A stretch of DNA of 64,000 bases from Flavobacteriaceae bacterium (GCA_013214625.1 JABSPO010000007.1:7805-71804), one strand, 5' to 3'; positions 1 through 64,000 are shown, numbered from the stretch's first letter. Translations and numbers: made by a program. The notes: a model not told the origin generated them from the letters alone.

Positions 1-428
1 TCAAAATCAGCATTCCAACTATGATCTACAGACGAAAACCCAATTGAAGGAATCCCTTCAATACCAGCTTCAATTGCAGCACTCATAGTGCCTGAATAAA
101 GCACATTAATAGCTGAATTAGAACCATGATTTATTCCTGAAACACATAAATCTGGCTTTCTATCTAAAATTTCATTTACTGCAAGTTTCACACAATCAGC
201 AGGAGTCCCAGAACAACTGTATTCTACTTGCGCCTCATCTTTTTTAGTCAACGCTTCAATATGTAAGGTAGAGTCTAATGTTATCGCATGCCCCATCCCG
301 CTTTGTGGACTATTTGGCGCTACAACATAAACATCACCAAACTCGTTCATCACCTCTATTAAAGCTCGAATTCCCGGAGCAGTAATTCCATCATCATTTG
401 TTACTAAAATAAGTGGTTTATCGCTCAT
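1..428 (-). CDS. surE: 5'/3'-nucleotidase SurE (partial; C-terminal part lies beyond the left edge)
   Basis: Reverse-strand translation from the ATG at 428-426 gives MSDKPLILVTNDDGITAPGIRALIEVMNEFGDVYVVAPNSPQSGMGHA..., the canonical SurE N-terminus. The frame stays open to position 1. It is absent from the ORF track because it is truncated. Confidence 0.85.
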   Translation of the reverse strand, partial: MSDKPLILVTNDDGITAPGIRALIEVMNEFGDVYVVAPNSPQSGMGHAITLDSTLHIEALTKKDEAQVEYSCSGTPADCVKLAVNEILDRKPDLCVSGINHGSNSAINVLYSGTMSAAIEAGIEGIPSIGFSSVDHSWNADF

Positions 429-433
429 TTTTT

Positions 434-441
434 TATATTTG
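434..441 (+). promoter_or_regulatory. Bacteroidota-type -7 box (TATATTTG), possible promoter of the S41 peptidase gene
   Basis: It matches TAnnTTTG and lies about 125 nt upstream of the ORF start. The motif is common by chance in AT-rich DNA. Confidence 0.35.
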
Positions 442-566
442 TTATTCAAATGCTAAAGTACAAAAATAGCTACTAATAAACCGCTATGCTCCTTTTAAGA
501 AAATTTTATGAGCAGATTAGTCACTTTGGCTTGATATTTTCAGTAACTTAGATACACAGACAGTTA

Positions 567-2729
567 ATGACACGATTTATGATAAAGAATTTCAAAATAG
601 CCACTCTGGTATGCTTAATTGCTATTACTTCTTGCAGTTTTACTACAAAGACATTTGACGACCCTAATAAAGATAAATTATTACTTGAACTAATTAGTTA
701 CGTTTTAGGACAATGGCACTATAGCCCGTCAGAAATAAATGATCAATTCTCAGAAAAAGTTTTTGACGATTTCGTTAACTCTCTTGACCCATTAAAAAGA
801 TACTTTTACCAATCTGACATTAAAGATTTTGAAAGGTACCGTACGGATATTGATGATCAGATAAAAAACAAAGACTTATCTTTTTTCAATTTAGTTTATG
901 GCAGACTGATGAAACGAATGAAAGAAGGTGAAAACTTATCTTTTGAATTAATTGAACAACCATTTGATTATTCTAAAGAGGAAGTGCTAAATACTGATTA
1001 TGAATCGCTCTCTTATGTGAGGTCAAAAAAAGAAATGAAAAACCGATGGAGAAAGCAATTGAAATATTCTACCATTGATAATTATGATGATGAATTAACC
1101 GAGGATACTGTAACAAACGACAGTATCATTTCCGATAAAAAAGCCCCAAAAAAGAAAATAAACAAAACAGCAGCTGAAAAAGAAGCTAGAGCTAAAACCA
1201 AAGAGTTTTTAGTAGATTATTACGACATCATGAGGGATTTGGAGCGCAAGGATTGGTTCTCCAATTATCTTAATTCCATAGTTGAAGTTTTTGATCCTCA
1301 TACTGCATATTACGCACCTAAAGACAAAGAACGTTTTGACCAAGACATGTCTGGTAAACTAGAAGGTATTGGTGCACGTTTACAAAAAAGAAATAACGAA
1401 GTGAAAATTATGTCGCTTATTTCTGGAGGACCTGCATGGAAAGGGAAAGAATTAGAAGCTGGAGATATCATCCTTAAAGTAGCACAAGAAAAAGATTTAG
1501 AACCAACAAGTATTGTTGGTATGCGATTAGATAATGCTATAAAACTAATTAAAGGACCTAAAGGAACCATAGTTAAACTTACTATTAAAAAAGTTGACGG
1601 AACCACTAAAGTTATTCAAATAGAAAGAGACATTGTACAGCTTGATGAAACATACGCTAAAAGCTCATTAATCAAAAAAGAAAACAGGACATTTGGAATT
1701 ATTAACCTTCCAAGGTTCTATGTTGACTTTAAGGATTATGATAAAAGTAGAAATGCGGCGTCTGATGTTAAAAAAGAAATCATCCGTTTGAAAAAAGCAG
1801 GAATGGAAGGCTTGGTGATTGATTTAAGAAACAACGGAGGAGGATCATTACAAACTGTTGTTGACATGACAGGACTATTCATTAAAGACGGACCAGTTGT
1901 ACAAGTAAAATCATCAGGAAAGAAAAAAGATGTTTTAAAAGACAATGATTCTAGTATAATTTGGGATGGCCCATTAGTGATCTTAGTAAACGAATTATCA
2001 GCTTCAGCTTCCGAAATTTTAGCAGCAGCTTTACAAGATTATAAACGAGCAATCATTATAGGTAGTGCTCAAACTTTCGGAAAAGGAACCGTTCAAAACG
2101 TAATGGACTTAAACAAATTTATGAGAAATAGTAGTTTTGGTGATGTTGGCGCATTAAAACTTACCACTCAAAAATTCTACCGAATTAACGGAGGTTCTAC
2201 ACAATTAGAAGGAGTAAAAAGCGATGTTGTTGTAGTTGACAGATACAGTTTTATTGACGTTGGAGAAAAAGATCAGGACAACCCATTACCTTGGGATAAA
2301 ATTGACCCTGCAAGCTACACTGTTTGGGATGGGTTTATCAATTACGAGGAAACAATAAGTAACAGTAAAGCTCGCATGAGCAACAACGCTCAATTACTAT
2401 TAATTGAAAAACAAGCTAGATGGATTAAAAAGCAATCTGATAAAAAAGAGGCTTCTTTAAACTACAGTGATTATTTAGCTGAGAAGAAAATCATAAAAAG
2501 TACTGGAAAACAATTTGATGCCATAGGGAAATATAAAGCAGACTTATCGTTCACTTCATTACCTTACGAAACTCGATTAATAGAAAAAGATTCTGTTTTA
2601 GGTAATAAAAGAAAAGATTGGCATAAATACTTAGCCAAAGATGTTTATATTGAGGAAGCTGTAAATGTTTTAGATGATTTACAAATCAATAATATTAAAA
2701 TTAAACAAAAAGTAGTTTTAAAAGACTAG
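567..2729 (+). CDS. S41-family C-terminal processing (tail-specific) peptidase
   Basis: 720-aa ORF with a signal/lipobox-like N-terminus (ITSCSF) and a PDZ-like region. S41 signatures are DLRNNGGG, SASASE (Ser) and FGKGTVQ (Lys). ATG 579 is an alternative start. Confidence 0.9.
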   Translation: MTRFMIKNFKIATLVCLIAITSCSFTTKTFDDPNKDKLLLELISYVLGQWHYSPSEINDQFSEKVFDDFVNSLDPLKRYFYQSDIKDFERYRTDIDDQIKNKDLSFFNLVYGRLMKRMKEGENLSFELIEQPFDYSKEEVLNTDYESLSYVRSKKEMKNRWRKQLKYSTIDNYDDELTEDTVTNDSIISDKKAPKKKINKTAAEKEARAKTKEFLVDYYDIMRDLERKDWFSNYLNSIVEVFDPHTAYYAPKDKERFDQDMSGKLEGIGARLQKRNNEVKIMSLISGGPAWKGKELEAGDIILKVAQEKDLEPTSIVGMRLDNAIKLIKGPKGTIVKLTIKKVDGTTKVIQIERDIVQLDETYAKSSLIKKENRTFGIINLPRFYVDFKDYDKSRNAASDVKKEIIRLKKAGMEGLVIDLRNNGGGSLQTVVDMTGLFIKDGPVVQVKSSGKKKDVLKDNDSSIIWDGPLVILVNELSASASEILAAALQDYKRAIIIGSAQTFGKGTVQNVMDLNKFMRNSSFGDVGALKLTTQKFYRINGGSTQLEGVKSDVVVVDRYSFIDVGEKDQDNPLPWDKIDPASYTVWDGFINYEETISNSKARMSNNAQLLLIEKQARWIKKQSDKKEASLNYSDYLAEKKIIKSTGKQFDAIGKYKADLSFTSLPYETRLIEKDSVLGNKRKDWHKYLAKDVYIEEAVNVLDDLQINNIKIKQKVVLKD

Positions 2730-2736
2730 TATATAA

Positions 2737-3846
2737 ATGTCAGAAAAATCAAGCTCACTAAGTAGTTTAGCGCTCCAAAAATTCAAACGAGATTTTTGGG
2801 GCGTTTTAAGTTTGGGGTACATCATTATTTGCGGAATCATTGCGGTTTTTGCTTATGCTTTCGCTCCAGATAACTCCCAAAATGCGAATCAAATGCATTT
2901 ATCTATCCACTCTAAACCTCCAGGTTTTACAACACAAATGCTTACACTTCCATCAGAAAACAAACTGGAGCAATCATTCTTTGATAAACTTTTTTTCGGA
3001 ACAAAAACACGAAGCACTGAACTGCCAATTTCAAATTACAGAATCCATAACAACCAATTGTTCATCACTCCATACTCAGAAATTGAAGCATCACAACTTG
3101 AAAAAGTGTTTGAGTTAAATACTTTTGGAACTATTTCAAACTGGAAGCAAATTACCAACAAATATATTGATTCAAAAACATTTTATTTAGGAACAGACAA
3201 ATACGGGCGAGATTTACTAAGTAGAATTTTGATAGGCGCTAGGATTTCCTTTTTTATCGGTTTTATAGCTGTGTTTATTTCTCTTGTTATAGGAATATTC
3301 GCTGGAGCATTAGCTGGTTACTATGGCGGGAAAATTGACGCATTTATAATGTGGATTATAAACATTTCTTGGTCTATTCCCACTTTATTATTAGTAATTG
3401 CAATTACATTAGCCTTAGGGAAAGGATTCTGGCAAGTATTTATAGCCGTTGGACTTACTATGTGGGTAGAAGTTGCAAGAGTTGTTAGAGGGCAAGTATT
3501 AGGTGTGAAAAAAATGCAATATGTAACTGCTGCTCGCGCACTAGGTTTTACTGATTTCAGAATAATATTTAAACACATATTACCGAATATTCTAGCGCCA
3601 GTAATTGTTATTTCTGCGGCTAATTTTGCTGGAGCCATATTAATTGAAAGTGGATTGAGTTTTTTGGGGATAGGTGCGCAACCACCTACTCCAAGTTGGG
3701 GTGCTATGATTAAGGATCATTATTCCTACATTATTCTAGGAAAGCCATACTTAGCTATTATCCCAGGTGTTGCAATTATGAGTTTAGTAATGGCTTTTAT
3801 GTTAATTGGTAACGCATTAAGAGATGCATTGGATGTCAAAAATTAA
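2737..3846 (+). CDS. ABC transporter permease, DppC/OppC-like
   Basis: 369-aa multi-TM protein. The loop ARALGFTDFRIIFKHILPN is typical of peptide/nickel-type ABC permeases. A long extracytoplasmic loop follows TM1. Confidence 0.8.
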   Translation: MSEKSSSLSSLALQKFKRDFWGVLSLGYIIICGIIAVFAYAFAPDNSQNANQMHLSIHSKPPGFTTQMLTLPSENKLEQSFFDKLFFGTKTRSTELPISNYRIHNNQLFITPYSEIEASQLEKVFELNTFGTISNWKQITNKYIDSKTFYLGTDKYGRDLLSRILIGARISFFIGFIAVFISLVIGIFAGALAGYYGGKIDAFIMWIINISWSIPTLLLVIAITLALGKGFWQVFIAVGLTMWVEVARVVRGQVLGVKKMQYVTAARALGFTDFRIIFKHILPNILAPVIVISAANFAGAILIESGLSFLGIGAQPPTPSWGAMIKDHYSYIILGKPYLAIIPGVAIMSLVMAFMLIGNALRDALDVKN

Positions 3847-4660
3847 TCCTATGAATCGCAAACAAATCTACACACTACTTAGTGTTATTGTCATCATTGC
3901 ATTTTACTTTTTAAACGATAAAGTAGATGAAAAGATAGCTGATGATAATTATAACGAAAAAGCAAGCCCTTCTTCAGAAACAAATACATTTTACCTGCCA
4001 ACCTCAACTACTGGCTATATTGTACATCATGACTACTATTCATTGTCATATAATGAAGATCATGAACAATCTGAATGGGTTGCTTATGAACTAAAAAAAA
4101 ATCATCTATCAAAAAACCGTTTTAAAAGACCTTATTTCATCAGAGACAAGAGTATAATAACAAAATCAGCTGATTGGAGAAGCTATAAAAATTCCGGTTA
4201 TGACAAAGGCCACCTGTGTCCTGCTGCAGATAGAAAGTTTTCCATAAAAGCACATGATGAAACTTTTTTAACATCCAATATATCGCCACAAAAACACGAT
4301 TTCAACGCTGGAGTATGGAACAGACTGGAGCAAAAAACTAGGTATTGGGCAAACAAGTACAATGGTGTATATGTTATTACTGGCGGTATTTTAAAGAGTG
4401 ATTTAAAAACTATAGGTCGTGAAAACGTAACCGTTCCTAATTATTTCTACAAAATATTGTTAGACAACCAAAATGGGAACACAAAAATGATTGCTTTTCT
4501 AATCCCTCATAAAGAGTCTAATAAACCTTTATATGAGTTTGTGGTATCGGTTGATAAAATTGAACAACTTACAGGAATAGATTTCTTCTCGAAATTGGAA
4601 GACAAAAAAGAAAACCGTTTAGAAGCAAATACCAATTACAAAAACTGGAGTTTTAGGTAG
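3824..4660 (+). CDS. DNA/RNA non-specific endonuclease (NucA/EndoG-like), secreted or membrane-anchored
   Basis: DKGHLCPAAD (a variant of the DRGH active-site motif), NISPQ and NAGVWNRLE motifs, plus an N-terminal TM/signal. It overlaps the upstream gene by 23 nt, so the real start may be ATG 3833 or 3851. Confidence 0.8.
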   Translation: MHWMSKINPMNRKQIYTLLSVIVIIAFYFLNDKVDEKIADDNYNEKASPSSETNTFYLPTSTTGYIVHHDYYSLSYNEDHEQSEWVAYELKKNHLSKNRFKRPYFIRDKSIITKSADWRSYKNSGYDKGHLCPAADRKFSIKAHDETFLTSNISPQKHDFNAGVWNRLEQKTRYWANKYNGVYVITGGILKSDLKTIGRENVTVPNYFYKILLDNQNGNTKMIAFLIPHKESNKPLYEFVVSVDKIEQLTGIDFFSKLEDKKENRLEANTNYKNWSFR

Positions 4661-4741
4661 GTAACCTTATTCTCTAAGAGATAAGCAACTTATATTAAAT
4701 ATCATTGCCATCCGAAAATTTTAAATAAAACTTAATTTATT

Positions 4742-4809
4742 GTCAGATTAAGCTTGTCGAAATCCATAAATGATTAGTTTTCATAAAACTTCGACAAGCT
4801 CAGTATGAC
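4742..4809. repeat. REP/MITE-like palindromic element
   Basis: The arms GTCAGATTAAGCTTGTCGAA (4742-4761) and TTCGACAAGCTCAGTATGAC (4790-4809) are imperfect reverse complements. A T7 run follows. Confidence 0.6.
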
Positions 4810-4968
4810 ATTTTTTTATTATAAGTAAACTACGTTTTTAATTTTCATTGCTAACAAAACACTATTCAAAGTGATTTTTTTTAGCACCTATCAACAAATT
4901 AACAACCTTTTAAATAGTCGTAATTACATATTATTTTGCGTTGTAAAAAAATACCTACTAAAAAATAA

Positions 4969-6225
4969 TTACCATTCATTAATCCTATTCGCATCTAGCT
5001 TAATGAATATGAATAATAAAATAGTGAAACCCCAGAGCCCAGAACCTCCATAACTAAAAAACGGTAACGGAATACCTACGGTTGGAAAAACCCCCATTAC
5101 CATAGCTATATTGATTAAAAAATGAACAAATAATATTGCAGCAACACTATACCCATACACTCTACTAAATTTTGATTTTTGTAAATCTGCTCTATGTAAT
5201 ACTCTTAATATCAGCGCTACAAAAAGGAATACCACAAAACTACTCCCTAAAAACCCCCATTCCTCACCAACAGTACTAAATATATAATCGGTATGTTGTT
5301 CTGGAACAAAACCTCCTTTAGTCTGAGTTCCTTGCAACCAACCTTTTCCTGTCCATCCTCCATTACCAATTGCAATTTCAGATTGTGCTGTATTATACCC
5401 TATACCCTTAGTATCAACTTCTTTCCCTAAAACGATATTGAAACGATCACGATGCCGTTGCTCAAATACATTCTCAAATATATAATTAACTGAATATGAT
5501 AAGCCAATACATAGCCCTAAAATAGCAACATACAATAATTTACTATGCTTCTTTTTTCTATTCTTAAAATAGATTAACAAGGCTATCACAGTACAAATAA
5601 GCGAAATCATCATCGGATCCAAAACCAATGTTAACACAAATAGCGTCGCACCGGAAAACCCTAATAACAAATAAATTGGCGACAATCCTTCCCTATATAG
5701 CACAAAGAAAAAAGCAGCATATACCATTGCACTTCCAGGATCCGGTTGTGGGATAATAATTAATGCCGGTAAAAATATGATTGCAAATATTTTAAGTAAG
5801 TGATTCAATAATTTAATATTCGTTTGCGTATCACTCATAAACTTAGCTAGCGCCAAAGCTGTAGCAAACTTTGCAAATTCACTTGGCTGAATACTAAAAC
5901 CTCCAAATGAATACCATGATGTTGCCCCTGAAATATTCTTTCCAAAAAGAAACAAACCAGCCAAGGATAACAATGAAACTAAATAAATAACACTTGAAAA
6001 TCGCTCATAAAACTTCGCTTCTATGGCGAGAATTAATATAATTAAGAAAATACTCAAGCCTATAAACACCTGTTGTCTTCCATGTGGTTGCGACATCATC
6101 CCTAGTGTTGAACCTTCAGTATAGGATGCTGAATAAATATTCAACCAACCTATAAATACCAATACAAAATAGATTAATATCATTAACCAGTCAATACGCA
6201 CTAATATGTTTCCTTTGTTACGCAT
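4969..6225 (-). CDS. rodA: Rod shape-determining protein RodA (SEDS family)
   Basis: 418-aa polytopic FtsW/RodA/SpoVE-type protein, last gene of the mreBCD-mrdA-rodA cluster. Its start overlaps the mrdA stop. Confidence 0.9.
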   Translation of the reverse strand: MRNKGNILVRIDWLMILIYFVLVFIGWLNIYSASYTEGSTLGMMSQPHGRQQVFIGLSIFLIILILAIEAKFYERFSSVIYLVSLLSLAGLFLFGKNISGATSWYSFGGFSIQPSEFAKFATALALAKFMSDTQTNIKLLNHLLKIFAIIFLPALIIIPQPDPGSAMVYAAFFFVLYREGLSPIYLLLGFSGATLFVLTLVLDPMMISLICTVIALLIYFKNRKKKHSKLLYVAILGLCIGLSYSVNYIFENVFEQRHRDRFNIVLGKEVDTKGIGYNTAQSEIAIGNGGWTGKGWLQGTQTKGGFVPEQHTDYIFSTVGEEWGFLGSSFVVFLFVALILRVLHRADLQKSKFSRVYGYSVAAILFVHFLINIAMVMGVFPTVGIPLPFFSYGGSGLWGFTILLFIFIKLDANRINEW

Positions 6226-8105
6226 TATCTAGGTCTGTTTCTGTTTATTTTAAAAGGCTCTCCACTGATAAAACTATCATATACATGTTGCAAACTTCCG
6301 TTTAACATTCTCACTTCTAAATCTTTTCTAGAGATAGTTCCTCGTAAATATTTTTCTATCATCAAACTGGCAATTGGTGCCGCCCATCTACTTCCCCAGA
6401 AACCATGCTCTACAAATACTGCTATTGCTATTTTTGGATTATCTTTTGGAGCAAAAGCAACAAAAACGGAATGATCATCTAACTGGGTTCGTACGCCATC
6501 AATTTTACCATATACTTCTGAGGTTCCTGTTTTACCACAAATTTCAATCCCTTTTATTCTTGCATAATACCCCGTACCTCCATTTTTTTCGTACACATCA
6601 AACATACCCTGGATCACAGGTTCAAAATGTTCTGGACTAATAGTTGTTACTCTTTTAGTTGTGAATTTTTTAGGCAACGTCCCTCCTTTTATGTTTTTTA
6701 CAATATGTGGTGTATAATAAAAACCTCTATTTGCAATAGCAGCAGTCATGTTAGCCAGTTGAATTGGTGTCGTTTCTACTTCACCTTGACCTATAGAATT
6801 TGAAATTATATAGGTACTACGTAATCTATTTTTACCATATGCGCCATTATAATATGCACTATCTGGAATACGTCCTTTATTCCCTACGGACAAATCGTTA
6901 TTCAAATAATTCCCTAACCCAAAACTCTTTGCGTGTTTACTCCATTTTTGTACGCCAATACTTGCATTCGGATATTTATTTAATATGTTTAAATACGTCT
7001 TCCCAAAATATGCATTACAGGAGGCGAAAATTGCTTTATTTAAGTTATTACTAGTCCCAGAAGGGCAATGACACCCAAATGGTTTCCTTGCTCCATAATG
7101 CAATCCATGCCTACAAGTAACTTTTGTGTTTTCATCAATAACTCCTTCCTCCAAAGCTATTAACGCATTTAGTAGTTTAAAAGGGGATCCTGGAGCATAT
7201 TGTCCTTGTAAACTTCTATCGAATAAAGGTTTTGCTATGGAATCTAAATACAATTTTGTAAAGTTTCTGGATCGTTGCCTTCCTACCAACAGCGCTGGGT
7301 TATAACTAGGTGCTGACACCAATGAAAGTATCTCTCCAGTTGAAGGTTCAATTGCTATGATCCCCCCACGCTTATTAGCCATTAATTCTTCTCCGTATTG
7401 TTGTAAAACAGCATCTATGGTTATTGTTATATCTTTTCCGTTTTCCGGTAAGGTATCTAATGTTCCGTTTTTATACGAACCTATATCTCTGTTAAACTTA
7501 TCTTTCTGAAGATACTTTACTCCCTTCTTCCCACGTAAGATTTTTTCATAAGATTTTTCAACTCCAGACTTCCCATATAAATCTCCTGACTGATAATATG
7601 GCTTATTTTTCACTTTTTGAGGAGTAACTTCTGCAATATACCCCAAAACATTAGCTCCAATTGTCGTTTGATAATCTCTCGCTGATCTTTTTTGAATATA
7701 AAACCCGGGGAATTTTCTGATTTTTTCCTGTAATGAAGCGTATTCTATTTTCGACATTTGCGCCACTACTGGAGAGGGCAACCTAGGAGAATAATGTCTT
7801 GCTTTTTTTAATTGCTTAATTAATCTTTCTTTATCAATAGCTAATAAATCACATAACTGTAGCGTGTCAAACGGTTTTACTTTACGCGGTATAACCATTA
7901 AATCATACGAAGGTTGATTTGCTACTAATAATTGTTGGTTTCGATCATACACATGTCCTCTTTCTGGATATACACGCATACGCTTATACGCATTACTTTC
8001 TGATTGAAGTTTAAAGCTGTCATCTATTACTTGCAAATAAAATAGTCGACCAACAAACAACAATCCTGTAATAATAACTAGGAGATAAAGTAACGCATTC
8101 CTCAT
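6225..8105 (-). CDS. mrdA: Penicillin-binding protein 2 (elongasome transpeptidase)
   Basis: 626 aa with an N-terminal TM. Transpeptidase motifs are SPFK (SxxK), SCN (SxN) and KTGT. It sits between mreD and rodA. Confidence 0.9.
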   Translation of the reverse strand: MRNALLYLLVIITGLLFVGRLFYLQVIDDSFKLQSESNAYKRMRVYPERGHVYDRNQQLLVANQPSYDLMVIPRKVKPFDTLQLCDLLAIDKERLIKQLKKARHYSPRLPSPVVAQMSKIEYASLQEKIRKFPGFYIQKRSARDYQTTIGANVLGYIAEVTPQKVKNKPYYQSGDLYGKSGVEKSYEKILRGKKGVKYLQKDKFNRDIGSYKNGTLDTLPENGKDITITIDAVLQQYGEELMANKRGGIIAIEPSTGEILSLVSAPSYNPALLVGRQRSRNFTKLYLDSIAKPLFDRSLQGQYAPGSPFKLLNALIALEEGVIDENTKVTCRHGLHYGARKPFGCHCPSGTSNNLNKAIFASCNAYFGKTYLNILNKYPNASIGVQKWSKHAKSFGLGNYLNNDLSVGNKGRIPDSAYYNGAYGKNRLRSTYIISNSIGQGEVETTPIQLANMTAAIANRGFYYTPHIVKNIKGGTLPKKFTTKRVTTISPEHFEPVIQGMFDVYEKNGGTGYYARIKGIEICGKTGTSEVYGKIDGVRTQLDDHSVFVAFAPKDNPKIAIAVFVEHGFWGSRWAAPIASLMIEKYLRGTISRKDLEVRMLNGSLQHVYDSFISGEPFKINRNRPR

Positions 8106-8605
8106 TCTTTCCTCTTACTAAATAATGTAACCAAAACTAAACATAATAACACCGTATATATACTACTAAACAATGTGTTCTTTAAACTAAATAATATAAA
8201 AGATAGGTTAAATGTTTCTAATAAAAACAACACCAAGTGATGTATTACTACTAAAATTGAAAAATACGCAAGCTTAGCCGCTATGGATACTTTAGATAGT
8301 TTTATAGTCTGAAATTCATAACTTCTACCAAACGAAAACTTTAATGCTTGCGGTCGTATATATGCAATTATTGTACAAGCAGCAGCATGAACTCCGCCTG
8401 AACTAAAGAAAAAATCTAAGCTCAACCCTAATAAAAAGCTGCTTAGTAAAAAAATTGCCCTATTAGATTTTATTGGAAATAGTATAATAAACAATACATA
8501 TATATAGGGTACATATGCACCAATACGCATGTTACTAAACACCAATACTTGTAATAAAACAAGAAGTATAAAAAAGAGTATTCGTAAAACAACTTCCTTA
8601 TTCAT
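8102..8605 (-). CDS. mreD: Rod shape-determining protein MreD
   Basis: 167-aa hydrophobic protein between mreC and mrdA, with 4- and 8-nt overlaps to its neighbours. Confidence 0.8.
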   Translation of the reverse strand: MNKEVVLRILFFILLVLLQVLVFSNMRIGAYVPYIYVLFIILFPIKSNRAIFLLSSFLLGLSLDFFFSSGGVHAAACTIIAYIRPQALKFSFGRSYEFQTIKLSKVSIAAKLAYFSILVVIHHLVLFLLETFNLSFILFSLKNTLFSSIYTVLLCLVLVTLFSKRKE

Positions 8606-9407
8606 TTGAGTTTGGATTTAAGAGTTGATTTACTTCTTTTAATGCTTTGTTGTTTACCACATATACATATCCAATATTTGACATGTCATTAAATAACTCC
8701 ACTTCAACATCAAAATAATTTTGTGTTTGATCTAAGGCTGCTTTTATAACCTTACCCACATAAATTCCTTGTGGAAAAATAGAATAGTTACCAGTAACAA
8801 TCGTATCATTTACTTTTACTGATGCTACTTTAGTAATATCTTCTAATTGGACTATAAAAGGAGACTCTCCATTCCAAAGCAAAGAACCAATGTGATTTGT
8901 TTTTTTTAATTGAACATTAATTTGAGATTGTATATGTAATACAGACAATACCGTAGAATAATTCTCCCCAACATTTTCGATAACCCCAACTATCCCATTA
9001 GTTGTAATCACTCCCATATCAGTAGTAACTCCATGCTTAGCCCCTTTATTAATAACAAGGATATTATTTTTTTTATGAAAACTATTTTCTATTAGTTTCG
9101 CGGGAATAAACTCATAAGGAACTTCTTTTAAATCATTTGCTGTGCTGTGAAAGCTATAATTACTTAATTCCTTTCGCAATCTAGCGTTCTCTTTTAACAA
9201 ACGTTCGTTATAATTGTCAAGGTTGATAAACTCATTAACGTGGTTTACTGACTCATACAATCCGCCAGTAATATCATTTGCAGCAGAAATAAATTTACTT
9301 TTATGATATCGGTGTGAGTGAATTGTAAGTGCTAAAGAAATCCCCAACAGTAAGATGAAAAACAAGAAGTTTTTTTTCTTTAATAAATACGAAATTACCT
9401 GTTGCAT
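8598..9407 (-). CDS. mreC: Rod shape-determining protein MreC
   Basis: 269 aa with an N-terminal TM, a coiled-coil segment (LLKENARLRKEL) and a beta-rich C-terminus. It lies directly downstream of mreB. Confidence 0.85.
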   Translation of the reverse strand: MQQVISYLLKKKNFLFFILLLGISLALTIHSHRYHKSKFISAANDITGGLYESVNHVNEFINLDNYNERLLKENARLRKELSNYSFHSTANDLKEVPYEFIPAKLIENSFHKKNNILVINKGAKHGVTTDMGVITTNGIVGVIENVGENYSTVLSVLHIQSQINVQLKKTNHIGSLLWNGESPFIVQLEDITKVASVKVNDTIVTGNYSIFPQGIYVGKVIKAALDQTQNYFDVEVELFNDMSNIGYVYVVNNKALKEVNQLLNPNSNE

Positions 9408-9415
9408 TGGTCACG

Positions 9416-10444
9416 CTATTTAATCAAAATACTTTTGTATTTAACAAGATCTTTTAAAGCTATACCCGTACCTCTAACTACTGCACGTAACGGATCTTCT
9501 GCAATGTAAACTGGTAAGTCTGTTTTTTTAGACAATCTTTTATCTAACCCTCTTAACATTGATCCTCCTCCCGCTAAATAAATACCTGTATTATAAATAT
9601 CAGCAGCTAATTCTGGTGGAGTTTTCGATAAGGTTTCCATTACAGCATCTTCAATTCTTAAAATTGATTTATCTAAGGCTTTTGCAATTTCTCTATAAGA
9701 TATTTGTACTTGTTTTGGCTTTCCTGTAAGCAAGTCTCTTCCTTGAACAGACATGTCTTCTGGTGGAGTTTCTAAATCTTCCGTAGCAGCACCAATTTGA
9801 ATTTTTATTTTTTCTGCAGTTCTATCACCTACATACAAATTGTGCTGTGTACGCATGAAATAAACAATATCATTGGTAAACACATCACCTGCAACTTTAA
9901 CAGATTTATCGCATACAATTCCTCCTAAAGCAATTACAGCAATTTCAGTAGTACCTCCTCCAATATCAATAATCATATTTCCTTTTGGTTGCATAATATC
10001 TACACCAATACCAATAGCCGCAGCCATTGGCTCATGTATTAAATATACTTCTTTACCATTTACTCTTTCAGCTGATTCTTTTACCGCACGCATTTCTACT
10101 TCAGTAATTCCAGAAGGAATACAGATAACCAAGCGTAATGAAGGTGGAAATAATTTCTTTTTTAATGCTGGTATGTTTTTAATAAACATTGTCAACATTT
10201 TTTCAGAAGCATCAAAATCAGCAATTACACCATCTTTCAACGGGCGAATGGTTTTGATATTTTCATGAGTCTTCCCTTGCATCATATTTGCTTCCTGTCC
10301 CACTGCAATAATCTCTCCTGTTAAACGATTCCTTGCTACAATAGATGGCGCATCAACCACAACTTTTCCATTGTGAATAATTAAGGTGTTTGCAGTACCT
10401 AAATCTATTGCTATCTCTTCTGTTAAGAAATCAAAAAATCCCAT
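9416..10444 (-). CDS. mreB: Rod shape-determining protein MreB (actin-like ATPase)
   Basis: 342 aa. IDLGTANT, DIGGGTTE and LAGGGSMLRGLD are actin-fold ATPase motifs. Confidence 0.95.
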   Translation of the reverse strand: MGFFDFLTEEIAIDLGTANTLIIHNGKVVVDAPSIVARNRLTGEIIAVGQEANMMQGKTHENIKTIRPLKDGVIADFDASEKMLTMFIKNIPALKKKLFPPSLRLVICIPSGITEVEMRAVKESAERVNGKEVYLIHEPMAAAIGIGVDIMQPKGNMIIDIGGGTTEIAVIALGGIVCDKSVKVAGDVFTNDIVYFMRTQHNLYVGDRTAEKIKIQIGAATEDLETPPEDMSVQGRDLLTGKPKQVQISYREIAKALDKSILRIEDAVMETLSKTPPELAADIYNTGIYLAGGGSMLRGLDKRLSKKTDLPVYIAEDPLRAVVRGTGIALKDLVKYKSILIK

Positions 10445-10697
10445 AAGCGTTTGGTGTATTTAAAGGGTAAAACGTGTTTGAATTGGTAATACCAATTTAT
10501 TTTTTATAATGGCGTATGATAAAATTGAATTAGTTTTTACAAGGTTGAGACAAAATAATTTAGCATAGCCTTAGCTATGATTAAATATTTTAACAAAAAT
10601 ATTGTGAAAAACAATCTGTTTTATGCATCATTTAAAAGTTAAAAAGGTATTGGTTACCAAAGATACTCAATTTAAGGAAAAAATAACATTAAAAAAG

Positions 10698-10730
10698 AAA
10701 ACTCCGTAAAAATATTTTTTACGGAGTTTT
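10698..10730 (-). terminator. Rho-independent terminator downstream of purH
   Basis: AAAACTCCGT / ACGGAGTTTT 10-bp stem, with a T-run following on the minus strand. Confidence 0.8.
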
Positions 10731-10752
10731 TATATGAAATATTAACTATTTC

Positions 10753-12282
10753 TTAGTGCTTAAAATGTCTTGTTCCTGTAAAAACCATAGCAACGTTATT
10801 TTCGTTACAGTAATCAATACTTAATTGATCTTTAATTGACCCTCCTGGTTGAATTACCGCTTTTATCCCTGCCTTATCAGCAATCTCTACACAGTCAGGG
10901 AAAGGGAAAAATGCATCACTTGCCATTACAGCTCCGTTTAAATCAAACTTAAATTTTGTTGCTTTTTCAATTGCTTGATTTAAAGCATCTACTCTAGACG
11001 TTTGTCCTGTTCCACTCGCACACAATTGTTTATTTTTAACCAGTACAATTGTATTCGATTTTGTGTGCTTACAAATTTTAGACGCAAAAATTAAATCTTC
11101 TTTTTGAGCATCAGTAGTTTTCGTATTCGTTTTTTCCTCTAAACCTTGGATTGTATCCGTAATATTATTTCTATCTTGAACCAAAACACCATTCAAACAA
11201 GATCTTACATTTGTCCCTGGCATTTCAATAGTTTTCTGTACTAATAAGATTCTATTTTTCTTCCCTTTAAGAATTTCTTCAGCATCAGCATCAAATCCAG
11301 GAGCAATAACGACTTCACAAAATAATTTATGAATTTCTTCTGCTGTAGCAGCATCTATAACTGTATTTGAAATCAACACTCCTCCAAAAGCAGAAGTAGA
11401 ATCACCTGCCAAGGCATCTACATACGCTTCGCAAATTGTTGCACGTTGTGCAAAACCACAAGCGTTATTATGTTTTAACACTGCAAAGGTTGGCGATTCA
11501 CCTTTGAATTCATCCATTAAACTTACGGCTGCATCAACATCTAATAAGTTATTATAACTTAACTCCTTACCATGTAGCTTGTCAAATATCGCATCAAAAT
11601 CTCCAAAGAAGAATCCTTTTTGATGTGGATTCTCTCCATAACGCAAAGCTTTGCCGTTGTTTTCGCTAATTTTCAATACTGTATCTTCTCCTTCTTGATT
11701 AAAGTAATTGAAAATAGCCGTATCATAGTGAGAAGAAATATTAAATGCTTTTCTAGCAAACTTCTTTCTTTCTGAAATAGATGTATTACCGTTTTTTTCG
11801 TTGATGATATTTAAAAACTCACTATACTGCTCCATTGAAGAAACAATTACAGTGTCTTTAAAATTCTTTGCAGCAGCCCTTATTAAAGATATTCCACCAA
11901 TATCAATTTTTTCAATAATATCTTCTTCAGAAGCACCTGAAGCTACCGTTTTTTCAAACGGATATAAATCAACAATTACTAAATCTAACTGAGGAATATT
12001 ATACTCTTCCATTTCAGCTATATCACCTTCATGATCTTGACGGTTTAAAATCCCTCCAAAAACTTTAGGGTGTAAGGTTTTAACTCTTCCTCCTAAAATT
12101 GAAGGATAGGATGTTGTTTCCTCCACAGGAACTACATTAATTCCTAATTCTTTGATAAACTTTTCAGTTCCACCAGTAGAATAAATAGTAACCCCTAATT
12201 CGTCTAACTTTTTAACGATTGGCGCTAAGCCATCCTTATGAAATACTGAGATTAATGCTGATTTAATTGCCTTTGTAGCCAT
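10753..12282 (-). CDS. purH: Bifunctional AICAR formyltransferase / IMP cyclohydrolase PurH
   Basis: The N-terminus ALISVFHKDGL, STGGT and the C-terminus VFTGTRHFKH are typical PurH. I place the start at ATG 12282 (MATKAIKS) because a -7 box lies inside the longer 12321 ORF. Confidence 0.9.
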   Translation of the reverse strand: MATKAIKSALISVFHKDGLAPIVKKLDELGVTIYSTGGTEKFIKELGINVVPVEETTSYPSILGGRVKTLHPKVFGGILNRQDHEGDIAEMEEYNIPQLDLVIVDLYPFEKTVASGASEEDIIEKIDIGGISLIRAAAKNFKDTVIVSSMEQYSEFLNIINEKNGNTSISERKKFARKAFNISSHYDTAIFNYFNQEGEDTVLKISENNGKALRYGENPHQKGFFFGDFDAIFDKLHGKELSYNNLLDVDAAVSLMDEFKGESPTFAVLKHNNACGFAQRATICEAYVDALAGDSTSAFGGVLISNTVIDAATAEEIHKLFCEVVIAPGFDADAEEILKGKKNRILLVQKTIEMPGTNVRSCLNGVLVQDRNNITDTIQGLEEKTNTKTTDAQKEDLIFASKICKHTKSNTIVLVKNKQLCASGTGQTSRVDALNQAIEKATKFKFDLNGAVMASDAFFPFPDCVEIADKAGIKAVIQPGGSIKDQLSIDYCNENNVAMVFTGTRHFKH

Positions 12283-12318
12283 TTTTTGTTGTGTTGTTGT
12301 TGTTATTTTTGAAAGGTG

Positions 12319-12326
12319 CAAAAGTA
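12319..12326 (-). promoter_or_regulatory. -7 box (TACTTTTG on the minus strand) upstream of purH
   Basis: The forward strand reads CAAAAGTA, 37 nt upstream of ATG 12282. Confidence 0.45.
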
Positions 12327-12361
12327 ATTTTTATCCCCGAAAACACCATACAATAAAACAA

Positions 12362-12850
12362 TTATTTTAGTAATAATTGTTCAATATCTAATCCACTAAG
12401 TAATATAGCAACTTCCTCATTTACAAAAGCTAAGAATTCCTCATCCACTTTTGTAAACGGGTCTATTGTTTTAGAATCAATATCAATTTGCCCCACATTA
12501 ACTCCATCTATAAATAATGGAATCACTATTTCTGCTTTAACAGTAATACTACAAGCGATGTAATTATCTTGAGCACTTACATCCGAAACCACAAAATTAG
12601 AATTACTTTCTGCTACCTGACCACAAATCCCCTTTCCAAACGGAATGACTAAAAGATCTGTAGGCTCTCCAACATAGGCACTTAAATGCAATGTTTTAGA
12701 TTCATGGTTTGCAAAATAAAACCCCACCCAATCATACGCTTCTAAATTATCCTGTAGTAATTGACACACCCCTTTTAGCCTATCGAAAACAGGAATTGTT
12801 ATGTCTTTAGTTATTATTGAAACCAGTGGTTTTAAATCTTCAAATGTCAT
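12362..12850 (-). CDS. GAF domain-containing protein (free Met-R-sulfoxide reductase-like)
   Basis: 162 aa of the YebR/MsrC-like single-GAF family (WVGFY, GICG, IVIPL). Confidence 0.7.
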   Translation of the reverse strand: MTFEDLKPLVSIITKDITIPVFDRLKGVCQLLQDNLEAYDWVGFYFANHESKTLHLSAYVGEPTDLLVIPFGKGICGQVAESNSNFVVSDVSAQDNYIACSITVKAEIVIPLFIDGVNVGQIDIDSKTIDPFTKVDEEFLAFVNEEVAILLSGLDIEQLLLK

Positions 12851-12879
12851 TTAATTATTGTTTTTATAGTAAAAGAATA

Positions 12880-12887
12880 CAAAAGTA
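12880..12887 (-). promoter_or_regulatory. -7 box (TACTTTTG on the minus strand) upstream of the GAF-domain gene
   Basis: The forward strand reads CAAAAGTA, 30 nt upstream of ATG 12850. Confidence 0.45.
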
Positions 12888-12937
12888 TCTAATTATAAAA
12901 GAATTGAAATCAAAAAGTTGTTAATTTGTGTGGCATC

Positions 12938-13477
12938 ATGAAGACACTAATTAAAAAAAACAAACCAGTTATAACCTTTTTAGCTATATTTTTATCTAGC
13001 TACATTCTTTTGTCACTCCTATATCATTTTTTTTTAAACACTGTAAATAGCCCAGATTTTTTTACTAAGTCCGTTTCTGAACAAGTAATACGTTTATTGA
13101 ATTTGATTGATTACCAAACTAATTCAATAATAGACACCTCTAAAGGAACTATTAACCTATTTATGAAAGAACGCAATATTGCTTTTATCGCAGAGGGCTG
13201 CAACGCCATAAGTATCATGATTTTGTTTGTTTCTTTCATTTTCAGTTTTACTAAAAGAATGAAACCCACCTTAATCTTTGTTTCCATAGGATTAATCATC
13301 ATTCATCTTGCAAATATTTTCCGAATCGTAATTCTTATAATATGCTTACATCATTACCCTGAATACTCAAAATACCTACACAGTTACATTTTTCCAGCTA
13401 TGATATATGGCGTTGTATTTCTGTTGTGGATGTTTTGGGTTAATTCATTTAAAAAAGCAAATTCAAGTGGTCTCTAA
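12938..13477 (+). CDS. xrtF: Exosortase family protein XrtF
   Basis: About 180-aa polytopic protein with an exosortase-type Cys motif (IAEGCNAIS), a later conserved Arg (NIFRIV) and His residues. It is followed by the family-specific partner gene. ATG 12938 is preferred over the track's GTG 12926. Confidence 0.75.
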   Translation: MKTLIKKNKPVITFLAIFLSSYILLSLLYHFFLNTVNSPDFFTKSVSEQVIRLLNLIDYQTNSIIDTSKGTINLFMKERNIAFIAEGCNAISIMILFVSFIFSFTKRMKPTLIFVSIGLIIIHLANIFRIVILIICLHHYPEYSKYLHSYIFPAMIYGVVFLLWMFWVNSFKKANSSGL

Positions 13478-13907
13478 ACCCTTTAAAATAATCATTATAA
13501 CCTCTCTTTTTATCCTCCTAGGGTTAGTGAGGGTATTTGAGGATAATTTGTTTTATGATCCGTTTATTCAATTTTACAAACAACTCTATTTCACAAATGA
13601 AGTTCCTAATTTTAATCTTGGTAAATTAATAATACACACTTTTTTCAGATACTCACTTAATAGTATAATTTCAATAACAATACTATTTATAGCTTTTAAC
13701 AAAACAGCTGTTTTACGTTTTTCTTCTATATTTTATGCGATACTATTTATAATCCTTATTTCTTGCTACCTGGTAATAATCATGAACTTCTCAGAAGAAC
13801 TACATCAACTATTTTTTTATATCAGGCGTTTTTTAATACAACCTATTTTTGTACTTGTATTACTACCCGCTTTTTACTATCAACAAAACATCATACATAA
13901 ACAATAA
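13407..13907 (+). CDS. Exosortase F system-associated membrane protein
   Basis: Polytopic protein containing FEDNLFYDPFIQFYK, immediately after xrtF. The track ORF overlaps xrtF by 71 nt. GTG 13467 (giving VSKPFKIIII) is the more likely start. Confidence 0.65.
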   Translation: MALYFCCGCFGLIHLKKQIQVVSKPFKIIIITSLFILLGLVRVFEDNLFYDPFIQFYKQLYFTNEVPNFNLGKLIIHTFFRYSLNSIISITILFIAFNKTAVLRFSSIFYAILFIILISCYLVIIMNFSEELHQLFFYIRRFLIQPIFVLVLLPAFYYQQNIIHKQ

Positions 13908-13921
13908 TAAAATAGTCGCAT

Positions 13922-13952
13922 AAAAAAACCTACGCTAAGCGTAGGTTTTTTT
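13922..13952. terminator. Bidirectional terminator between the xrtF partner gene and skp
   Basis: A7-CCTACGC-TAA-GCGTAGG-T7. Confidence 0.85.
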
Positions 13953-13973
13953 AATATTACGAAAAGTAATGAT

Positions 13974-14483
13974 TTACATTCCCAATTCTTTTTTAACGTC
14001 CTCCAATAAGTTTGGACCATCAGCTAAAATTAATCCAGAACCTGCAGTTGAATCTACTACATATTGGTACCCTTTAGCTCTAGCTACCTTTTGAATAGCT
14101 ACACGTGCTTTTTCCATAATAGGCTTGATTAACCCTTCTTGTCTTTTACCCATTTCTTGCTGAGCATTTTGTTCGTACTTTAATACATTATCACGCATTC
14201 CTTGTACTTCCTGAGCTCTCTGACCATTAACCTCATCTGTTTTACTAGACGCTTCAGCTTGATACTGCTTCATTTTATTTTGAAGCTCTGTAGCCATCGT
14301 TTGTAAATCAGCCTGATACGTTTTAGTTAACTTCTCTAACTGATTTTGTGCCGCCTTCATTTCTGGCATAGCTGCAATTAATTCTTGAGTATCTATATGA
14401 GCTACTTTGCTTTGTGCAGATGTTAAACTAGTTGCTCCTAAAAATAATATTGATGCAACTAATAGTGTTTTAATTTTCTTCAT
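13974..14483 (-). CDS. OmpH/Skp-family periplasmic chaperone
   Basis: Signal peptide followed by a coiled-coil Q/E/K-rich body, downstream of bamA. The start is taken as the second MKKIKTLL (ATG 14483). Confidence 0.85.
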   Translation of the reverse strand: MKKIKTLLVASILFLGATSLTSAQSKVAHIDTQELIAAMPEMKAAQNQLEKLTKTYQADLQTMATELQNKMKQYQAEASSKTDEVNGQRAQEVQGMRDNVLKYEQNAQQEMGKRQEGLIKPIMEKARVAIQKVARAKGYQYVVDSTAGSGLILADGPNLLEDVKKELGM

Positions 14484-14502
14484 TTTATAATTTATTAAGT
14501 GT

Positions 14503-15321
14503 TTATTTATTTTCTTCATTATTATCCTCTACAGGCACCCCAGGAGGACCTGTTTTATTATTTCTCTTTGCTTCTTTAACAGCTAACATTTTTCTACGCT
14601 TCTCGTCAAAGGCTTTCTTTCTAGCTTCTTTATCTGCTAAAACTTTTTTTCTTTTTTCATCAAGAACTCGTTGTCTTTCAGCTTTCCTATCTTCTGCAGC
14701 TTTTTTCCTTTCGTCAACTTCTTGATTGATTACCGGGATCACATCCTCAGACGCAGCATTCTTTTTAGATTTTCTATCTTTTGCCTGTTGACGTTTTGCT
14801 GTTCTGGTTAGCACCCTAACAATGTAGTCACTCAAATCGTAACGTTTATTGGAATACATCATTACTACATCAGCCGATTTATCAAATATGAAGTCATATT
14901 TTTTCGATTTAGCTAATTCTCGTACTGCAGTTAGTACTTGATCTTGGATTGGCTCAATTAAAGTCCTTTTTTGAATAATCAAATCTCCATTTGGTCCAAA
15001 TCTTTTTTGTTGATAATCTAAAATTTCAGCTTCTTCTATTTTTATTTCTTCTTCTTTTTCTTCAATAAGTTCTTTTGTTAACAAAACACGTTCATTACGC
15101 AAATCCAACTTTTTCTTTTCAATGTCACGAAGCTTTAAATCAATTTCACTTTTCCATTTTTGAACTTTTTGATCTAGTTGCCCTAAAGCTTCATTATACT
15201 CAGGAATATTTTCAAGGATATACTCTGTATCGATGTACCCTATTCTGATATTACTTTTCTGAGCATAACCACTAAATGCAATTACTACTAATAAAACGAT
15301 TAAAAGAACTCTTGTTTTCAT
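14503..15321 (-). CDS. OmpH/Skp-family chaperone with a long K/R/E-rich C-terminal tail
   Basis: 272 aa with a signal peptide and Skp-like coiled coil. The C-terminal ~90 aa are highly charged, with repeated KRKKVLADKEARKK / KRRKMLAVKEAKR units. Confidence 0.8.
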   Translation of the reverse strand: MKTRVLLIVLLVVIAFSGYAQKSNIRIGYIDTEYILENIPEYNEALGQLDQKVQKWKSEIDLKLRDIEKKKLDLRNERVLLTKELIEEKEEEIKIEEAEILDYQQKRFGPNGDLIIQKRTLIEPIQDQVLTAVRELAKSKKYDFIFDKSADVVMMYSNKRYDLSDYIVRVLTRTAKRQQAKDRKSKKNAASEDVIPVINQEVDERKKAAEDRKAERQRVLDEKRKKVLADKEARKKAFDEKRRKMLAVKEAKRNNKTGPPGVPVEDNNEENK

Positions 15322-15357
15322 AACTTATTGTGTTTATTGAAAATATCGTGCCAAAAA

Positions 15358-17985
15358 TTAAAACTCCCTTCCTAATATAAAATGTGTTTCCCAACCATTC
15401 TTCTCAGACTGCCCTGGTAATGCATCAAATCCGTGACCGAAATCAATTCCCAACAAACCAAACGCAGGCATAAATATACGAATCCCTGCACCAGCTGAAC
15501 GATACATATTAAACGGGTCGTACTCTGAGTAATCATTAAATGAATTCCCTGCTTCTGCAAATACTAACCCATAGATACTAGCCGCTTGAGATTTCATTGC
15601 TATTGGGTGTCTCAACTCTAATGAAAATCTGTTAAAAATAATACCTCCATCATTAGCAGACAAACTTCCGTTATCAGGATACCCTCTCATACGAACTGTT
15701 TCTATATTCTGCAAACCAGAACCACCAAGACCACTTCCCCCAAGAGAAAAACGCTCAAAAGGAACAATTCCTCTATCATCATTATACGCTCCCAAGAAAC
15801 CAAAGTTAACATTTGTTCTTAAAACTAAACGTTTATGTAAGCTAGTATACCAATCTCCTTCAAATTTAACTTTATAAAACTCTAGCCATTTATAACGCTC
15901 TTGATCTACTTTACTCAAATCTGCAGTTGCATCATTAAAGTCTGCAACTACGTTATTGTTTTCATCAACATAGTTCCCATGGCTATTTTTTAATTTATAC
16001 TCTTCTAGGTTTTCTAAATTTTTATAATCAACTCCATTTACTAAAGAATAAGGAAAAGTAAATTTACCCGTTAATGAAAACTTAGAACCTCTTTCTGGAT
16101 AAATAGGGTTAATCCCCTTACTATCTCTAGACAACCCAACTGTATACGCTAAACTATTCGCATGACCATCCTTAATATTTCTAAACAGGCTAGTTTGATA
16201 GTTTTTTAAATTATAATGCTGTAATGACACCGACTGACTCAATGTAAAATAATCATCCGGTACTTTTAATCGTTTGGCCAATCCAAGAGAAATACCAATA
16301 ATTCCAAATTGCTGATCTTTATCTACTCTACGAGTCCCACTATCATACCTAAAATATCTAGAATAAGAAAATGACACAGAAAACTGCTGAGGCTTTTTAC
16401 CACCCAACCATGGCTCCATAAAAGACAGACTATATGTTTGATAGGTCTGTGCAGCAGATGCTCTTAATGATAATGTTTGCCCATCTCCCATTGGCAGAGG
16501 ATGATATGCTTCTTTGTTAAATATATTTTTAATCGAAAAATTATTAAAAGACAAACCTAGAGTTCCTATGAAACCTCCTCCACCGTACCCTCCTTGAAGC
16601 TCGACTTGACTAGATCCTTTTTCAACTACTGAATACTCAACATCTACAGTACCTTCATTTGGGTTTGGATTTTTTATATTTGGCACTAATTGTTCCGCAT
16701 CAAAGAATCCCATTTGCCCTAATTCACGTAAACTTCTTATGATTTTTTGTTTACTATAAATTTGCCCAGGCTTAGTTCTTAATTCTCTATAAACAACATG
16801 ATCATTAGTTTTGTCATTTCCTGTTACAGTAATGTGTTTAAAACGAGTTAATTTACCTTCTGAAATCCTTATTTCAAAATCAATTGTATCATTTCTTACA
16901 CCAGTTTCAACTGGCACAACACTTGAAAACATATATCCATTATTTTGATATAAATTTGTTATATCATTTGCATCTGGATCAGTCACGTCTGCAATTTGTT
17001 TTTCCAATAATATTGCATTATACACATCACCTCTAAACAAACCTAATTTCTGTTTAAGGTATTTATCCGTATACACTGTGTTACCCGTAAACTCAATATC
17101 ACCTATATAATATTTCTTTCCTTCTTTAATATCAATTTTCAAAGAAATTGTTTTATCCTCATTAAAAATAGGGTCGCTTCCTTCAACCTTAATATCACGA
17201 TACCCGTTTTCTTTATACTTTTCAACTATTTTAGCAAGATCTTCCTCATACTTCTCTTTCACAAACTTTGAACGTTTAAAAATTCTTAACGGATTTTTAA
17301 AACCTTTCTCTTTTGTGTTTTTCATTTTCTTACGAAGTTTTGAGGACTTAAAACTTTCGTTACCCGTAAAATCAATATTCGATATTTTTACTTTTTTCCC
17401 TTTATCAATGTTAACTACCAAATTAATTTTTTCTTTCCCCGTAGAATCTTTTACAGAAACAGGGTTTAAATAAACCTTACTTGCGATATACCCCTCTTTA
17501 GCGTATTTATTTTGCAAATAATTTTTGGTGGTTGTTAAAAGATTTTCAGTTACCTTAATTCCTTTAGTAAGTTTATTTTCCTTGATGATTTCATCTCGCT
17601 TAGACTTCTTTACTCCCGTAATCTTAACTTCATCTAAACTCGGTAATTCTTTAACTTCAATATTTAAATATATTGACTTTCCATCTACCTTAGTTACATA
17701 TAAATTAACGTCACTAAATAAGTTTGAAGCCCATAACTTTTTAATTGCATCACTTGTTTTTTCTCCAGGAATAATCACTTCTTGCCCTTTTCTTAATCCA
17801 GAAAAAGTAACTATCGTTTGCTTATTAAAACTAGCATTCCCTGAAACTGTAATATCTTCAATTAAATATTTTGTTCCCGAAACATAACTCCCTACTTGAG
17901 CGTATGTTTTAGTACTAAGAACTAAAAAAAATAATATTAAACTATAAAATATCTTCCTACTTAAGTTGTTCACTTGTTTTTCCAA
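15358..17985 (-). CDS. bamA: Outer membrane protein assembly factor BamA
   Basis: 875 aa with a signal peptide, POTRA-like repeats, and a C-terminal beta-barrel ending in an aromatic residue (REF). Conserved uppS-bamA-skp order. Confidence 0.9.
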   Translation of the reverse strand: MEKQVNNLSRKIFYSLILFFLVLSTKTYAQVGSYVSGTKYLIEDITVSGNASFNKQTIVTFSGLRKGQEVIIPGEKTSDAIKKLWASNLFSDVNLYVTKVDGKSIYLNIEVKELPSLDEVKITGVKKSKRDEIIKENKLTKGIKVTENLLTTTKNYLQNKYAKEGYIASKVYLNPVSVKDSTGKEKINLVVNIDKGKKVKISNIDFTGNESFKSSKLRKKMKNTKEKGFKNPLRIFKRSKFVKEKYEEDLAKIVEKYKENGYRDIKVEGSDPIFNEDKTISLKIDIKEGKKYYIGDIEFTGNTVYTDKYLKQKLGLFRGDVYNAILLEKQIADVTDPDANDITNLYQNNGYMFSSVVPVETGVRNDTIDFEIRISEGKLTRFKHITVTGNDKTNDHVVYRELRTKPGQIYSKQKIIRSLRELGQMGFFDAEQLVPNIKNPNPNEGTVDVEYSVVEKGSSQVELQGGYGGGGFIGTLGLSFNNFSIKNIFNKEAYHPLPMGDGQTLSLRASAAQTYQTYSLSFMEPWLGGKKPQQFSVSFSYSRYFRYDSGTRRVDKDQQFGIIGISLGLAKRLKVPDDYFTLSQSVSLQHYNLKNYQTSLFRNIKDGHANSLAYTVGLSRDSKGINPIYPERGSKFSLTGKFTFPYSLVNGVDYKNLENLEEYKLKNSHGNYVDENNNVVADFNDATADLSKVDQERYKWLEFYKVKFEGDWYTSLHKRLVLRTNVNFGFLGAYNDDRGIVPFERFSLGGSGLGGSGLQNIETVRMRGYPDNGSLSANDGGIIFNRFSLELRHPIAMKSQAASIYGLVFAEAGNSFNDYSEYDPFNMYRSAGAGIRIFMPAFGLLGIDFGHGFDALPGQSEKNGWETHFILGREF

Positions 17986-18697
17986 ATCGTCTTTCTCTAT
18001 TTTGATAATTTAATATAGCCCTATACAGGTCTTCCTTTTTAAAATCCGGCCAAAGTACATCAGTAAAATATAATTCAGCATATGCAATTTGCCACAATAA
18101 AAAGTTACTTATGCGTTGCTCACCGCTTGTTCTTATAAGTAAATCCACATCTGGTAAATTTCGCGTGTAAAGATGCTCATTAATAATTGAATCATCAATA
18201 TTTTCCACAGAAATTATGTTATTTTTAACTTTCTCTGCGATTTCCTTTACCGCTTTAACAATTTCGTTTCTAGAACCATAACTTAATGCTAAAGTCAATA
18301 CTAACTTCTTGTTATTCTTAGTCTTTTCTATCACTTCAGAAAGTTCTTTGTACGCTTTAGGAGGCAATTCTTCTAGGTTACCTATCGCACATAACTTAAT
18401 TTCATTCTTATGAAGTGTTTTAAACTCCTTTTTTAATGAAGAAACTAATAAATTCATCAACTTATCTACTTCATTCTTTGGTCTATTCCAATTTTCCGTA
18501 GAAAAAGCATATAATGTTAAATGTGATATACCTGACTCCCCTGCCGCTTCAATAGTTTCACGAACCGCCTTAGCTCCTCTTTCATGTCCAAAAATACGTA
18601 GTAATCCTCTTTTTTTAGCCCAACGTCCGTTACCATCCATGATGATTGCAACGTGCTTAGGCACGTTATCCGTATCTATTTGCTTTAAAAAACTCAT
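17957..18697 (-). CDS. uppS: Isoprenyl transferase (undecaprenyl diphosphate synthase)
   Basis: DGNGRWA, FSTENW and ERRFG motifs. 246 aa. Confidence 0.95.
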   Translation of the reverse strand: MSFLKQIDTDNVPKHVAIIMDGNGRWAKKRGLLRIFGHERGAKAVRETIEAAGESGISHLTLYAFSTENWNRPKNEVDKLMNLLVSSLKKEFKTLHKNEIKLCAIGNLEELPPKAYKELSEVIEKTKNNKKLVLTLALSYGSRNEIVKAVKEIAEKVKNNIISVENIDDSIINEHLYTRNLPDVDLLIRTSGEQRISNFLLWQIAYAELYFTDVLWPDFKKEDLYRAILNYQNRERRFGKTSEQLK

Positions 18698-18700
18698 GAT

Positions 18701-19399
18701 TTAATTTATATTACAGAAACAAGGGTTTTTACCAAATGTATACGTTAACGTTACACCTGTAAACACGTACCAATCATTACTATTTGTATTTCCAAACTTT
18801 AATGACTCAAATTCTTCTTTATCCCTTACTGGATTGCTTCCATCAAGATCATCGGTAAACGTATAACGAGCACCTATTTCTATCGCAAGCACAAATTGCT
18901 TTGTTATTGCAGATTTAATTCCTACAACCATAGGTATTGCTAATGAATTGTGAGAATTATACTCTTCAATTTTGTTATTTGGATTTAATACTAATGCATT
19001 ATAATTAAAATATGAAAGCCCTGTAAATAAGTAAGGTGTAGTTTTAATTGCATAATTGTGTTGGTCATGCAAATCGAATTCCCAGAATGTAAACTCCATC
19101 CCAGCAGTAATTTCTTTTACCTCATTCTTAAATGTTAAACCTCTTTGTTTTCTTCTTGGATCTGACGACTTTGAATCATCACCTGATATACTTGAATATA
19201 TAGCTGACAATCGGTACGAATGCCTAGGACTTCTGTTCCATTTATATATTCCTCCAATAGCAATATCACTTGGATTTACATACTTTCCTGATCCAACATC
19301 AGCAATTGCATTTGATCCCCCGACAAACACTCCAACTTCATGGATTTGTCCAAAAGAAAAACAACAAAACAGTACTAATAAAATAGTTAAACGATACAT
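18701..19399 (-). CDS. Outer-membrane beta-barrel protein (DUF6089-like)
   Basis: Signal peptide (MYRLTILLVLF), alternating beta-strand pattern and a C-terminal aromatic-rich strand. The start is taken at ATG 19399. Confidence 0.55.
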   Translation of the reverse strand: MYRLTILLVLFCCFSFGQIHEVGVFVGGSNAIADVGSGKYVNPSDIAIGGIYKWNRSPRHSYRLSAIYSSISGDDSKSSDPRRKQRGLTFKNEVKEITAGMEFTFWEFDLHDQHNYAIKTTPYLFTGLSYFNYNALVLNPNNKIEEYNSHNSLAIPMVVGIKSAITKQFVLAIEIGARYTFTDDLDGSNPVRDKEEFESLKFGNTNSNDWYVFTGVTLTYTFGKNPCFCNIN

Positions 19400-19493
19400 A
19401 GTGTTCTCAAAAGTTTGCAAATATATAAAAATGACTCAGTTCACGCAATTAAACACGCCCACTATAAAACATAATTTATAACCTTTTATTGTT

Positions 19494-20378
19494 TTAATTT
19501 CTATTATCTTCTCCCCACAATAACTTATTACGAAGTGTATGAAGAAAACTCTCTCCTTTTGGCTCTATCATATTTATATTAAAATCAGCTTTTTGAATGA
19601 TCAATTCTGTTCCGTTTTTAACCGTAATCACCCTAGAGTCTAACGAAACTAAATGCGAATCTTCCCTACCTCCAACAATCAGCTTTATTTCTGTTTCCTC
19701 AGGAATAACCAAAGGTCTTGCATTAAGGTTATGAGGTGCTATTGGAGTTAACACAAAACTATCCGAATCTGGCGCAACTACTGGCCCTCCACAACTCAAA
19801 GAGTACCCTGTAGACCCTGTTGGTGACGCAATAATTAATCCGTCAGCCCAATAAGATGTTAAGTACTCGTTATTTAAAAAAGTCTGAACCTTAATCATCG
19901 ATGTGGTGTTTTTTCTACTTACCGCAATCTCATTTAATGCGAAATTAAACTCTTCATCCAATCCCTCGATTTTTGTTTCACATTTAAGTCTCAATAAACT
20001 CCTTTCAGAAATACCATATTCTCCTTTGACGATTTCATCAATTGACGATTTTATTTTATCTTTTTGAATGGTTGCTAAAAACCCCATCCTACCAGTATTA
20101 ACACCTACTATAGGTATTCCTGAATTCCTAACATAGGATATCGATCTTAAAATAGTTCCATCCCCTCCAATACTGATAAAAAAGGAAAAGGAATCATCTA
20201 GATCTTTATACGAACTAAAGGACCTAAAATCTTCACTCGAAATTTGTTCTATATATTTTAAGGTTGAAGACTCAACATAAACTGAAACATCATGAATACT
20301 CAATTGCTCCAAAACTATACTCACATACTCTTTTGGGAAATTATTCTCAAACCTTCCGTAAATTGCAACTTTCATCAT
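19494..20378 (-). CDS. nadK: NAD kinase
   Basis: GGDGT motif, with ASPTGSTGYSLS and PHNL typical of NadK/PpnK. Confidence 0.9.
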   Translation of the reverse strand: MMKVAIYGRFENNFPKEYVSIVLEQLSIHDVSVYVESSTLKYIEQISSEDFRSFSSYKDLDDSFSFFISIGGDGTILRSISYVRNSGIPIVGVNTGRMGFLATIQKDKIKSSIDEIVKGEYGISERSLLRLKCETKIEGLDEEFNFALNEIAVSRKNTTSMIKVQTFLNNEYLTSYWADGLIIASPTGSTGYSLSCGGPVVAPDSDSFVLTPIAPHNLNARPLVIPEETEIKLIVGGREDSHLVSLDSRVITVKNGTELIIQKADFNINMIEPKGESFLHTLRNKLLWGEDNRN

Positions 20379-20380
20379 AG

Positions 20381-21034
20381 CTATATATCCAAATATTTCT
20401 TCAAATAATCCGATCTATCTTTTAAATCCTGCACATAGGATTCCTCTTCATGACCAGCAACAACCTCATACCCGTAACGAATAAATGTCTGAATAATATC
20501 TGTCAAGCCTGTGTTATTTATCTTAACAGTAATCTCCGCCGTATCGTTTTCAAATTTTGACAAAAAAACACCTAGCACCTTTGCGTTATTAGACTCTACA
20601 ATTTGAGAGATTTCGCTAAACGAGTACTCTTTCACTTCTTTCCTAACAACCAATACTGCTCCTGGCTCATAAAAAAATGGAGCCTGATCAAACAAACTTA
20701 TAATATCTTTCAATTCATAATAACCTACATACTCTCCTTCCTGTAATACAGGCATCACATTTGTTGAGTTTTGAGCAAACGCCTCAAGCACATCTAACCA
20801 ATTAGTAGTATTGTTTACGGAGAACAACTCTACAGCATATTGACAATCCTTTATAGTTAATTCTGATTCAAAACAATGAATGTCATTTTCAGAAATACAA
20901 CCTATAAACTCCTCTCCTAAACAGATAGGAATATGAGAATAGGTTAGATTATTAAACAGCTGCTGAATCAAACGAATTTTCTGATTTATTCCTACAGGTT
21001 TAATGTCATTTATAATGAGTTCACTAAGATTCAT
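20381..21034 (-). CDS. CBS domain-containing protein
   Basis: 217 aa with a pair of CBS-like repeats. It lies immediately upstream of nadK, an arrangement I recall as conserved in flavobacteria. Confidence 0.65.
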   Translation of the reverse strand: MNLSELIINDIKPVGINQKIRLIQQLFNNLTYSHIPICLGEEFIGCISENDIHCFESELTIKDCQYAVELFSVNNTTNWLDVLEAFAQNSTNVMPVLQEGEYVGYYELKDIISLFDQAPFFYEPGAVLVVRKEVKEYSFSEISQIVESNNAKVLGVFLSKFENDTAEITVKINNTGLTDIIQTFIRYGYEVVAGHEEESYVQDLKDRSDYLKKYLDI

Positions 21035-21082
21035 TAGTTATAAATTTATAATGCAAATTAACCAATTTATAGGAATAAGCCC

Positions 21083-21090
21083 TAAATTTG
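21083..21090 (+). promoter_or_regulatory. -7 box (TAAATTTG) upstream of pdxJ
   Basis: 19 nt upstream of ATG 21109. Confidence 0.5.
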
Positions 21091-21108
21091 TCTCTCAATT
21101 TTTCAACG

Positions 21109-21825
21109 ATGACAAAGTTAAGCGTAAACATAAATAAAATTGCAACTCTTAGAAATTCTAGAGGCGGAAACACACCAAACTTACTACACGTAGCTAGTGA
21201 CATTGAACGATTTGGCGCAGAAGGAATTACCATACACCCAAGACCTGATGAAAGACACATCAGATACCAAGACGCAAGAGATTTAAGTGAAATTGTAACT
21301 ACTGAATTTAACATAGAAGGAAACCCTAACGATAAATTTATTCAATTAGTTCTGGAAACAAACCCCACTCAGGTTACATTAGTTCCTGACGCAGTAAATG
21401 CAATTACCTCAAATGCAGGATGGGACACCATTAAACACCATGATTTCCTTACAGATGTTATTGCAGAATTTAAAAGAAACAACATCAGGACTTCTGTTTT
21501 TGTTAACCCATCTTTAAAAATGATTGAAGGCGCAAAAAAAATTAACGCAGACAGAATAGAATTATACACGGAAGAGTTTGCTGATCAATTCACCAAAGGA
21601 AACCCAAAAGCTATAAAACCATATACTGAATGCGCAATTTTAGCAAATGATTTAAATATTGGAGTAAATGCCGGACACGATCTAAGCTTAGATAATATTA
21701 AATTTTTCAAAGAAAACATCCCTGGACTACTTGAAGTATCTATCGGTCATGCATTAATTTCCGAATCAATCTATTTAGGAATTGAAAATGTAATTAACAT
21801 GTACTTAAACAAATTAAAAAACTAA
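21109..21825 (+). CDS. pdxJ: Pyridoxine 5'-phosphate synthase
   Basis: MTKLSVNINKIATLRNSRGG, HPRPDERH and NAGHDL motifs. ATG 21109 is preferred because the track's TTG 21088 lies inside a TAAATTTG -7 box. Confidence 0.9.
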   Translation: MTKLSVNINKIATLRNSRGGNTPNLLHVASDIERFGAEGITIHPRPDERHIRYQDARDLSEIVTTEFNIEGNPNDKFIQLVLETNPTQVTLVPDAVNAITSNAGWDTIKHHDFLTDVIAEFKRNNIRTSVFVNPSLKMIEGAKKINADRIELYTEEFADQFTKGNPKAIKPYTECAILANDLNIGVNAGHDLSLDNIKFFKENIPGLLEVSIGHALISESIYLGIENVINMYLNKLKN

Positions 21826-21860
21826 AAAACCATATATTCAAAACGAATTTCTTAAACTAT

Positions 21861-22622
21861 ATGAAATTATTACACTCCAAAATCCTAGGGACCGGACAAC
21901 CCTTTTTAATCCTTCATGGATTTCTAGGAATGTCTGACAACTGGAAAACACTAGGTAATAAATACGCTGAGGATTTTGAGGTTCACTTAATTGACCAACG
22001 AAATCACGGAAGAAGTTTTCATTCTGAAGAATTCTCATACAACCTAATGGTTGACGATTTAAAAAACTACATTGATTTTTATAAGTTAGAAAACTGCACA
22101 ATACTAGGTCACTCTATGGGTGGAAAAACGGCTATGCAATTTGCACTAACCTACCCGGAGTTAGTTCAGAAATTAATTGTTGCTGACATTGCACCGAAAA
22201 CATACCCCGCTCATCATCAATATATATTAAAAGCTCTATCTGAGGTTGATTTCTCAATCCAAAAATCAAGAAAAGAAATTGAGTTTATCTTAAGCAAATA
22301 CATCACTGAAGCTGGAATTATCCAATTTTTAATGAAGAATATTTACAGAAAAGAAAAAACTGAATTAGCATACCGCTTCAACCTACCAGTACTACTAAAA
22401 AAATATAACGAAGTAGTCATTACTTATCAATCTACAAGCAAATTCAAAAAACCCACTTTATTCTTAAAAGGCAGTAATTCAAACTACATTACACCCGATG
22501 ACGCCATAACAATTAAGCGCAATTTCCCTGAAGCACACATTTACGAAATCAGTAATTCCGGGCATTGGCTTCACGCCGAACAACCTCAAGAATTCTACAA
22601 GAAAACTATGCAGTTTTGCTAA
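21861..22622 (+). CDS. Alpha/beta-fold hydrolase
   Basis: HGFLG, the nucleophile elbow GHSMGG, and a C-terminal GHW..E segment. Confidence 0.8.
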   Translation: MKLLHSKILGTGQPFLILHGFLGMSDNWKTLGNKYAEDFEVHLIDQRNHGRSFHSEEFSYNLMVDDLKNYIDFYKLENCTILGHSMGGKTAMQFALTYPELVQKLIVADIAPKTYPAHHQYILKALSEVDFSIQKSRKEIEFILSKYITEAGIIQFLMKNIYRKEKTELAYRFNLPVLLKKYNEVVITYQSTSKFKKPTLFLKGSNSNYITPDDAITIKRNFPEAHIYEISNSGHWLHAEQPQEFYKKTMQFC

Positions 22623-22694
22623 ATTATTTGTATTATTGCTATGCATACATAACATGCACAACGAATTAACTTAATCAGAAATTAAATTTTTATT

Positions 22695-23942
22695 ATGAAA
22701 AAACTCTTATCTTTTGTTTTGTTTTTTCTTGCGGGATCTACACTATATGCTGGTGGTTATAGAGTATCTATCCAAGGACAAAGACAATTAGCAATGGGGC
22801 ATACTGGTGTAGCTGTAATTAGCAGTGCTGAGTCTGTCTTTTTTAATCCAGCTAGTATTTCATTTTTGGATGGAAAAATGAACTTTTCACTTGGAGTCTC
22901 TGGAATAATAGGCGAAACACGTTATGAAAACAAAACTTATGGTATTGCAGAAAACACTAACAATCCACTTGGAACACCTTTTAACGTTTACGCAACTTAC
23001 AAAGCTAACGACTGGCTTTCATTTGGACTAGGAATATACACTCCCTACGGTAGTTCAGTTGAATGGGAAAAAGATTGGGCTGGCTCACACTTAGTAAATA
23101 ACATTGAGTTAAAAGCTATTTTTGTTCAACCTACTATTGCACTAAAAATTAGTGACAAATTAAGTATTGGTGGTGGAGCAATTTATGCAAACGGTTCTGT
23201 CAACTTTAATAAAAATTTAAGTAGATCTTTAGTAGACATTGATGGAAACAGAACAAATGTTACCATAGAGGAAAAAGGAATTACTGCATGGGGATACACT
23301 ATTGGGGTAATGATAAAACCAATAGAAAAATTAAATATTGGTTTCAACTACCGTTCAAAAGTAGATATGGTTGTTGAAGGTGGTGAAGCTGATTTTGAGA
23401 ATGTACCCTCATCATTACCAAATGATTTATCTGACGGAACATTCAATGCAACATTACCGATGCCTGCAGAAATAACAGTAGGGCTTTCTTATGAGTTTTG
23501 CGAAAAATTCTTATTTGCTTTTGACTACAACTTTGCAAAATGGAGCGAATATGAAGCATTAACCGTTGAGTTTTCAAATGATATTGGTATCTCAACTAAC
23601 CCAAGAAACTACAAAGATTCTGAAACATTTAGATTTGGACTTCAATATAAAGCCTGCGACAAGATAACCTTAAGAACAGGTATTTACTTTGACGAGTCTC
23701 CAGTACAAGATGGATATTTTGCTCCAGAAACTCCTCGTAACGATTCTGTAGGGTATACAGGAGGTTTGTCTTATAAAGTAAATGATAAATTATCGATTGA
23801 CGCATCATTCTTATACTTACATTTTGAAGAAATTGACAATTCATATGACCATTACCAAGAAGGAGGACAAAACGTGCCATTTGAAGGAACATACAAATCA
23901 TCTGTAATAGCTCCAGGTATAGGAATATCATATAAATTATAA
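22695..23942 (+). CDS. Outer membrane transport protein, OMPP1/FadL/TodX family
   Basis: Signal peptide followed by GGYRVSIQGQRQLAMGHTGVA, a FadL-like N-terminal hatch segment. Beta-barrel periodicity throughout, ending SYKL. Confidence 0.75.
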   Translation: MKKLLSFVLFFLAGSTLYAGGYRVSIQGQRQLAMGHTGVAVISSAESVFFNPASISFLDGKMNFSLGVSGIIGETRYENKTYGIAENTNNPLGTPFNVYATYKANDWLSFGLGIYTPYGSSVEWEKDWAGSHLVNNIELKAIFVQPTIALKISDKLSIGGGAIYANGSVNFNKNLSRSLVDIDGNRTNVTIEEKGITAWGYTIGVMIKPIEKLNIGFNYRSKVDMVVEGGEADFENVPSSLPNDLSDGTFNATLPMPAEITVGLSYEFCEKFLFAFDYNFAKWSEYEALTVEFSNDIGISTNPRNYKDSETFRFGLQYKACDKITLRTGIYFDESPVQDGYFAPETPRNDSVGYTGGLSYKVNDKLSIDASFLYLHFEEIDNSYDHYQEGGQNVPFEGTYKSSVIAPGIGISYKL

Positions 23943-23962
23943 GGTTTTTAAAAGAAAAAATT

Positions 23963-25477
23963 ATGAAAAACATAAAATATATAGCAATTATAGCTCTAGG
24001 CTTAATAGCCTGTGAGCCTGAACTAGATAATTCAGTAGAAGACGCTGGTTTTTATTCAGCAGGAACAGCTGATTTTAGCACTTTTGTATCAGTTGGAAAT
24101 TCACTTACCGCAGGATATGCTGATGGTACAGTTTACTTAGAAGGACAAAAATATTCATACCCAAATATATTAGCAGATAGATTTAGCCATGTTGGCGGTG
24201 GAACATTCACCCAACCATTAGTTAGTGACAATATAGGGGGACTGATATTAAGCGGGAATCCTATCCCTGGTTTTGACACAAGACTAGTACTTACAGGCGA
24301 CCCGTTAGCGCCAGCTAATTTAGATGAAATACCAACTACGGAGGTGAGTAACATTTTAACTGGTCCATTTAACAATATGAGTGCGCCGGGAGCAAAATCG
24401 TTTCACTTATTATCTGACGCTTATGGAAATATTTCTGGAGTAGAAACAGGTACAGCAAACCCTTACTTTGTGAGAATGGCCTCTAGCTCATCAGCTACAA
24501 TGCTTGGCGATGCAGTTGCTCAAAACCCAACGTTTTTTTCATTATGGATAGGGAATAATGATATTTTATCGTTTGCTACTTCTGGAGGAGTTGGAGTTGA
24601 CCAATTAGGAAACACAAACCCATTAACCCACGGTCCAAACGACATCACTGACCCTACATTATTTCACGGAACATATGACGCCATATTATCAGGCTTAACA
24701 ACTAACGGTGCAAAAGGAGTCGTAATGAACTTACCAAGTGTAACTTCAATACCTTTCTTCACATATGTTGACCACAACCCGGTGCCTTTAGACGCCGCTA
24801 CTGCAGGTTTTTTAAATAGCGCAAATGCTTATGGTGCGTACAATGCTGGAATCCAAGGTGCATTTGCTTATTTAGTAAGTGTTAGCGCCATTACTCAAGC
24901 AGATGCTGATTTAGAAATAATAAAAAGAACAATTATTTTTTCTGAATCCGCAAACAATGCCCTTGTAATTATGGATGAAAGCTTAACTGATTTGACAGGA
25001 ATAAATTCCGATTTAGTTAGTATGAGACAAGCTACTCCTGCAGACCTTATTCTTCTAACTACAGGCCCTGTCATTGGAACTTTGGCGATAGAGGGAGACC
25101 CTACATCAGTTATTGGTGTTAGCTTACCATTAAATGATAGTCAAGTATTAACAGAAAGTGAAGTAACAATGATCACTAATGCGCAAACAGCATACAACAA
25201 TTCTATTAGTATGCTTGCCGCAGCTAACGAAGACGTAATTTTAGTTGATGTTAAAGCTGCTATGGAGCAACTATCTAATGGAGGCTTATCATCTAACGGT
25301 GTAACTATTACAGGTGTTTATGCAACAGGTGGAGGTTTTTCTTTAGATGGTGTTCACCCAACAGCTAGAGGATATGCATTTATTTCTAACATAATTCTTA
25401 AGAGAATTAACGAGGAGTTTAATGCTACAATCCCAGAAACCAACACTGGTAATTACCCAACAGCATATATTGACTAA
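23963..25477 (+). CDS. SGNH/GDSL hydrolase-family lipoprotein
   Basis: Lipobox (LIAC). SGNH blocks are VGNSLTAGY (I), WIGNNDIL (III) and DGVHPT (V). Confidence 0.75.
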   Translation: MKNIKYIAIIALGLIACEPELDNSVEDAGFYSAGTADFSTFVSVGNSLTAGYADGTVYLEGQKYSYPNILADRFSHVGGGTFTQPLVSDNIGGLILSGNPIPGFDTRLVLTGDPLAPANLDEIPTTEVSNILTGPFNNMSAPGAKSFHLLSDAYGNISGVETGTANPYFVRMASSSSATMLGDAVAQNPTFFSLWIGNNDILSFATSGGVGVDQLGNTNPLTHGPNDITDPTLFHGTYDAILSGLTTNGAKGVVMNLPSVTSIPFFTYVDHNPVPLDAATAGFLNSANAYGAYNAGIQGAFAYLVSVSAITQADADLEIIKRTIIFSESANNALVIMDESLTDLTGINSDLVSMRQATPADLILLTTGPVIGTLAIEGDPTSVIGVSLPLNDSQVLTESEVTMITNAQTAYNNSISMLAAANEDVILVDVKAAMEQLSNGGLSSNGVTITGVYATGGGFSLDGVHPTARGYAFISNIILKRINEEFNATIPETNTGNYPTAYID

Positions 25478-25500
25478 TTATAGTTTAGTTTATAAAATTT

Positions 25501-25533
25501 AAAAAACGTTGCCAAATTGGCAACGTTTTTTTT
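25501..25533 (+). terminator. Rho-independent terminator after the SGNH hydrolase gene
   Basis: AACGTTGCC-loop-GGCAACGTT followed by T8. Confidence 0.85.
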
Positions 25534-25573
25534 GTGGTATACTTTTAGCGTTACACTTTACAAATAACACTAG

Positions 25574-25921
25574 ATGAATTATATATTAAAAATACTATTA
25601 AGTGCTATTGCAGTTTTTGCTTTAGCCAACATACTACCAGGAATCACAATTGAAAGCTATATCACTGCAATCATCGTCGCAATAGTACTTGGCTTCCTAA
25701 ATACATTGGTTCGTCCCTTATTAATTTTCTTTACAATCCCACTCACAATAGTAACCCTAGGTCTATTTCTATTTGTTATTAATGCTGTTATAATATTAAT
25801 AGCAGGGTATTTTATTAGTGGCTTTACGGTAACTAGTATATTCTGGGCATTGTTATTTAGCATACTACTTTCTGTTTTACAATCGGCACTACATAAAGTA
25901 TTAAAAGAGAATAAAAAATAA
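25574..25921 (+). CDS. Small 4-TM membrane protein (phage holin 4 / YvlD-like family)
   Basis: 115 aa with four hydrophobic helices. The FLNTLVRPLL segment is typical of this family. It is a stand-alone gene. Confidence 0.6.
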   Translation: MNYILKILLSAIAVFALANILPGITIESYITAIIVAIVLGFLNTLVRPLLIFFTIPLTIVTLGLFLFVINAVIILIAGYFISGFTVTSIFWALLFSILLSVLQSALHKVLKENKK

Positions 25922-25984
25922 ATTAAAAAAGTTGGCTTTTAATACACAAAACCAGCTCATTAAACCACTGGTGGCTGCAAAAAA

Positions 25985-26015
25985 TTTGTAAGCTTATAAA
26001 AATGTGCTATTTTTG
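25985..26015 (+). promoter_or_regulatory. Bacteroidota sigma-A-type promoter of tig (TTTG -33, TATTTTTG -7)
   Basis: TTTG at 25985-25988 and TATTTTTG at 26008-26015 are separated by 19 nt. The ATG is 34 nt downstream. Confidence 0.55.
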
Positions 26016-26048
26016 CACACGTAAATTTACTATTTCAAATAGATTAAT

Positions 26049-27371
26049 ATGAATATCACACGAGAAAACATTGACGCACTTAATGCTGTTGTAACAGTTG
26101 CAATCGAAAAAAAAGATTATAACAAAAAAGTAGAAAAAATTCTACTTGACTACCGCAAAAAAGCCAATATCCCTGGTTTTCGTAAAGGCCAAGTACCAAT
26201 GGGAATGGTTAAGAAGCAGTACGGTAAAGCAGTATTAGTTGATGAAGTAAATAAAATATTACAAGAGAACTTAAACAAATATCTTGCGGCCGAAAAACTT
26301 GATTTATTAGGAAATCCTTTACCTAGGAAACAAGATGATTTAAACTGGGATGGGGAAGATTTCTCTTTTCAATTTGAATTAGGCTTAGCTCCAAGTTTTG
26401 ACGTAAACTTAAAAAACAAAGAAGCCATTACACAATATAATATTGTTGCTGATGAAAAAACAATCAACGATCAAATAGAAAACATCAGAAAACAATACGG
26501 TAAAATTAGTGCTACTACTGAAATCACTGAAGAAACTGAAATTACAGGGGTTTTCAAAAATGAAGAAAAAGCAATTGAAAGCACCACTACTTTTAGCTTA
26601 GATAAAATTAAAGGTAAAACTAATACTGGAAAATTTTTAAAAGCTAAAATTGGAGATATTCTTATTCTTAAAACAGAAAACTTATTTAACCAAGAGCATG
26701 ATTTAATAAGCGCGTTAAAAGTAAGTAATGAGGATGTTCAAGGATCAGATATTGAAGTTACATTTGAAATTACTGAAACTAACAATAGAGCGTTAGCAGA
26801 AATGGATCAAGAATTCTTTGACAAATTATTTGGTAAAGATATTGTTAAATCTGAAAGTGAACTTAAAGCACGTTTAAAGGAAGATGCTGGGAAACAATTT
26901 GCACAACAAGCCGATCAACGTTTATTAAATGATGTAACTGAACATTTAGTTGAGAATACAAAATTTGATTTACCACAGACGTTCTTAGAAAAATGGATGC
27001 AAAATTCCGGAGAGAATCCTTTAACTGAAGAGCAAGCAAAAGAAGAATACGCTAAATCAGAAAAAGCTTTACGTTACCAATTAATTGAAGGAAAGTTGTT
27101 AAAAGAAAATGACATCCAAGTTCAATTTGAAGACTTAAAGGCACATACTACAGAAACGGTAAGAGCTCAAATGGCTCAGTTTGGTCAAACGAATCCTTCA
27201 GATGAAGAATTAGAAGGGATTGTTGCTAGAGTATTATCAAACCAAGATGAAGCTAGAAAATTAGGCGAACAATTGGTAAGTAAAAAATTATTAACTTTTT
27301 ACAAAGACAATATAAACTTAAAAGTAAAAGAATTGAACTATGAAGAGTTCATTAAGGAAGTTTATAACTAA
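26049..27371 (+). CDS. tig: Trigger factor
   Basis: 440 aa with the ribosome-binding motif GFRKGQVP near the N-terminus. It lies upstream of clpP-clpX. Confidence 0.9.
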   Translation: MNITRENIDALNAVVTVAIEKKDYNKKVEKILLDYRKKANIPGFRKGQVPMGMVKKQYGKAVLVDEVNKILQENLNKYLAAEKLDLLGNPLPRKQDDLNWDGEDFSFQFELGLAPSFDVNLKNKEAITQYNIVADEKTINDQIENIRKQYGKISATTEITEETEITGVFKNEEKAIESTTTFSLDKIKGKTNTGKFLKAKIGDILILKTENLFNQEHDLISALKVSNEDVQGSDIEVTFEITETNNRALAEMDQEFFDKLFGKDIVKSESELKARLKEDAGKQFAQQADQRLLNDVTEHLVENTKFDLPQTFLEKWMQNSGENPLTEEQAKEEYAKSEKALRYQLIEGKLLKENDIQVQFEDLKAHTTETVRAQMAQFGQTNPSDEELEGIVARVLSNQDEARKLGEQLVSKKLLTFYKDNINLKVKELNYEEFIKEVYN

Positions 27372-27464
27372 AAAAAAATACAAAGAAATTTAAGTACCTT
27401 TAAAGCGTTAAACTTTTTGGTTTGACACTTTTTTGTTTAAATTGATAAAAATTATAGTCTACAT

Positions 27465-28142
27465 ATGAATTACGGTAAAGAATTTGAAAAATACGCTACT
27501 AAGCACCACGGGATAAACAGCATGCATTACACTAAAATAGTAAGTAGTATGTACCCTCAAGGCACAACTCCTTACATTATAGAAGAGCGTCAGTTAAACG
27601 TTACTCAAATGGATGTATTCTCTCGTTTAATGATGGATAGAATTATCTTTTTAGGTACAGCTATAGACGATCAAATTGCCAATATTATTCAAGCGCAATT
27701 ATTATTTTTAGAAAGCATTGATTCCTCTAAGGATATTCAAATTTACATTAACTCTCCAGGAGGTAGTGTTTATGCTGGGTTAGGGATTTATGACACCATG
27801 CAGTTCATTAAACCAGATGTAGCAACTATCTGTACAGGTATGGCGGCATCAATGGGTGCAGTGTTATTATGTGCTGGAGCTCCTGGGAAAAGATCAGGAT
27901 TAACTCACTCTAGAGTTATGATTCACCAACCTTTAGGGGGAGCGCAAGGTCAGGCGAGTGACATAGAAATTACCGCTAGAGAAATTCTTACCTTAAAGAA
28001 AGAATTATTCGAAATTATTGCTAACCATTCTGGGCAAGACTACGATAAAGTATACAAAGATTCTGATAGAGATTATTGGATGAAAGCTGATAAAGCGAAA
28101 GAATACGGAATGATTGATGAAATATTAGTTAGAGAAAAATAA
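27465..28142 (+). CDS. clpP: ATP-dependent Clp protease proteolytic subunit
   Basis: GMAASMGA (Ser), IHQP (His) and DRD (Asp). Confidence 0.95.
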   Translation: MNYGKEFEKYATKHHGINSMHYTKIVSSMYPQGTTPYIIEERQLNVTQMDVFSRLMMDRIIFLGTAIDDQIANIIQAQLLFLESIDSSKDIQIYINSPGGSVYAGLGIYDTMQFIKPDVATICTGMAASMGAVLLCAGAPGKRSGLTHSRVMIHQPLGGAQGQASDIEITAREILTLKKELFEIIANHSGQDYDKVYKDSDRDYWMKADKAKEYGMIDEILVREK

Positions 28143-28148
28143 AAGAAG

Positions 28149-29381
28149 ATGTCGAAAGAAGAATTATCATGTTCATTTTGTGGAAGAAAAAAACCCGAAA
28201 CCAGCTTATTAATAGCCGGTTTAGATGCGCATATTTGTGACCAATGTATTGAACAAGCACATGGAATAGTTTTAGAAGAAGCTACCGAAAGTGATGATGA
28301 CGCGCTATCTGCTGAATTAAGCTTAAGAAAACCTAAAGACATTAAAGCTTTTCTTGATGAATACATCATTGGCCAAGATTTTAGTAAAAAAGTGATTTCT
28401 GTTGCAGTTTATAATCACTACAAAAGGTTATTACAACCAAAAAGTGACGATGATGTAGAAATACAGAAAAGTAACATTATAATGGTTGGACAAACTGGTA
28501 CTGGAAAAACATTAATGGCAAAAACAATTGCTAAAATGTTAAACATTCCTTTAGCTATTGTTGACGCTACAGTACTTACTGAGGCTGGTTATGTAGGAGA
28601 AGATGTAGAAACTATTTTAACACGTTTACTACAAGCTGCCGACTATAACTTGGAGAAAGCTGAAAAAGGAATTGTTTTTATTGATGAAATAGATAAAATT
28701 GCCAGAAAAAGTGACAACCCATCAATCACAAGAGATGTATCTGGAGAAGGTGTACAACAAGCCTTGTTGAAACTTTTAGAAGGAACCGTTGTAAATGTAC
28801 CACCAAAAGGAGGTAGAAAACATCCGGATCAGAAATTTATTGAAGTAAATACAGAAAACATCCTATTTATTGCTGGTGGAGCATTTGACGGTATTGAAAG
28901 AGCTATCACCAAAAGATTGAATATGCAAGCTGTTGGATATAGCGCTTCAAAAGAGGAAGATAAAATTGATGAAAACAACTTACTTCAATACATAATTCCT
29001 AAAGACTTAAAAGACTTTGGTTTAATCCCTGAAATCATTGGTAGACTTCCTGTACTAACATACATGGATCCGTTAGACACCAAAACACTTAGAGCTATTT
29101 TAACAGAGCCTAAAAATGCAATCATCAAACAATACCAAAAGTTGTTTGAAATGGATGATATTACATTTGAAATTACAGATGATGCATTAGAATATATTGT
29201 TGAAAAAGCAATTGATTATAAACTAGGAGCAAGGGGCTTACGCTCGTTATGCGAATCTATTTTAACGGATGCTATGTTTGAACTTCCAAGTTCTGACGAG
29301 AAAAGCCTAGTAGTAGACAGAAATTACGCAGAAAAAAAATTAACAAAATCAACGTTAAGCAAACTTAAAGCCGTTTCTTAA
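28149..29381 (+). CDS. clpX: ATP-dependent Clp protease ATP-binding subunit ClpX
   Basis: N-terminal zinc finger CSFCGR...CDQC, Walker A GQTGTGKT, Walker B FIDEIDK. Confidence 0.95.
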
Positions 29382-29400
29382 CTAGACTATTAATATCCAA

Positions 29401-29443
29401 ATGTCATTACTATTAAGGAAACTTTTTGGTAATGACATTTTTA
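29401..29443 (+). terminator. Terminator after clpX
   Basis: ATGTCATTAC ... GTAATGACAT 10-bp stem (18-nt loop) followed by T5. Confidence 0.6.
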
Positions 29444-29537
29444 ATTCCACCTGTGGTGTTTTCCTCTAGAGATTTACTGCTCTAAAAAGAACATTGTAAT
29501 TCATACTTGGTGTGAGACACATAGAATACATTTATTT

Positions 29538-30320
29538 ATGGCAAATAACAATCCCATTGGTGTTTTTGATTCAGGAGTAGGTGGCATTTCTATATGGAAA
29601 GAGATTCATCAATTACTACCCAATGAGAGTAGTATTTATTTAGCCGACAGCATTAATACTCCATATGGACAGAAAAGCAAGCAAGAAATCATTGATTTAT
29701 GCTTTAAAAACACTGATCTATTACTCAAGAAAGGCTGTAAACTAATTGTTGTTGCGTGCAATACAGCTACTACAAACGCTATAAAACAACTTAGAGTTAC
29801 ATATAACATTCCTTTTATAGGAATAGAACCCGCTATCAAGCCAGCCGCTTTAAATTCAAAAACAAAATCTATTGGAATTTTAGCTACTAAAGGAACACTC
29901 TCTAGCGAGTTATTTAACAACACTACAGAATTATATTCCGAGAACATAAAAATAGTAGAACAAGTTGGAGTTGGTTTAGTTGAATTAATTGAAGCTGGAT
30001 ATATTGACTCCGAGGAAATGATTAATCTCTTAAAAAAATATCTAAACCCTATGGTCAAAGAGAACATAGATCATTTAGTACTTGGATGTTCACACTACCC
30101 TTTTTTGATCCCAATAATTAAAAAAATAATCCCTAAAAATATTTCAATAATTGATTCTGGAAAAGCAGTAGCTAAGCAAGTGGAAATTATCCTTAGCGAA
30201 CAAAATTTACTAAGTAATAATAATAATAATATATTAAACGAGTTTTACACTAACAGTAATACTACTGTTATTAAAGCTATATTGAATAACAAGTACCCAG
30301 TTTCAAAACAAGATTTTTAA
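29538..30320 (+). CDS. murI: Glutamate racemase
   Basis: GVFDSGVGG, VVACNTAT and LGCSHYP catalytic Cys motifs. Confidence 0.9.
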   Translation: MANNNPIGVFDSGVGGISIWKEIHQLLPNESSIYLADSINTPYGQKSKQEIIDLCFKNTDLLLKKGCKLIVVACNTATTNAIKQLRVTYNIPFIGIEPAIKPAALNSKTKSIGILATKGTLSSELFNNTTELYSENIKIVEQVGVGLVELIEAGYIDSEEMINLLKKYLNPMVKENIDHLVLGCSHYPFLIPIIKKIIPKNISIIDSGKAVAKQVEIILSEQNLLSNNNNNILNEFYTNSNTTVIKAILNNKYPVSKQDF

Positions 30321-30344
30321 ACCATTTCTCAAATAAAAATCATT

Positions 30345-30379
30345 AAAAAAGGACTGTGGTAAAACCACAGTCCTTTTTT
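30345..30379. terminator. Bidirectional terminator between murI and the small lipoprotein gene
   Basis: A6-GGACTGTGG-TAAA-CCACAGTCC-T6. Confidence 0.85.
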
Positions 30380-30399
30380 AATGATTTATACAATTCAGC

Positions 30400-30567
30400 T
30401 TATGGTTGAACCAAAGCACATTCTTTCTCAACAAGTATTTGATTTTTGAATGCTTCAATTTTATCTTTCTTTACCTCACAATAACGTTTCTTACAACTCC
30501 ATCCACTTCTTCCGCATGATGCAAACATAATTGAAACTACTGCCACTAAAACGATACTTTTTTTCAT
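30400..30567 (-). CDS. Small Cys-rich putative lipoprotein (55 aa), not in the ORF track
   Basis: My own reverse-strand translation gives MKKSIVLVAVVSIMFASCGRSGWSCKKRYCEVKKDKIEAFKNQILVEKECALVQP*. It has a signal peptide with lipobox FASC, and its stop is followed by the hairpin at 30345-30379. Confidence 0.5.
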   Translation of the reverse strand: MKKSIVLVAVVSIMFASCGRSGWSCKKRYCEVKKDKIEAFKNQILVEKECALVQP

Positions 30568-30792
30568 CTTATTTTACTTTTAAAATAACCCCCAAGATTA
30601 TTATATTGATTAATTATAGTGTAAATATATATCAAATAACCCTAGTTATAAAACCCAAAAAGCATATAAACAACTGTTTTAAAGCTTCTTACATTATTTT
30701 GATTTCATTATAATCAACAAAAACAAAGAATTAATAAGAATAACTCAGTTAACATATGTTATAGCCAAAGCATCCTCTGTTTATAGGTTAAT

Positions 30793-30826
30793 CTGATGAA
30801 ATACATATAATATCGATGAAATACAT
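30793..30826 (+). repeat. Two copies of (C/T)(T/C)GATGAAATACAT spaced 20 nt apart
   Basis: CTGATGAAATACAT at 30793-30806 and TCGATGAAATACAT at 30813-30826. An exact 13-mer copy lies at 32823-32835. Confidence 0.8.
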
Positions 30827-30900
30827 TATTTTGTGTAATTTTCGACAACATGTTATTCATGCGCAACAAACTTTCTGTCAATGATAAAAAACAAATATGT

Positions 30901-30949
30901 ATAAATTAATAAAGCTACCCAATAGACATGGGTAGCTTTATTAATTTAT
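30901..30949 (-). terminator. Long hairpin terminator after the OmpA-family gene
   Basis: A 20-bp perfect stem, ATAAATTAATAAAGCTACCC / GGGTAGCTTTATTAATTTAT, with a 9-nt loop. Confidence 0.7.
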
Positions 30950-30972
30950 ACAGTCGTTAACACCTATAACTA

Positions 30973-32574
30973 CTAATTAACTATAACAAACTCTATTCTT
31001 CTGTTAATTTCATGCTCATCATCAGAACAATTTTTTGAAAGACAATCAATTATTGTTTGTGACTCTCCAAAACCTTCAGATATTAATCTCTCAGACTTAA
31101 TTCCTTTAGAAATTAAATATTTCATGGTAGATGCCGCCCTTCTTTTAGATAACGCCAAGTTATATGGAGCACTACCTCTAATATCAGTATGTGCATTAAC
31201 TTCAATTTTCATTATTGGGTTTTCTTCTAATACACGTACAATCTTATCCAAGGAAACTTTAGACGAAAGCTTAATAATAGACTTATCAAAAGCAAAATAT
31301 ATGTTTTCAATTTTTATCATTGACCTACCGTCTACTTCTACAATTTCTGGTGCCGTTTGCTCTAAGTTAACTTCTACTTTAAACACACGTTCTGTAGCAG
31401 AGTTCGTTGGTAATTCTATAACATTATCATTATACCCTTCCTTCTTTGTATTTATAGTATACACTTCATAAGGGTCAACATAAGCAGAAAACTCTCCAGA
31501 TTTATTTGTCTTAACAGGAATTACATTACCATCAATATCTACTATTTCAATTTCGGCATCAACAATAATAGCATTGGTTAATTCATCTCTAACAACCCCC
31601 TTAAGAGATTGTTTATTATATTTTAATCTTAACTTATAAACATCTGATCCACCCATGCCACCAGCTTTTGCAGAAGTTACATACCCACGCTTTTCATTAG
31701 CTAACATAAAAGCATAATCATCTTCTGGGCTATTAATTGTAGTCCCTAAGTTTAAAGGCCTAACAAACTCTCCTTTTACATTCCTAGCTCTAAACACATC
31801 TAACCCACCCATGGTATTATGACCGTTAGAAGCAAAATAAAGATACTTTCCTTGCTCATCTATAAAAGGGGTACGCTCATCATTTGGCGTGTTTACCTTA
31901 CCTCCTAAATTAACCGGGTTATCAATTGTGTTATCTTTATTTACATTAACTGAATATAAATCATATCCACCTTGACCACCTGGCATATCAGATGAAAAAT
32001 ACAATGTTTTACCATCTTCAGACAAATAAGGATTCTCAACAGAATAATCGTCACTACTAAAATGAATTTTCTCTTCGTTTAACCATTGACCATTACCCTC
32101 TGCATCTTTTGCTCTATACAGCTGATAATTTCTCTTATCGCCTAATATACTTCTAGTGTAATAAACTGTTTTCTGATCTGGAGAAAAAGTAATAGTTCCT
32201 TCATTATCATTAGTGTTTAAAATTTTAGAATACCCTAATGGTCTATCAAGATCACCCGTTTTTTTTATGGTAGCGCAATAAATCTGGAAATGAGGTTCTC
32301 CAGTTAAAGGATCTTTAGTCCCACCTAATCCACCAACTTTCTTAGCTGATATGACTATGTATTTTTGCTTAAAAAAACCAGATCCATATTCGTGCTCTTT
32401 ACTATTCACTCCTGCATCTGTAACAATAAAATCGAAGTTAGCCGTCAACACATCAGACTTAGCGCTTTCCATTTCATTAATTGCCTCTCCACTAGTTTCA
32501 ATAATATCTTGAGCTTTTACTGTAAAAGCAAACGCAAAAAACAATACTGATAATAATAATTTTCTTTTCATCAT
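30973..32574 (-). CDS. OmpA-family protein with TolB/PD40-like repeats and a CarboxypepD_reg-like domain
   Basis: 533 aa with a signal peptide and repeated YFSSD/YFASN PD40-type units. The C-terminal OmpA-like domain reads NAHTDIRGSAPYNLALSKRRA. Confidence 0.8.
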   Translation of the reverse strand: MMKRKLLLSVLFFAFAFTVKAQDIIETSGEAINEMESAKSDVLTANFDFIVTDAGVNSKEHEYGSGFFKQKYIVISAKKVGGLGGTKDPLTGEPHFQIYCATIKKTGDLDRPLGYSKILNTNDNEGTITFSPDQKTVYYTRSILGDKRNYQLYRAKDAEGNGQWLNEEKIHFSSDDYSVENPYLSEDGKTLYFSSDMPGGQGGYDLYSVNVNKDNTIDNPVNLGGKVNTPNDERTPFIDEQGKYLYFASNGHNTMGGLDVFRARNVKGEFVRPLNLGTTINSPEDDYAFMLANEKRGYVTSAKAGGMGGSDVYKLRLKYNKQSLKGVVRDELTNAIIVDAEIEIVDIDGNVIPVKTNKSGEFSAYVDPYEVYTINTKKEGYNDNVIELPTNSATERVFKVEVNLEQTAPEIVEVDGRSMIKIENIYFAFDKSIIKLSSKVSLDKIVRVLEENPIMKIEVNAHTDIRGSAPYNLALSKRRAASTMKYLISKGIKSERLISEGFGESQTIIDCLSKNCSDDEHEINRRIEFVIVN

Positions 32575-32621
32575 AAATAATTTTTAAAACAACTTATTGG
32601 TAATAGTTTTATTTAAGTCGT

Positions 32622-32629
32622 CAAATGTA
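32622..32629 (-). promoter_or_regulatory. -7 box (TACATTTG on the minus strand) upstream of the OmpA-family gene
   Basis: The forward strand reads CAAATGTA, 48 nt upstream of ATG 32574. Confidence 0.45.
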
Positions 32630-32822
32630 TACTAAAAAACACTGGTAACAAACTGAAAGCCAGTACACAGTAATGTTTTTTTACACAAAAAAACAACTCA
32701 AAAGACCATTTAGTACATATATAACAATGTATTAAGCAAAAACCCTATCTTTTCGCAAAATTCTTTTTTAGAAAGTATTTATTTGGTAAAAATGAAGAAA
32801 CACCGACAATCACATGATATCA

Positions 32823-32835
32823 TCGATGAAATACA
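32823..32835 (+). repeat. Third copy of TCGATGAAATACA, overlapping the 10-bp palindrome TCATCGATGA (32820-32829)
   Basis: Read directly. It is in the same orientation as the 30813 copy. Confidence 0.8.
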
Positions 32836-32857
32836 AGTAGTCGACTCCTTTATACAT

Positions 32858-33283
32858 TTATTTTAAAGAGCGAAGATTTTTTTTAAGAGTTTTATCTGAC
32901 AACTTAACACTATCAATATCCTTCTTTATTTTAAGACTATCCTGAATAATTTTTTCTATCTGTGCTTTTTCTGCATCAAACCTTAGCTTGATACGTTCTT
33001 CAATCCCTTTAGCTTTTTTAAAAGAAAACGTTGCATAGTATTCAATGTTTTGACGTAGTGTAATACTATCTATTTTATATTTTTCATATATATAAACATC
33101 CGCCTGAACATTATTATCTTTAAGAATTTTATAGCTTTTACTTTTTGCTGCTTTAAGCAAACTTATGTCGTATAATATCTCCTCCATTACTGGCTGATCT
33201 ATTAAATTATCAGGTTCAGGAGCTTTAAAGCTCTTATCACAAGAAACCGTTACTAACAATAAAACTAATAAAAAAAACCTCAT
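32858..33283 (-). CDS. Lipoprotein (DUF4296-like)
   Basis: 141 aa with lipobox VSC. It lies directly downstream of the dihydroorotase gene, an arrangement I recall as conserved in flavobacteria. Confidence 0.5.
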   Translation of the reverse strand: MRFFLLVLLLVTVSCDKSFKAPEPDNLIDQPVMEEILYDISLLKAAKSKSYKILKDNNVQADVYIYEKYKIDSITLRQNIEYYATFSFKKAKGIEERIKLRFDAEKAQIEKIIQDSLKIKKDIDSVKLSDKTLKKNLRSLK

Positions 33284-33285
33284 AA

Positions 33286-34626
33286 TTACCTATCAAAAGT
33301 TAAACGCATTCCTTTCTTTACATCGTAAAACTTGAAGTTTTTATATACTAAATTTCCATTTACAAATGTGTGTGAAATTCTTGATTTAAACGTATTTCCT
33401 TCAAAAGGAGACCATCCGCATTTATAAAATATATTATCTTCAGTAACTGTCCATGGTTTATTTAAATCTACTAAAACCATATCAGCAAAATACCCTTCCT
33501 TAATATAACCTCTTTTATCTATTTTAAACAACTTGGCTGGGTTATGGCACATTTTTTCAACAATCTTCTCTAAGCCAATTTTCCCATTATGGTACGCTTC
33601 AAGCATACTTACTAAACCATGCTGAACCAATGGCCCGCCAGATGGAGCACTAGTATAAGGATTGTCTTTTTCTTCTTTTGTATGAGGCGCATGATCTGTT
33701 GCAATAACATCAATTCTATCGTCCAATAACGCTTCCCATAATCCATCTCTATCTTTTTCAGTTTTTACAGCCGGATTCCATTTAATTAAGCTTCCTTTTT
33801 CTTCGTAATCTTTATCGGTAAACCATAAGTGGTGCACACATACTTCCGCAGTAATTTTCTTTTCTTCTAATGGTATTTTATTTGTAAACAGATTTGTTTC
33901 TTTTGCTGTAGATAAATGAAACACATGTAACCTTGCTCCTGTTTTTTTAGCTAGTTCTATTGCTTTTGAAGATGAGATATAACAAGCCTCTTCACTTCTT
34001 ATTATTGGGTGATACTTCATAGGTATATCATCCCCAAATTCCGCTTTATATTTTTCTAGATTTCTTCTTACCGTACCTTCATCTTCACAATGTACAGCAA
34101 TTAACATATCAGTACTAGAAAATATTTTCTCTAACACCTCTTCATTATCAACTAACATATTCCCGGTAGAAGAACCTAAGAATAATTTTATTGCAGCAAC
34201 ATTAGCCGAGTCCACTTTCATGATCTCATCCAAATTATCATTTGTTCCACCAAACATAAATGAATAATTTGCGTATGACGATGCTCTTGCTATTTTAAAC
34301 TTCTTATTTAATTCCTCAATTGTTGTTGTTTGAGGGTTTGTATTTGGCATTTCAATAAACGAAGTTATCCCTCCGGCAACTGCTGCCCTAGACTCTGTTT
34401 CAATAGTAGCTTTATGAGTTAATCCCGGCTCTCTAAAATGTACTTGATCATCAATAACTCCTGGTAGTAAGTATTTTCCTTCCGCATCATATACATTTAC
34501 ATCGGGTGATTTTGCGCTAATGTTCGAAGCTACCTCAACAATATACTTTCCTTCTATATATACATCACCATGAAAAATTTCATTTTCATTAACGATATTT
34601 GCGTTTTTTATAAGTACTTTATTCAT
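33286..34626 (-). CDS. pyrC: Dihydroorotase (amidohydrolase family)
   Basis: 446 aa. DDQVHFREPG (metal-binding HxH region) and ATDHAPH are typical. Confidence 0.85.
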   Translation of the reverse strand: MNKVLIKNANIVNENEIFHGDVYIEGKYIVEVASNISAKSPDVNVYDAEGKYLLPGVIDDQVHFREPGLTHKATIETESRAAVAGGITSFIEMPNTNPQTTTIEELNKKFKIARASSYANYSFMFGGTNDNLDEIMKVDSANVAAIKLFLGSSTGNMLVDNEEVLEKIFSSTDMLIAVHCEDEGTVRRNLEKYKAEFGDDIPMKYHPIIRSEEACYISSSKAIELAKKTGARLHVFHLSTAKETNLFTNKIPLEEKKITAEVCVHHLWFTDKDYEEKGSLIKWNPAVKTEKDRDGLWEALLDDRIDVIATDHAPHTKEEKDNPYTSAPSGGPLVQHGLVSMLEAYHNGKIGLEKIVEKMCHNPAKLFKIDKRGYIKEGYFADMVLVDLNKPWTVTEDNIFYKCGWSPFEGNTFKSRISHTFVNGNLVYKNFKFYDVKKGMRLTFDR

Positions 34627-34655
34627 AATATCTTTCGTTCCTTTTCAGACTTATT

Positions 34656-35378
34656 TTATTTGCTAAACAAACTTTTTATTTTCATTAAAATTACTCCAAA
34701 CACAGCTTCGGAAATTATTGATCCATCCATTTTTGAAGTTCCTTTTGTCCTATCAGTAAAAATTACTGATACCTCCTCAACCTTAAAGCCTTTTATATAG
34801 GCCTTAAATTTCATTTCAATTTGAAAAGCATAGCCTACAAATTGAATTTTATCAAAATTTATTGCTTCTAAAACACTACGCCTATAACATATAAATCCCG
34901 CGGTGGCATCATTAATATCCATCCGAGTGATTACCTGAACATATTTTGATGCGAAATAGGACAACAACACTCTATTCATTGGCCAGTTAACCACATTAAC
35001 TCCTGATTTATACCTTGACCCTATTGCTAAATCTGCTCCGTTTTCATGGCACATTTGATACAACCTGAATAAATCATTTGGATTATGAGAAAAATCCGCA
35101 TCCATCTCACAAATATATTCATATTGGCGTTCAAGCGCCCATTTAAAACCATGAATATATGCTGTACCTAAGCCTTCCTTCCCTTTTCTATTTTCAAGAA
35201 ATAATCTTTCTGGAAAATCCTTTTGTAACTCTTTTACTTTATGAGCAGTTTTATCGGGAGAATTATCATCTACTATAAGGATAGCGACTTCAGACGACAC
35301 TTTAAAAGTAGCCCTGATAATTGCTTCTATATTTTCAATTTCATTATATGTAGGTATAACAACTAGAGTATCTCTCAT
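34656..35378 (-). CDS. Polyprenol-phosphate mannosyltransferase-like glycosyltransferase (GT2)
   Basis: VVIPTYNE, VDDNSPD and MDADFSH motifs. Confidence 0.8.
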   Translation of the reverse strand: MRDTLVVIPTYNEIENIEAIIRATFKVSSEVAILIVDDNSPDKTAHKVKELQKDFPERLFLENRKGKEGLGTAYIHGFKWALERQYEYICEMDADFSHNPNDLFRLYQMCHENGADLAIGSRYKSGVNVVNWPMNRVLLSYFASKYVQVITRMDINDATAGFICYRRSVLEAINFDKIQFVGYAFQIEMKFKAYIKGFKVEEVSVIFTDRTKGTSKMDGSIISEAVFGVILMKIKSLFSK

Positions 35379-35467
35379 AATGGGGGTAAAAGTAATCTTT
35401 TAAATTTTTAATTTTATTAATATTTTCTAAAATTGTAACTACATTTAAATTGAGTAGTTTTGCAACA

Positions 35468-36130
35468 ATGGAATTTCTATTACGAAATATTGAATATAGC
35501 GAACACCTAACCTATTTAATTTTAGGTTCTTTACTGGTAATTATGTGTCTGAAACAGATATATAGCTATCAGTTTGAAGAGTTTTTAAGCGTACTCACCA
35601 ATGGTAAATATTTTATTCTACACAATAAAGGCGACAAAAAGAATAATTTATTTAACAGTCTGTTTTACATATTTTTCGCGATAAATATTTCAGTTTTCAT
35701 ATACATAGCACTAAAGTCTTTAAAGTTCGATCTCAAAAACAGCATTGAGCTTTTTGCTATTATTTTTATTTTCATAAACGGCTATTTTATATCAAAATAT
35801 TTGATTGAAAAGATCATTTTTGAAGCTTTAGATTTAAATTCAGGTTTTGAAAATTACAATTTCCAGAAGCTAACCTGTATTAATTTTATCAGTCTATTTA
35901 TATTTTTAACTAACATAGTTTTCTTATACATATCACCTAACCCAAGCGAAATTTGGATACATACTAGCATTGGGATTTTCTTTTCCCTGTACTTGATAAG
36001 TGTCACAATTATAATACTGTACAATCAAAAAATGTTTTTAAAGCATTGGTTTTATTTTATTTTGTATCTTTGCGCTCTTGAAATCGCGCCCTTTTTAATT
36101 GGTGCTGTTTTAATACAAACTAATCTTTAA
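35468..36130 (+). CDS. Polytopic membrane protein (DUF4271-like)
   Basis: Six or so TM helices. It lies immediately upstream of hemD, as in other Bacteroidota. ATG 35468 is preferred over the track's TTG 35450. Confidence 0.55.
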   Translation: MEFLLRNIEYSEHLTYLILGSLLVIMCLKQIYSYQFEEFLSVLTNGKYFILHNKGDKKNNLFNSLFYIFFAINISVFIYIALKSLKFDLKNSIELFAIIFIFINGYFISKYLIEKIIFEALDLNSGFENYNFQKLTCINFISLFIFLTNIVFLYISPNPSEIWIHTSIGIFFSLYLISVTIIILYNQKMFLKHWFYFILYLCALEIAPFLIGAVLIQTNL

Positions 36131-36143
36131 ATAATTTGGGAGT

Positions 36144-36887
36144 ATGAAAGTGAAAACTATCTTAGTTTCTCAGCCAGAACCAAAGGTTGAAAATTCACCT
36201 TATTTTGATTTGGTTGAAAAACAAAAAGTGAAGATTGATTTTAGATCTTTTATTCATGTAGAAGGTATAGAGTCTAAAGAAGTTCGTAAACAAAAAATCG
36301 ATTTTTCTGAATATACCGCTGTAATTTTAACCAGTAGAAATGCTGTAGATCATTATTTTAGAGTTGCTGAAGAAATGCGTTTTAAAGTTCCTGATAGCAT
36401 GAAGTATTTTTGTCAATCAGAAGCTGTAGCGTATTACCTACAAAAATATGTTGTTTACAGAAAACGTAAAATTTATGTTGGTAAAAGAACTTTTCCGGAA
36501 TTAGTTCCGTTAATCAAAAAATATAAAAACGAAAAATTCTTATTACCCTCTTCTGACAAATTAAAACCTTTAATTCCAACTACTTTAAACGAATTAAAAG
36601 TTACCTGGAAAGAAGCTACGCTTTATAAAACTGTTGTAAGTGACTTATCTGATTTAGCGGATGTTTCTTACGATATTTTAGTTTTCTTTAGTCCATCTGG
36701 GATTGACTCTTTATTAAAGAACTTCCCTAAATTTATACAAGACGAAACACGTATTGCTGTTTTCGGGAACACTACTATTAAAGCGGCTAATGATGCTGGA
36801 TTAAGAATTGACATCAAAGCACCGTCACCTGAAACACCATCAATGACAATGGCTTTAAAGAAATACATTAACGAGGTGAATAAGTAA
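36144..36887 (+). CDS. hemD: Uroporphyrinogen-III synthase
   Basis: 247 aa of the HemD-like two-lobe family (ILVSQP, ILTSRNAV, VFFSPSG). Confidence 0.75.
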   Translation: MKVKTILVSQPEPKVENSPYFDLVEKQKVKIDFRSFIHVEGIESKEVRKQKIDFSEYTAVILTSRNAVDHYFRVAEEMRFKVPDSMKYFCQSEAVAYYLQKYVVYRKRKIYVGKRTFPELVPLIKKYKNEKFLLPSSDKLKPLIPTTLNELKVTWKEATLYKTVVSDLSDLADVSYDILVFFSPSGIDSLLKNFPKFIQDETRIAVFGNTTIKAANDAGLRIDIKAPSPETPSMTMALKKYINEVNK

Positions 36888-36913
36888 TATATTCATACAC
36901 TCTAATCATATCT

Positions 36914-36947
36914 AAATACCTGAAAATAAATTTTTCAGGTATTTTTT
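36914..36947 (+). terminator. Terminator after hemD
   Basis: AATACCTGAAAA / TTTTCAGGTATT stem followed by a T-run. Confidence 0.8.
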
Positions 36948-37080
36948 GTTTTTAATAAATATATCATATTCGAAACGAAATACCATAGAGTGGCAAATCG
37001 AATTATTAATGACTTATTTCCAAAAACAATATATTTTAGCCACTTGTTTGATTTCTCCTATCGTCGAAATGACTAAGCAT

Positions 37081-37110
37081 AAAAAAACCTCGCTTTGCGA
37101 GGTTTTTTTA
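37081..37110. terminator. Bidirectional terminator downstream of ahcY
   Basis: A7-CCTCGC-TTT-GCGAGG-T7. The heptamer repeat separates it from the ahcY stop. Confidence 0.8.
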
Positions 37111-37113
37111 TGT

Positions 37114-37160
37114 AATTCAAAATTCAAAATTCAAAATTCAAAATTCAAAATTCAAAATTC
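37114..37160. repeat. Heptanucleotide tandem repeat (AATTCAA) x 6.7
   Basis: Six perfect AATTCAA units plus a partial AATTC, read directly. It ends at the first base of the ahcY stop codon. Confidence 0.95.
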
Positions 37161-38476
37161 TAGTATCTATAGTGTTCTGGCTTGTATGGTCCAGCAACAG
37201 TTACACCAATATAAGATGCTTGGTCTTCACGTAACTCCGTTAACTCAACACCAATTTTTGCTAAGTGTAATTTCGCTACTTTCTCATCCAATTCTTTTGG
37301 CAACATGTATACTTCGTTTTTATACGCTTCTATATTTGTCCATAATTCTATTTGAGCCAAAGTTTGGTTTGTAAATGAGTTAGACATTACAAAACTTGGA
37401 TGGCCAGTTGCACATCCTAAATTTACCAAACGTCCTTCAGCTAAAAGGATAATATCTTTTCCAGCAATATTATATTTATCAACTTGAGGTTTAATGGTAT
37501 CTTTTGTATGTCCGTGGTTTTTATTTAACCATGCCATATCAATTTCATTATCAAAGTGACCAATGTTACAAACAATAACCTTGTCTTTCATTGCTTCAAA
37601 ATGACGTCCTTGAATAATATCTTTATTCCCAGTAGTTGTAATAATGATATCAGAATTTGCAACTACAGTTTCTAATTTCTTTACCTCAAAACCGTCCATT
37701 GCAGCTTGTAAAGCACAAATAGGGTCAATTTCTGTAACAGTAACGATAGAACCAGCACCTTTAAAAGAAGCCGCCGTACCTTTACCTACATCACCATAAC
37801 CACAAACAGTTACACGTTTACCTGCTAACATAATATCAGTTGCTCTACGAATTGCATCAACTGCAGATTCTTTACATCCGTATTTATTATCAAATTTAGA
37901 TTTTGTAACAGAATCATTTACGTTGATTGCTGGCATTGGTAGTGTTCCTGCTTTTACCCTATCATATAAACGGTGAACACCTGTTGTAGTTTCTTCAGAT
38001 AGTCCATTAATTCCAGCAGCTAATTCTGGATATCTATCCAAAACCATGTTAGTCAAATCTCCACCATCATCTAAAATTAAGTTTAATGGCTTCTTGTCTT
38101 CTCCAAAGAATAAGGTTTGTTCAATACACCATTCAAACTCTTCTTCTGTCATATCTTTCCATGCATACACAGGTGTTCCTGCAGCAGCAATTGCAGCTGC
38201 AGCTTGATCTTGTGTAGAAAAAATATTACAAGAACTCCAAGTAACCTCCGCTCCTAAAGCTTGTAAAGTTTCAATTAAAACAGCAGTTTGAATAGTCATG
38301 TGTAAACATCCTGCAATACGAGCTCCTTTTAATGGTTGCTCATTTTTATACTCTTCACGTAAACTCATTAACCCAGGCATTTCTGCTTCTGCCAAGTCCA
38401 TTTCTTTTCTACCCCAATCCGCTAAAGAAATATCTTTAACTTTAAACGGAACATATGCAGTTGTTTTTGTACTCAT
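37160..38476 (-). CDS. ahcY: Adenosylhomocysteinase
   Basis: 438 aa. [15 protein letters not shown], the NAD site GYGDVGKG, and the C-terminus YRY are canonical. Confidence 0.95.
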
Positions 38477-38692
38477 AATATGCTGTTTTTATTTATTTTT
38501 ATTCACCTACAACTAACTGCAGGTTAATTATTAAATAGTATTTTTACAAAAAACACAAATGTGTTATTTTTTCGTGTTCAAAGGTACGCAATAACTTTTA
38601 ATCCCACCAAGGGTTTGCTTTATTGAAATTTACCTCTGTTTAATGTTCATTTAAGAACCACCACGTATATTGCAATGAGGTAATTGAATGCT

Positions 38693-39325
38693 ATGCCATT
38701 ATACAAGACCATTATACATAATGACACTACTACGGTATTTGTCTGGAAAATAGAAGAATCATTACATGATTTAGAAACGACCGTGCAATTAAATGAACGT
38801 AGTCAAAACAGAGCTAATGGAATGCGCTCAGAATCTCATAAAAAAGGTTTTTTGGCAGTTCGAAAATTATTAGAAGTTGCTGGATTATCTGATTTTGATT
38901 TGTATTATACTGAAGATGGAAAGCCACATTTAAAAGATAACAGGAAGATAACCATTTCACATTCTTTTGAGTTTTCTGTAATTGCCATTTCCGACACTGA
39001 AATTGGAATTGATATTGAAAAAAATAGAGATAAAATTCAACGTATCGCATCAAAATTTATAGGGAAAGAGGCTGACTATTTAGTAGAAGAAAACCTTACT
39101 GAGCAGTTAACTGTAGTTTGGGGAGCTAAAGAAAGTTTGTTTAAAATTCATCCTGACGGAGGCCTATTGTTTATAGAACACTTACCTATTGATGAATTTA
39201 ATTTATATCGAAAGCAGACTAAAGGTCATATTTTAAAAGAACCTTTCAATGAAAGTTTCAATATTTACTTTGATATTTTTCACGGATATACACTCGTGTA
39301 TGCAACCAATGAAATTAAAGCATAA
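38693..39325 (+). CDS. 4'-phosphopantetheinyl transferase superfamily protein
   Basis: ISHS, GIDIE and WGAKESLFK motifs. ATG 38693 is preferred over TTG 38684. Confidence 0.75.
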   Translation: MPLYKTIIHNDTTTVFVWKIEESLHDLETTVQLNERSQNRANGMRSESHKKGFLAVRKLLEVAGLSDFDLYYTEDGKPHLKDNRKITISHSFEFSVIAISDTEIGIDIEKNRDKIQRIASKFIGKEADYLVEENLTEQLTVVWGAKESLFKIHPDGGLLFIEHLPIDEFNLYRKQTKGHILKEPFNESFNIYFDIFHGYTLVYATNEIKA

Positions 39326-40041
39326 TGCAGCAAATATATCAAGACATATTGCAGGCTAAAGCAAATAATAATAAATTATTAGCGATACTGCTAGATCCTG
39401 ATAAACTTAATATTGAAAATATTGAACAACTCAGTTCTAAAATAAATTCAAGTCCAGCTACACATATTTTTGTAGGAGGAAGTATTGTTTCAAATGGAGA
39501 AACCAAACTAATAGTTTTGGAACTAAAAAAGCATACTTCTCTACCCATTATTTTATTCCCTGGCAATACAAATCAAGTCACCAATAAAGCTGACGGCATT
39601 TTGTTTTTAAGTTTACTTTCTGGAAGAAACCCTGAATATTTAATCGAACAGCATGTAAAAGCAGCACCATTACTACAGAAAAGTGATTTAGAAATCATCC
39701 CAACTGGATATATTCTTATTGAAGGAGGAGTTGAAACTGCTGTTCAAAAAGTAAGTAATACATTACCTATTCCAAAAAACGATGTCAATTTAATTATTCA
39801 CACAGCTTTAGCTGGACAGTACACAGGAAAGCAACTCATATACCTTGAAGCTGGATCAGGAGCGACCGAATCTGTCGAAATAAAAACAATTTCATTGGTT
39901 GCTAACGCTATTGACGTACCACTAATTGTTGGGGGCGGGATTCGTTCGAAAAATAAAATTGAAGCCGCTTATCAAGCTGGTGCAGATTTAGTTGTTATTG
40001 GAACTGCTTTTGAAAATGATTCTGATTTTTTTAAAAAATAA
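39325..40041 (+). CDS. Geranylgeranylglyceryl/heptaprenylglyceryl phosphate synthase family protein (PcrB-like)
   Basis: 238 aa TIM-barrel family with YLEAGSGA and VGGGIRS motifs. Confidence 0.75.
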   Translation: MQQIYQDILQAKANNNKLLAILLDPDKLNIENIEQLSSKINSSPATHIFVGGSIVSNGETKLIVLELKKHTSLPIILFPGNTNQVTNKADGILFLSLLSGRNPEYLIEQHVKAAPLLQKSDLEIIPTGYILIEGGVETAVQKVSNTLPIPKNDVNLIIHTALAGQYTGKQLIYLEAGSGATESVEIKTISLVANAIDVPLIVGGGIRSKNKIEAAYQAGADLVVIGTAFENDSDFFKK

Positions 40042-40048
40042 TTTCTTC

Positions 40049-40078
40049 AAACTGCAACAAACCAAAAAACGAATAGTC
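40049..40078 (+). promoter_or_regulatory. Putative ECF-type promoter upstream of sigma 1 (AAACTGCAAC ... GTC)
   Basis: It aligns with 47547-47576 upstream of sigma 2. An AAC-containing block is followed 17 nt later by GTC. No TAnnTTTG box is present. Confidence 0.45.
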
Positions 40079-40103
40079 CTTATTACAACTAACTAACTCC
40101 TAA

Positions 40104-40658
40104 ATGCATCAAAGCGATTTAATTCAGCTTGTAAAACATTGTAAAAAACACAATCAAATAGCACAAATAGCCATTTATGATTTGTTTTTTAAAGCAATGT
40201 ATAATACTGCATTTAGGATAGTACAACAACAAGATTTAGCAGAAGATATTACTCAGGATTCCTTCATTATAGCTTTTTCTAAAGTGAGTAGCCTACAGGA
40301 AGAAGTCACTTTTCCAAAATGGTTAAAACAAATTGTAGTCAATAAAAGTTTAACGCATTTAAAACAAAAAAAAAGATTTTATCCGCTTGATGTTGAAAAA
40401 CTAAATAGTACTATCGATGATGAATATGATCATGAGTTTGACTCGACAAACATTGGAGTTCAAAAAATCATAAAAACAATAAACAGTTTAAAAGACAATT
40501 ACAGAATACTACTCACACTACATTACATAGAAGGATATGATTATGAAGAAATAGTAGAAATTACAGGATTTACGCATACAAACTGCAGAACACTCATATC
40601 AAGAGCCAAAAGTAGTCTGAGAAAAAAATTAGACAAATGTCAGACAATAGCAATATAA
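40104..40658 (+). CDS. ECF-type RNA polymerase sigma factor (module 1)
   Basis: 184 aa. Region 2 is LAEDITQDSF...WL. Region 4 is NYRILLTLHYIEGYDYEEIVEITGFTHTNCRTLISRAKSSLRKKL. It is a paralogue of 47601-48149. Confidence 0.85.
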   Translation: MHQSDLIQLVKHCKKHNQIAQIAIYDLFFKAMYNTAFRIVQQQDLAEDITQDSFIIAFSKVSSLQEEVTFPKWLKQIVVNKSLTHLKQKKRFYPLDVEKLNSTIDDEYDHEFDSTNIGVQKIIKTINSLKDNYRILLTLHYIEGYDYEEIVEITGFTHTNCRTLISRAKSSLRKKLDKCQTIAI

Positions 40659-41203
40659 AACACCTCCTCAATAATCAAGCAAATAAGTTTGATATTGAAG
40701 TTCCTAACTCAGGACATAAAGCTCGGTTTATTGAAAAATTAGCCCGAGAAAATACTCCTGAAAAAAAATTGAATAATAACAAATATTGGTATTTGAATAT
40801 TGCCGCAGCATTTATCATATGTATTGGTTCATTCAGTATATACTACTCAAAGAATAACACTGAAACTAGTGTAGTTAAAACTACCGTTGAAAATCCGTTT
40901 ATTGATATTTCTAACGCTCAATTTCATTTAGAAGGAATTGTAAAACGTGAACTTGTTAAACTAGAACTAGAAAGAAATACAACTACAGAAAATATTATTG
41001 ATGGAGCACTGTCGCAATTAGACTTTCTAGAACAAGAACAACACAAACTAGAGGGGCAATTAAAAATGAATTATGATAAACGTATCATAAAAGCATTAGT
41101 TGATAATTTTCAATACCGCATACAATTATTAGAAAATGTAATGCAACAAATTGAAATTACTAAAGAAATTAAAATTGAGAATTATGAAACCAACGTTATT
41201 TAA
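40637..41203 (+). CDS. Single-pass membrane protein, putative anti-sigma factor (module 1)
   Basis: It overlaps the sigma gene by 22 nt. It has an N-terminal GHKARF motif, one TM (YLNIAAAFIICIGSFSIYY) and a coiled-coil C-terminal domain. It is a paralogue of 48139-48678. Confidence 0.6.
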   Translation: MSDNSNIKHLLNNQANKFDIEVPNSGHKARFIEKLARENTPEKKLNNNKYWYLNIAAAFIICIGSFSIYYSKNNTETSVVKTTVENPFIDISNAQFHLEGIVKRELVKLELERNTTTENIIDGALSQLDFLEQEQHKLEGQLKMNYDKRIIKALVDNFQYRIQLLENVMQQIEITKEIKIENYETNVI

Positions 41204-41347
41204 ATCAATATTATTGTCATAAAACACAATATTTGAATTAATCAAATCACTTTTCGTCAGAGTTAAATCTTAAAGAATATGCCCACTGGTGGGTTTGAGT
41301 AACCAAAGGTTACATGTGACCAGTAAAAACAAATAAAAATACACATC

Positions 41348-42445
41348 ATGAAATTATTTAACATAAACCTACTTTGTTTTTTATTCCTTTTGCCGATAAT
41401 GGGTTTTTCTGGGAATGGTTTAAAAAAAGGAAAGCACATAGAAGAAAAGAGAATTCATAAAGAATTTAAGTTTGTTGAAGGTATGCTTTTAAATATTCAT
41501 AATTCATACGGAAATATTGACATTACTGCCTGGGACGGCAATAAAATAATTATTGATGTTTTAGTGATAGTTAATGGTGAAAGTGAAGCTGATGCTAAAC
41601 AATTGATCAATAAAATTGATGTTAGCTATAGTGTTAATCGTAAGGATGGAATTGTTACACTATTAACAAAAAAAGAAACCTACAAGCACAAAGATTATAG
41701 GGAAGTTCATTACCAAGTAAAAGTACCTAAAAGCTGCCATTTAAATATTACTAATAATTATGGAAATATTTCAATAGACGAATCAGAAGCTTCCATCTCT
41801 TTGAAAACCTATTACGGAAATATTAAAGCTGGTAGATTAATGGGCACTTCAAAAATAGAAACTTCTTTTTCTCAACGAAATACGTTTGAATACATTAAAA
41901 ACGGAGCTATAAAAGGACAATTTTGTGACTATACTATAAAAAATGCTGAAACATTGGACATTGTTGAAATGACTTCTTCTAATGGAATGATTAATAATGT
42001 AGATCACTTAAAGTACAAATGTAATTACGGCTCATTAATTATTGAAAATGTAAATACTTCTATTGATGGTAAGGGAGAATACCTAACTACCAATATTGAA
42101 AATTGTTTCGCTACAGAAAAAATAGAAATAGAAGCATATTACGGCTATGTTGACATCAAAAATTGGAATAATTCGTCTGCTGTGTTTGACATTGACAATG
42201 CAAAATTAGCTTTAGGATATAATCCTGAAATACCCTTCGCTTTTAACTTACTTACTAAAGGTTCTACTACTGAATCCATCATAAATTCAATTCCACCAGA
42301 ACTTAAAGGTTGTCATTGTGATGACAAAGGAAAGAACCAAAGATATTGCGGGTATTACATTGAAGAATCACGTGAAAATTACATGCTGTTAAAAATAACC
42401 AATGGAATGTTACGAATCAGAAAATCTGCGTCAATCATAAATTAA
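41348..42445 (+). CDS. Secreted beta-strand-repeat protein (DUF4097 / putative adhesin-like) (module 1)
   Basis: Signal peptide. Repeated YGNI-type strands: SYGNIDITAW, NNYGNISID, YYGNIKAG, NYGSLIIEN, YYGYVDIKNW. Confidence 0.6.
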   Translation: MKLFNINLLCFLFLLPIMGFSGNGLKKGKHIEEKRIHKEFKFVEGMLLNIHNSYGNIDITAWDGNKIIIDVLVIVNGESEADAKQLINKIDVSYSVNRKDGIVTLLTKKETYKHKDYREVHYQVKVPKSCHLNITNNYGNISIDESEASISLKTYYGNIKAGRLMGTSKIETSFSQRNTFEYIKNGAIKGQFCDYTIKNAETLDIVEMTSSNGMINNVDHLKYKCNYGSLIIENVNTSIDGKGEYLTTNIENCFATEKIEIEAYYGYVDIKNWNNSSAVFDIDNAKLALGYNPEIPFAFNLLTKGSTTESIINSIPPELKGCHCDDKGKNQRYCGYYIEESRENYMLLKITNGMLRIRKSASIIN

Positions 42446-42519
42446 CACATATCTTTTATCAATACTATTTACTATTACTTTTATAAAGTGATTAGGTTAT
42501 CCTATGCAAAATAAAATCA

Positions 42520-42606
42520 ACCCCCTTGACCAAAGGACGCGAGGTATGCTTCTGAAAACACATTTTTTAATTTGATGGTATCCTCGGGGGATTAAACACT
42601 CAGGCA
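42520..42606 (+). other. GC-rich conserved intergenic element, copy A (candidate structured RNA or repeat)
   Basis: It shares ordered blocks with 53321-53440: AGGTATG, CATTTTTT, and TCGGG..GGG.ATTAAAC.ACT..GGC. CCCCC (42521-25) can pair with GGGGG (42586-90), and GAGG (42541-44) with CCTC (42582-85). Confidence 0.35.
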
Positions 42607-42735
42607 ACTATTTATATAAAATCAACGTCTTATAATTAATAACAATAAACACATTCAGTAATCTTAAGTTTTTATTGGCAGCAAACCAGTCAGATAAAAC
42701 TAATTTTAACTAATCAAAAACAAAAAACTAACTCA

Positions 42736-45204
42736 ATGAAAAAAACAATTCTTACTTACTTATTATTCCTTGGAGCAATAACCAGTATAACCGCTCAAAT
42801 TAAAGGGACAATTACGGGTCTAAACCAAGAAGTACTAACCAACGTAAACATCTACTTAGCTGACACCTATACAGGAACAACAACAAATACCAATGGAGCA
42901 TATGAATTAGGCCTTGCGAAAACAGGTGTTTATACTGTTGTGTTTCAGTACTTAGGATACAAAACGGTAAAAAAGAAAATTTCAATCACCAAATTTCCTC
43001 ACACACTTGATATTACTTTAGAAGAAAGTGAAGTGTCCTTAGATGTGGTGAACATCAGCACTAAAACTGATCCTGCTTTAGCGATAATTAAAAAAACAAT
43101 TGCCCAACAAAAACAAAATCTATCTCGTATAAAGGAATACACTTGTGATTTTTATTCCAAAGGAATTTACAGTATAAAAAACGCTCCTAAAAAAATGTTC
43201 GGGCAAGATATGGACGACTTTTTTGTGGGCTTAGATTCTGCTCGAAATGGAATTGTTTACCTATCTGAAACCATGTCAAAAGTGAAATTTAAAGCGCCAA
43301 ACAACTTTAAAGAACACATGATAGCTTCTAAAGTAAGTGGAAAAAAACAAGGCTTTAGTTTTAATTCGGCTTCAGAATTTAACTTCTCTTTTTATGACAA
43401 TACTATTGAACTAGAAGAAACGGAAGTGATTTCCCCGTTAGCAAAATTTGGCTTGTCATATTATAAGTATTCCCTGGAAGATTTATTTTATGAAGATGGT
43501 ATTGCTATTAACAAAATAAAGGTCACCCCAAAACGACCACAGGACAAAGTATTTGAAGGCTATGTATATATTGTTGATGAACAATGGGAATTATATGGTG
43601 TTGACTTGAAAGTAACAGGAAAACAATTGCAAAGCATTGCTTTTGAAGAAATGGTCATCAAGCAAAACTTCAGAAACGACCCCAATAATGATTTCTGGAC
43701 CATGATTTCACAAACTATGGATCTTAAATTCAAGTTTTTAAAGCTACAAGGTGACGGAACTTTTACTGCTATGTATAGCAATTATAATTTCAGTCCTGAA
43801 TTCGATAAAAAATCATTTACCAAAGAAGTGTTTTTGGTTGAAAAGGGAGCTAATGAAAAAGAAGAATCCTATTGGGAATACAACAGACCAATACAATTGA
43901 CTCATGCTGAAAAAAAGGATTATAAGTTTAAAGATAGTGTTCAGGTTATTCGCGAATCAAGAGCATACCTGGATTCTATCGACAAAAAGAATAATAAATT
44001 TAAACTAGGTGATTTGGTAATGGGATATAATCATAGGAACAGTTATAAAAAATGGTCATGGGGTATAGACTCGCCGTTATTTGCCGTACAATACAATACA
44101 ATTCAAGGCTGGAATAGTGATGTTAATTTATATTACTACAAATGGAATGAGGAAAAAGGAAGTAGAACCCGTTTGTCTACTAAAATAAACTACGGAGTAT
44201 CAGATGAACAATTTAGATTGTCTGGTAGTTTCTATAAAATGTTTAATAACTTTTCAAGACCTGTATTAAGTATTTCTGGGGGAAGAAAACTGAATCAGTT
44301 TAACAGTTCGGAACCAATAAAACCAATTGAAAACTCCATAAGCACCTTGTTTTTTGAGCATAACTATGCAAAGTTTTACGACAATACTTTCGGTAAAGCT
44401 TCTTTTGGAAAAGAACTATTCAACGGTTTTAGAACTACACTAACTGCTTCTCATGAAATTAGAAAACCAGTAATCAATACTACTGATTATGTTATTTTAA
44501 ATGATGAGAACAAAAACTATACTTCAAATAATCCATTGTCACCAACTGACTTCTCTCCTAGTTTTAAAAAAAACAACATCAGCAAATTAAAACTAAACGC
44601 ACGATACAGACTGGGACAGGAATACAGTACTTACCCTAATGGAAAATACAATGATAGTTATTCTAGTGAAAAACCTTTATTCAGCCTTGGTGTAGAAAGT
44701 GCTGTAGCAGCCAGTAATTCTGATTACAAATACAGTTTATTTACTGGAGAAATAGCTCAAAAGATAACATTGTCAAATAAAGGAAAATTCCGATACAATG
44801 TAAGTGGAGGACTATTTGCTGATGCTAAAAACGTTTCATTTATCGATTTCAAACATTTCAATGGTAATCAAACACATTTCACTCAAAGTGATGCGTTAAA
44901 AAAGTTTACACTGTTGCCATACTACGCTTTAAGCACGAATAAAAATTATGCGGAAATTCATGTTGAACATAATTTCAAGGGATACATTTTAGGGAAGATT
45001 CCGTTATTAAATAAACTTAATTTCAACCTAGTACTATCTAGCCATACCGCAATTTTAGAAGGATCAAAACCATATAGCGAATATGCTGTTGGGTTAAGCA
45101 ATGTTGGCTGGGGTAAAGTACGAATTTTAAGAGTTGACTTTGTAAAATCATTCCATAACGGAATTTCAGAAACCGGATTGATATTCGGGGTAAAACTAAA
45201 CTAA
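42736..45204 (+). CDS. CarboxypepD_reg-domain outer-membrane protein (DUF5686-like)
   Basis: 822 aa with a signal peptide. The N-terminal Ig-like domain reads IKGTITG...NVNIYLADTYTGTTTNTNGAYEL...GYKT. The C-terminal region is large and beta-rich. Confidence 0.6.
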   Translation: MKKTILTYLLFLGAITSITAQIKGTITGLNQEVLTNVNIYLADTYTGTTTNTNGAYELGLAKTGVYTVVFQYLGYKTVKKKISITKFPHTLDITLEESEVSLDVVNISTKTDPALAIIKKTIAQQKQNLSRIKEYTCDFYSKGIYSIKNAPKKMFGQDMDDFFVGLDSARNGIVYLSETMSKVKFKAPNNFKEHMIASKVSGKKQGFSFNSASEFNFSFYDNTIELEETEVISPLAKFGLSYYKYSLEDLFYEDGIAINKIKVTPKRPQDKVFEGYVYIVDEQWELYGVDLKVTGKQLQSIAFEEMVIKQNFRNDPNNDFWTMISQTMDLKFKFLKLQGDGTFTAMYSNYNFSPEFDKKSFTKEVFLVEKGANEKEESYWEYNRPIQLTHAEKKDYKFKDSVQVIRESRAYLDSIDKKNNKFKLGDLVMGYNHRNSYKKWSWGIDSPLFAVQYNTIQGWNSDVNLYYYKWNEEKGSRTRLSTKINYGVSDEQFRLSGSFYKMFNNFSRPVLSISGGRKLNQFNSSEPIKPIENSISTLFFEHNYAKFYDNTFGKASFGKELFNGFRTTLTASHEIRKPVINTTDYVILNDENKNYTSNNPLSPTDFSPSFKKNNISKLKLNARYRLGQEYSTYPNGKYNDSYSSEKPLFSLGVESAVAASNSDYKYSLFTGEIAQKITLSNKGKFRYNVSGGLFADAKNVSFIDFKHFNGNQTHFTQSDALKKFTLLPYYALSTNKNYAEIHVEHNFKGYILGKIPLLNKLNFNLVLSSHTAILEGSKPYSEYAVGLSNVGWGKVRILRVDFVKSFHNGISETGLIFGVKLN

Positions 45205-45226
45205 TAACTAAAACTAACTTATCATT

Positions 45227-46399
45227 ATGACAACAACAGCCAACCGGTGGTCAAACACTAAAAAAGCAGGAGTAGTATTTTTAGCTATTTTTCTAATATT
45301 CCAGTTAATCCCTATAGATTGGTTGACAAATTTATTCGGAAAAAACATATTACAAATAGAAGGGTTTCAAAAAATAAAAATGACTGGAAGTGGCGATACA
45401 ACTTTCGATTATGTAGCCTTATTATTGATTTTTATCATCGGCACAATAAGCTTCATTACAACTTACTTTCTAGAAATAAAGCAATCTATTGCTGAGAACA
45501 TTTACGCATACACAGAGGTGTACATGCGATACTTTTTAGGAATAATGCTTATTGCATACGGGCTTGCGAAACTGACAGAATCTGGTCAATTTCCAGAACC
45601 GGGATTTGGAAGGTTAAACCAGACTTATGGAGAATCATCTCCTATGGGATTGGTATGGGCTTTTATGGGGTCGTCAAGAGCTTATACCATATTTGCAGGT
45701 TTTTTTGAAATTATACCTGGGCTTTTATTGTTGTTCAGAAAAACAAAGCTAATAGGGGCTTTAATGGCAATTACTGTAATGCTAAATATTGTATTATTAA
45801 ACTTTTGCTATGATATACCTGTGAAGTTATTTTCATCCCTACTATTAATTATAGCAATTATAATAGCCTATCCAAATATAAAAATTATAGCATGTTTTTT
45901 AATGGGAGATGTTACTGCAAAACTTAAAAAAAGTAAAGAAATTATCCTACCTAAAAAATGGATGAAGATTTCTTCCAGAGTATTACAAATAATTTTAATA
46001 TTAGCTATGCCTATTGCAAATATCATAGAAACGTATATGTATCCTTTGGGTGAAGAAAGTGATTTGAGTGGATTATATACAAATATGTCAGAGTCTTCTT
46101 CAAACTCAATTAAATGGGATAAATTAATTATTGACGAAAAATTTGAATACGCTTCTATTGAAACTGGCGAAAAAAAAGAAGGCTTTAATCTAAAGGTTGA
46201 AAGTGATAACCTTATTACATTAACATCATATAAGGATAGTACCAATATACTTAAATTAAAATATTTAACCCTCAGGAAAAACATTGTCAACATAAAGTCA
46301 GGTAATCTATCTGGGGACTTCAGTAAAAAAACAAAAAGTGATTATTTACTATTAAACAGAGGTTTTCACTGGATAAATGAACAAGCGTTTAACAGATAA
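45227..46399 (+). CDS. Polytopic membrane protein (DoxX-like N-terminal half plus a soluble C-terminal domain)
   Basis: 390 aa with about six TM helices. The segment FAGFFEIIPGLLLLFRKTKLIGALMAI resembles the DoxX family. Function unknown. Confidence 0.4.
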   Translation: MTTTANRWSNTKKAGVVFLAIFLIFQLIPIDWLTNLFGKNILQIEGFQKIKMTGSGDTTFDYVALLLIFIIGTISFITTYFLEIKQSIAENIYAYTEVYMRYFLGIMLIAYGLAKLTESGQFPEPGFGRLNQTYGESSPMGLVWAFMGSSRAYTIFAGFFEIIPGLLLLFRKTKLIGALMAITVMLNIVLLNFCYDIPVKLFSSLLLIIAIIIAYPNIKIIACFLMGDVTAKLKKSKEIILPKKWMKISSRVLQIILILAMPIANIIETYMYPLGEESDLSGLYTNMSESSSNSIKWDKLIIDEKFEYASIETGEKKEGFNLKVESDNLITLTSYKDSTNILKLKYLTLRKNIVNIKSGNLSGDFSKKTKSDYLLLNRGFHWINEQAFNR

Positions 46400-46455
46400 A
46401 ACTTATGATACAATTTCTAATCAATAATCGCCATAATTTATTGATTAGTCATTTT

Positions 46456-46481
46456 AAAAATCCGCCACTGTGCGGGTTTTT
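46456..46481 (+). terminator. Terminator after the 45227-46399 membrane protein gene
   Basis: AAAAATCCGC-CACTGT-GCGGGTTTTT. Confidence 0.75.
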
Positions 46482-46574
46482 CTATACAATTTTAGCACAG
46501 ATCAACGTTATTAAACGGAATATTAAATAGCTTTACAAACAACTTATAAAATTAAATTATTTTATAAATATTTT

Positions 46575-47483
46575 ATGATTAAACATCTTTTTACTTTCAT
46601 ATTTATACTATTTTATTTATCAGTAGCTACTGCTCAAAACGAAAGAGACATCATTGTTCATGATTCCCTTTCATATATGGTTATGTTTACAAACTACCCT
46701 CTTGCTAAAAAAATAATTTTAAAGCTTGAAGAAAAATACGGCTATGAACCTGAATTAAAATACCGTTTAATAAGTCAAAGTTTTAAGAATAATGACTTAG
46801 ATTTTTTCAAAAAAGAACTAAGTATTTTAGTAGAAAAATATGGATTTCAGCTTATCTATATGAAAGAAACAGAACCATACTATACAGCTATAATAGAAGG
46901 AGAATTATCCAGTTGGTTTAAAGAAATGTATTTGAAAAAGCATTTTATATGGATGAAAAACAATTTTGACAAACAACTAGATTTAAAAAAACTTAATGAA
47001 ATTGGAGCTAAGGATCAGTCAATGAGGCGATTTATAAGCATCCTTAATAATAATATAACATTAGATTCCATTCAAAAAATAAAATTATACAAATCAGAAA
47101 CTGAATTTGATTTTGAAAACATTGCTGATTTATATCAGATTACCCAAAAATGGAAAAAATATCCTTCTGGTAAGTCCTTTGCTTTAATACAAAGAGGCTT
47201 CGGAATAGCTGAAGGACATAATCTTAAAGCAAAAGATAATTTTGAACGTTTTTGGTTGTTATTTTACCCTTTTTATAAAAAAGCTTATTTAAATAATGAA
47301 ATCTCTTATATTCATTTTAAAAACTATGATAGTTATAGTTATGTGCATTACGGATATCAAAAATTTGGTTTATTAAACATTGAGGAAATCCATGAAACAT
47401 ACATGACTGTAGGATTGAAAGAAATCCCATTAGAGGATTTCGACTTCTACTTTAAAATCTTAAAAGAATTCAATTGGAATTAA
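46575..47483 (+). CDS. Hypothetical secreted protein
   Basis: 302 aa with a signal peptide (FILFYLSVATAQ). I recognise no motif. It is bracketed by two near-identical terminators. Confidence 0.5.
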   Translation: MIKHLFTFIFILFYLSVATAQNERDIIVHDSLSYMVMFTNYPLAKKIILKLEEKYGYEPELKYRLISQSFKNNDLDFFKKELSILVEKYGFQLIYMKETEPYYTAIIEGELSSWFKEMYLKKHFIWMKNNFDKQLDLKKLNEIGAKDQSMRRFISILNNNITLDSIQKIKLYKSETEFDFENIADLYQITQKWKKYPSGKSFALIQRGFGIAEGHNLKAKDNFERFWLLFYPFYKKAYLNNEISYIHFKNYDSYSYVHYGYQKFGLLNIEEIHETYMTVGLKEIPLEDFDFYFKILKEFNWN

Positions 47484-47503
47484 ACTCCTTTTTAAAAACA
47501 CTT

Positions 47504-47529
47504 AAAATCCGCCATTGTGCGGATTTTTT
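47504..47529 (+). terminator. Terminator after the 46575-47483 gene, near-identical to 46456-46481
   Basis: AAAATCCGC-CATTGT-GCGGATTTTTT. Confidence 0.8.
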
Positions 47530-47546
47530 AGTGTTTTATTTTCACT

Positions 47547-47576
47547 AAACTGTAACAATTTAAATATTCAGTTGAC
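47547..47576 (+). promoter_or_regulatory. Putative ECF-type promoter upstream of sigma 2 (AAACTGTAAC ... GAC)
   Basis: It aligns with 40049-40078 at the same distance to the ATG (54 vs 55 nt). Confidence 0.45.
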
Positions 47577-47600
47577 TATAATAACAACTAACTAATACAA

Positions 47601-48149
47601 ATGTCATCAATTAACACCGAATTGTTAATCGCACAATGTAAAAAGCACAATACTCTTGCACAAATGAACTTGTATAAGGCGTATTGCAAAGCAATGTTTC
47701 GTGTCGCTTATAGAATTACACAAAACACCGAATTAGCAGAAGATGTTGTACAAGAAGCTTTTTTAACAGCCTTTGATGATTTACATAAATTAACTGACAG
47801 TAATTCATTTGGCAGCTGGCTTAAACGAATCGTAATTTTTAAAAGCATTAACCTAGTCAAGAAAAACAAAAAACATGCATTCATAAATTTTGACGAAGTA
47901 AGCTATAAAATCCCTGAAGAGAATAGTATTGACGATACTTCAATAACTGATTTAAAACTAAACGAAGTATACAATGCAATAACTAATTTAAAAGAAAATT
48001 ACAGACTAATACTAACCCTGTACTACATTGAAGGGTTTGACTATGAAGAAATAGCTGAGATTACTCAGTTAAGTTATGCCAATTGCAGAACAACCATTTC
48101 TAGAGCAAAAGAAAGTCTAAGAAAAAAACTAACCGTTTATGCATCATAA
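47601..48149 (+). CDS. ECF-type RNA polymerase sigma factor (module 2)
   Basis: 182 aa, containing LAEDVVQEAF and NYRLILTLYYIEGFDYEEIAEITQLSYANCRTTISRAKESLRKKL. Confidence 0.85.
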   Translation: MSSINTELLIAQCKKHNTLAQMNLYKAYCKAMFRVAYRITQNTELAEDVVQEAFLTAFDDLHKLTDSNSFGSWLKRIVIFKSINLVKKNKKHAFINFDEVSYKIPEENSIDDTSITDLKLNEVYNAITNLKENYRLILTLYYIEGFDYEEIAEITQLSYANCRTTISRAKESLRKKLTVYAS

Positions 48150-48678
48150 AACTAAACATAATCCTCATTTTAATCAATCTGAAATTGATGGATTAAATAC
48201 CCCTGAAATGCCATTAGCGCATGAATATAGATTTGAGGAAAAATTGAATAATAGAAAACGTAAAAAATTCATTCCTTTTAAATCAATTGCTGCAGCAGCA
48301 TCAATTATCATAACCTTAGGTGTCGTTTTTATCAAGAAACCAAATGAACAACTAATTGAAGAATCTTTTTCTCCTTCACAGGAAATAACCGAAGTACATC
48401 AATACTATGAAAACATCATTACTAATAAAATAGCCGCTATAAAATCCTCTGAAAATGACGACAATAACATACTGGTCTCTGATGCTATAGCCGAATTAAA
48501 CAATTTAAAACTAGAGGAAGAAAACCTTTTAAAACAATTATTAGAAAATCAGAACAACAGAATTGTAAAAGCATTGTTGACGAATTTTAAAATTAGAATT
48601 CAATTGCTTGAACAAGTTTCACAACAAATAACATCAATTAATCAATTAAAAAACGAACATTATGAAAATCATCTGTAA
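48139..48678 (+). CDS. Single-pass membrane protein, putative anti-sigma factor (module 2)
   Basis: It overlaps the sigma gene by 11 nt. It has an AHEYRF motif and one TM. The C-terminal RIVKALLTNFKIRIQLLEQV matches module 1's RIIKALVDNFQYRIQLLENV. Confidence 0.6.
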   Translation: MHHKTKHNPHFNQSEIDGLNTPEMPLAHEYRFEEKLNNRKRKKFIPFKSIAAAASIIITLGVVFIKKPNEQLIEESFSPSQEITEVHQYYENIITNKIAAIKSSENDDNNILVSDAIAELNNLKLEEENLLKQLLENQNNRIVKALLTNFKIRIQLLEQVSQQITSINQLKNEHYENHL

Positions 48679-49729
48679 CACTATACTATTACTGCTTCTA
48701 ATCCCCGCAGTATGCTTTTCAAACAACGGAAAGAAGAAAGGTAAATATCAAAAAGAAAAAAGTTATCATCAGGAGTTTACTGTAAACCCTGATGCTTTAT
48801 TAGAAATTAACAATCATTTTGGTGACATTAGCATTACTACTTGGAATGAAAATAAAACTGTTATTTCTGCAAACATCTCAGTTAGTGGTAATAACGAAAA
48901 AAAGGTGATTGAAAAAATTAAGCAAATTTCTATCCGATTTACCAATACAAAAAAATTAGTACAAGCCATTACAGAAATTGAAACTAAAAACTGGAGTACT
49001 AACAACTTAACCATTGACATTACCTATGTTATAAAAGCACCTGTTGGCAACAAAATGTTACTTGAAAATAAATACGGTAACATCAATTTAAATCACCTAA
49101 ACAATAAAGCAACTATATCCTGCAAATACGGATCAATTGACATTGGAAAACTAAACCATTCAGACAATGAAATTAACTTAAAGTATTCAGAAAACTCATC
49201 AATTCAATACATAAAAAATGGAGTTATAAGTAGTAAATACTCAACTATTACTATTGATAAAACTGATGCCTTGGTTATAAATGCTGATTATACAAACACC
49301 TACATCGGAAGTGCTGACATTATTGAGTTTGAAGGGAAACATGGTGATTTAAACATCAATCAAATTAGGAATTTAGTAATTGACGGAAACTATTTAAAAA
49401 TTAAATTAAACGAATTACTAAATACCTTGAATATAGATACTTCCTATAGCACAATCAATGTTAATCAAATCAAAAAACACTTTCAAAAAATAAATATTGT
49501 TTCTCAATATTCAACTATTGCTTTGAAGTACAATCCAGACACATCTTTTAAATTTAACATTTTAACCAATTATGGTAATTTTAAATACAATGACAATTTA
49601 ATAATATCATCGTTAAGAGAATCAAAGAAAAGCAAAGCCTATTCTGGACATACAAATAACAATACAAGCCTGAACCATATTGGAATAGAATCCGACTATA
49701 CAAATGTGATCTTAAATAATATTGATTAA
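48662..49729 (+). CDS. Beta-strand-repeat (DUF4097-like) putative lipoprotein (module 2)
   Basis: It overlaps the upstream gene by 17 nt and has a lipobox-like PAVC. It contains HFGDISITTW, NKYGNINLN and KYGSIDIGK repeats. Confidence 0.6.
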   Translation: MKIICNTILLLLLIPAVCFSNNGKKKGKYQKEKSYHQEFTVNPDALLEINNHFGDISITTWNENKTVISANISVSGNNEKKVIEKIKQISIRFTNTKKLVQAITEIETKNWSTNNLTIDITYVIKAPVGNKMLLENKYGNINLNHLNNKATISCKYGSIDIGKLNHSDNEINLKYSENSSIQYIKNGVISSKYSTITIDKTDALVINADYTNTYIGSADIIEFEGKHGDLNINQIRNLVIDGNYLKIKLNELLNTLNIDTSYSTINVNQIKKHFQKINIVSQYSTIALKYNPDTSFKFNILTNYGNFKYNDNLIISSLRESKKSKAYSGHTNNNTSLNHIGIESDYTNVILNNID

Positions 49730-49787
49730 ACTTTCAAATAGACATAATATTTGATACTTTTTCATCGTTGTATAAAAAACAATCTAA

Positions 49788-50768
49788 ATGATTCAAAAAA
49801 CATTACTTGCCTTTTGTATACTATTAAGTACAATTTGCTTCGGCCAAATAACAATACAGGATAAAGAAACAAAAGAACCTGTTTCATTTGCTACTATTTC
49901 GTTCGGTAACGGAAATGGATTATTTGCTGATGATGAGGGGAAGTTTGTGTTTACCAAAAAACTGTATCGTGATATTGATTCTCTATACATTACTTCTATT
50001 GGATATAAAGAATTGAAAATGGTAACAGACAGCTTACCATCAGTAATAACTCTAGAACCGTTAGCTGATCAATTACAAGAAATCATTGTACAAGTAAAAC
50101 CAAAAGGGAAGTTCAAAATGAGAAAGGTAAAACCAACTTTACATGAAGACTACTTCAAATGTTGGTTACCTACAATAGAATCGGAAATAGCAGTGTTCTT
50201 TCCTAACGAAGAGAAAAAAACAAAACAAATAACGAAACTTTATTTACCCATAAAAACAGAAGCTTCTGACTGGAGCAAACGCAAAAGATCAAACACAAAA
50301 AAACGTTCGTTTTCTACTCTATTTAAAATCAACTTTTACGAAAATAACGAAGGGTTCCCTGGAGATATCCTTAGCTACGAAAAAGTAGTTTTTAGAGTTA
50401 CACAAGAAAGTGAATCTGTTTTTGAACTTGATATTACTAAAAATGATATTTTTATTCCTAAAGAAGGCATCTTTGTTGCAATACAAATTTTAGGGTATAC
50501 CGATAAACTTGGTAAATTACTCCCAAACAAAAAATATCAGGAAGTTAAAACACGTAAAGGAATCGTTAAAGTATCCACTACTTTCCGTCCGTTACTACCG
50601 TTTACTAATGAAATCTCCAGTAAAAGAACCTACATCAAACGCATCTTTTTAAACAACAATAAATGGATTCGTTTTGAAAAGAAAAACATTGCAAATAACA
50701 AACTACTAGCTGCAGGACTAAATAACTACGGAATGGGGATGGAAATGAAAGTGTACCAAAAAAACTAA
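49788..50768 (+). CDS. CarboxypepD_reg-like domain protein (module 2)
   Basis: 326 aa with a signal peptide. The N-terminal domain reads ITIQDKETKEPVSFATISF...DDEGKFVF...SIGYKE. Confidence 0.55.
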   Translation: MIQKTLLAFCILLSTICFGQITIQDKETKEPVSFATISFGNGNGLFADDEGKFVFTKKLYRDIDSLYITSIGYKELKMVTDSLPSVITLEPLADQLQEIIVQVKPKGKFKMRKVKPTLHEDYFKCWLPTIESEIAVFFPNEEKKTKQITKLYLPIKTEASDWSKRKRSNTKKRSFSTLFKINFYENNEGFPGDILSYEKVVFRVTQESESVFELDITKNDIFIPKEGIFVAIQILGYTDKLGKLLPNKKYQEVKTRKGIVKVSTTFRPLLPFTNEISSKRTYIKRIFLNNNKWIRFEKKNIANNKLLAAGLNNYGMGMEMKVYQKN

Positions 50769-50854
50769 CCTTTTTTCTGTTTTAAAACAGTTGTACACTT
50801 AAGCTATATAAAGTATATATTTACCACAATTATATAATTTAAAAAAACACCACA

Positions 50855-52396
50855 TTGAATTTTACACCCGAAGACATTGTTCAAATTGAAGATAATGGAT
50901 TAACTGTTGAAAAAGTAATTTCTCAAATACAAATTTTCAAAACCGGGATTACTCCAACAAACTTGAAAGATGCTGCTACTATAAATAACGGCATACTTAA
51001 CTTTAATGATTCTGAAAAAAAAGAATTTATAAATTATTTTGAGTCACAAAAAGAATCCGTTTCTATCATGAAATTTATTCCTTCTTCTGGTGCAGCCTCA
51101 AGAATGTTTCAGTTTTTATTTAAGTTTCTAAAAGAATTCAATCCAAAAAAAGAATCTATAAATTCCTATATCAATAAAAACAAAGTTCCAGAGATGACCT
51201 TGTTTCTATTCGGGTTGGAGAAATTCCCTTTTTATAAAGAAGCCAAAACATTACTCCCGTTAAATTATGAGCAGTTAACTGATGATGAAAAAGCTATTGC
51301 TTTTGTTAAAGTGATTCTTGACGAGGACAACTTAAATTATGGTGAGCAACCAAAAGGATTACTTCCTTTTCATCAATATAAAAACGAAATATCTACTGCC
51401 TTTCAGGAACATCTTTTTGAAGCTGCATCATATGCTTCAAAAAACAATAATGCAAGATTGCATTTTACCATTTCTGAGAATCATAAAAACAAGTTTGAGC
51501 AAGAGCTAAATCAAATTCAAGAACATGTATCCAAAAAAACCAACTGTACTTTTGATATTTCATTTTCTTTTCAAAAACAACAAACTGATACAATAGCGGT
51601 AACTCTTAAAAATGAAGTTTTTAGAGATGATGCCGATAAATTGTCATTTCGACCGTCTGGACATGGCGCCTTAATTGAAAACTTAAATGATATAAATGAA
51701 GATCTTATTTTCATAAAAAATATTGACAATGTAGTTGCAGCTAACCTTAGTAAAACCGTAGCTTCATATAAAAAAATGTTAGGTGGTGTTTTATTGAAAA
51801 CACAAGGGAAAGTATTTGAATATCAAGAACGTCTAGAAAACCACTCTATTTCTGAAGAAGAAATTATCACTATTGCTAACTTTATTGCAAACACATTAAA
51901 TGTTGTTGTAAACCTTGAATTTGAAAAATATTCTAACAAATATCAAATAGAGTATTTAGTTGAAAAATTAAATCGTCCTATTAGAGTTTGTGGAATGGTG
52001 AAAAATGAAGGCGAACCAGGTGGAGGCCCTTTTTGGGTGAAAAGTGAAAATGGGACTACTTCGTTGCAAATTGTTGAAAGCGCTCAAATAAACAAGAAAG
52101 ATAAATTACAAAAAGAAATCATTAAGAATGCTACTCATTTCAATCCTGTAGATTTAGTTTGCGGAGTTAAAAATTATAAAGGCGACAAATATAACCTCAT
52201 AGAATATATTGATGTTAACACTGGATTTATTTCTGCCAAAACAAAATTAGGAAAAAACCTAAAGGCACTTGAATTACCTGGATTATGGAATGGAGCTATG
52301 GCAAATTGGAATACCATTTTCGTAGAAGTTCCGCTAGAAACTTTCAATCCCGTAAAAACAGTAAATGATTTATTAAAACCGGCTCATCAAGCCTAG
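50855..52396 (+). CDS. DUF4301-like protein (possible nucleotidyltransferase fold)
   Basis: 513-aa ORF with an apparent TTG start and no nearby in-frame ATG. The motifs PSSGAASRMF and NEGEPGGGPFW are reminiscent of sugar-nucleotidyltransferases. The family assignment is from memory only. Confidence 0.5.
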   Translation: MNFTPEDIVQIEDNGLTVEKVISQIQIFKTGITPTNLKDAATINNGILNFNDSEKKEFINYFESQKESVSIMKFIPSSGAASRMFQFLFKFLKEFNPKKESINSYINKNKVPEMTLFLFGLEKFPFYKEAKTLLPLNYEQLTDDEKAIAFVKVILDEDNLNYGEQPKGLLPFHQYKNEISTAFQEHLFEAASYASKNNNARLHFTISENHKNKFEQELNQIQEHVSKKTNCTFDISFSFQKQQTDTIAVTLKNEVFRDDADKLSFRPSGHGALIENLNDINEDLIFIKNIDNVVAANLSKTVASYKKMLGGVLLKTQGKVFEYQERLENHSISEEEIITIANFIANTLNVVVNLEFEKYSNKYQIEYLVEKLNRPIRVCGMVKNEGEPGGGPFWVKSENGTTSLQIVESAQINKKDKLQKEIIKNATHFNPVDLVCGVKNYKGDKYNLIEYIDVNTGFISAKTKLGKNLKALELPGLWNGAMANWNTIFVEVPLETFNPVKTVNDLLKPAHQA

Positions 52397-52397
52397 T

Positions 52398-52796
52398 TTG
52401 AATTCGATAGTTGTCATACAAGAATGCACTTTCAAAGCTGTAAGAAGCTCTGGTGCTGGAGGGCAGCATGTAAATAAGGTCTCGTCAAAAATAGAATTAA
52501 GTTTTGATTTATTGAACTCAAAAGGGTTCTCTGAATATGAAAAGACATTACTACAACGGAAATTAAAATTATCAAAAGAAGGATGTTTATTATTACAATG
52601 TTCCGAAAGTAGGAGTCAACATAAAAACAAAGCTTTGGTTATAAAACGCTTTCTATCGCTGTTAAAAAAAAGCTTAATTGTTCCTAAAAGAAGGATTCCT
52701 ACCAAAACACCAAAAAGGGTTATCCGCAAACGATTAAAAAATAAAAAACATCAAGCTGATAAAAAAAATAATCGCCAAAAACCCTCTGCCGATTAA
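52398..52796 (+). CDS. arfB: Alternative ribosome-rescue factor ArfB (peptidyl-tRNA hydrolase, GGQ domain)
   Basis: SSGAGGQHVNKVSS GGQ motif plus a basic C-terminal tail (KRVIRKRLKNKKHQADKKNNRQK). The TTG start lies 1 nt after the upstream stop. Confidence 0.85.
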   Translation: MNSIVVIQECTFKAVRSSGAGGQHVNKVSSKIELSFDLLNSKGFSEYEKTLLQRKLKLSKEGCLLLQCSESRSQHKNKALVIKRFLSLLKKSLIVPKRRIPTKTPKRVIRKRLKNKKHQADKKNNRQKPSAD

Positions 52797-52815
52797 GTAT
52801 TACTCCTTGTGTTTC

Positions 52816-53256
52816 TTAATTATAAACTCGTATTATACTCCCGTTTTGCTCAACTCGATACGCTTTCAAACAATGACCTGTTGCCCCAGCTGTTTGTTGT
52901 CCTGTTAACAACTCGTACTTATTTCCATCGTCACACTGGCAAGTTAATTCAATCCCTGATAACGTCATTCGAGAACAACTACTTGGAGCATGTGCAGGAT
53001 CACTAGCTTCAAAAGCCACAAACGAACCTCCTGAGTTATACAAATAAAACCCCATAACACTATACCCGCTCACATATAATGAATTACCGGAAAATTGAAG
53101 TCCACTATACTGTGGTAAGTTTAAGTTAATTGCATTACCTGTATCAAAACTATAATTAGGCAGCAACACACTAACACATCCTGCTTGAATAGCATCATCT
53201 TTTTTACAACTTCCAGCTAGTATTAGTATAAGTATTCCTAATAAAATCTTTTTCAT
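52816..53256 (-). CDS. Hypothetical lipoprotein
   Basis: 146 aa with lipobox LAGSC and a Cys-containing C-terminal half (SSCSRM...LTCQCDDG). The family is not recognised. Confidence 0.5.
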   Translation of the reverse strand: MKKILLGILILILAGSCKKDDAIQAGCVSVLLPNYSFDTGNAINLNLPQYSGLQFSGNSLYVSGYSVMGFYLYNSGGSFVAFEASDPAHAPSSCSRMTLSGIELTCQCDDGNKYELLTGQQTAGATGHCLKAYRVEQNGSIIRVYN

Positions 53257-53320
53257 CTGTTATTTTTATTATAATTAATAGTTCAAATCTTTACTCACAA
53301 TAATAACCAACAACCTCACT

Positions 53321-53440
53321 TCAAGCCCACCAGGTATGAATTAACATTGCATTTTTTCGAACGAGGCACCTCAATAGTCATCGGGACGGGGTATTAAACC
53401 CACTGGCGGAATTAAAACCTTGGCTATCGCCCTGCGATTA
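53321..53440 (+). other. GC-rich conserved intergenic element, copy B (candidate structured RNA or repeat)
   Basis: It has the same ordered blocks as copy A, plus an internal direct repeat GGGGTATTAAACC (53388-53400) / GGCGGAATTAAAACC (53405-53419). Confidence 0.35.
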
Positions 53441-53476
53441 AATGAGCTCAAATTTACAATAAATGCTAAAATTTAT

Positions 53477-53484
53477 TATATTTG
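53477..53484 (+). promoter_or_regulatory. -7 box (TATATTTG) in the greA upstream region
   Basis: It is the only TAnnTTTG match I found between 53257 and 53651. A hairpin follows directly at 53492-53517. Confidence 0.4.
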
Positions 53485-53597
53485 TTAGTGGAAATCCTGT
53501 TTTTAACGGGATTTTTTATGTTTTAGTATCTGTAAGAATGTAGATTTTATCATTGGCAACACCAGAAAAGATAGAATTATCAATATAATTATTCAAA

Positions 53598-53613
53598 TCG
53601 ATGAAATCATCGA
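53598..53613. promoter_or_regulatory. Perfect inverted repeat TCGATGA-AA-TCATCGA, 38 nt upstream of greA
   Basis: Read directly from the sequence. The 7-bp arms are exact reverse complements. Confidence 0.35.
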
Positions 53614-53651
53614 GATGACAAACCCAGTTAATTGGGGAAAAAAATGACGTT

Positions 53652-54128
53652 ATGAGTAAGGTATCTTATTATAGTGAAGAAGGGTTAAAAAACTTAAGAG
53701 ATGAATTAAATCAATTAAGAGATATTGAGCGCCCAAAGGCATCTCAAGCAATTGCTGAAGCTAGAGATAAAGGAGATTTATCTGAAAATGCAGAATATGA
53801 CGCTGCAAAAGAAGCACAAGGAATGTTAGAAATGCACATCTCTAAGTTAGAGACTGTAGTTTCAAGCGCACGAATTATTGACGAATCACAATTAGATACT
53901 TCTAAAGTATTAATTCATTCTAAAGTAAAAATTAAGAACCAGTTAAACGGAATGGAAATGGTGTATTCGTTAGTTGCAGAAAGTGAAGCTGATTTAAAAA
54001 CTGGTAAAATTTCTGTAACCTCACCAATCGGAAGAGGGCTATTAGGAAATTCTGTTGGAGATATTGCAGAAGTTCAAGTTCCAAACGGAGTTATGAAGTT
54101 TGAAATATTAGAAATTTCTAGAATATAA
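53652..54128 (+). CDS. greA: Transcription elongation factor GreA
   Basis: 158 aa with DLSENAEYDAAKE acidic-tip coiled-coil and a C-terminal globular domain (SPIGRGLLG). Confidence 0.95.
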   Translation: MSKVSYYSEEGLKNLRDELNQLRDIERPKASQAIAEARDKGDLSENAEYDAAKEAQGMLEMHISKLETVVSSARIIDESQLDTSKVLIHSKVKIKNQLNGMEMVYSLVAESEADLKTGKISVTSPIGRGLLGNSVGDIAEVQVPNGVMKFEILEISRI

Positions 54129-54192
54129 AACACATTGTGTTTCTTATTAATTCTAAAATAAAATTAAGCTTAACAGAAAACAATATAAAAAC

Positions 54193-54304
54193 GTCATTCT
54201 GAATTTATTTCAGAATATCATCATCAAGACAACATGCTTTTTAGAGGTACCGACCCCTTAATGGTTATCTAGTAAGTGAGAAACTGAAACAAGTTCAGTT
54301 TGAC
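54193..54304. repeat. MITE/REP-like composite element with hairpin-forming terminal inverted repeats
   Basis: The left end is GTCATTCTGAA-TTTAT-TTCAGAAT and the right end is AAACTGAA-ACAAG-TTCAGTTTGAC. The terminal 11-mers are 9/11 reverse complements. The core is GC-richer (GGTACCGACCCC). Confidence 0.55.
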
Positions 54305-54351
54305 GAAAATAGTATTTTTACTTAATAGTATCTTAATCAAAAACATCAATT

Positions 54352-54741
54352 ATGGCATCAATATTTACAAAAATAATCTCAGGAGAAATACCTTGTTACA
54401 AAGTTGCTGAAACAACAGATTTCTTAGCCTTTTTAGATATTAATCCAAATGCGAAAGGGCACACTCTTTGTATCCCTAAAAAAGAAGAAAATAAAATCTT
54501 TGATTTGGACGAGAATGAATATGTTGAATTGATGAAGTTCTCGCGCAAAGTAGCAAAAGGGATTGAAAAAGTAATTGACTGTAAAAGAGTTGGTATGACT
54601 GTAATTGGCTTAGAAGTACCTCATGTACACGTACATTTAATTCCGTTAACAACTATGGAAGATGCGCGTTTTATCAACAAACAAAATCTATCCCCTGAAG
54701 ATTTTAAAAATATTGCAACCCAAATTAGTGAAGCAATCTAA
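54352..54741 (+). CDS. HIT-family (histidine triad) protein
   Basis: The HVHVHLIP histidine triad. 129 aa. Confidence 0.9.
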   Translation: MASIFTKIISGEIPCYKVAETTDFLAFLDINPNAKGHTLCIPKKEENKIFDLDENEYVELMKFSRKVAKGIEKVIDCKRVGMTVIGLEVPHVHVHLIPLTTMEDARFINKQNLSPEDFKNIATQISEAI

Positions 54742-54743
54742 AA

Positions 54744-55892
54744 TTAGACTACCGTTTTTAAGCTAACCTGAATAACAGTTCCATTATCAATTTCGGATGA
54801 TAGTACGGTAATCCTACCATTATGATAATCTTCAATAATTCGTTTAGAAAGCGATAATCCTAACCCCCAACCACGTTTTTTTGTAGTATGACCAGGTTCA
54901 AAAATTTTACGGAATTGTGATTTTATAATTCCTTTTCCCGTATCCTGAACTTGAATATATACTACATCTTCAAGTTGATGTAATTTTACTAACAACTCCC
55001 CTTTTCCTTTCATTGCATCTATAGCATTCTTTATTAAGTTTTCAATAGTCCAACTATATAATTGTGAATTTAAATTTACATAGATGTCCTCTTCTTTTGC
55101 TTCAAAAGAAAATTGAACCAGTTTTGACGAGCGTAATTGCAAATACTCAAATGTTTGTTTTGTTTCTGTAACAATGTTTTTTCTATCTAATTTTGGTGTA
55201 GAGCCTATTTTAGAAAATCGCTCGGTAATCGTTTGTAACCGATCAACATCTTTAGTCATCTCTTGTAATGTATCCTCTGACACATTTTCCATTTTTAAAA
55301 TCTCTATCCAACCAATTAAAGATGATAGTGGTGTTCCTATTTGATGCGCAGTTTCCTTAGCCATACCTGCCCATAGTTTATTTTGTTCTGCATTTTTTGT
55401 TGATTTATAGAAGAAGAATACAACACTTCCAAATAAAAACAATATCAATACTAATGCCAACGGATAGTATTTTAGTTTATTAATTAAAGAGGAATTTCCA
55501 TAATAAATAGTCTGTAACACTTTGCCTTTAAACTTTGCCTCAATAGGAGTGTTTTCTTCTATAAATCGATTGATTAATTTTTTAACTTTTAAAGAGTCTT
55601 GATTCGTTAGGTTATTAATATTATGTATATCATACTCTCCTTTGTTATTCATTATAATCATAGGAGTCGTATGGTTGCTTTGTAAAATTTCTAAAGACAA
55701 TTCATTTATCACCGCATTTAAATCATCATTATTATTTACATCATCAAAAGCATGTGCCCAGATATTCATTTTTATACGCTCTTCTTCTTTAAAATTTTGA
55801 AAAAAAGTATAGGTATTCCATAATATTAAGGATACCAATATTGAGGAAATCAAAATACTCACCCAACGAAATAAATTTTTATTTTCAAACAT
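54744..55892 (-). CDS. Sensor histidine kinase (two TM, HisKA + HATPase_c)
   Basis: H-box AHQIGTPLSSL, N-box LIKNAIDA, G1 QDTGKG, G2 GWGLGLS. There is no response regulator next to it. Confidence 0.85.
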   Translation of the reverse strand: MFENKNLFRWVSILISSILVSLILWNTYTFFQNFKEEERIKMNIWAHAFDDVNNNDDLNAVINELSLEILQSNHTTPMIIMNNKGEYDIHNINNLTNQDSLKVKKLINRFIEENTPIEAKFKGKVLQTIYYGNSSLINKLKYYPLALVLILFLFGSVVFFFYKSTKNAEQNKLWAGMAKETAHQIGTPLSSLIGWIEILKMENVSEDTLQEMTKDVDRLQTITERFSKIGSTPKLDRKNIVTETKQTFEYLQLRSSKLVQFSFEAKEEDIYVNLNSQLYSWTIENLIKNAIDAMKGKGELLVKLHQLEDVVYIQVQDTGKGIIKSQFRKIFEPGHTTKKRGWGLGLSLSKRIIEDYHNGRITVLSSEIDNGTVIQVSLKTVV

Positions 55893-55946
55893 TTACAAAA
55901 TAATTTAAGTAACTAAAATAAGGTTTTTTATTAAAACATTTATAGT

Positions 55947-55954
55947 TATTTTTG
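55947..55954 (+). promoter_or_regulatory. -7 box (TATTTTTG) upstream of the flavin reductase gene
   Basis: 19 nt upstream of ATG 55973. Confidence 0.5.
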
Positions 55955-55972
55955 AGGTTCAAAATTAGAACT

Positions 55973-56845
55973 ATGTTATCAATAAATCCAAACGAAATTT
56001 CTGTAGCAAAATTGCATGGATATTTATTAGGGAGTATAGCCCCAAGACCTATTGCTTTTGCAAGTACTGTAGATAAGGACGGAAATCCAAATTTAGCGCC
56101 ATTTAGTTTTTTCAATGTATTTAGTGCAAACCCCCCAATTATGGTTTTCTCTCCAGCAAGAAGTGTTAAGGACAACACTACTAAACACACACTGGATAAT
56201 TGCATTGCTACCAAAGAAGTTGTTATAAACGTAGTTAATTATGATATGGTTCACCAAATGTCATTAGCAAGTACTGCATATGCGCAAGGTGTAAATGAAT
56301 TTGATAAAGCTGGTTTTACCATGTTGAAATCAGAAAAAATAGCTCCTTTTCGTGTAGCAGAAAGTCCCGTACAATTTGAATGTATAGTAAAAGAAGTTGT
56401 TGCTTTAGGTGATGAAGGAGGTGCTGGAAATATGATTATCTGTGAAGTGGTTAAAGTTCATATTCAAGAAGAAATTTTAGATGATGACGGAAGAATTGAT
56501 CAACATAAAATTGACTTAGTAGCAAGAGCTGGAGGTAGTTTTTACAGTAGGGCTAAAGAAGGTTTCTTTGAAATCCCTAAGCCAATTGCTACTCTAGGTA
56601 TTGGTATAGATGCCATACCTAAACACATTAAAAATAGCAAAATACTGACTGGTAATGATTTAGGAATGTTAGGCAATATCGAAGAAATTCCTTCTGACAA
56701 AGATGTATTAGCATTTAAAAAACAAACTATGGAGCGTTGTGCTCATATTTTAGATGCAAGCCAAGAAGACATGCATAAAAAAGCACATGACTATCTTGAA
56801 AAAGGAGATGTTGCAACCGCATGGAAAATATTGTTGATAAAATAA
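55973..56845 (+). CDS. Flavin reductase-family protein
   Basis: The N-terminal flavin-reductase-like domain reads GSIAPRPIAFASTVDKDGNPNLAPFSFFN. ATG 55973 lies 19 nt after a TATTTTTG box. Confidence 0.75.
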   Translation: MLSINPNEISVAKLHGYLLGSIAPRPIAFASTVDKDGNPNLAPFSFFNVFSANPPIMVFSPARSVKDNTTKHTLDNCIATKEVVINVVNYDMVHQMSLASTAYAQGVNEFDKAGFTMLKSEKIAPFRVAESPVQFECIVKEVVALGDEGGAGNMIICEVVKVHIQEEILDDDGRIDQHKIDLVARAGGSFYSRAKEGFFEIPKPIATLGIGIDAIPKHIKNSKILTGNDLGMLGNIEEIPSDKDVLAFKKQTMERCAHILDASQEDMHKKAHDYLEKGDVATAWKILLIK

Positions 56846-56900
56846 TTACAAATAGTAACTTTTTCAACAATCAAAAGAGGTTAAACTGTTCAATTTTAAC

Positions 56901-56908
56901 TATTTTTG
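56901..56908 (+). promoter_or_regulatory. -7 box (TATTTTTG) upstream of the DUF3127-like gene
   Basis: 35 nt upstream of ATG 56943. Confidence 0.5.
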
Positions 56909-56942
56909 ACATTGTAAAATATTACATACTAATACACGAATA

Positions 56943-57323
56943 ATGGAAGTACAAGGGAAAATTAAAATGGTAGGAGAAACTCAAACTTTTGGAAGTAATG
57001 GGTTTAGAAAGAGAGAAGTAGTATTAACTACTGAGGAACAATACCCACAATCTATTATGATTGAATTTGTTCAAGATAAATGTGATTTATTAAACTCATA
57101 CCAAGTTGGACAAGATGTCAAAGTTTCTATCAACTTAAGAGGTAGAGAATGGGTTAACCCACAAGGAGAAACTAAATATTTCAACTCTATTCAAGGATGG
57201 AGAATTGAAAACTTAATGGCAGCTCAAGGCGGAGCTCCTGGAATGCCTCCAGTTGCACCAGTAGATGCTTTTGAACCTACAACTGATTTAAAAGAACAAG
57301 ACCACGACGATTTACCTTTCTAA
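56943..57323 (+). CDS. DUF3127-like (OB-fold-like) protein
   Basis: 126 aa. The N-terminus FRKREVVLTTEEQYPQ...EF is typical of this family. The C-terminal tail is acidic and Pro-rich. Confidence 0.55.
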   Translation: MEVQGKIKMVGETQTFGSNGFRKREVVLTTEEQYPQSIMIEFVQDKCDLLNSYQVGQDVKVSINLRGREWVNPQGETKYFNSIQGWRIENLMAAQGGAPGMPPVAPVDAFEPTTDLKEQDHDDLPF

Positions 57324-57396
57324 CTCATTAGTGAGTTTTAGTGTTTTATGATATTTTAATCATATCAACTACAAAAGGTCTATATACTATTTAGTT

Positions 57397-57430
57397 AAAA
57401 GCCATTTCGAAATTTATCGAAATGGCTTTT
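57397..57430 (+). terminator. Terminator after the DUF3127-like gene
   Basis: AAAAGCCATTTCGA / TCGAAATGGCTTTT 14-bp stem. Confidence 0.8.
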
Positions 57431-57612
57431 ACTATTCTTACGAATATCTTTATTGGTAGGCCTTAAAATAATTCGTTATTTTAGACGGGGGAACTTAGCT
57501 CATAAAAGCTAATTAAGGGCAAGATAAATTATATTACTCCATACCTTATTATTAACGGGTATAGTATCGGTTATTTACATACTTGGATTACTGATATTTT
57601 AAACTTAAACAA

Positions 57613-58251
57613 ATGTATTTACTATCTGACAAAATAATCTTTCCGCATCCATCTGAAGCAGATGCAAATGGATTAGTAGCTATTGGTGGTGATTTATCCC
57701 CCAAACGCCTTATACATGCTTACAGTAACGGAATATTCCCTTGGTATAATGAAGATGAACCTTTATTATGGTGGTCTCCAAATCCGAGAATGGTATTGTT
57801 TCCAAAAGAGCTACGTGTATCTAAAAGCATGAGAGTTATACTCCGAAAACAACTCTTTCATATTACATTTAACGAAGCGTTTGAGACTGTTATTCAACAA
57901 TGTGCACAAATAAAAAGGGACGATCAAGACGATACTTGGATTACCAATGACATGACCAGAGCTTATATTAAATTACACAAACAAGGCCTTGCAACTTCTG
58001 TAGAGGTTTGGCAAGATAACAAGCTAGTTGGCGGGCTATATGGTATTGATTTAAAAGATAAAAAAGTATTTTGTGGGGAAAGCATGTTTTCAAAAGTTAG
58101 CAACGCTTCAAAAGCAGCATTTATCACTTTAGTACAAGAATTAAAAAAGAAAGAGTACAAACTAATCGATTGCCAGATGCACACTAATCACTTGGAAAGC
58201 TTAGGAGCAAGAGAAATTTCACGAGATAACTTTTTAAAACACATACAATAA
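57613..58251 (+). CDS. aat: Leucyl/phenylalanyl-tRNA--protein transferase
   Basis: FPWYNEDEPLLWWSP, GGLYG and GESMFS motifs. Confidence 0.9.
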   Translation: MYLLSDKIIFPHPSEADANGLVAIGGDLSPKRLIHAYSNGIFPWYNEDEPLLWWSPNPRMVLFPKELRVSKSMRVILRKQLFHITFNEAFETVIQQCAQIKRDDQDDTWITNDMTRAYIKLHKQGLATSVEVWQDNKLVGGLYGIDLKDKKVFCGESMFSKVSNASKAAFITLVQELKKKEYKLIDCQMHTNHLESLGAREISRDNFLKHIQ

Positions 58252-58277
58252 TGCTACTTGTGCTCACTTTAAAACAT

Positions 58278-58307
58278 AAAAAAAACCTGCCAATGCAGGT
58301 TTTTTTT
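58278..58307. terminator. Bidirectional terminator between aat and exbD
   Basis: A8-CCTGC-CAAT-GCAGG-T8. Confidence 0.85.
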
Positions 58308-58328
58308 ATACTTATTTGAAAACAATAA

Positions 58329-58799
58329 TTATCTTTTTGAAGGCTTAACCGACAAATAATTAATTTTTAACATGTTCTCTTTACGAAGTGCTAATTTAAT
58401 ATCAGACACAAGTCCCATATTGGCATCTCTATCTACTTTTAAAGCTGTAACCATAAACGGTATAATCTCTTGATCCCTTAATGCTATTTCAGAATGAATA
58501 AACTGCTTTAAATCTGAAGGGTGAGCAATTTTATCATTCAATTGCAAAACTGCTTCAGTACCATATTTCTCATACCCTTTTACAGGTTTACCCGCATAGA
58601 TGTACATTACTCTATCGTTTTTACGATTAAGCTTTTCGATATCATCCGCTGCTGGCAACTTATTTTCTACCAATAATGATTTGTCTTTCATTACTGTTAC
58701 CGTCATAAAAAAGAACAATAACATGAATACAATATCTGGCAAAGCTGCTGTAGAAGCCTGAGGCAATTCACCGTCTTTTTTCTTTTTAAACTTTCCCAT
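58329..58799 (-). CDS. exbD: Biopolymer transporter ExbD/TolR family
   Basis: 156 aa with an N-terminal TM containing LPDIVFMLLFFFM. Confidence 0.8.
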   Translation of the reverse strand: MGKFKKKKDGELPQASTAALPDIVFMLLFFFMTVTVMKDKSLLVENKLPAADDIEKLNRKNDRVMYIYAGKPVKGYEKYGTEAVLQLNDKIAHPSDLKQFIHSEIALRDQEIIPFMVTALKVDRDANMGLVSDIKLALRKENMLKINYLSVKPSKR

Positions 58800-58801
58800 A
58801 A

Positions 58802-59434
58802 TTAATTAGATTTAGATTCTGCTTCAGAGATAATCTGAGGATACATCTTCTTTAATTTATTCAAACGTTGCTCTAACTTTACTTTTAAAGAAATGTCTTT
58901 TACTTTAGGATCCTTAAAAATAGTATTCATCACAGTATAGGTGTTTCCTGCCCCATACAAACGCACCGCTTCCCTATTACGCAATTCAGTATAGGCTGCT
59001 CCTAATTCATTCTGAATAGCAACATAGGCACTATACGATGTTTCACGTTCGTTTTTAAGCGATATAATTGCTTTAGAAGGGTGATCAGATGATGCTGGAT
59101 CCTTAGACCCATTACAGTAATCACATTTTTTACCCTCAGCATTTACTCCTCCACCATTGTCGATGAAATTCATTGCTGCTTTTCTCAAATCCTTAAGCTC
59201 CATCAGTTCGTCTTCAACTAACATCTGGTCATTTTTATTCACCACAACCGTAAAAATGTTTTTTTGCCTAATAACGACACGTTCTGTATCGGGAATTTCT
59301 TCCCAAGCCGGAAGCTTACGCATAATACCATTATCTTGCTCCATTGTTGTAGTAACAAGGAAAAATATTAATAGCAAGAAAGCAATATCTGCCATGGATC
59401 CTGAGTCAACTTCAGGTGTTGATCTTTTTCCCAT
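58802..59434 (-). CDS. exbD: Biopolymer transporter ExbD/TolR family (long form)
   Basis: 210 aa with MADIAFLLLIFFLVTT. Confidence 0.8.
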   Translation of the reverse strand: MGKRSTPEVDSGSMADIAFLLLIFFLVTTTMEQDNGIMRKLPAWEEIPDTERVVIRQKNIFTVVVNKNDQMLVEDELMELKDLRKAAMNFIDNGGGVNAEGKKCDYCNGSKDPASSDHPSKAIISLKNERETSYSAYVAIQNELGAAYTELRNREAVRLYGAGNTYTVMNTIFKDPKVKDISLKVKLEQRLNKLKKMYPQIISEAESKSN

Positions 59435-59437
59435 AAT

Positions 59438-59860
59438 TTATTTATTTAAAGCTTTCTTAACTCCAGATGCTACTATAGCACCTAATGCTACAATAATTAA
59501 AATGTAAAACACTCTTAAACCAGTTCCTACTAATTTAGATGCTGATTCTGAAACCATTTGTTCACCTGTATCTCTTAATATTTCTTGCCCACTTGACAAA
59601 CCATAGCTAATCCCTACTATCGCCAATAAACCTACAATAGCAATACCTGCTATCTTAATTTTCTCTGGGTTTGAGGCAATGTTTTTTAATGAAAACACAA
59701 CTGCAACCGCACCTGCACCAAACACTAATATTTTCCCAAACCATAACATCATATCAATTGCCGAACTGCTATCATCACCTTTCATGATCATAATCCAAAA
59801 TGCAAAAGCTATAACACTAATGATAGCTATAGCTACCGTTAACATTTTTTGTAAATTCAT
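59438..59860 (-). CDS. Small 4-TM membrane protein of the exbB-exbD cluster
   Basis: 140 aa, hydrophobic, sitting between exbB and exbD. Confidence 0.5.
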   Translation of the reverse strand: MNLQKMLTVAIAIISVIAFAFWIMIMKGDDSSSAIDMMLWFGKILVFGAGAVAVVFSLKNIASNPEKIKIAGIAIVGLLAIVGISYGLSSGQEILRDTGEQMVSESASKLVGTGLRVFYILIIVALGAIVASGVKKALNK

Positions 59861-59925
59861 AATTATATATGTTTTTACCTTGATTATTTACATACCTCTT
59901 ACAGTTTGTAAAATGTCAAGAGTTA

Positions 59926-60651
59926 TTATTTTTTGTTTGCAACTAATAAATCAATCAATGAGATTGAAGCATCTTCCATATCGTTAACGATAGAATCGAT
60001 TTTAGCGATAATATAATTGTAAAAAATCTGTAAAATAATTGCTGCTACAAGACCAAATACTGTTGTTAATAAGGCAACTTTAATATCACCTGCAATTAAT
60101 GATGCATCTAATCCACCTGCTGCAGAAATTTTATCAAAGGCTTGAATCATCCCGATTACAGTTCCCATGAACCCTAACATTGGTGCAATTGCAATAAATA
60201 AAGAAATCCAAGAAACGTTTTTCTCTAATTGTCCCATTTGAACTCCACCGTAAGCTACGATTGATTTTTCAACTGAATCAATTCCTTCATTAGATCTTTC
60301 TAATCCTTGGTAGAATATAGAAGCAACTGGTCCTTTTGTATTTCTACAAACTTCTTTTGCAGCTTCAACACCACCTGACGCTAATGCATCCTCAACGTTT
60401 TGTGTTAATTTTTTAGTATTTGTAGTCGCTAAATTTAAATAGATAATTCTTTCAATTACGAAAGCTAAACCTAATATTAAACATAATAATACAATTCCCA
60501 TGAAACCAGCTCCACCTTCGATGAATCTAGTCTTTAATACTTCATGTCCGAATCCTTCTGCTGGAGCATCTTGAATAATTGTTACGGCTTTAGCATTAGC
60601 TGAAGCTAACATCATTACTACTACTGGTAAAATTGAAAATACCTTTTTCAT
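59926..60651 (-). CDS. exbB: MotA/TolQ/ExbB proton-channel family protein
   Basis: 241 aa with a signal-like N-terminus. The conserved C-terminal TM pair reads IAPMLGFMGTVIGMI...ALLTTVFGL. Confidence 0.85.
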   Translation of the reverse strand: MKKVFSILPVVVMMLASANAKAVTIIQDAPAEGFGHEVLKTRFIEGGAGFMGIVLLCLILGLAFVIERIIYLNLATTNTKKLTQNVEDALASGGVEAAKEVCRNTKGPVASIFYQGLERSNEGIDSVEKSIVAYGGVQMGQLEKNVSWISLFIAIAPMLGFMGTVIGMIQAFDKISAAGGLDASLIAGDIKVALLTTVFGLVAAIILQIFYNYIIAKIDSIVNDMEDASISLIDLLVANKK

Positions 60652-60843
60652 TTTTTTAATCTTAATTAAATTAGTACTATTTGTTTTAAACGATATAATT
60701 TTAAATATTCTTGTCTTTCAGTTAAATAAATGTGGCGAATTTGATATTCACCTCATTTTATAGGTCTTAACTAATTAACGACTGCCAAATAACAAAAAAA
60801 ATGTGATGTGATGAAATTTTAAGTGTTATTTTTTGAAAGACTT

Positions 60844-61881
60844 TTACAAAAAACTAGCAGTCAGCTCTCCTTTTATTGACTTTTCAAACTGAGTTTTAAA
60901 ATCTTCTTTTGATAACTTTTTGGACAACAAGTACATCATTTTTGTAATTGCTGCTTCAAAAGTAATATCTCCACCTGAAATCAAACCTATTTTTTGCAAA
61001 TGCATGCTTGTTTCGTAATGCCCCATGATAACACTTCCGCCGCTACATTGGGTTACATTAACAACACGTATTCCTTTAATAAGCGCAGTCTCTAATAAAT
61101 CCACAAACCACTTTAAGGTTGGCGCGTTACCAGCCCCGTAGGTTTCTAAAACTACTCCTTTAATATTTGGCGCATTCAAAACAGCTTTTACTACCGCTTC
61201 AGTAATTCCAGGATATAATTTTAAAACCGCTATTTCCGGACACATATTCTTGTGAACAAAAAACGTTCCAGACTCATTGTTTTCTAATAAATTTACAGAA
61301 AAAACTTTTAAATGAACACCTGAAACCGCTAATTCCGGGTAATTCAATGATGCAAATGCCTCAAAATGTTCTGCATTAATTTTTGTAGTTCTATTAGCTC
61401 TGTATAGTTTATATTCAAAATACAAGCAAACCTCTTTAATTTGAGGCGCACCACTTTCCTGTAACGAAGCAATTTGAATAGCTGTAATTAAATTCTCTTT
61501 AGCATCAGTTCGCAAATCACCAATTGGCAATTGTGATCCTGTAAAAATTACTGGCTTAGAAAGGTTTTCTAACATAAAACTTAATGCTGATGCTGTGTAC
61601 GACATGGTATCAGAACCATGCAACACCACAAAACCATCAACTGTTGCGTAATTTCCCTCTATAACCTCAGCTATCTGAAGCCAATATTTCGGATTCATAT
61701 TAGACGAATCAATAGGCTCCTCAAAAGAATGTGTCGATATATTGCAGTCCAATTGTTTAATCTCCGGAATCCTTACTAGCAGATTATCAAAATTAAACGC
61801 CTTAAGTGTATTGGTTTCAAAATCTTTAACCATACCAATAGTACCACCGGTATAAATTAATAATATATTAGGCTTTGCCAT
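60844..61881 (-). CDS. ansA: L-asparaginase, type I
   Basis: The N-terminal YTGGTIGM motif (catalytic Thr) and HGSDTM. Confidence 0.85.
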   Translation of the reverse strand: MAKPNILLIYTGGTIGMVKDFETNTLKAFNFDNLLVRIPEIKQLDCNISTHSFEEPIDSSNMNPKYWLQIAEVIEGNYATVDGFVVLHGSDTMSYTASALSFMLENLSKPVIFTGSQLPIGDLRTDAKENLITAIQIASLQESGAPQIKEVCLYFEYKLYRANRTTKINAEHFEAFASLNYPELAVSGVHLKVFSVNLLENNESGTFFVHKNMCPEIAVLKLYPGITEAVVKAVLNAPNIKGVVLETYGAGNAPTLKWFVDLLETALIKGIRVVNVTQCSGGSVIMGHYETSMHLQKIGLISGGDITFEAAITKMMYLLSKKLSKEDFKTQFEKSIKGELTASFL

Positions 61882-63004
61882 CTAACTGCTCTTTATTAAG
61901 TACCGGATTAACATACATCGCTAAGAAATTTTGACACGCAACTGCATTGGAAGTATCAATTCTTCGCTCAACCCTACGTTCGAATTGTCTTTTTTCTTTA
62001 TCTGTATATTCTTCCCTATATTTTTCAGTTTTATGTAACATATCATAAGCTACATAATTTGTAGGCCAAAGTTTATAATTTTGATAAATATTATCATCAA
62101 TAACTCCAGCTAACTGCTGAAACTGTTTATTTGCTGACTCTCCAGAGTTTGCAATTTCATCTAATTCAATATCCAATACTTTACCAGCACTGATGTGAAT
62201 TCTTTTCTTCTGTCCTGTTAAACCTTTTAGTATGGAATTAAAATCTTCATTTGATGACTTTATATACTCCTCCTCGTAATGCTTTGCCATCAATTCTGGC
62301 ATTTTATACATATCAGTAGGATCAAACTCATAAGAAATTGAAACAGGTACAATTTTAATTTTCTTGAAATGCTCAAAAACAGCAGCATCTCCTTTCCCTA
62401 AACCTATCATTTTCAATACTCCTTGCTGAGTAACATCATTCCCATCCTTAGTCCTTCCTTCTCTATGAGCTATCCAAACAGAACGATTATCGGCTAATAT
62501 TTTTTCTGCCATATATTCCGACATTAACTTAGAGGATTTTAGCATTTCACGCGGACTCAATCCTCTTTGTACCAAAAAATTCCTATTTAACCTAGCCAAT
62601 TCCATCAAAAAAGATTTCTTTACCAAATTATCCCCAATAGCTGAAGCAGTCATGATTAAATCATGCTTGTATAATGACATATTTATCAAACAAGTATCTA
62701 ATAATATATCCCTATGATTTGAAATATAGAAGTATGCAGTATCTTTTTCTAACTTATCAAATCCTGTAGTTGTTAAACCATGAGACGATCTTGATAGTAC
62801 ATTTTGAATCCCTTGTGTTATGACAGTAGTTTGAAAATCACGGATAGAATTGCAATTTGACAATTGCTCTTGAATATACTCCTCACTTGCTTGAGGGTAT
62901 ATAAACTTCATCATGGACTTCACCATTGGATGCCCACTAATTGCTTTAAGTGCATGATTTACTTCTTCATCATGGTAAGGTCTTATGTGATCGTATTTTG
63001 ACAA
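61868..63004 (-). CDS. Acyltransferase (PlsC/1-acyl-sn-glycerol-3-phosphate acyltransferase-like)
   Basis: 378 aa with a NHRDILLD acyltransferase-type His/Asp block. The TTG start is forced, because an in-frame TAA lies two codons upstream and the next ATG is 26 codons downstream. Confidence 0.55.
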   Translation of the reverse strand: MSKYDHIRPYHDEEVNHALKAISGHPMVKSMMKFIYPQASEEYIQEQLSNCNSIRDFQTTVITQGIQNVLSRSSHGLTTTGFDKLEKDTAYFYISNHRDILLDTCLINMSLYKHDLIMTASAIGDNLVKKSFLMELARLNRNFLVQRGLSPREMLKSSKLMSEYMAEKILADNRSVWIAHREGRTKDGNDVTQQGVLKMIGLGKGDAAVFEHFKKIKIVPVSISYEFDPTDMYKMPELMAKHYEEEYIKSSNEDFNSILKGLTGQKKRIHISAGKVLDIELDEIANSGESANKQFQQLAGVIDDNIYQNYKLWPTNYVAYDMLHKTEKYREEYTDKEKRQFERRVERRIDTSNAVACQNFLAMYVNPVLNKEQLDGKA

Positions 63005-63175
63005 AACTTAATATGTTTTAGAGTACAAAAAAACGAAAAATAATCGAGATTAATCCCACAGATAGGTTTTATAACCTATAGCTATTACTCAAATAGAAAA
63101 AATCAATTCACTTCTCCCCCTCTACAACTGAGGCAGTGATTTCTTTCAAACCCCACTTAGCAACACCTCGCTACA

Positions 63176-63943
63176 CTAAACTCCAAAAACCTCTTTAGAA
63201 TTTTCCGTAGTAATTTCTGCAATTTCATTTTCAGAAACTTGATACACCTCTGCCAACTTAGCAACTACATTTACGATATATGAAGTCTCGTTTCTTTTAC
63301 CTCTGTAAGGTGTTGGCGACAAATATGGAGCATCAGTTTCCAATACAATGTGCTTTAATTCTATTTCATTTAAAAACTGATCTATCTTTCCATTTTTAAA
63401 AGTAACCACTCCTCCTATACCTAATTTCATATTATAGGATATCGCTTTTTTAGCTTGCTCTAATGTCCCTGTAAAACAATGGAATATTCCAAATAAACCT
63501 TTACTTTTTTCCGCTTCTAAAATTTCAAAAACCTCATCAAAAGCATCTCTACAATGAATTACAATTGGCAATTCATATTGTTTTGCTAATTGTATTTGGA
63601 TCCTGAATGCATCTTGCTGCTGAGTAAGCAATGTTTTATCCCAGTACAAATCAATTCCTATTTCACCAATAGCCACAAAACTACGTTGCGCTAACAATTC
63701 TTTTACATGTGCTAACTCATCTAAATAATTTTCTTTTACATGTGTAGGATGTACACCTGTCATTAAAAAAACCTGATTCGGGTAGGCCTTTTCTAAGTCT
63801 AACATAGCCTCAGTATAGGTAGAGTCTATTGCAGGAACAAACATGCGTTGCACATTATTATCAAAAGCGCGTTGCATCATCTCAGCTCTATCTTCATCAA
63901 AAGCCTCACTATATAAATGCGTATGTGTATCAGTTAAAATCAT
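63176..63943 (-). CDS. TatD-family metal-dependent hydrolase
   Basis: DTHTHL, GEIGLD, IHCR and ETDAPY motifs. Confidence 0.9.
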   Translation of the reverse strand: MILTDTHTHLYSEAFDEDRAEMMQRAFDNNVQRMFVPAIDSTYTEAMLDLEKAYPNQVFLMTGVHPTHVKENYLDELAHVKELLAQRSFVAIGEIGIDLYWDKTLLTQQQDAFRIQIQLAKQYELPIVIHCRDAFDEVFEILEAEKSKGLFGIFHCFTGTLEQAKKAISYNMKLGIGGVVTFKNGKIDQFLNEIELKHIVLETDAPYLSPTPYRGKRNETSYIVNVVAKLAEVYQVSENEIAEITTENSKEVFGV

Positions 63944-63971
63944 GAATAGGGATATTATTTCGTTACTTTTA

Positions 63972-63979
63972 CAAAAATA
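63972..63979 (-). promoter_or_regulatory. -7 box (TATTTTTG on the minus strand) upstream of the tatD-family gene
   Basis: The forward strand reads CAAAAATA, 29 nt upstream of ATG 63943. Confidence 0.45.
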
Positions 63980-64000
63980 TTTTAATTATGTCATTACCAA

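Follow-up and report, generated by a model that had tools for sequence, protein, structure and literature searches.

Two paralogous copies of a widespread Bacteroidota cassette encoding an ECF sigma factor, a candidate anti-sigma factor and a Toastrack-type protein

A repeated three-gene unit

We analysed a 64,000-nt stretch of DNA from a Flavobacteriaceae bacterium (the window), in which all ten open reading frames called in an earlier sequence-only reading were recovered at the positions it had given. Two modules share one gene order, in which an ECF sigma factor gene is followed by genes for a single-pass anti-sigma candidate and for a signal-peptide-bearing Toastrack-type beta-helix protein:

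40104–40658, + strand: ECF sigma factor 1, 184 aa (Sigma70_r2 and Sigma70_r4_2; TIGR02937, 60.6 bits)
40637–41203, + strand: anti-sigma candidate 1, 188 aa (one TM helix; AF2 model; position after the sigma gene)
41348–42445, + strand: exported Toastrack-type beta-helix protein 1, 365 aa (by AF2 fold match; SPase I signal peptide)
47601–48149, + strand: ECF sigma factor 2, 182 aa (Sigma70_r2, r4_2 and Sigma70_ECF; TIGR02937, 85.6 bits)
48139–48678, + strand: anti-sigma candidate 2, 179 aa (paralogue of candidate 1)
48662–49729, + strand: exported Toastrack-type beta-helix protein 2, 355 aa (paralogue of protein 1; signal peptide)

Four paralogous pairs had been proposed, of which three held. 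The sigma factors were 44% identical (E = 9e-53), the anti-sigma candidates 34% identical over the C-terminal 100 aa (E = 2e-14) and the YGNI-repeat (Toastrack-type) proteins 30% identical over 315 aa (E = 2e-31). The fourth pair, an 822-aa and a 326-aa protein, showed no such relationship (BLASTP E = 0.72). The DoxX-like protein and ORF302, previously counted as members of module 1, proved to be variable inserts, which close relatives lack or carry at other positions. Given these inserts and the non-homologous fourth pair, the repeated unit comprises three genes, not four. As had been suggested, the modules are true paralogues, and they formed sister clades in neighbour-joining trees (no bootstrap) of both the sigma factor and the anti-sigma candidate, in keeping with an old duplication in place; the duplicated unit excludes the genes for the 822-aa (DUF5686) and 326-aa proteins. 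Pseudofulvibacter had an identical order of module 1, DUF5686 and module 2.

The three families also travel together across genomes. Among 39 loci retrieved through the Toastrack protein, the cassette was intact in all 38 that were complete; the remaining locus is cut within the anti-sigma gene, and the sigma gene was not seen there. These loci span Flavobacteriaceae, Bacteroidales and Saprospiraceae, making the cassette common across Bacteroidota, yet unstudied. Elsewhere the usual fourth gene encodes a DUF2807 Toastrack protein, which is added in most Flavobacteriaceae and absent from the window.

Promoters, sigma factors and partner proteins

Each module is preceded by an ECF-type promoter candidate, and two further elements lie between the genes:

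40053–40079, + strand: module 1 promoter candidate, TGCAAC-N17-GTCC (top PWM match in the window, 27.4)
42603–42631, + strand: ECF-like promoter candidate upstream of DUF5686, GGCAAC-N17-CGTCTT (uncertain; -35 block invariant in eight aligned relatives)
47504–47527, + strand: intrinsic terminator hairpin between ORF302 and module 2 (9-bp stem, then a T run)
47551–47577, + strand: module 2 promoter candidate, TGTAAC-N17-GACT (second-best PWM match, 22.8; fits the strict motif)

The two cassette sites, the first of them ~25 nt upstream of the sigma-1 ATG, were the only strong PWM matches in the 64 kb (the third-best site scored 12.2). Both window modules have a strict motif, TG[T/C]AAC-N17-[G/A][T/A]C[T/C], which is expected by chance about twice per 64 kb; among 42 related loci, 34 had it at the same place ahead of the sigma gene. 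With an AAC-containing -35 element and a GTC/CGT-type -10 element, the cassette promoter is predicted to be of the autoregulatory ECF type. The hairpin found before module 2 also stood at junctions in related loci.

Both sigma factors belong to group IV (ECF), having only the sigma-2 and sigma-4 regions and passing TIGR02937, the ECF superfamily model (cutoff 42.9 bits). Neither belongs to NCBIfam NF058625, the family of PG0214/GFO_1088 ECF sigma factors: they scored 88.6 and 96.7 bits against a cutoff of 130, and cassette sigma factors from six other loci scored 76–93 bits. The nearest solved relative of sigma 2 was Bacillus subtilis SigW (PDB 5wuq, E = 6e-17). No further ECF sigma genes were found in the window or in 79 loci.

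The anti-sigma candidate has a cytoplasmic N-terminal segment of ~40 aa with two predicted helices and a GHxxRFxxKL motif, one TM helix and a periplasmic three-helix bundle. The previously noted H..RF motif is real: H27, F31, K34 and L35 were invariant across the family and R30 nearly so. Of 45 family members, 44 had a K+R bias that indicates an N-in/C-out topology. The AF2 model of candidate 1 was all-helical (pLDDT 75 overall), with a bundle of ~110 aa ending at residue 186 (86–94) and N-terminal helices modelled at moderate confidence (60–67). The family comprises at least 1,558 clusters, none annotated. As had been remarked, the 180-aa proteins carry no FecR or zinc anti-sigma signature, and no similarity to known anti-sigma domains was detected with Pfam or NCBIfam, nor any relative in the PDB. 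Class I anti-sigma domains (~80–90-aa four-helix domains, often with HxxxCxxC, recognized by Pfam zf-HC2 or RskA), as in RsiW, RslA and ChrR, do not describe this protein, which gave no zf-HC2 or RskA match, has no CxxC in the alignment and has a cytoplasmic part of half that length.

For the third protein, the AF2 model of protein 1 (pLDDT 86.9) retrieved 4qrk as the first Foldseek hit (E = 1.8e-6, probability 1.0), followed by 3pet, 3lyc, 3jx8 and 4opw, with TM-scores of 0.2–0.49. Pfam gave no match for the window proteins; among 43 relatives, four matched PF13349 (DUF4097; best 3e-11), one LiaF-like_C and one Toast-rack_PspC-Cterm. The modelled fold thus points to the Toastrack superfamily (DUF4097/DUF2807/DUF2154), with low TM-scores and with sequence matches in peripheral members only, and an earlier guess of a DUF4097-like protein is borne out at the level of fold. 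The cassette family comprises 11,414 representative clusters; its profile did not match that of the DUF2807 partner family (hhalign probability 4.6%), and protein 2 shared 35–39% identity with its counterparts in other flavobacterial genera. All 45 cassette proteins carried an SPase I-type N-terminal signal peptide and no further TM helix.

A proposed mechanism and its alternatives

An envelope-signalling unit built on an ECF sigma factor, as the sequence-only reading had envisaged, is supported, and the partner proteins fall in no curated family. The cassette is an uncharacterised variant of ECF sigma/anti-sigma signalling rather than a four-part trans-envelope system. The closest parallels are the ECF21 pairs Dma1-Das1 (B. 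thetaiotaomicron) and Reo-EcfO (B. fragilis), in which a Bacteroidota ECF sigma factor is co-transcribed with a single-helix inner-membrane anti-sigma factor; the ~40 N-terminal cytoplasmic residues of Dma1, a length like that found here, are sufficient to bind Das1 (PMC10927553). Dma proteins continue into a long disordered linker and an eight-stranded outer-membrane beta-barrel, whereas the cassette protein ends in its periplasmic bundle, with no OMP_b-brl match, and is followed, unlike Dma1 and Reo, by a separate exported Toastrack protein.

SigW-RsiW of B. subtilis shares the autoregulated operon, the single-pass anti-sigma factor and a promoter of the same shape, that of SigW being TGAAAC-N16-CGTA. 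RsiW, however, has a zinc-binding four-helix domain with HxxxCxxC, which the cassette candidate lacks, and has no Toastrack partner. In E. coli RpoE-RseA-RseB, the single-pass anti-sigma factor RseA has its periplasmic domain bound, and its proteolysis gated, by the periplasmic protein RseB. The three-part logic suggested for the cassette is similar, as a functional analogy only; neither RseB and Toastrack nor RseA and the cassette protein are related in sequence or fold.

Toastrack domains partner envelope-stress signalling in LiaF/LiaG-LiaSR, VraT-VraSR and PspC-Toastrack systems, and sigma-factor-linked Toastrack neighbourhoods have been noted (PMC11237479). As in those systems, a Toastrack-type beta-helix protein is here genetically coupled to membrane-linked transcription control, although the coupling is to an ECF sigma factor and not, as in the Lia/Vra type, to a two-component system, and the protein is so divergent that Pfam DUF4097 misses the window copies. 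Lia, Vra and PspC Toastracks have been argued to be intracellular and are often TM-fused (PMC11237479), whereas the cassette protein stands alone, has a cleavable signal peptide and is predicted to be periplasmic; the intracellular location proposed for Toastrack by Ravi et al. 2024 does not extend to proteins with signal peptides in 45 of 45 cases.

Regions 40053–42445 and 47551–49729 are two anciently duplicated copies of a Bacteroidota-wide three-gene ECF signalling cassette, and we consider it fairly probable that this cassette works as follows. Much as Dma1 holds Das1 with its first 40 residues, the anti-sigma candidate would tether the sigma factor to the membrane by its short cytoplasmic segment, and the Toastrack protein would bind the periplasmic bundle as a co-sensor or gatekeeper, a role like that of RseB towards RseA or of LiaF towards LiaS. 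Once an envelope signal had upset the complex, the anti-sigma factor would be removed, probably by regulated intramembrane proteolysis, and the released sigma factor would transcribe its own operon and unlinked targets.

A natural chimera bears on these pairings. In loci L049/L040, identity to one cassette type was 80% for the sigma factor and 67% for the anti-sigma N-segment, and identity to window module 2 was 76% for the anti-sigma periplasmic domain and 81% for the Toastrack protein, with the junction at the anti-sigma TM helix. A break at this point suggests two pairings, of the sigma factor with the anti-sigma N-terminus and of the Toastrack protein with the periplasmic bundle; simple physical linkage of adjacent segments would also give this pattern. 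Partial correlations over 1,225 pairs agreed, the N-segment tracking the sigma factor (AN-SIG 0.46) and not the Toastrack protein (AN-TOAST -0.01), with AC-TOAST at 0.54.

A possible, though in our judgement rather unlikely, alternative is that the sigma factor has the Toastrack-type protein as an output and not as part of its sensor, and that the anti-sigma bundle senses alone. The DUF2807 protein encoded in the canonical operon would be an output too. Both would protect the envelope or act like adhesins, in the periplasm or at the surface, and would be co-expressed through the autoregulated operon that holds their genes. Operon location makes both proteins regulon members by construction, the solved relatives carry the annotation 'putative adhesin', and PGN_1547, a P. 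gingivalis DUF2807 protein termed an adhesin, affects biofilm formation and attachment (PMC10949514). Module 1 further tolerates a 144-nt insertion that uncouples its Toastrack gene, without apparent loss. However, the anti-sigma and Toastrack genes overlapped in 38 of 39 loci (by 17 nt in module 2), which suggests stoichiometric co-production; the chimera kept the anti-sigma periplasmic domain with its own Toastrack type, Toastrack domains act as signalling regulators in Lia/Vra systems (PMC11237479), and the cassette proteins showed neither a T9SS nor a lipoprotein sorting signal that would direct them to the surface.

It is very unlikely that the 180-aa protein is a co-transcribed scaffold or chaperone for the Toastrack protein, with the sigma factor controlled otherwise. 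The cytoplasmic segment is short and resembles no known anti-sigma domain, but its motif is invariant, its variation follows the sigma factor, Dma1/Reo provide a 40-aa precedent (PMC10927553), and at every locus the gene lies directly after the sigma gene, overlapping or almost touching it (by 11 nt at the sigma-2 stop). The 180-aa protein is a candidate anti-sigma factor, in which we infer that the short cytoplasmic segment would bind the sigma factor, by analogy with those pairs.

In a wider reading, which we consider unlikely, the signalling cassette is a modular, exchangeable periplasmic sensor whose receptor (anti-sigma bundle and Toastrack) and output (sigma and anti-sigma N-terminus) are swapped at the TM helix and turn over by diversifying selection. 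Close relatives carried differing cassette types at this same locus. If this reading is true, the replacement of cassette types between strains at a single hot spot would reflect envelope-targeting antagonists (phage, bacteriocins, contact-dependent toxins), the cassette would be a polymorphic Bacteroidota envelope-surveillance system, and periplasmic Toastrack proteins would gain a first assigned role in a diderm.

Neighbouring genes

The 822-aa protein consists of CarbopepD_reg_2 and a full-length DUF5686 (797 bits); the 326-aa protein matched CarbopepD_reg_2 at 27 bits (Pfam cutoff 32), and the DoxX-like match reached 21 bits (cutoff 23.6). An ECF sigma factor and a membrane anti-sigma factor beside a CarboxypepD_reg-like protein recall FecI/FecR/FecA and Bacteroidota ECF/FecR/SusC-like signalling. 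Yet the locus departs from that arrangement, as previously claimed: no FecR, Plug or TonB_dep_Rec match was found, and the 822-aa protein has no signalling extension or TonB box, which excludes a FecR-type anti-sigma factor with a TonB-dependent transducer.

Co-occurrence largely refuted the proposed trans-envelope system of four components, which is highly improbable; in it, outer-membrane proteins with a CarboxypepD_reg domain (DUF5686; 326-aa) would act as SusC/FecA-like surface sensors that signal to the anti-sigma factor. In its favour, cassettes flank DUF5686 in two genera of this clade and usually stay beside it in the loci seen, DUF5686 has its own clade-specific ECF-like promoter candidate, and the 326-aa gene starts 58 nt after module 2 with no terminator between. 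But the two supposed partners are not homologous, and DUF5686 and the 326-aa protein persisted where modules were missing: one locus (L059) has both genes and no module, L040 lacks module 1, and L042 and L034 lack module 2. The cassette was near none of 20 more distant DUF5686 loci, and DUF5686 was in none of 36 cassette loci outside this clade. The fourth family, in contrast to the other three, thus does not co-occur, an outcome that the sequence-only reading had itself named as counting against its model. This locus is prone to recombination, and DUF5686, the DoxX-like protein, ORF302 and the 326-aa CarboxypepD_reg-like protein belong to the surroundings of the cassette and not to the cassette itself.

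The promoter candidate upstream of DUF5686 is conserved in this clade only: 10 of 14 close metagenomic loci had it, distant DUF5686 genes lacked it, and the eight relatives with the invariant -35 block include loci without module 1. Scored against the cassette promoter PWM, it gave no match, a point against the four-component system. It is a possible regulatory link and no cassette component; at most, some ECF sigma factor may have DUF5686 as a target in this clade.

A three-gene unit

The sequence-only reading had described two paralogous modules of four genes each, a trans-envelope system with a CarboxypepD_reg/DUF5686 protein as its fourth family. All the ORFs it named were correctly placed, on the + strand. 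The two modules (M1 and M2) and the 326-aa gene that follows them lie as follows.

40104-40658, + strand, sigma 1 (M1)
40637-41203, + strand, anti-sigma candidate 1 (M1)
41348-42445, + strand, Toastrack 1, the YGNI-repeat protein (M1)
47601-48149, + strand, sigma 2 (M2)
48139-48678, + strand, anti-sigma candidate 2 (M2)
48662-49729, + strand, Toastrack 2, the YGNI-repeat protein (M2)
49788-50768, + strand, 326-aa protein

As proposed, the two ~183-aa proteins are ECF sigma factors, with Sigma70_r2 and Sigma70_r4_2 in both and TIGR02937 scores of 60.6 and 85.6 bits (cutoff 42.9). Paralogy held for the sigma pair (44% identity, E=9e-53), the ~180-aa membrane protein pair (34% identity across the C-terminal 100 residues, E=2e-14) and the ~360-aa YGNI-repeat pair (30% identity across 315 residues, E=2e-31). 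The supposed fourth pair, of 822 and 326 aa, had no detectable homology (E=0.72): the former carries CarbopepD_reg_2 and full-length DUF5686 (797 bits), and the latter a CarbopepD_reg_2 match alone, which is sub-threshold (27 versus 32 bits). The repeated unit, or cassette, therefore has three genes, not four.

Scanning genomes for the Toastrack family gave 39 loci, mainly in Flavobacteriaceae, with one in Bacteroidales and one in Saprospiraceae; the scanning alignment (A4) uses a single peptide pattern, which biases retrieval to Flavobacteriaceae. The order sigma, anti-sigma candidate, Toastrack was kept at every one of the 39 loci, one of which ends inside the anti-sigma gene with its sigma out of view. 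The anti-sigma and Toastrack genes overlap in 38/39, typically by 17 or 23 nt, and the operon is usually divergent from lon. Downstream on the same strand, 33/39 loci carry a fourth gene, which encodes a ~241-aa DUF2807/GIN Toastrack protein (PF10988, 4.7e-50); the window lacks such a gene. DUF5686, the 326-aa protein, the DoxX-like protein and ORF302 occurred near the cassette in 0/36 loci outside the window's clade, and sigma, anti-sigma and Toastrack genes in the flanks of 0/20 more distant DUF5686 loci (25-51% identity). These four proteins are neighbours, not cassette components, and co-occurrence across loci, the check that the sequence-only reading had itself put forward, refutes its fourth family.

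In M1, a 144-nt spacer with short palindromes (41204-41347) uncouples anti-sigma 1 from Toastrack 1, and an ~85-nt GC-rich inverted-repeat segment (42515-42600) lies upstream of DUF5686. Both insertions are common only to the window and its closest relative, Kordia sp. NORP58 (L033). Both are single-copy in the window, show no significant folding (for the inverted repeat, shuffled sequences fold as well, z=-0.15) and have no Rfam match; at neither the gathering nor the E-value thresholds did Rfam report an RNA family.

Sigma, anti-sigma candidate and Toastrack-type protein

Bacteroidota have the most ECF sigma factors per genome of all phyla, about 22 (PMC7826278), and very few are understood. 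For the cassette sigmas the best NCBIfam match, the PG0214/GFO_1088 family, was rejected: its cutoff is 130 bits, a score that neither the window sigmas (97 bits at most) nor the sigmas of six other loci reach, so the PG0214-0218 literature is not transferable to the cassette. The nearest sigma with a solved structure is SigW.

The family of the ~180-aa protein spans Flavobacteriia and Bacteroidales and comprises at least 1,558 clusters (90% identity), whose members are all 'hypothetical' and without a Pfam domain; neither it nor the family of the repeat protein has a model in Pfam or NCBIfam. A PDB sequence search with the family profile and a Foldseek search with the model returned generic helical bundles, none significant. 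Invariant in the family alignment are H27, F31, K34 and L35 (motif GHxxRFxxKL) and, within the single TM helix, A56 and A57; a C-terminal block, DKR[IV]I.A[ML]I.NFQ.RI.LL, is also conserved. In the model, two short helices at the N-terminus (pLDDT ~60-67) precede the TM helix (residues 49-75), and a three-helix bundle predicted with confidence (pLDDT 86-94) spans residues 87-186. Mean K+R flanking the TM helix is 4.2 on the N side versus 1.0 on the C side (N>C in 44/45 proteins), which places the N-terminus in the cytoplasm and the bundle in the periplasm. Identity as a class I/zinc, FecR or Dma-type anti-sigma factor was rejected.

The window repeat proteins had no match in Pfam or NCBIfam. 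Their profile retrieves 11,414 representative clusters, 1,769 of them at E<1e-30; almost all are ~350 aa and full-length. The AlphaFold model, a confident one (pLDDT 86.9), is a long beta-helix. Its best PDB fold matches are the 'putative adhesin' entries 4qrk, 3pet, 3lyc, 3jx8 and 4opw, at probability 1.0 and a best E of 1.8e-6 with TM-scores of only 0.2-0.49; 4QRK and 4OPW are among the structures that define the Toastrack fold (PMC11237479). Pfam 'Toastrack DUF4097' is reached by 4/43 family representatives, and the LiaF-like_C and PspC Toastrack models each match a single family member. A PDB sequence search with the family profile gave no match. We call the repeat protein a putative divergent Toastrack-type protein on its modelled fold and these peripheral members, since comparison of the ~360-aa family with the DUF2807 partner family by hhalign found no similarity. 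All 45 cassette Toastrack proteins examined have an SPase I-type signal peptide (…LLA|N…) and no lipobox, indicating export. Toastrack domains have been proposed to be intracellular (PMC11237479), whereas the cassette protein is predicted from its signal peptide to be exported.

Promoters and proposed mechanism

The element AAACTG[C/T]AACAA is common to the regions upstream of both window sigma genes. More broadly, TG[T/C]AAC-N17-[G/A][T/A]C[T/C] precedes the sigma start by ~25-60 nt in 34/42 loci having upstream sequence, and the remainder, Saprospiraceae included, mostly have TGTCAC or -10 variants. Chance would give ~2 strict sites per 64 kb; with a PWM built from 36 distinct sites, the two window sites score 27.4 and 22.8 and the next-best window site 12.2. 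By its sequence, the predicted promoter has the form classically seen where an ECF sigma regulates itself; the SigW promoter is TGAAAC-N16-CGTA. No cassette-type site was found upstream of DUF5686, the DoxX-like gene, ORF302 or the 326-aa gene, and a scan for generic sigma-70 promoters gave 81 against 74 expected and is uninformative in AT-rich Bacteroidota DNA such as this. Two canonical loci share a further conserved, strict promoter-like site, TGTAACAAAA…CGTCGTCT, ~4.8 kb upstream of the cassette (L006 4093, L036 4077).

Upstream of DUF5686, a different ECF-like promoter candidate, GGCAAC-N17-CGTCTT (42603-42631), is invariant and confined to this clade: the window, L034, L040 and L042 have it, as do 10/14 close metagenomic loci, among them L059, which lacks any module. 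In its place, DUF5686 genes at greater distance have TAnnTTTG-type elements. The candidate is no match to the cassette PWM; DUF5686 may be a clade-specific ECF target. We also observed AACTAACT 2-12 nt upstream of four ATGs; five of its seven copies in the 64 kb lie there, and it could be a leader element that these genes share or one for translation initiation.

40087-40098, AACTAACT before sigma 1 (twice, overlapping)
42726-42733, AACTAACT before DUF5686
45212-45219, AACTAACT before the DoxX-like gene
47586-47593, AACTAACT before sigma 2

We propose that the ~40-aa cytoplasmic segment of the anti-sigma candidate would sequester the sigma. As a precedent, the first 40 residues of Dma1 are sufficient for Das1 binding, and Reo-EcfO is likewise cited (PMC10927553). 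The co-translated Toastrack protein would engage the periplasmic bundle as co-sensor or gatekeeper, by analogy only with RseB on RseA and LiaF on LiaS. An envelope signal would then free the sigma, probably via regulated proteolysis, and the freed sigma would drive its own operon. RseA and RsiW have alanine-rich cryptic degrons that are exposed after site-2 cleavage; the two invariant alanines of the TM helix are reminiscent of these, and we treat the resemblance as a lead.

The pattern of divergence among cassettes is supportive of such a two-interface arrangement. The cassette of L049 and L040 is a chimera with its breakpoint at the TM helix of the anti-sigma candidate: across sigma, anti-sigma N-segment, anti-sigma periplasmic domain and Toastrack, it is 56, 36, 76 and 81% identical to window M2 and 80, 67, 35 and 31% identical to M3, a third cassette type (L045). 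Over 1,225 pairs from 50 cassettes, N-segment identity follows sigma (partial r 0.46), not Toastrack (-0.01), and periplasmic-domain identity follows Toastrack (0.54) more than sigma (0.21). Both results would be expected if sigma met the N-segment on the cytoplasmic side and Toastrack met the bundle on the periplasmic side; they are not decisive, because adjacency on DNA alone would yield the same pattern. The main rival explanation is that the Toastrack proteins are outputs of the sigma, and a P. gingivalis DUF2807 protein does behave as an adhesin (PMC10949514).

The cassette arrangement did not appear in literature searches on DUF4097 with ECF and anti-sigma or on DUF5686, nor was an ECF/anti-sigma/periplasmic-Toastrack operon in Bacteroidota described in the literature searched; sigma-linked Toastrack contexts are mentioned in general terms only (PMC11237479). 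The cassette, an ECF unit that is both widespread and unannotated and has a periplasmic Toastrack partner, does not amount to a new principle of signalling. It would link the Toastrack fold, hitherto tied to Gram-positive Lia/Vra/Psp envelope-stress signalling, to a periplasmic role in diderms, beside an ECF anti-sigma candidate. The conserved promoter is an immediate handle for predicting the regulon, the natural domain-swap chimera offers a testable map of interacting parts, and DUF5686 and CarboxypepD_reg proteins should not be assigned to the cassette system in annotation.

A variable slot at the locus

The locus has a fixed frame: AdoHcyase, then ACPS-PcrB … DUF5686 … 326-aa protein-DUF4301-RF-1-like. 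Its contents differ among related loci (L0xx).

Gene order at related loci
Pseudofulvibacter geojedonensis: M1-DUF5686-M2-327-aa protein
L042, L034: M1-DUF5686-esterase-(ORF302)-326-aa protein, without M2
L040, L041, L049: DUF5686-M2-326-aa protein, without M1
L059: PcrB-DUF5686-ORF302-326-aa protein, without any module

M1 and M2 form sister clades in NJ trees of sigma and anti-sigma, apart from the lon-linked canonical cassette, and M1 is a long branch in the Toastrack tree; the trees carry no support values. These sister clades, with the M1-DUF5686-M2 order in two genera, fit an old duplication at the locus and subsequent differential loss.

Close relatives (DUF5686 79-91% identical) differ widely in the slot after DUF5686, which holds the M2 type, an M2-like cassette with a DUF2807 gene (L051, L056), M3 (L044-L048, L052-L054) or nothing. 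In L044-L059 we observed strain-level cargo turnover, with three cassette types, an erythromycin-esterase-like gene, a DoxX-like gene or nothing, and ORF302 differing in position. PADLOC, run because the locus is variable, gave no credible match. The window has two copies of a terminator hairpin, ATCCGCCAYTGTGCGG, one after the DoxX-like gene (46460-46475) and one after ORF302 (47507-47522). In relatives (L040/L041 9359, L049 10524, L044 3984, L050 12773, L052 3403), the segment between DUF5686 and the 326-aa gene is variable and has this hairpin at its junctions; the hairpin may be a recombination site for cargo exchange.

A strong terminator (47504-47527) isolates module 2, with which the 326-aa gene may be co-transcribed in the window (58-nt gap, no terminator). 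The same gene is stably syntenic with DUF4301 and the RF-1/ArfB-like gene across the clade, cassettes present or absent; its product has a weak CarboxypepD_reg-like N-terminus, the rest being unannotated.

On a TARA scaffold (L054, 2634-3284), the slot-2 sigma gene is broken into two ORFs of 100 and 69 aa beside intact anti-sigma and Toastrack genes, and may be a pseudogene or a sequencing error. Some more distant genomes have tandem DUF5686 gene pairs, ~1.5 kb apart (L070, L071, L074; about 8000-14900).
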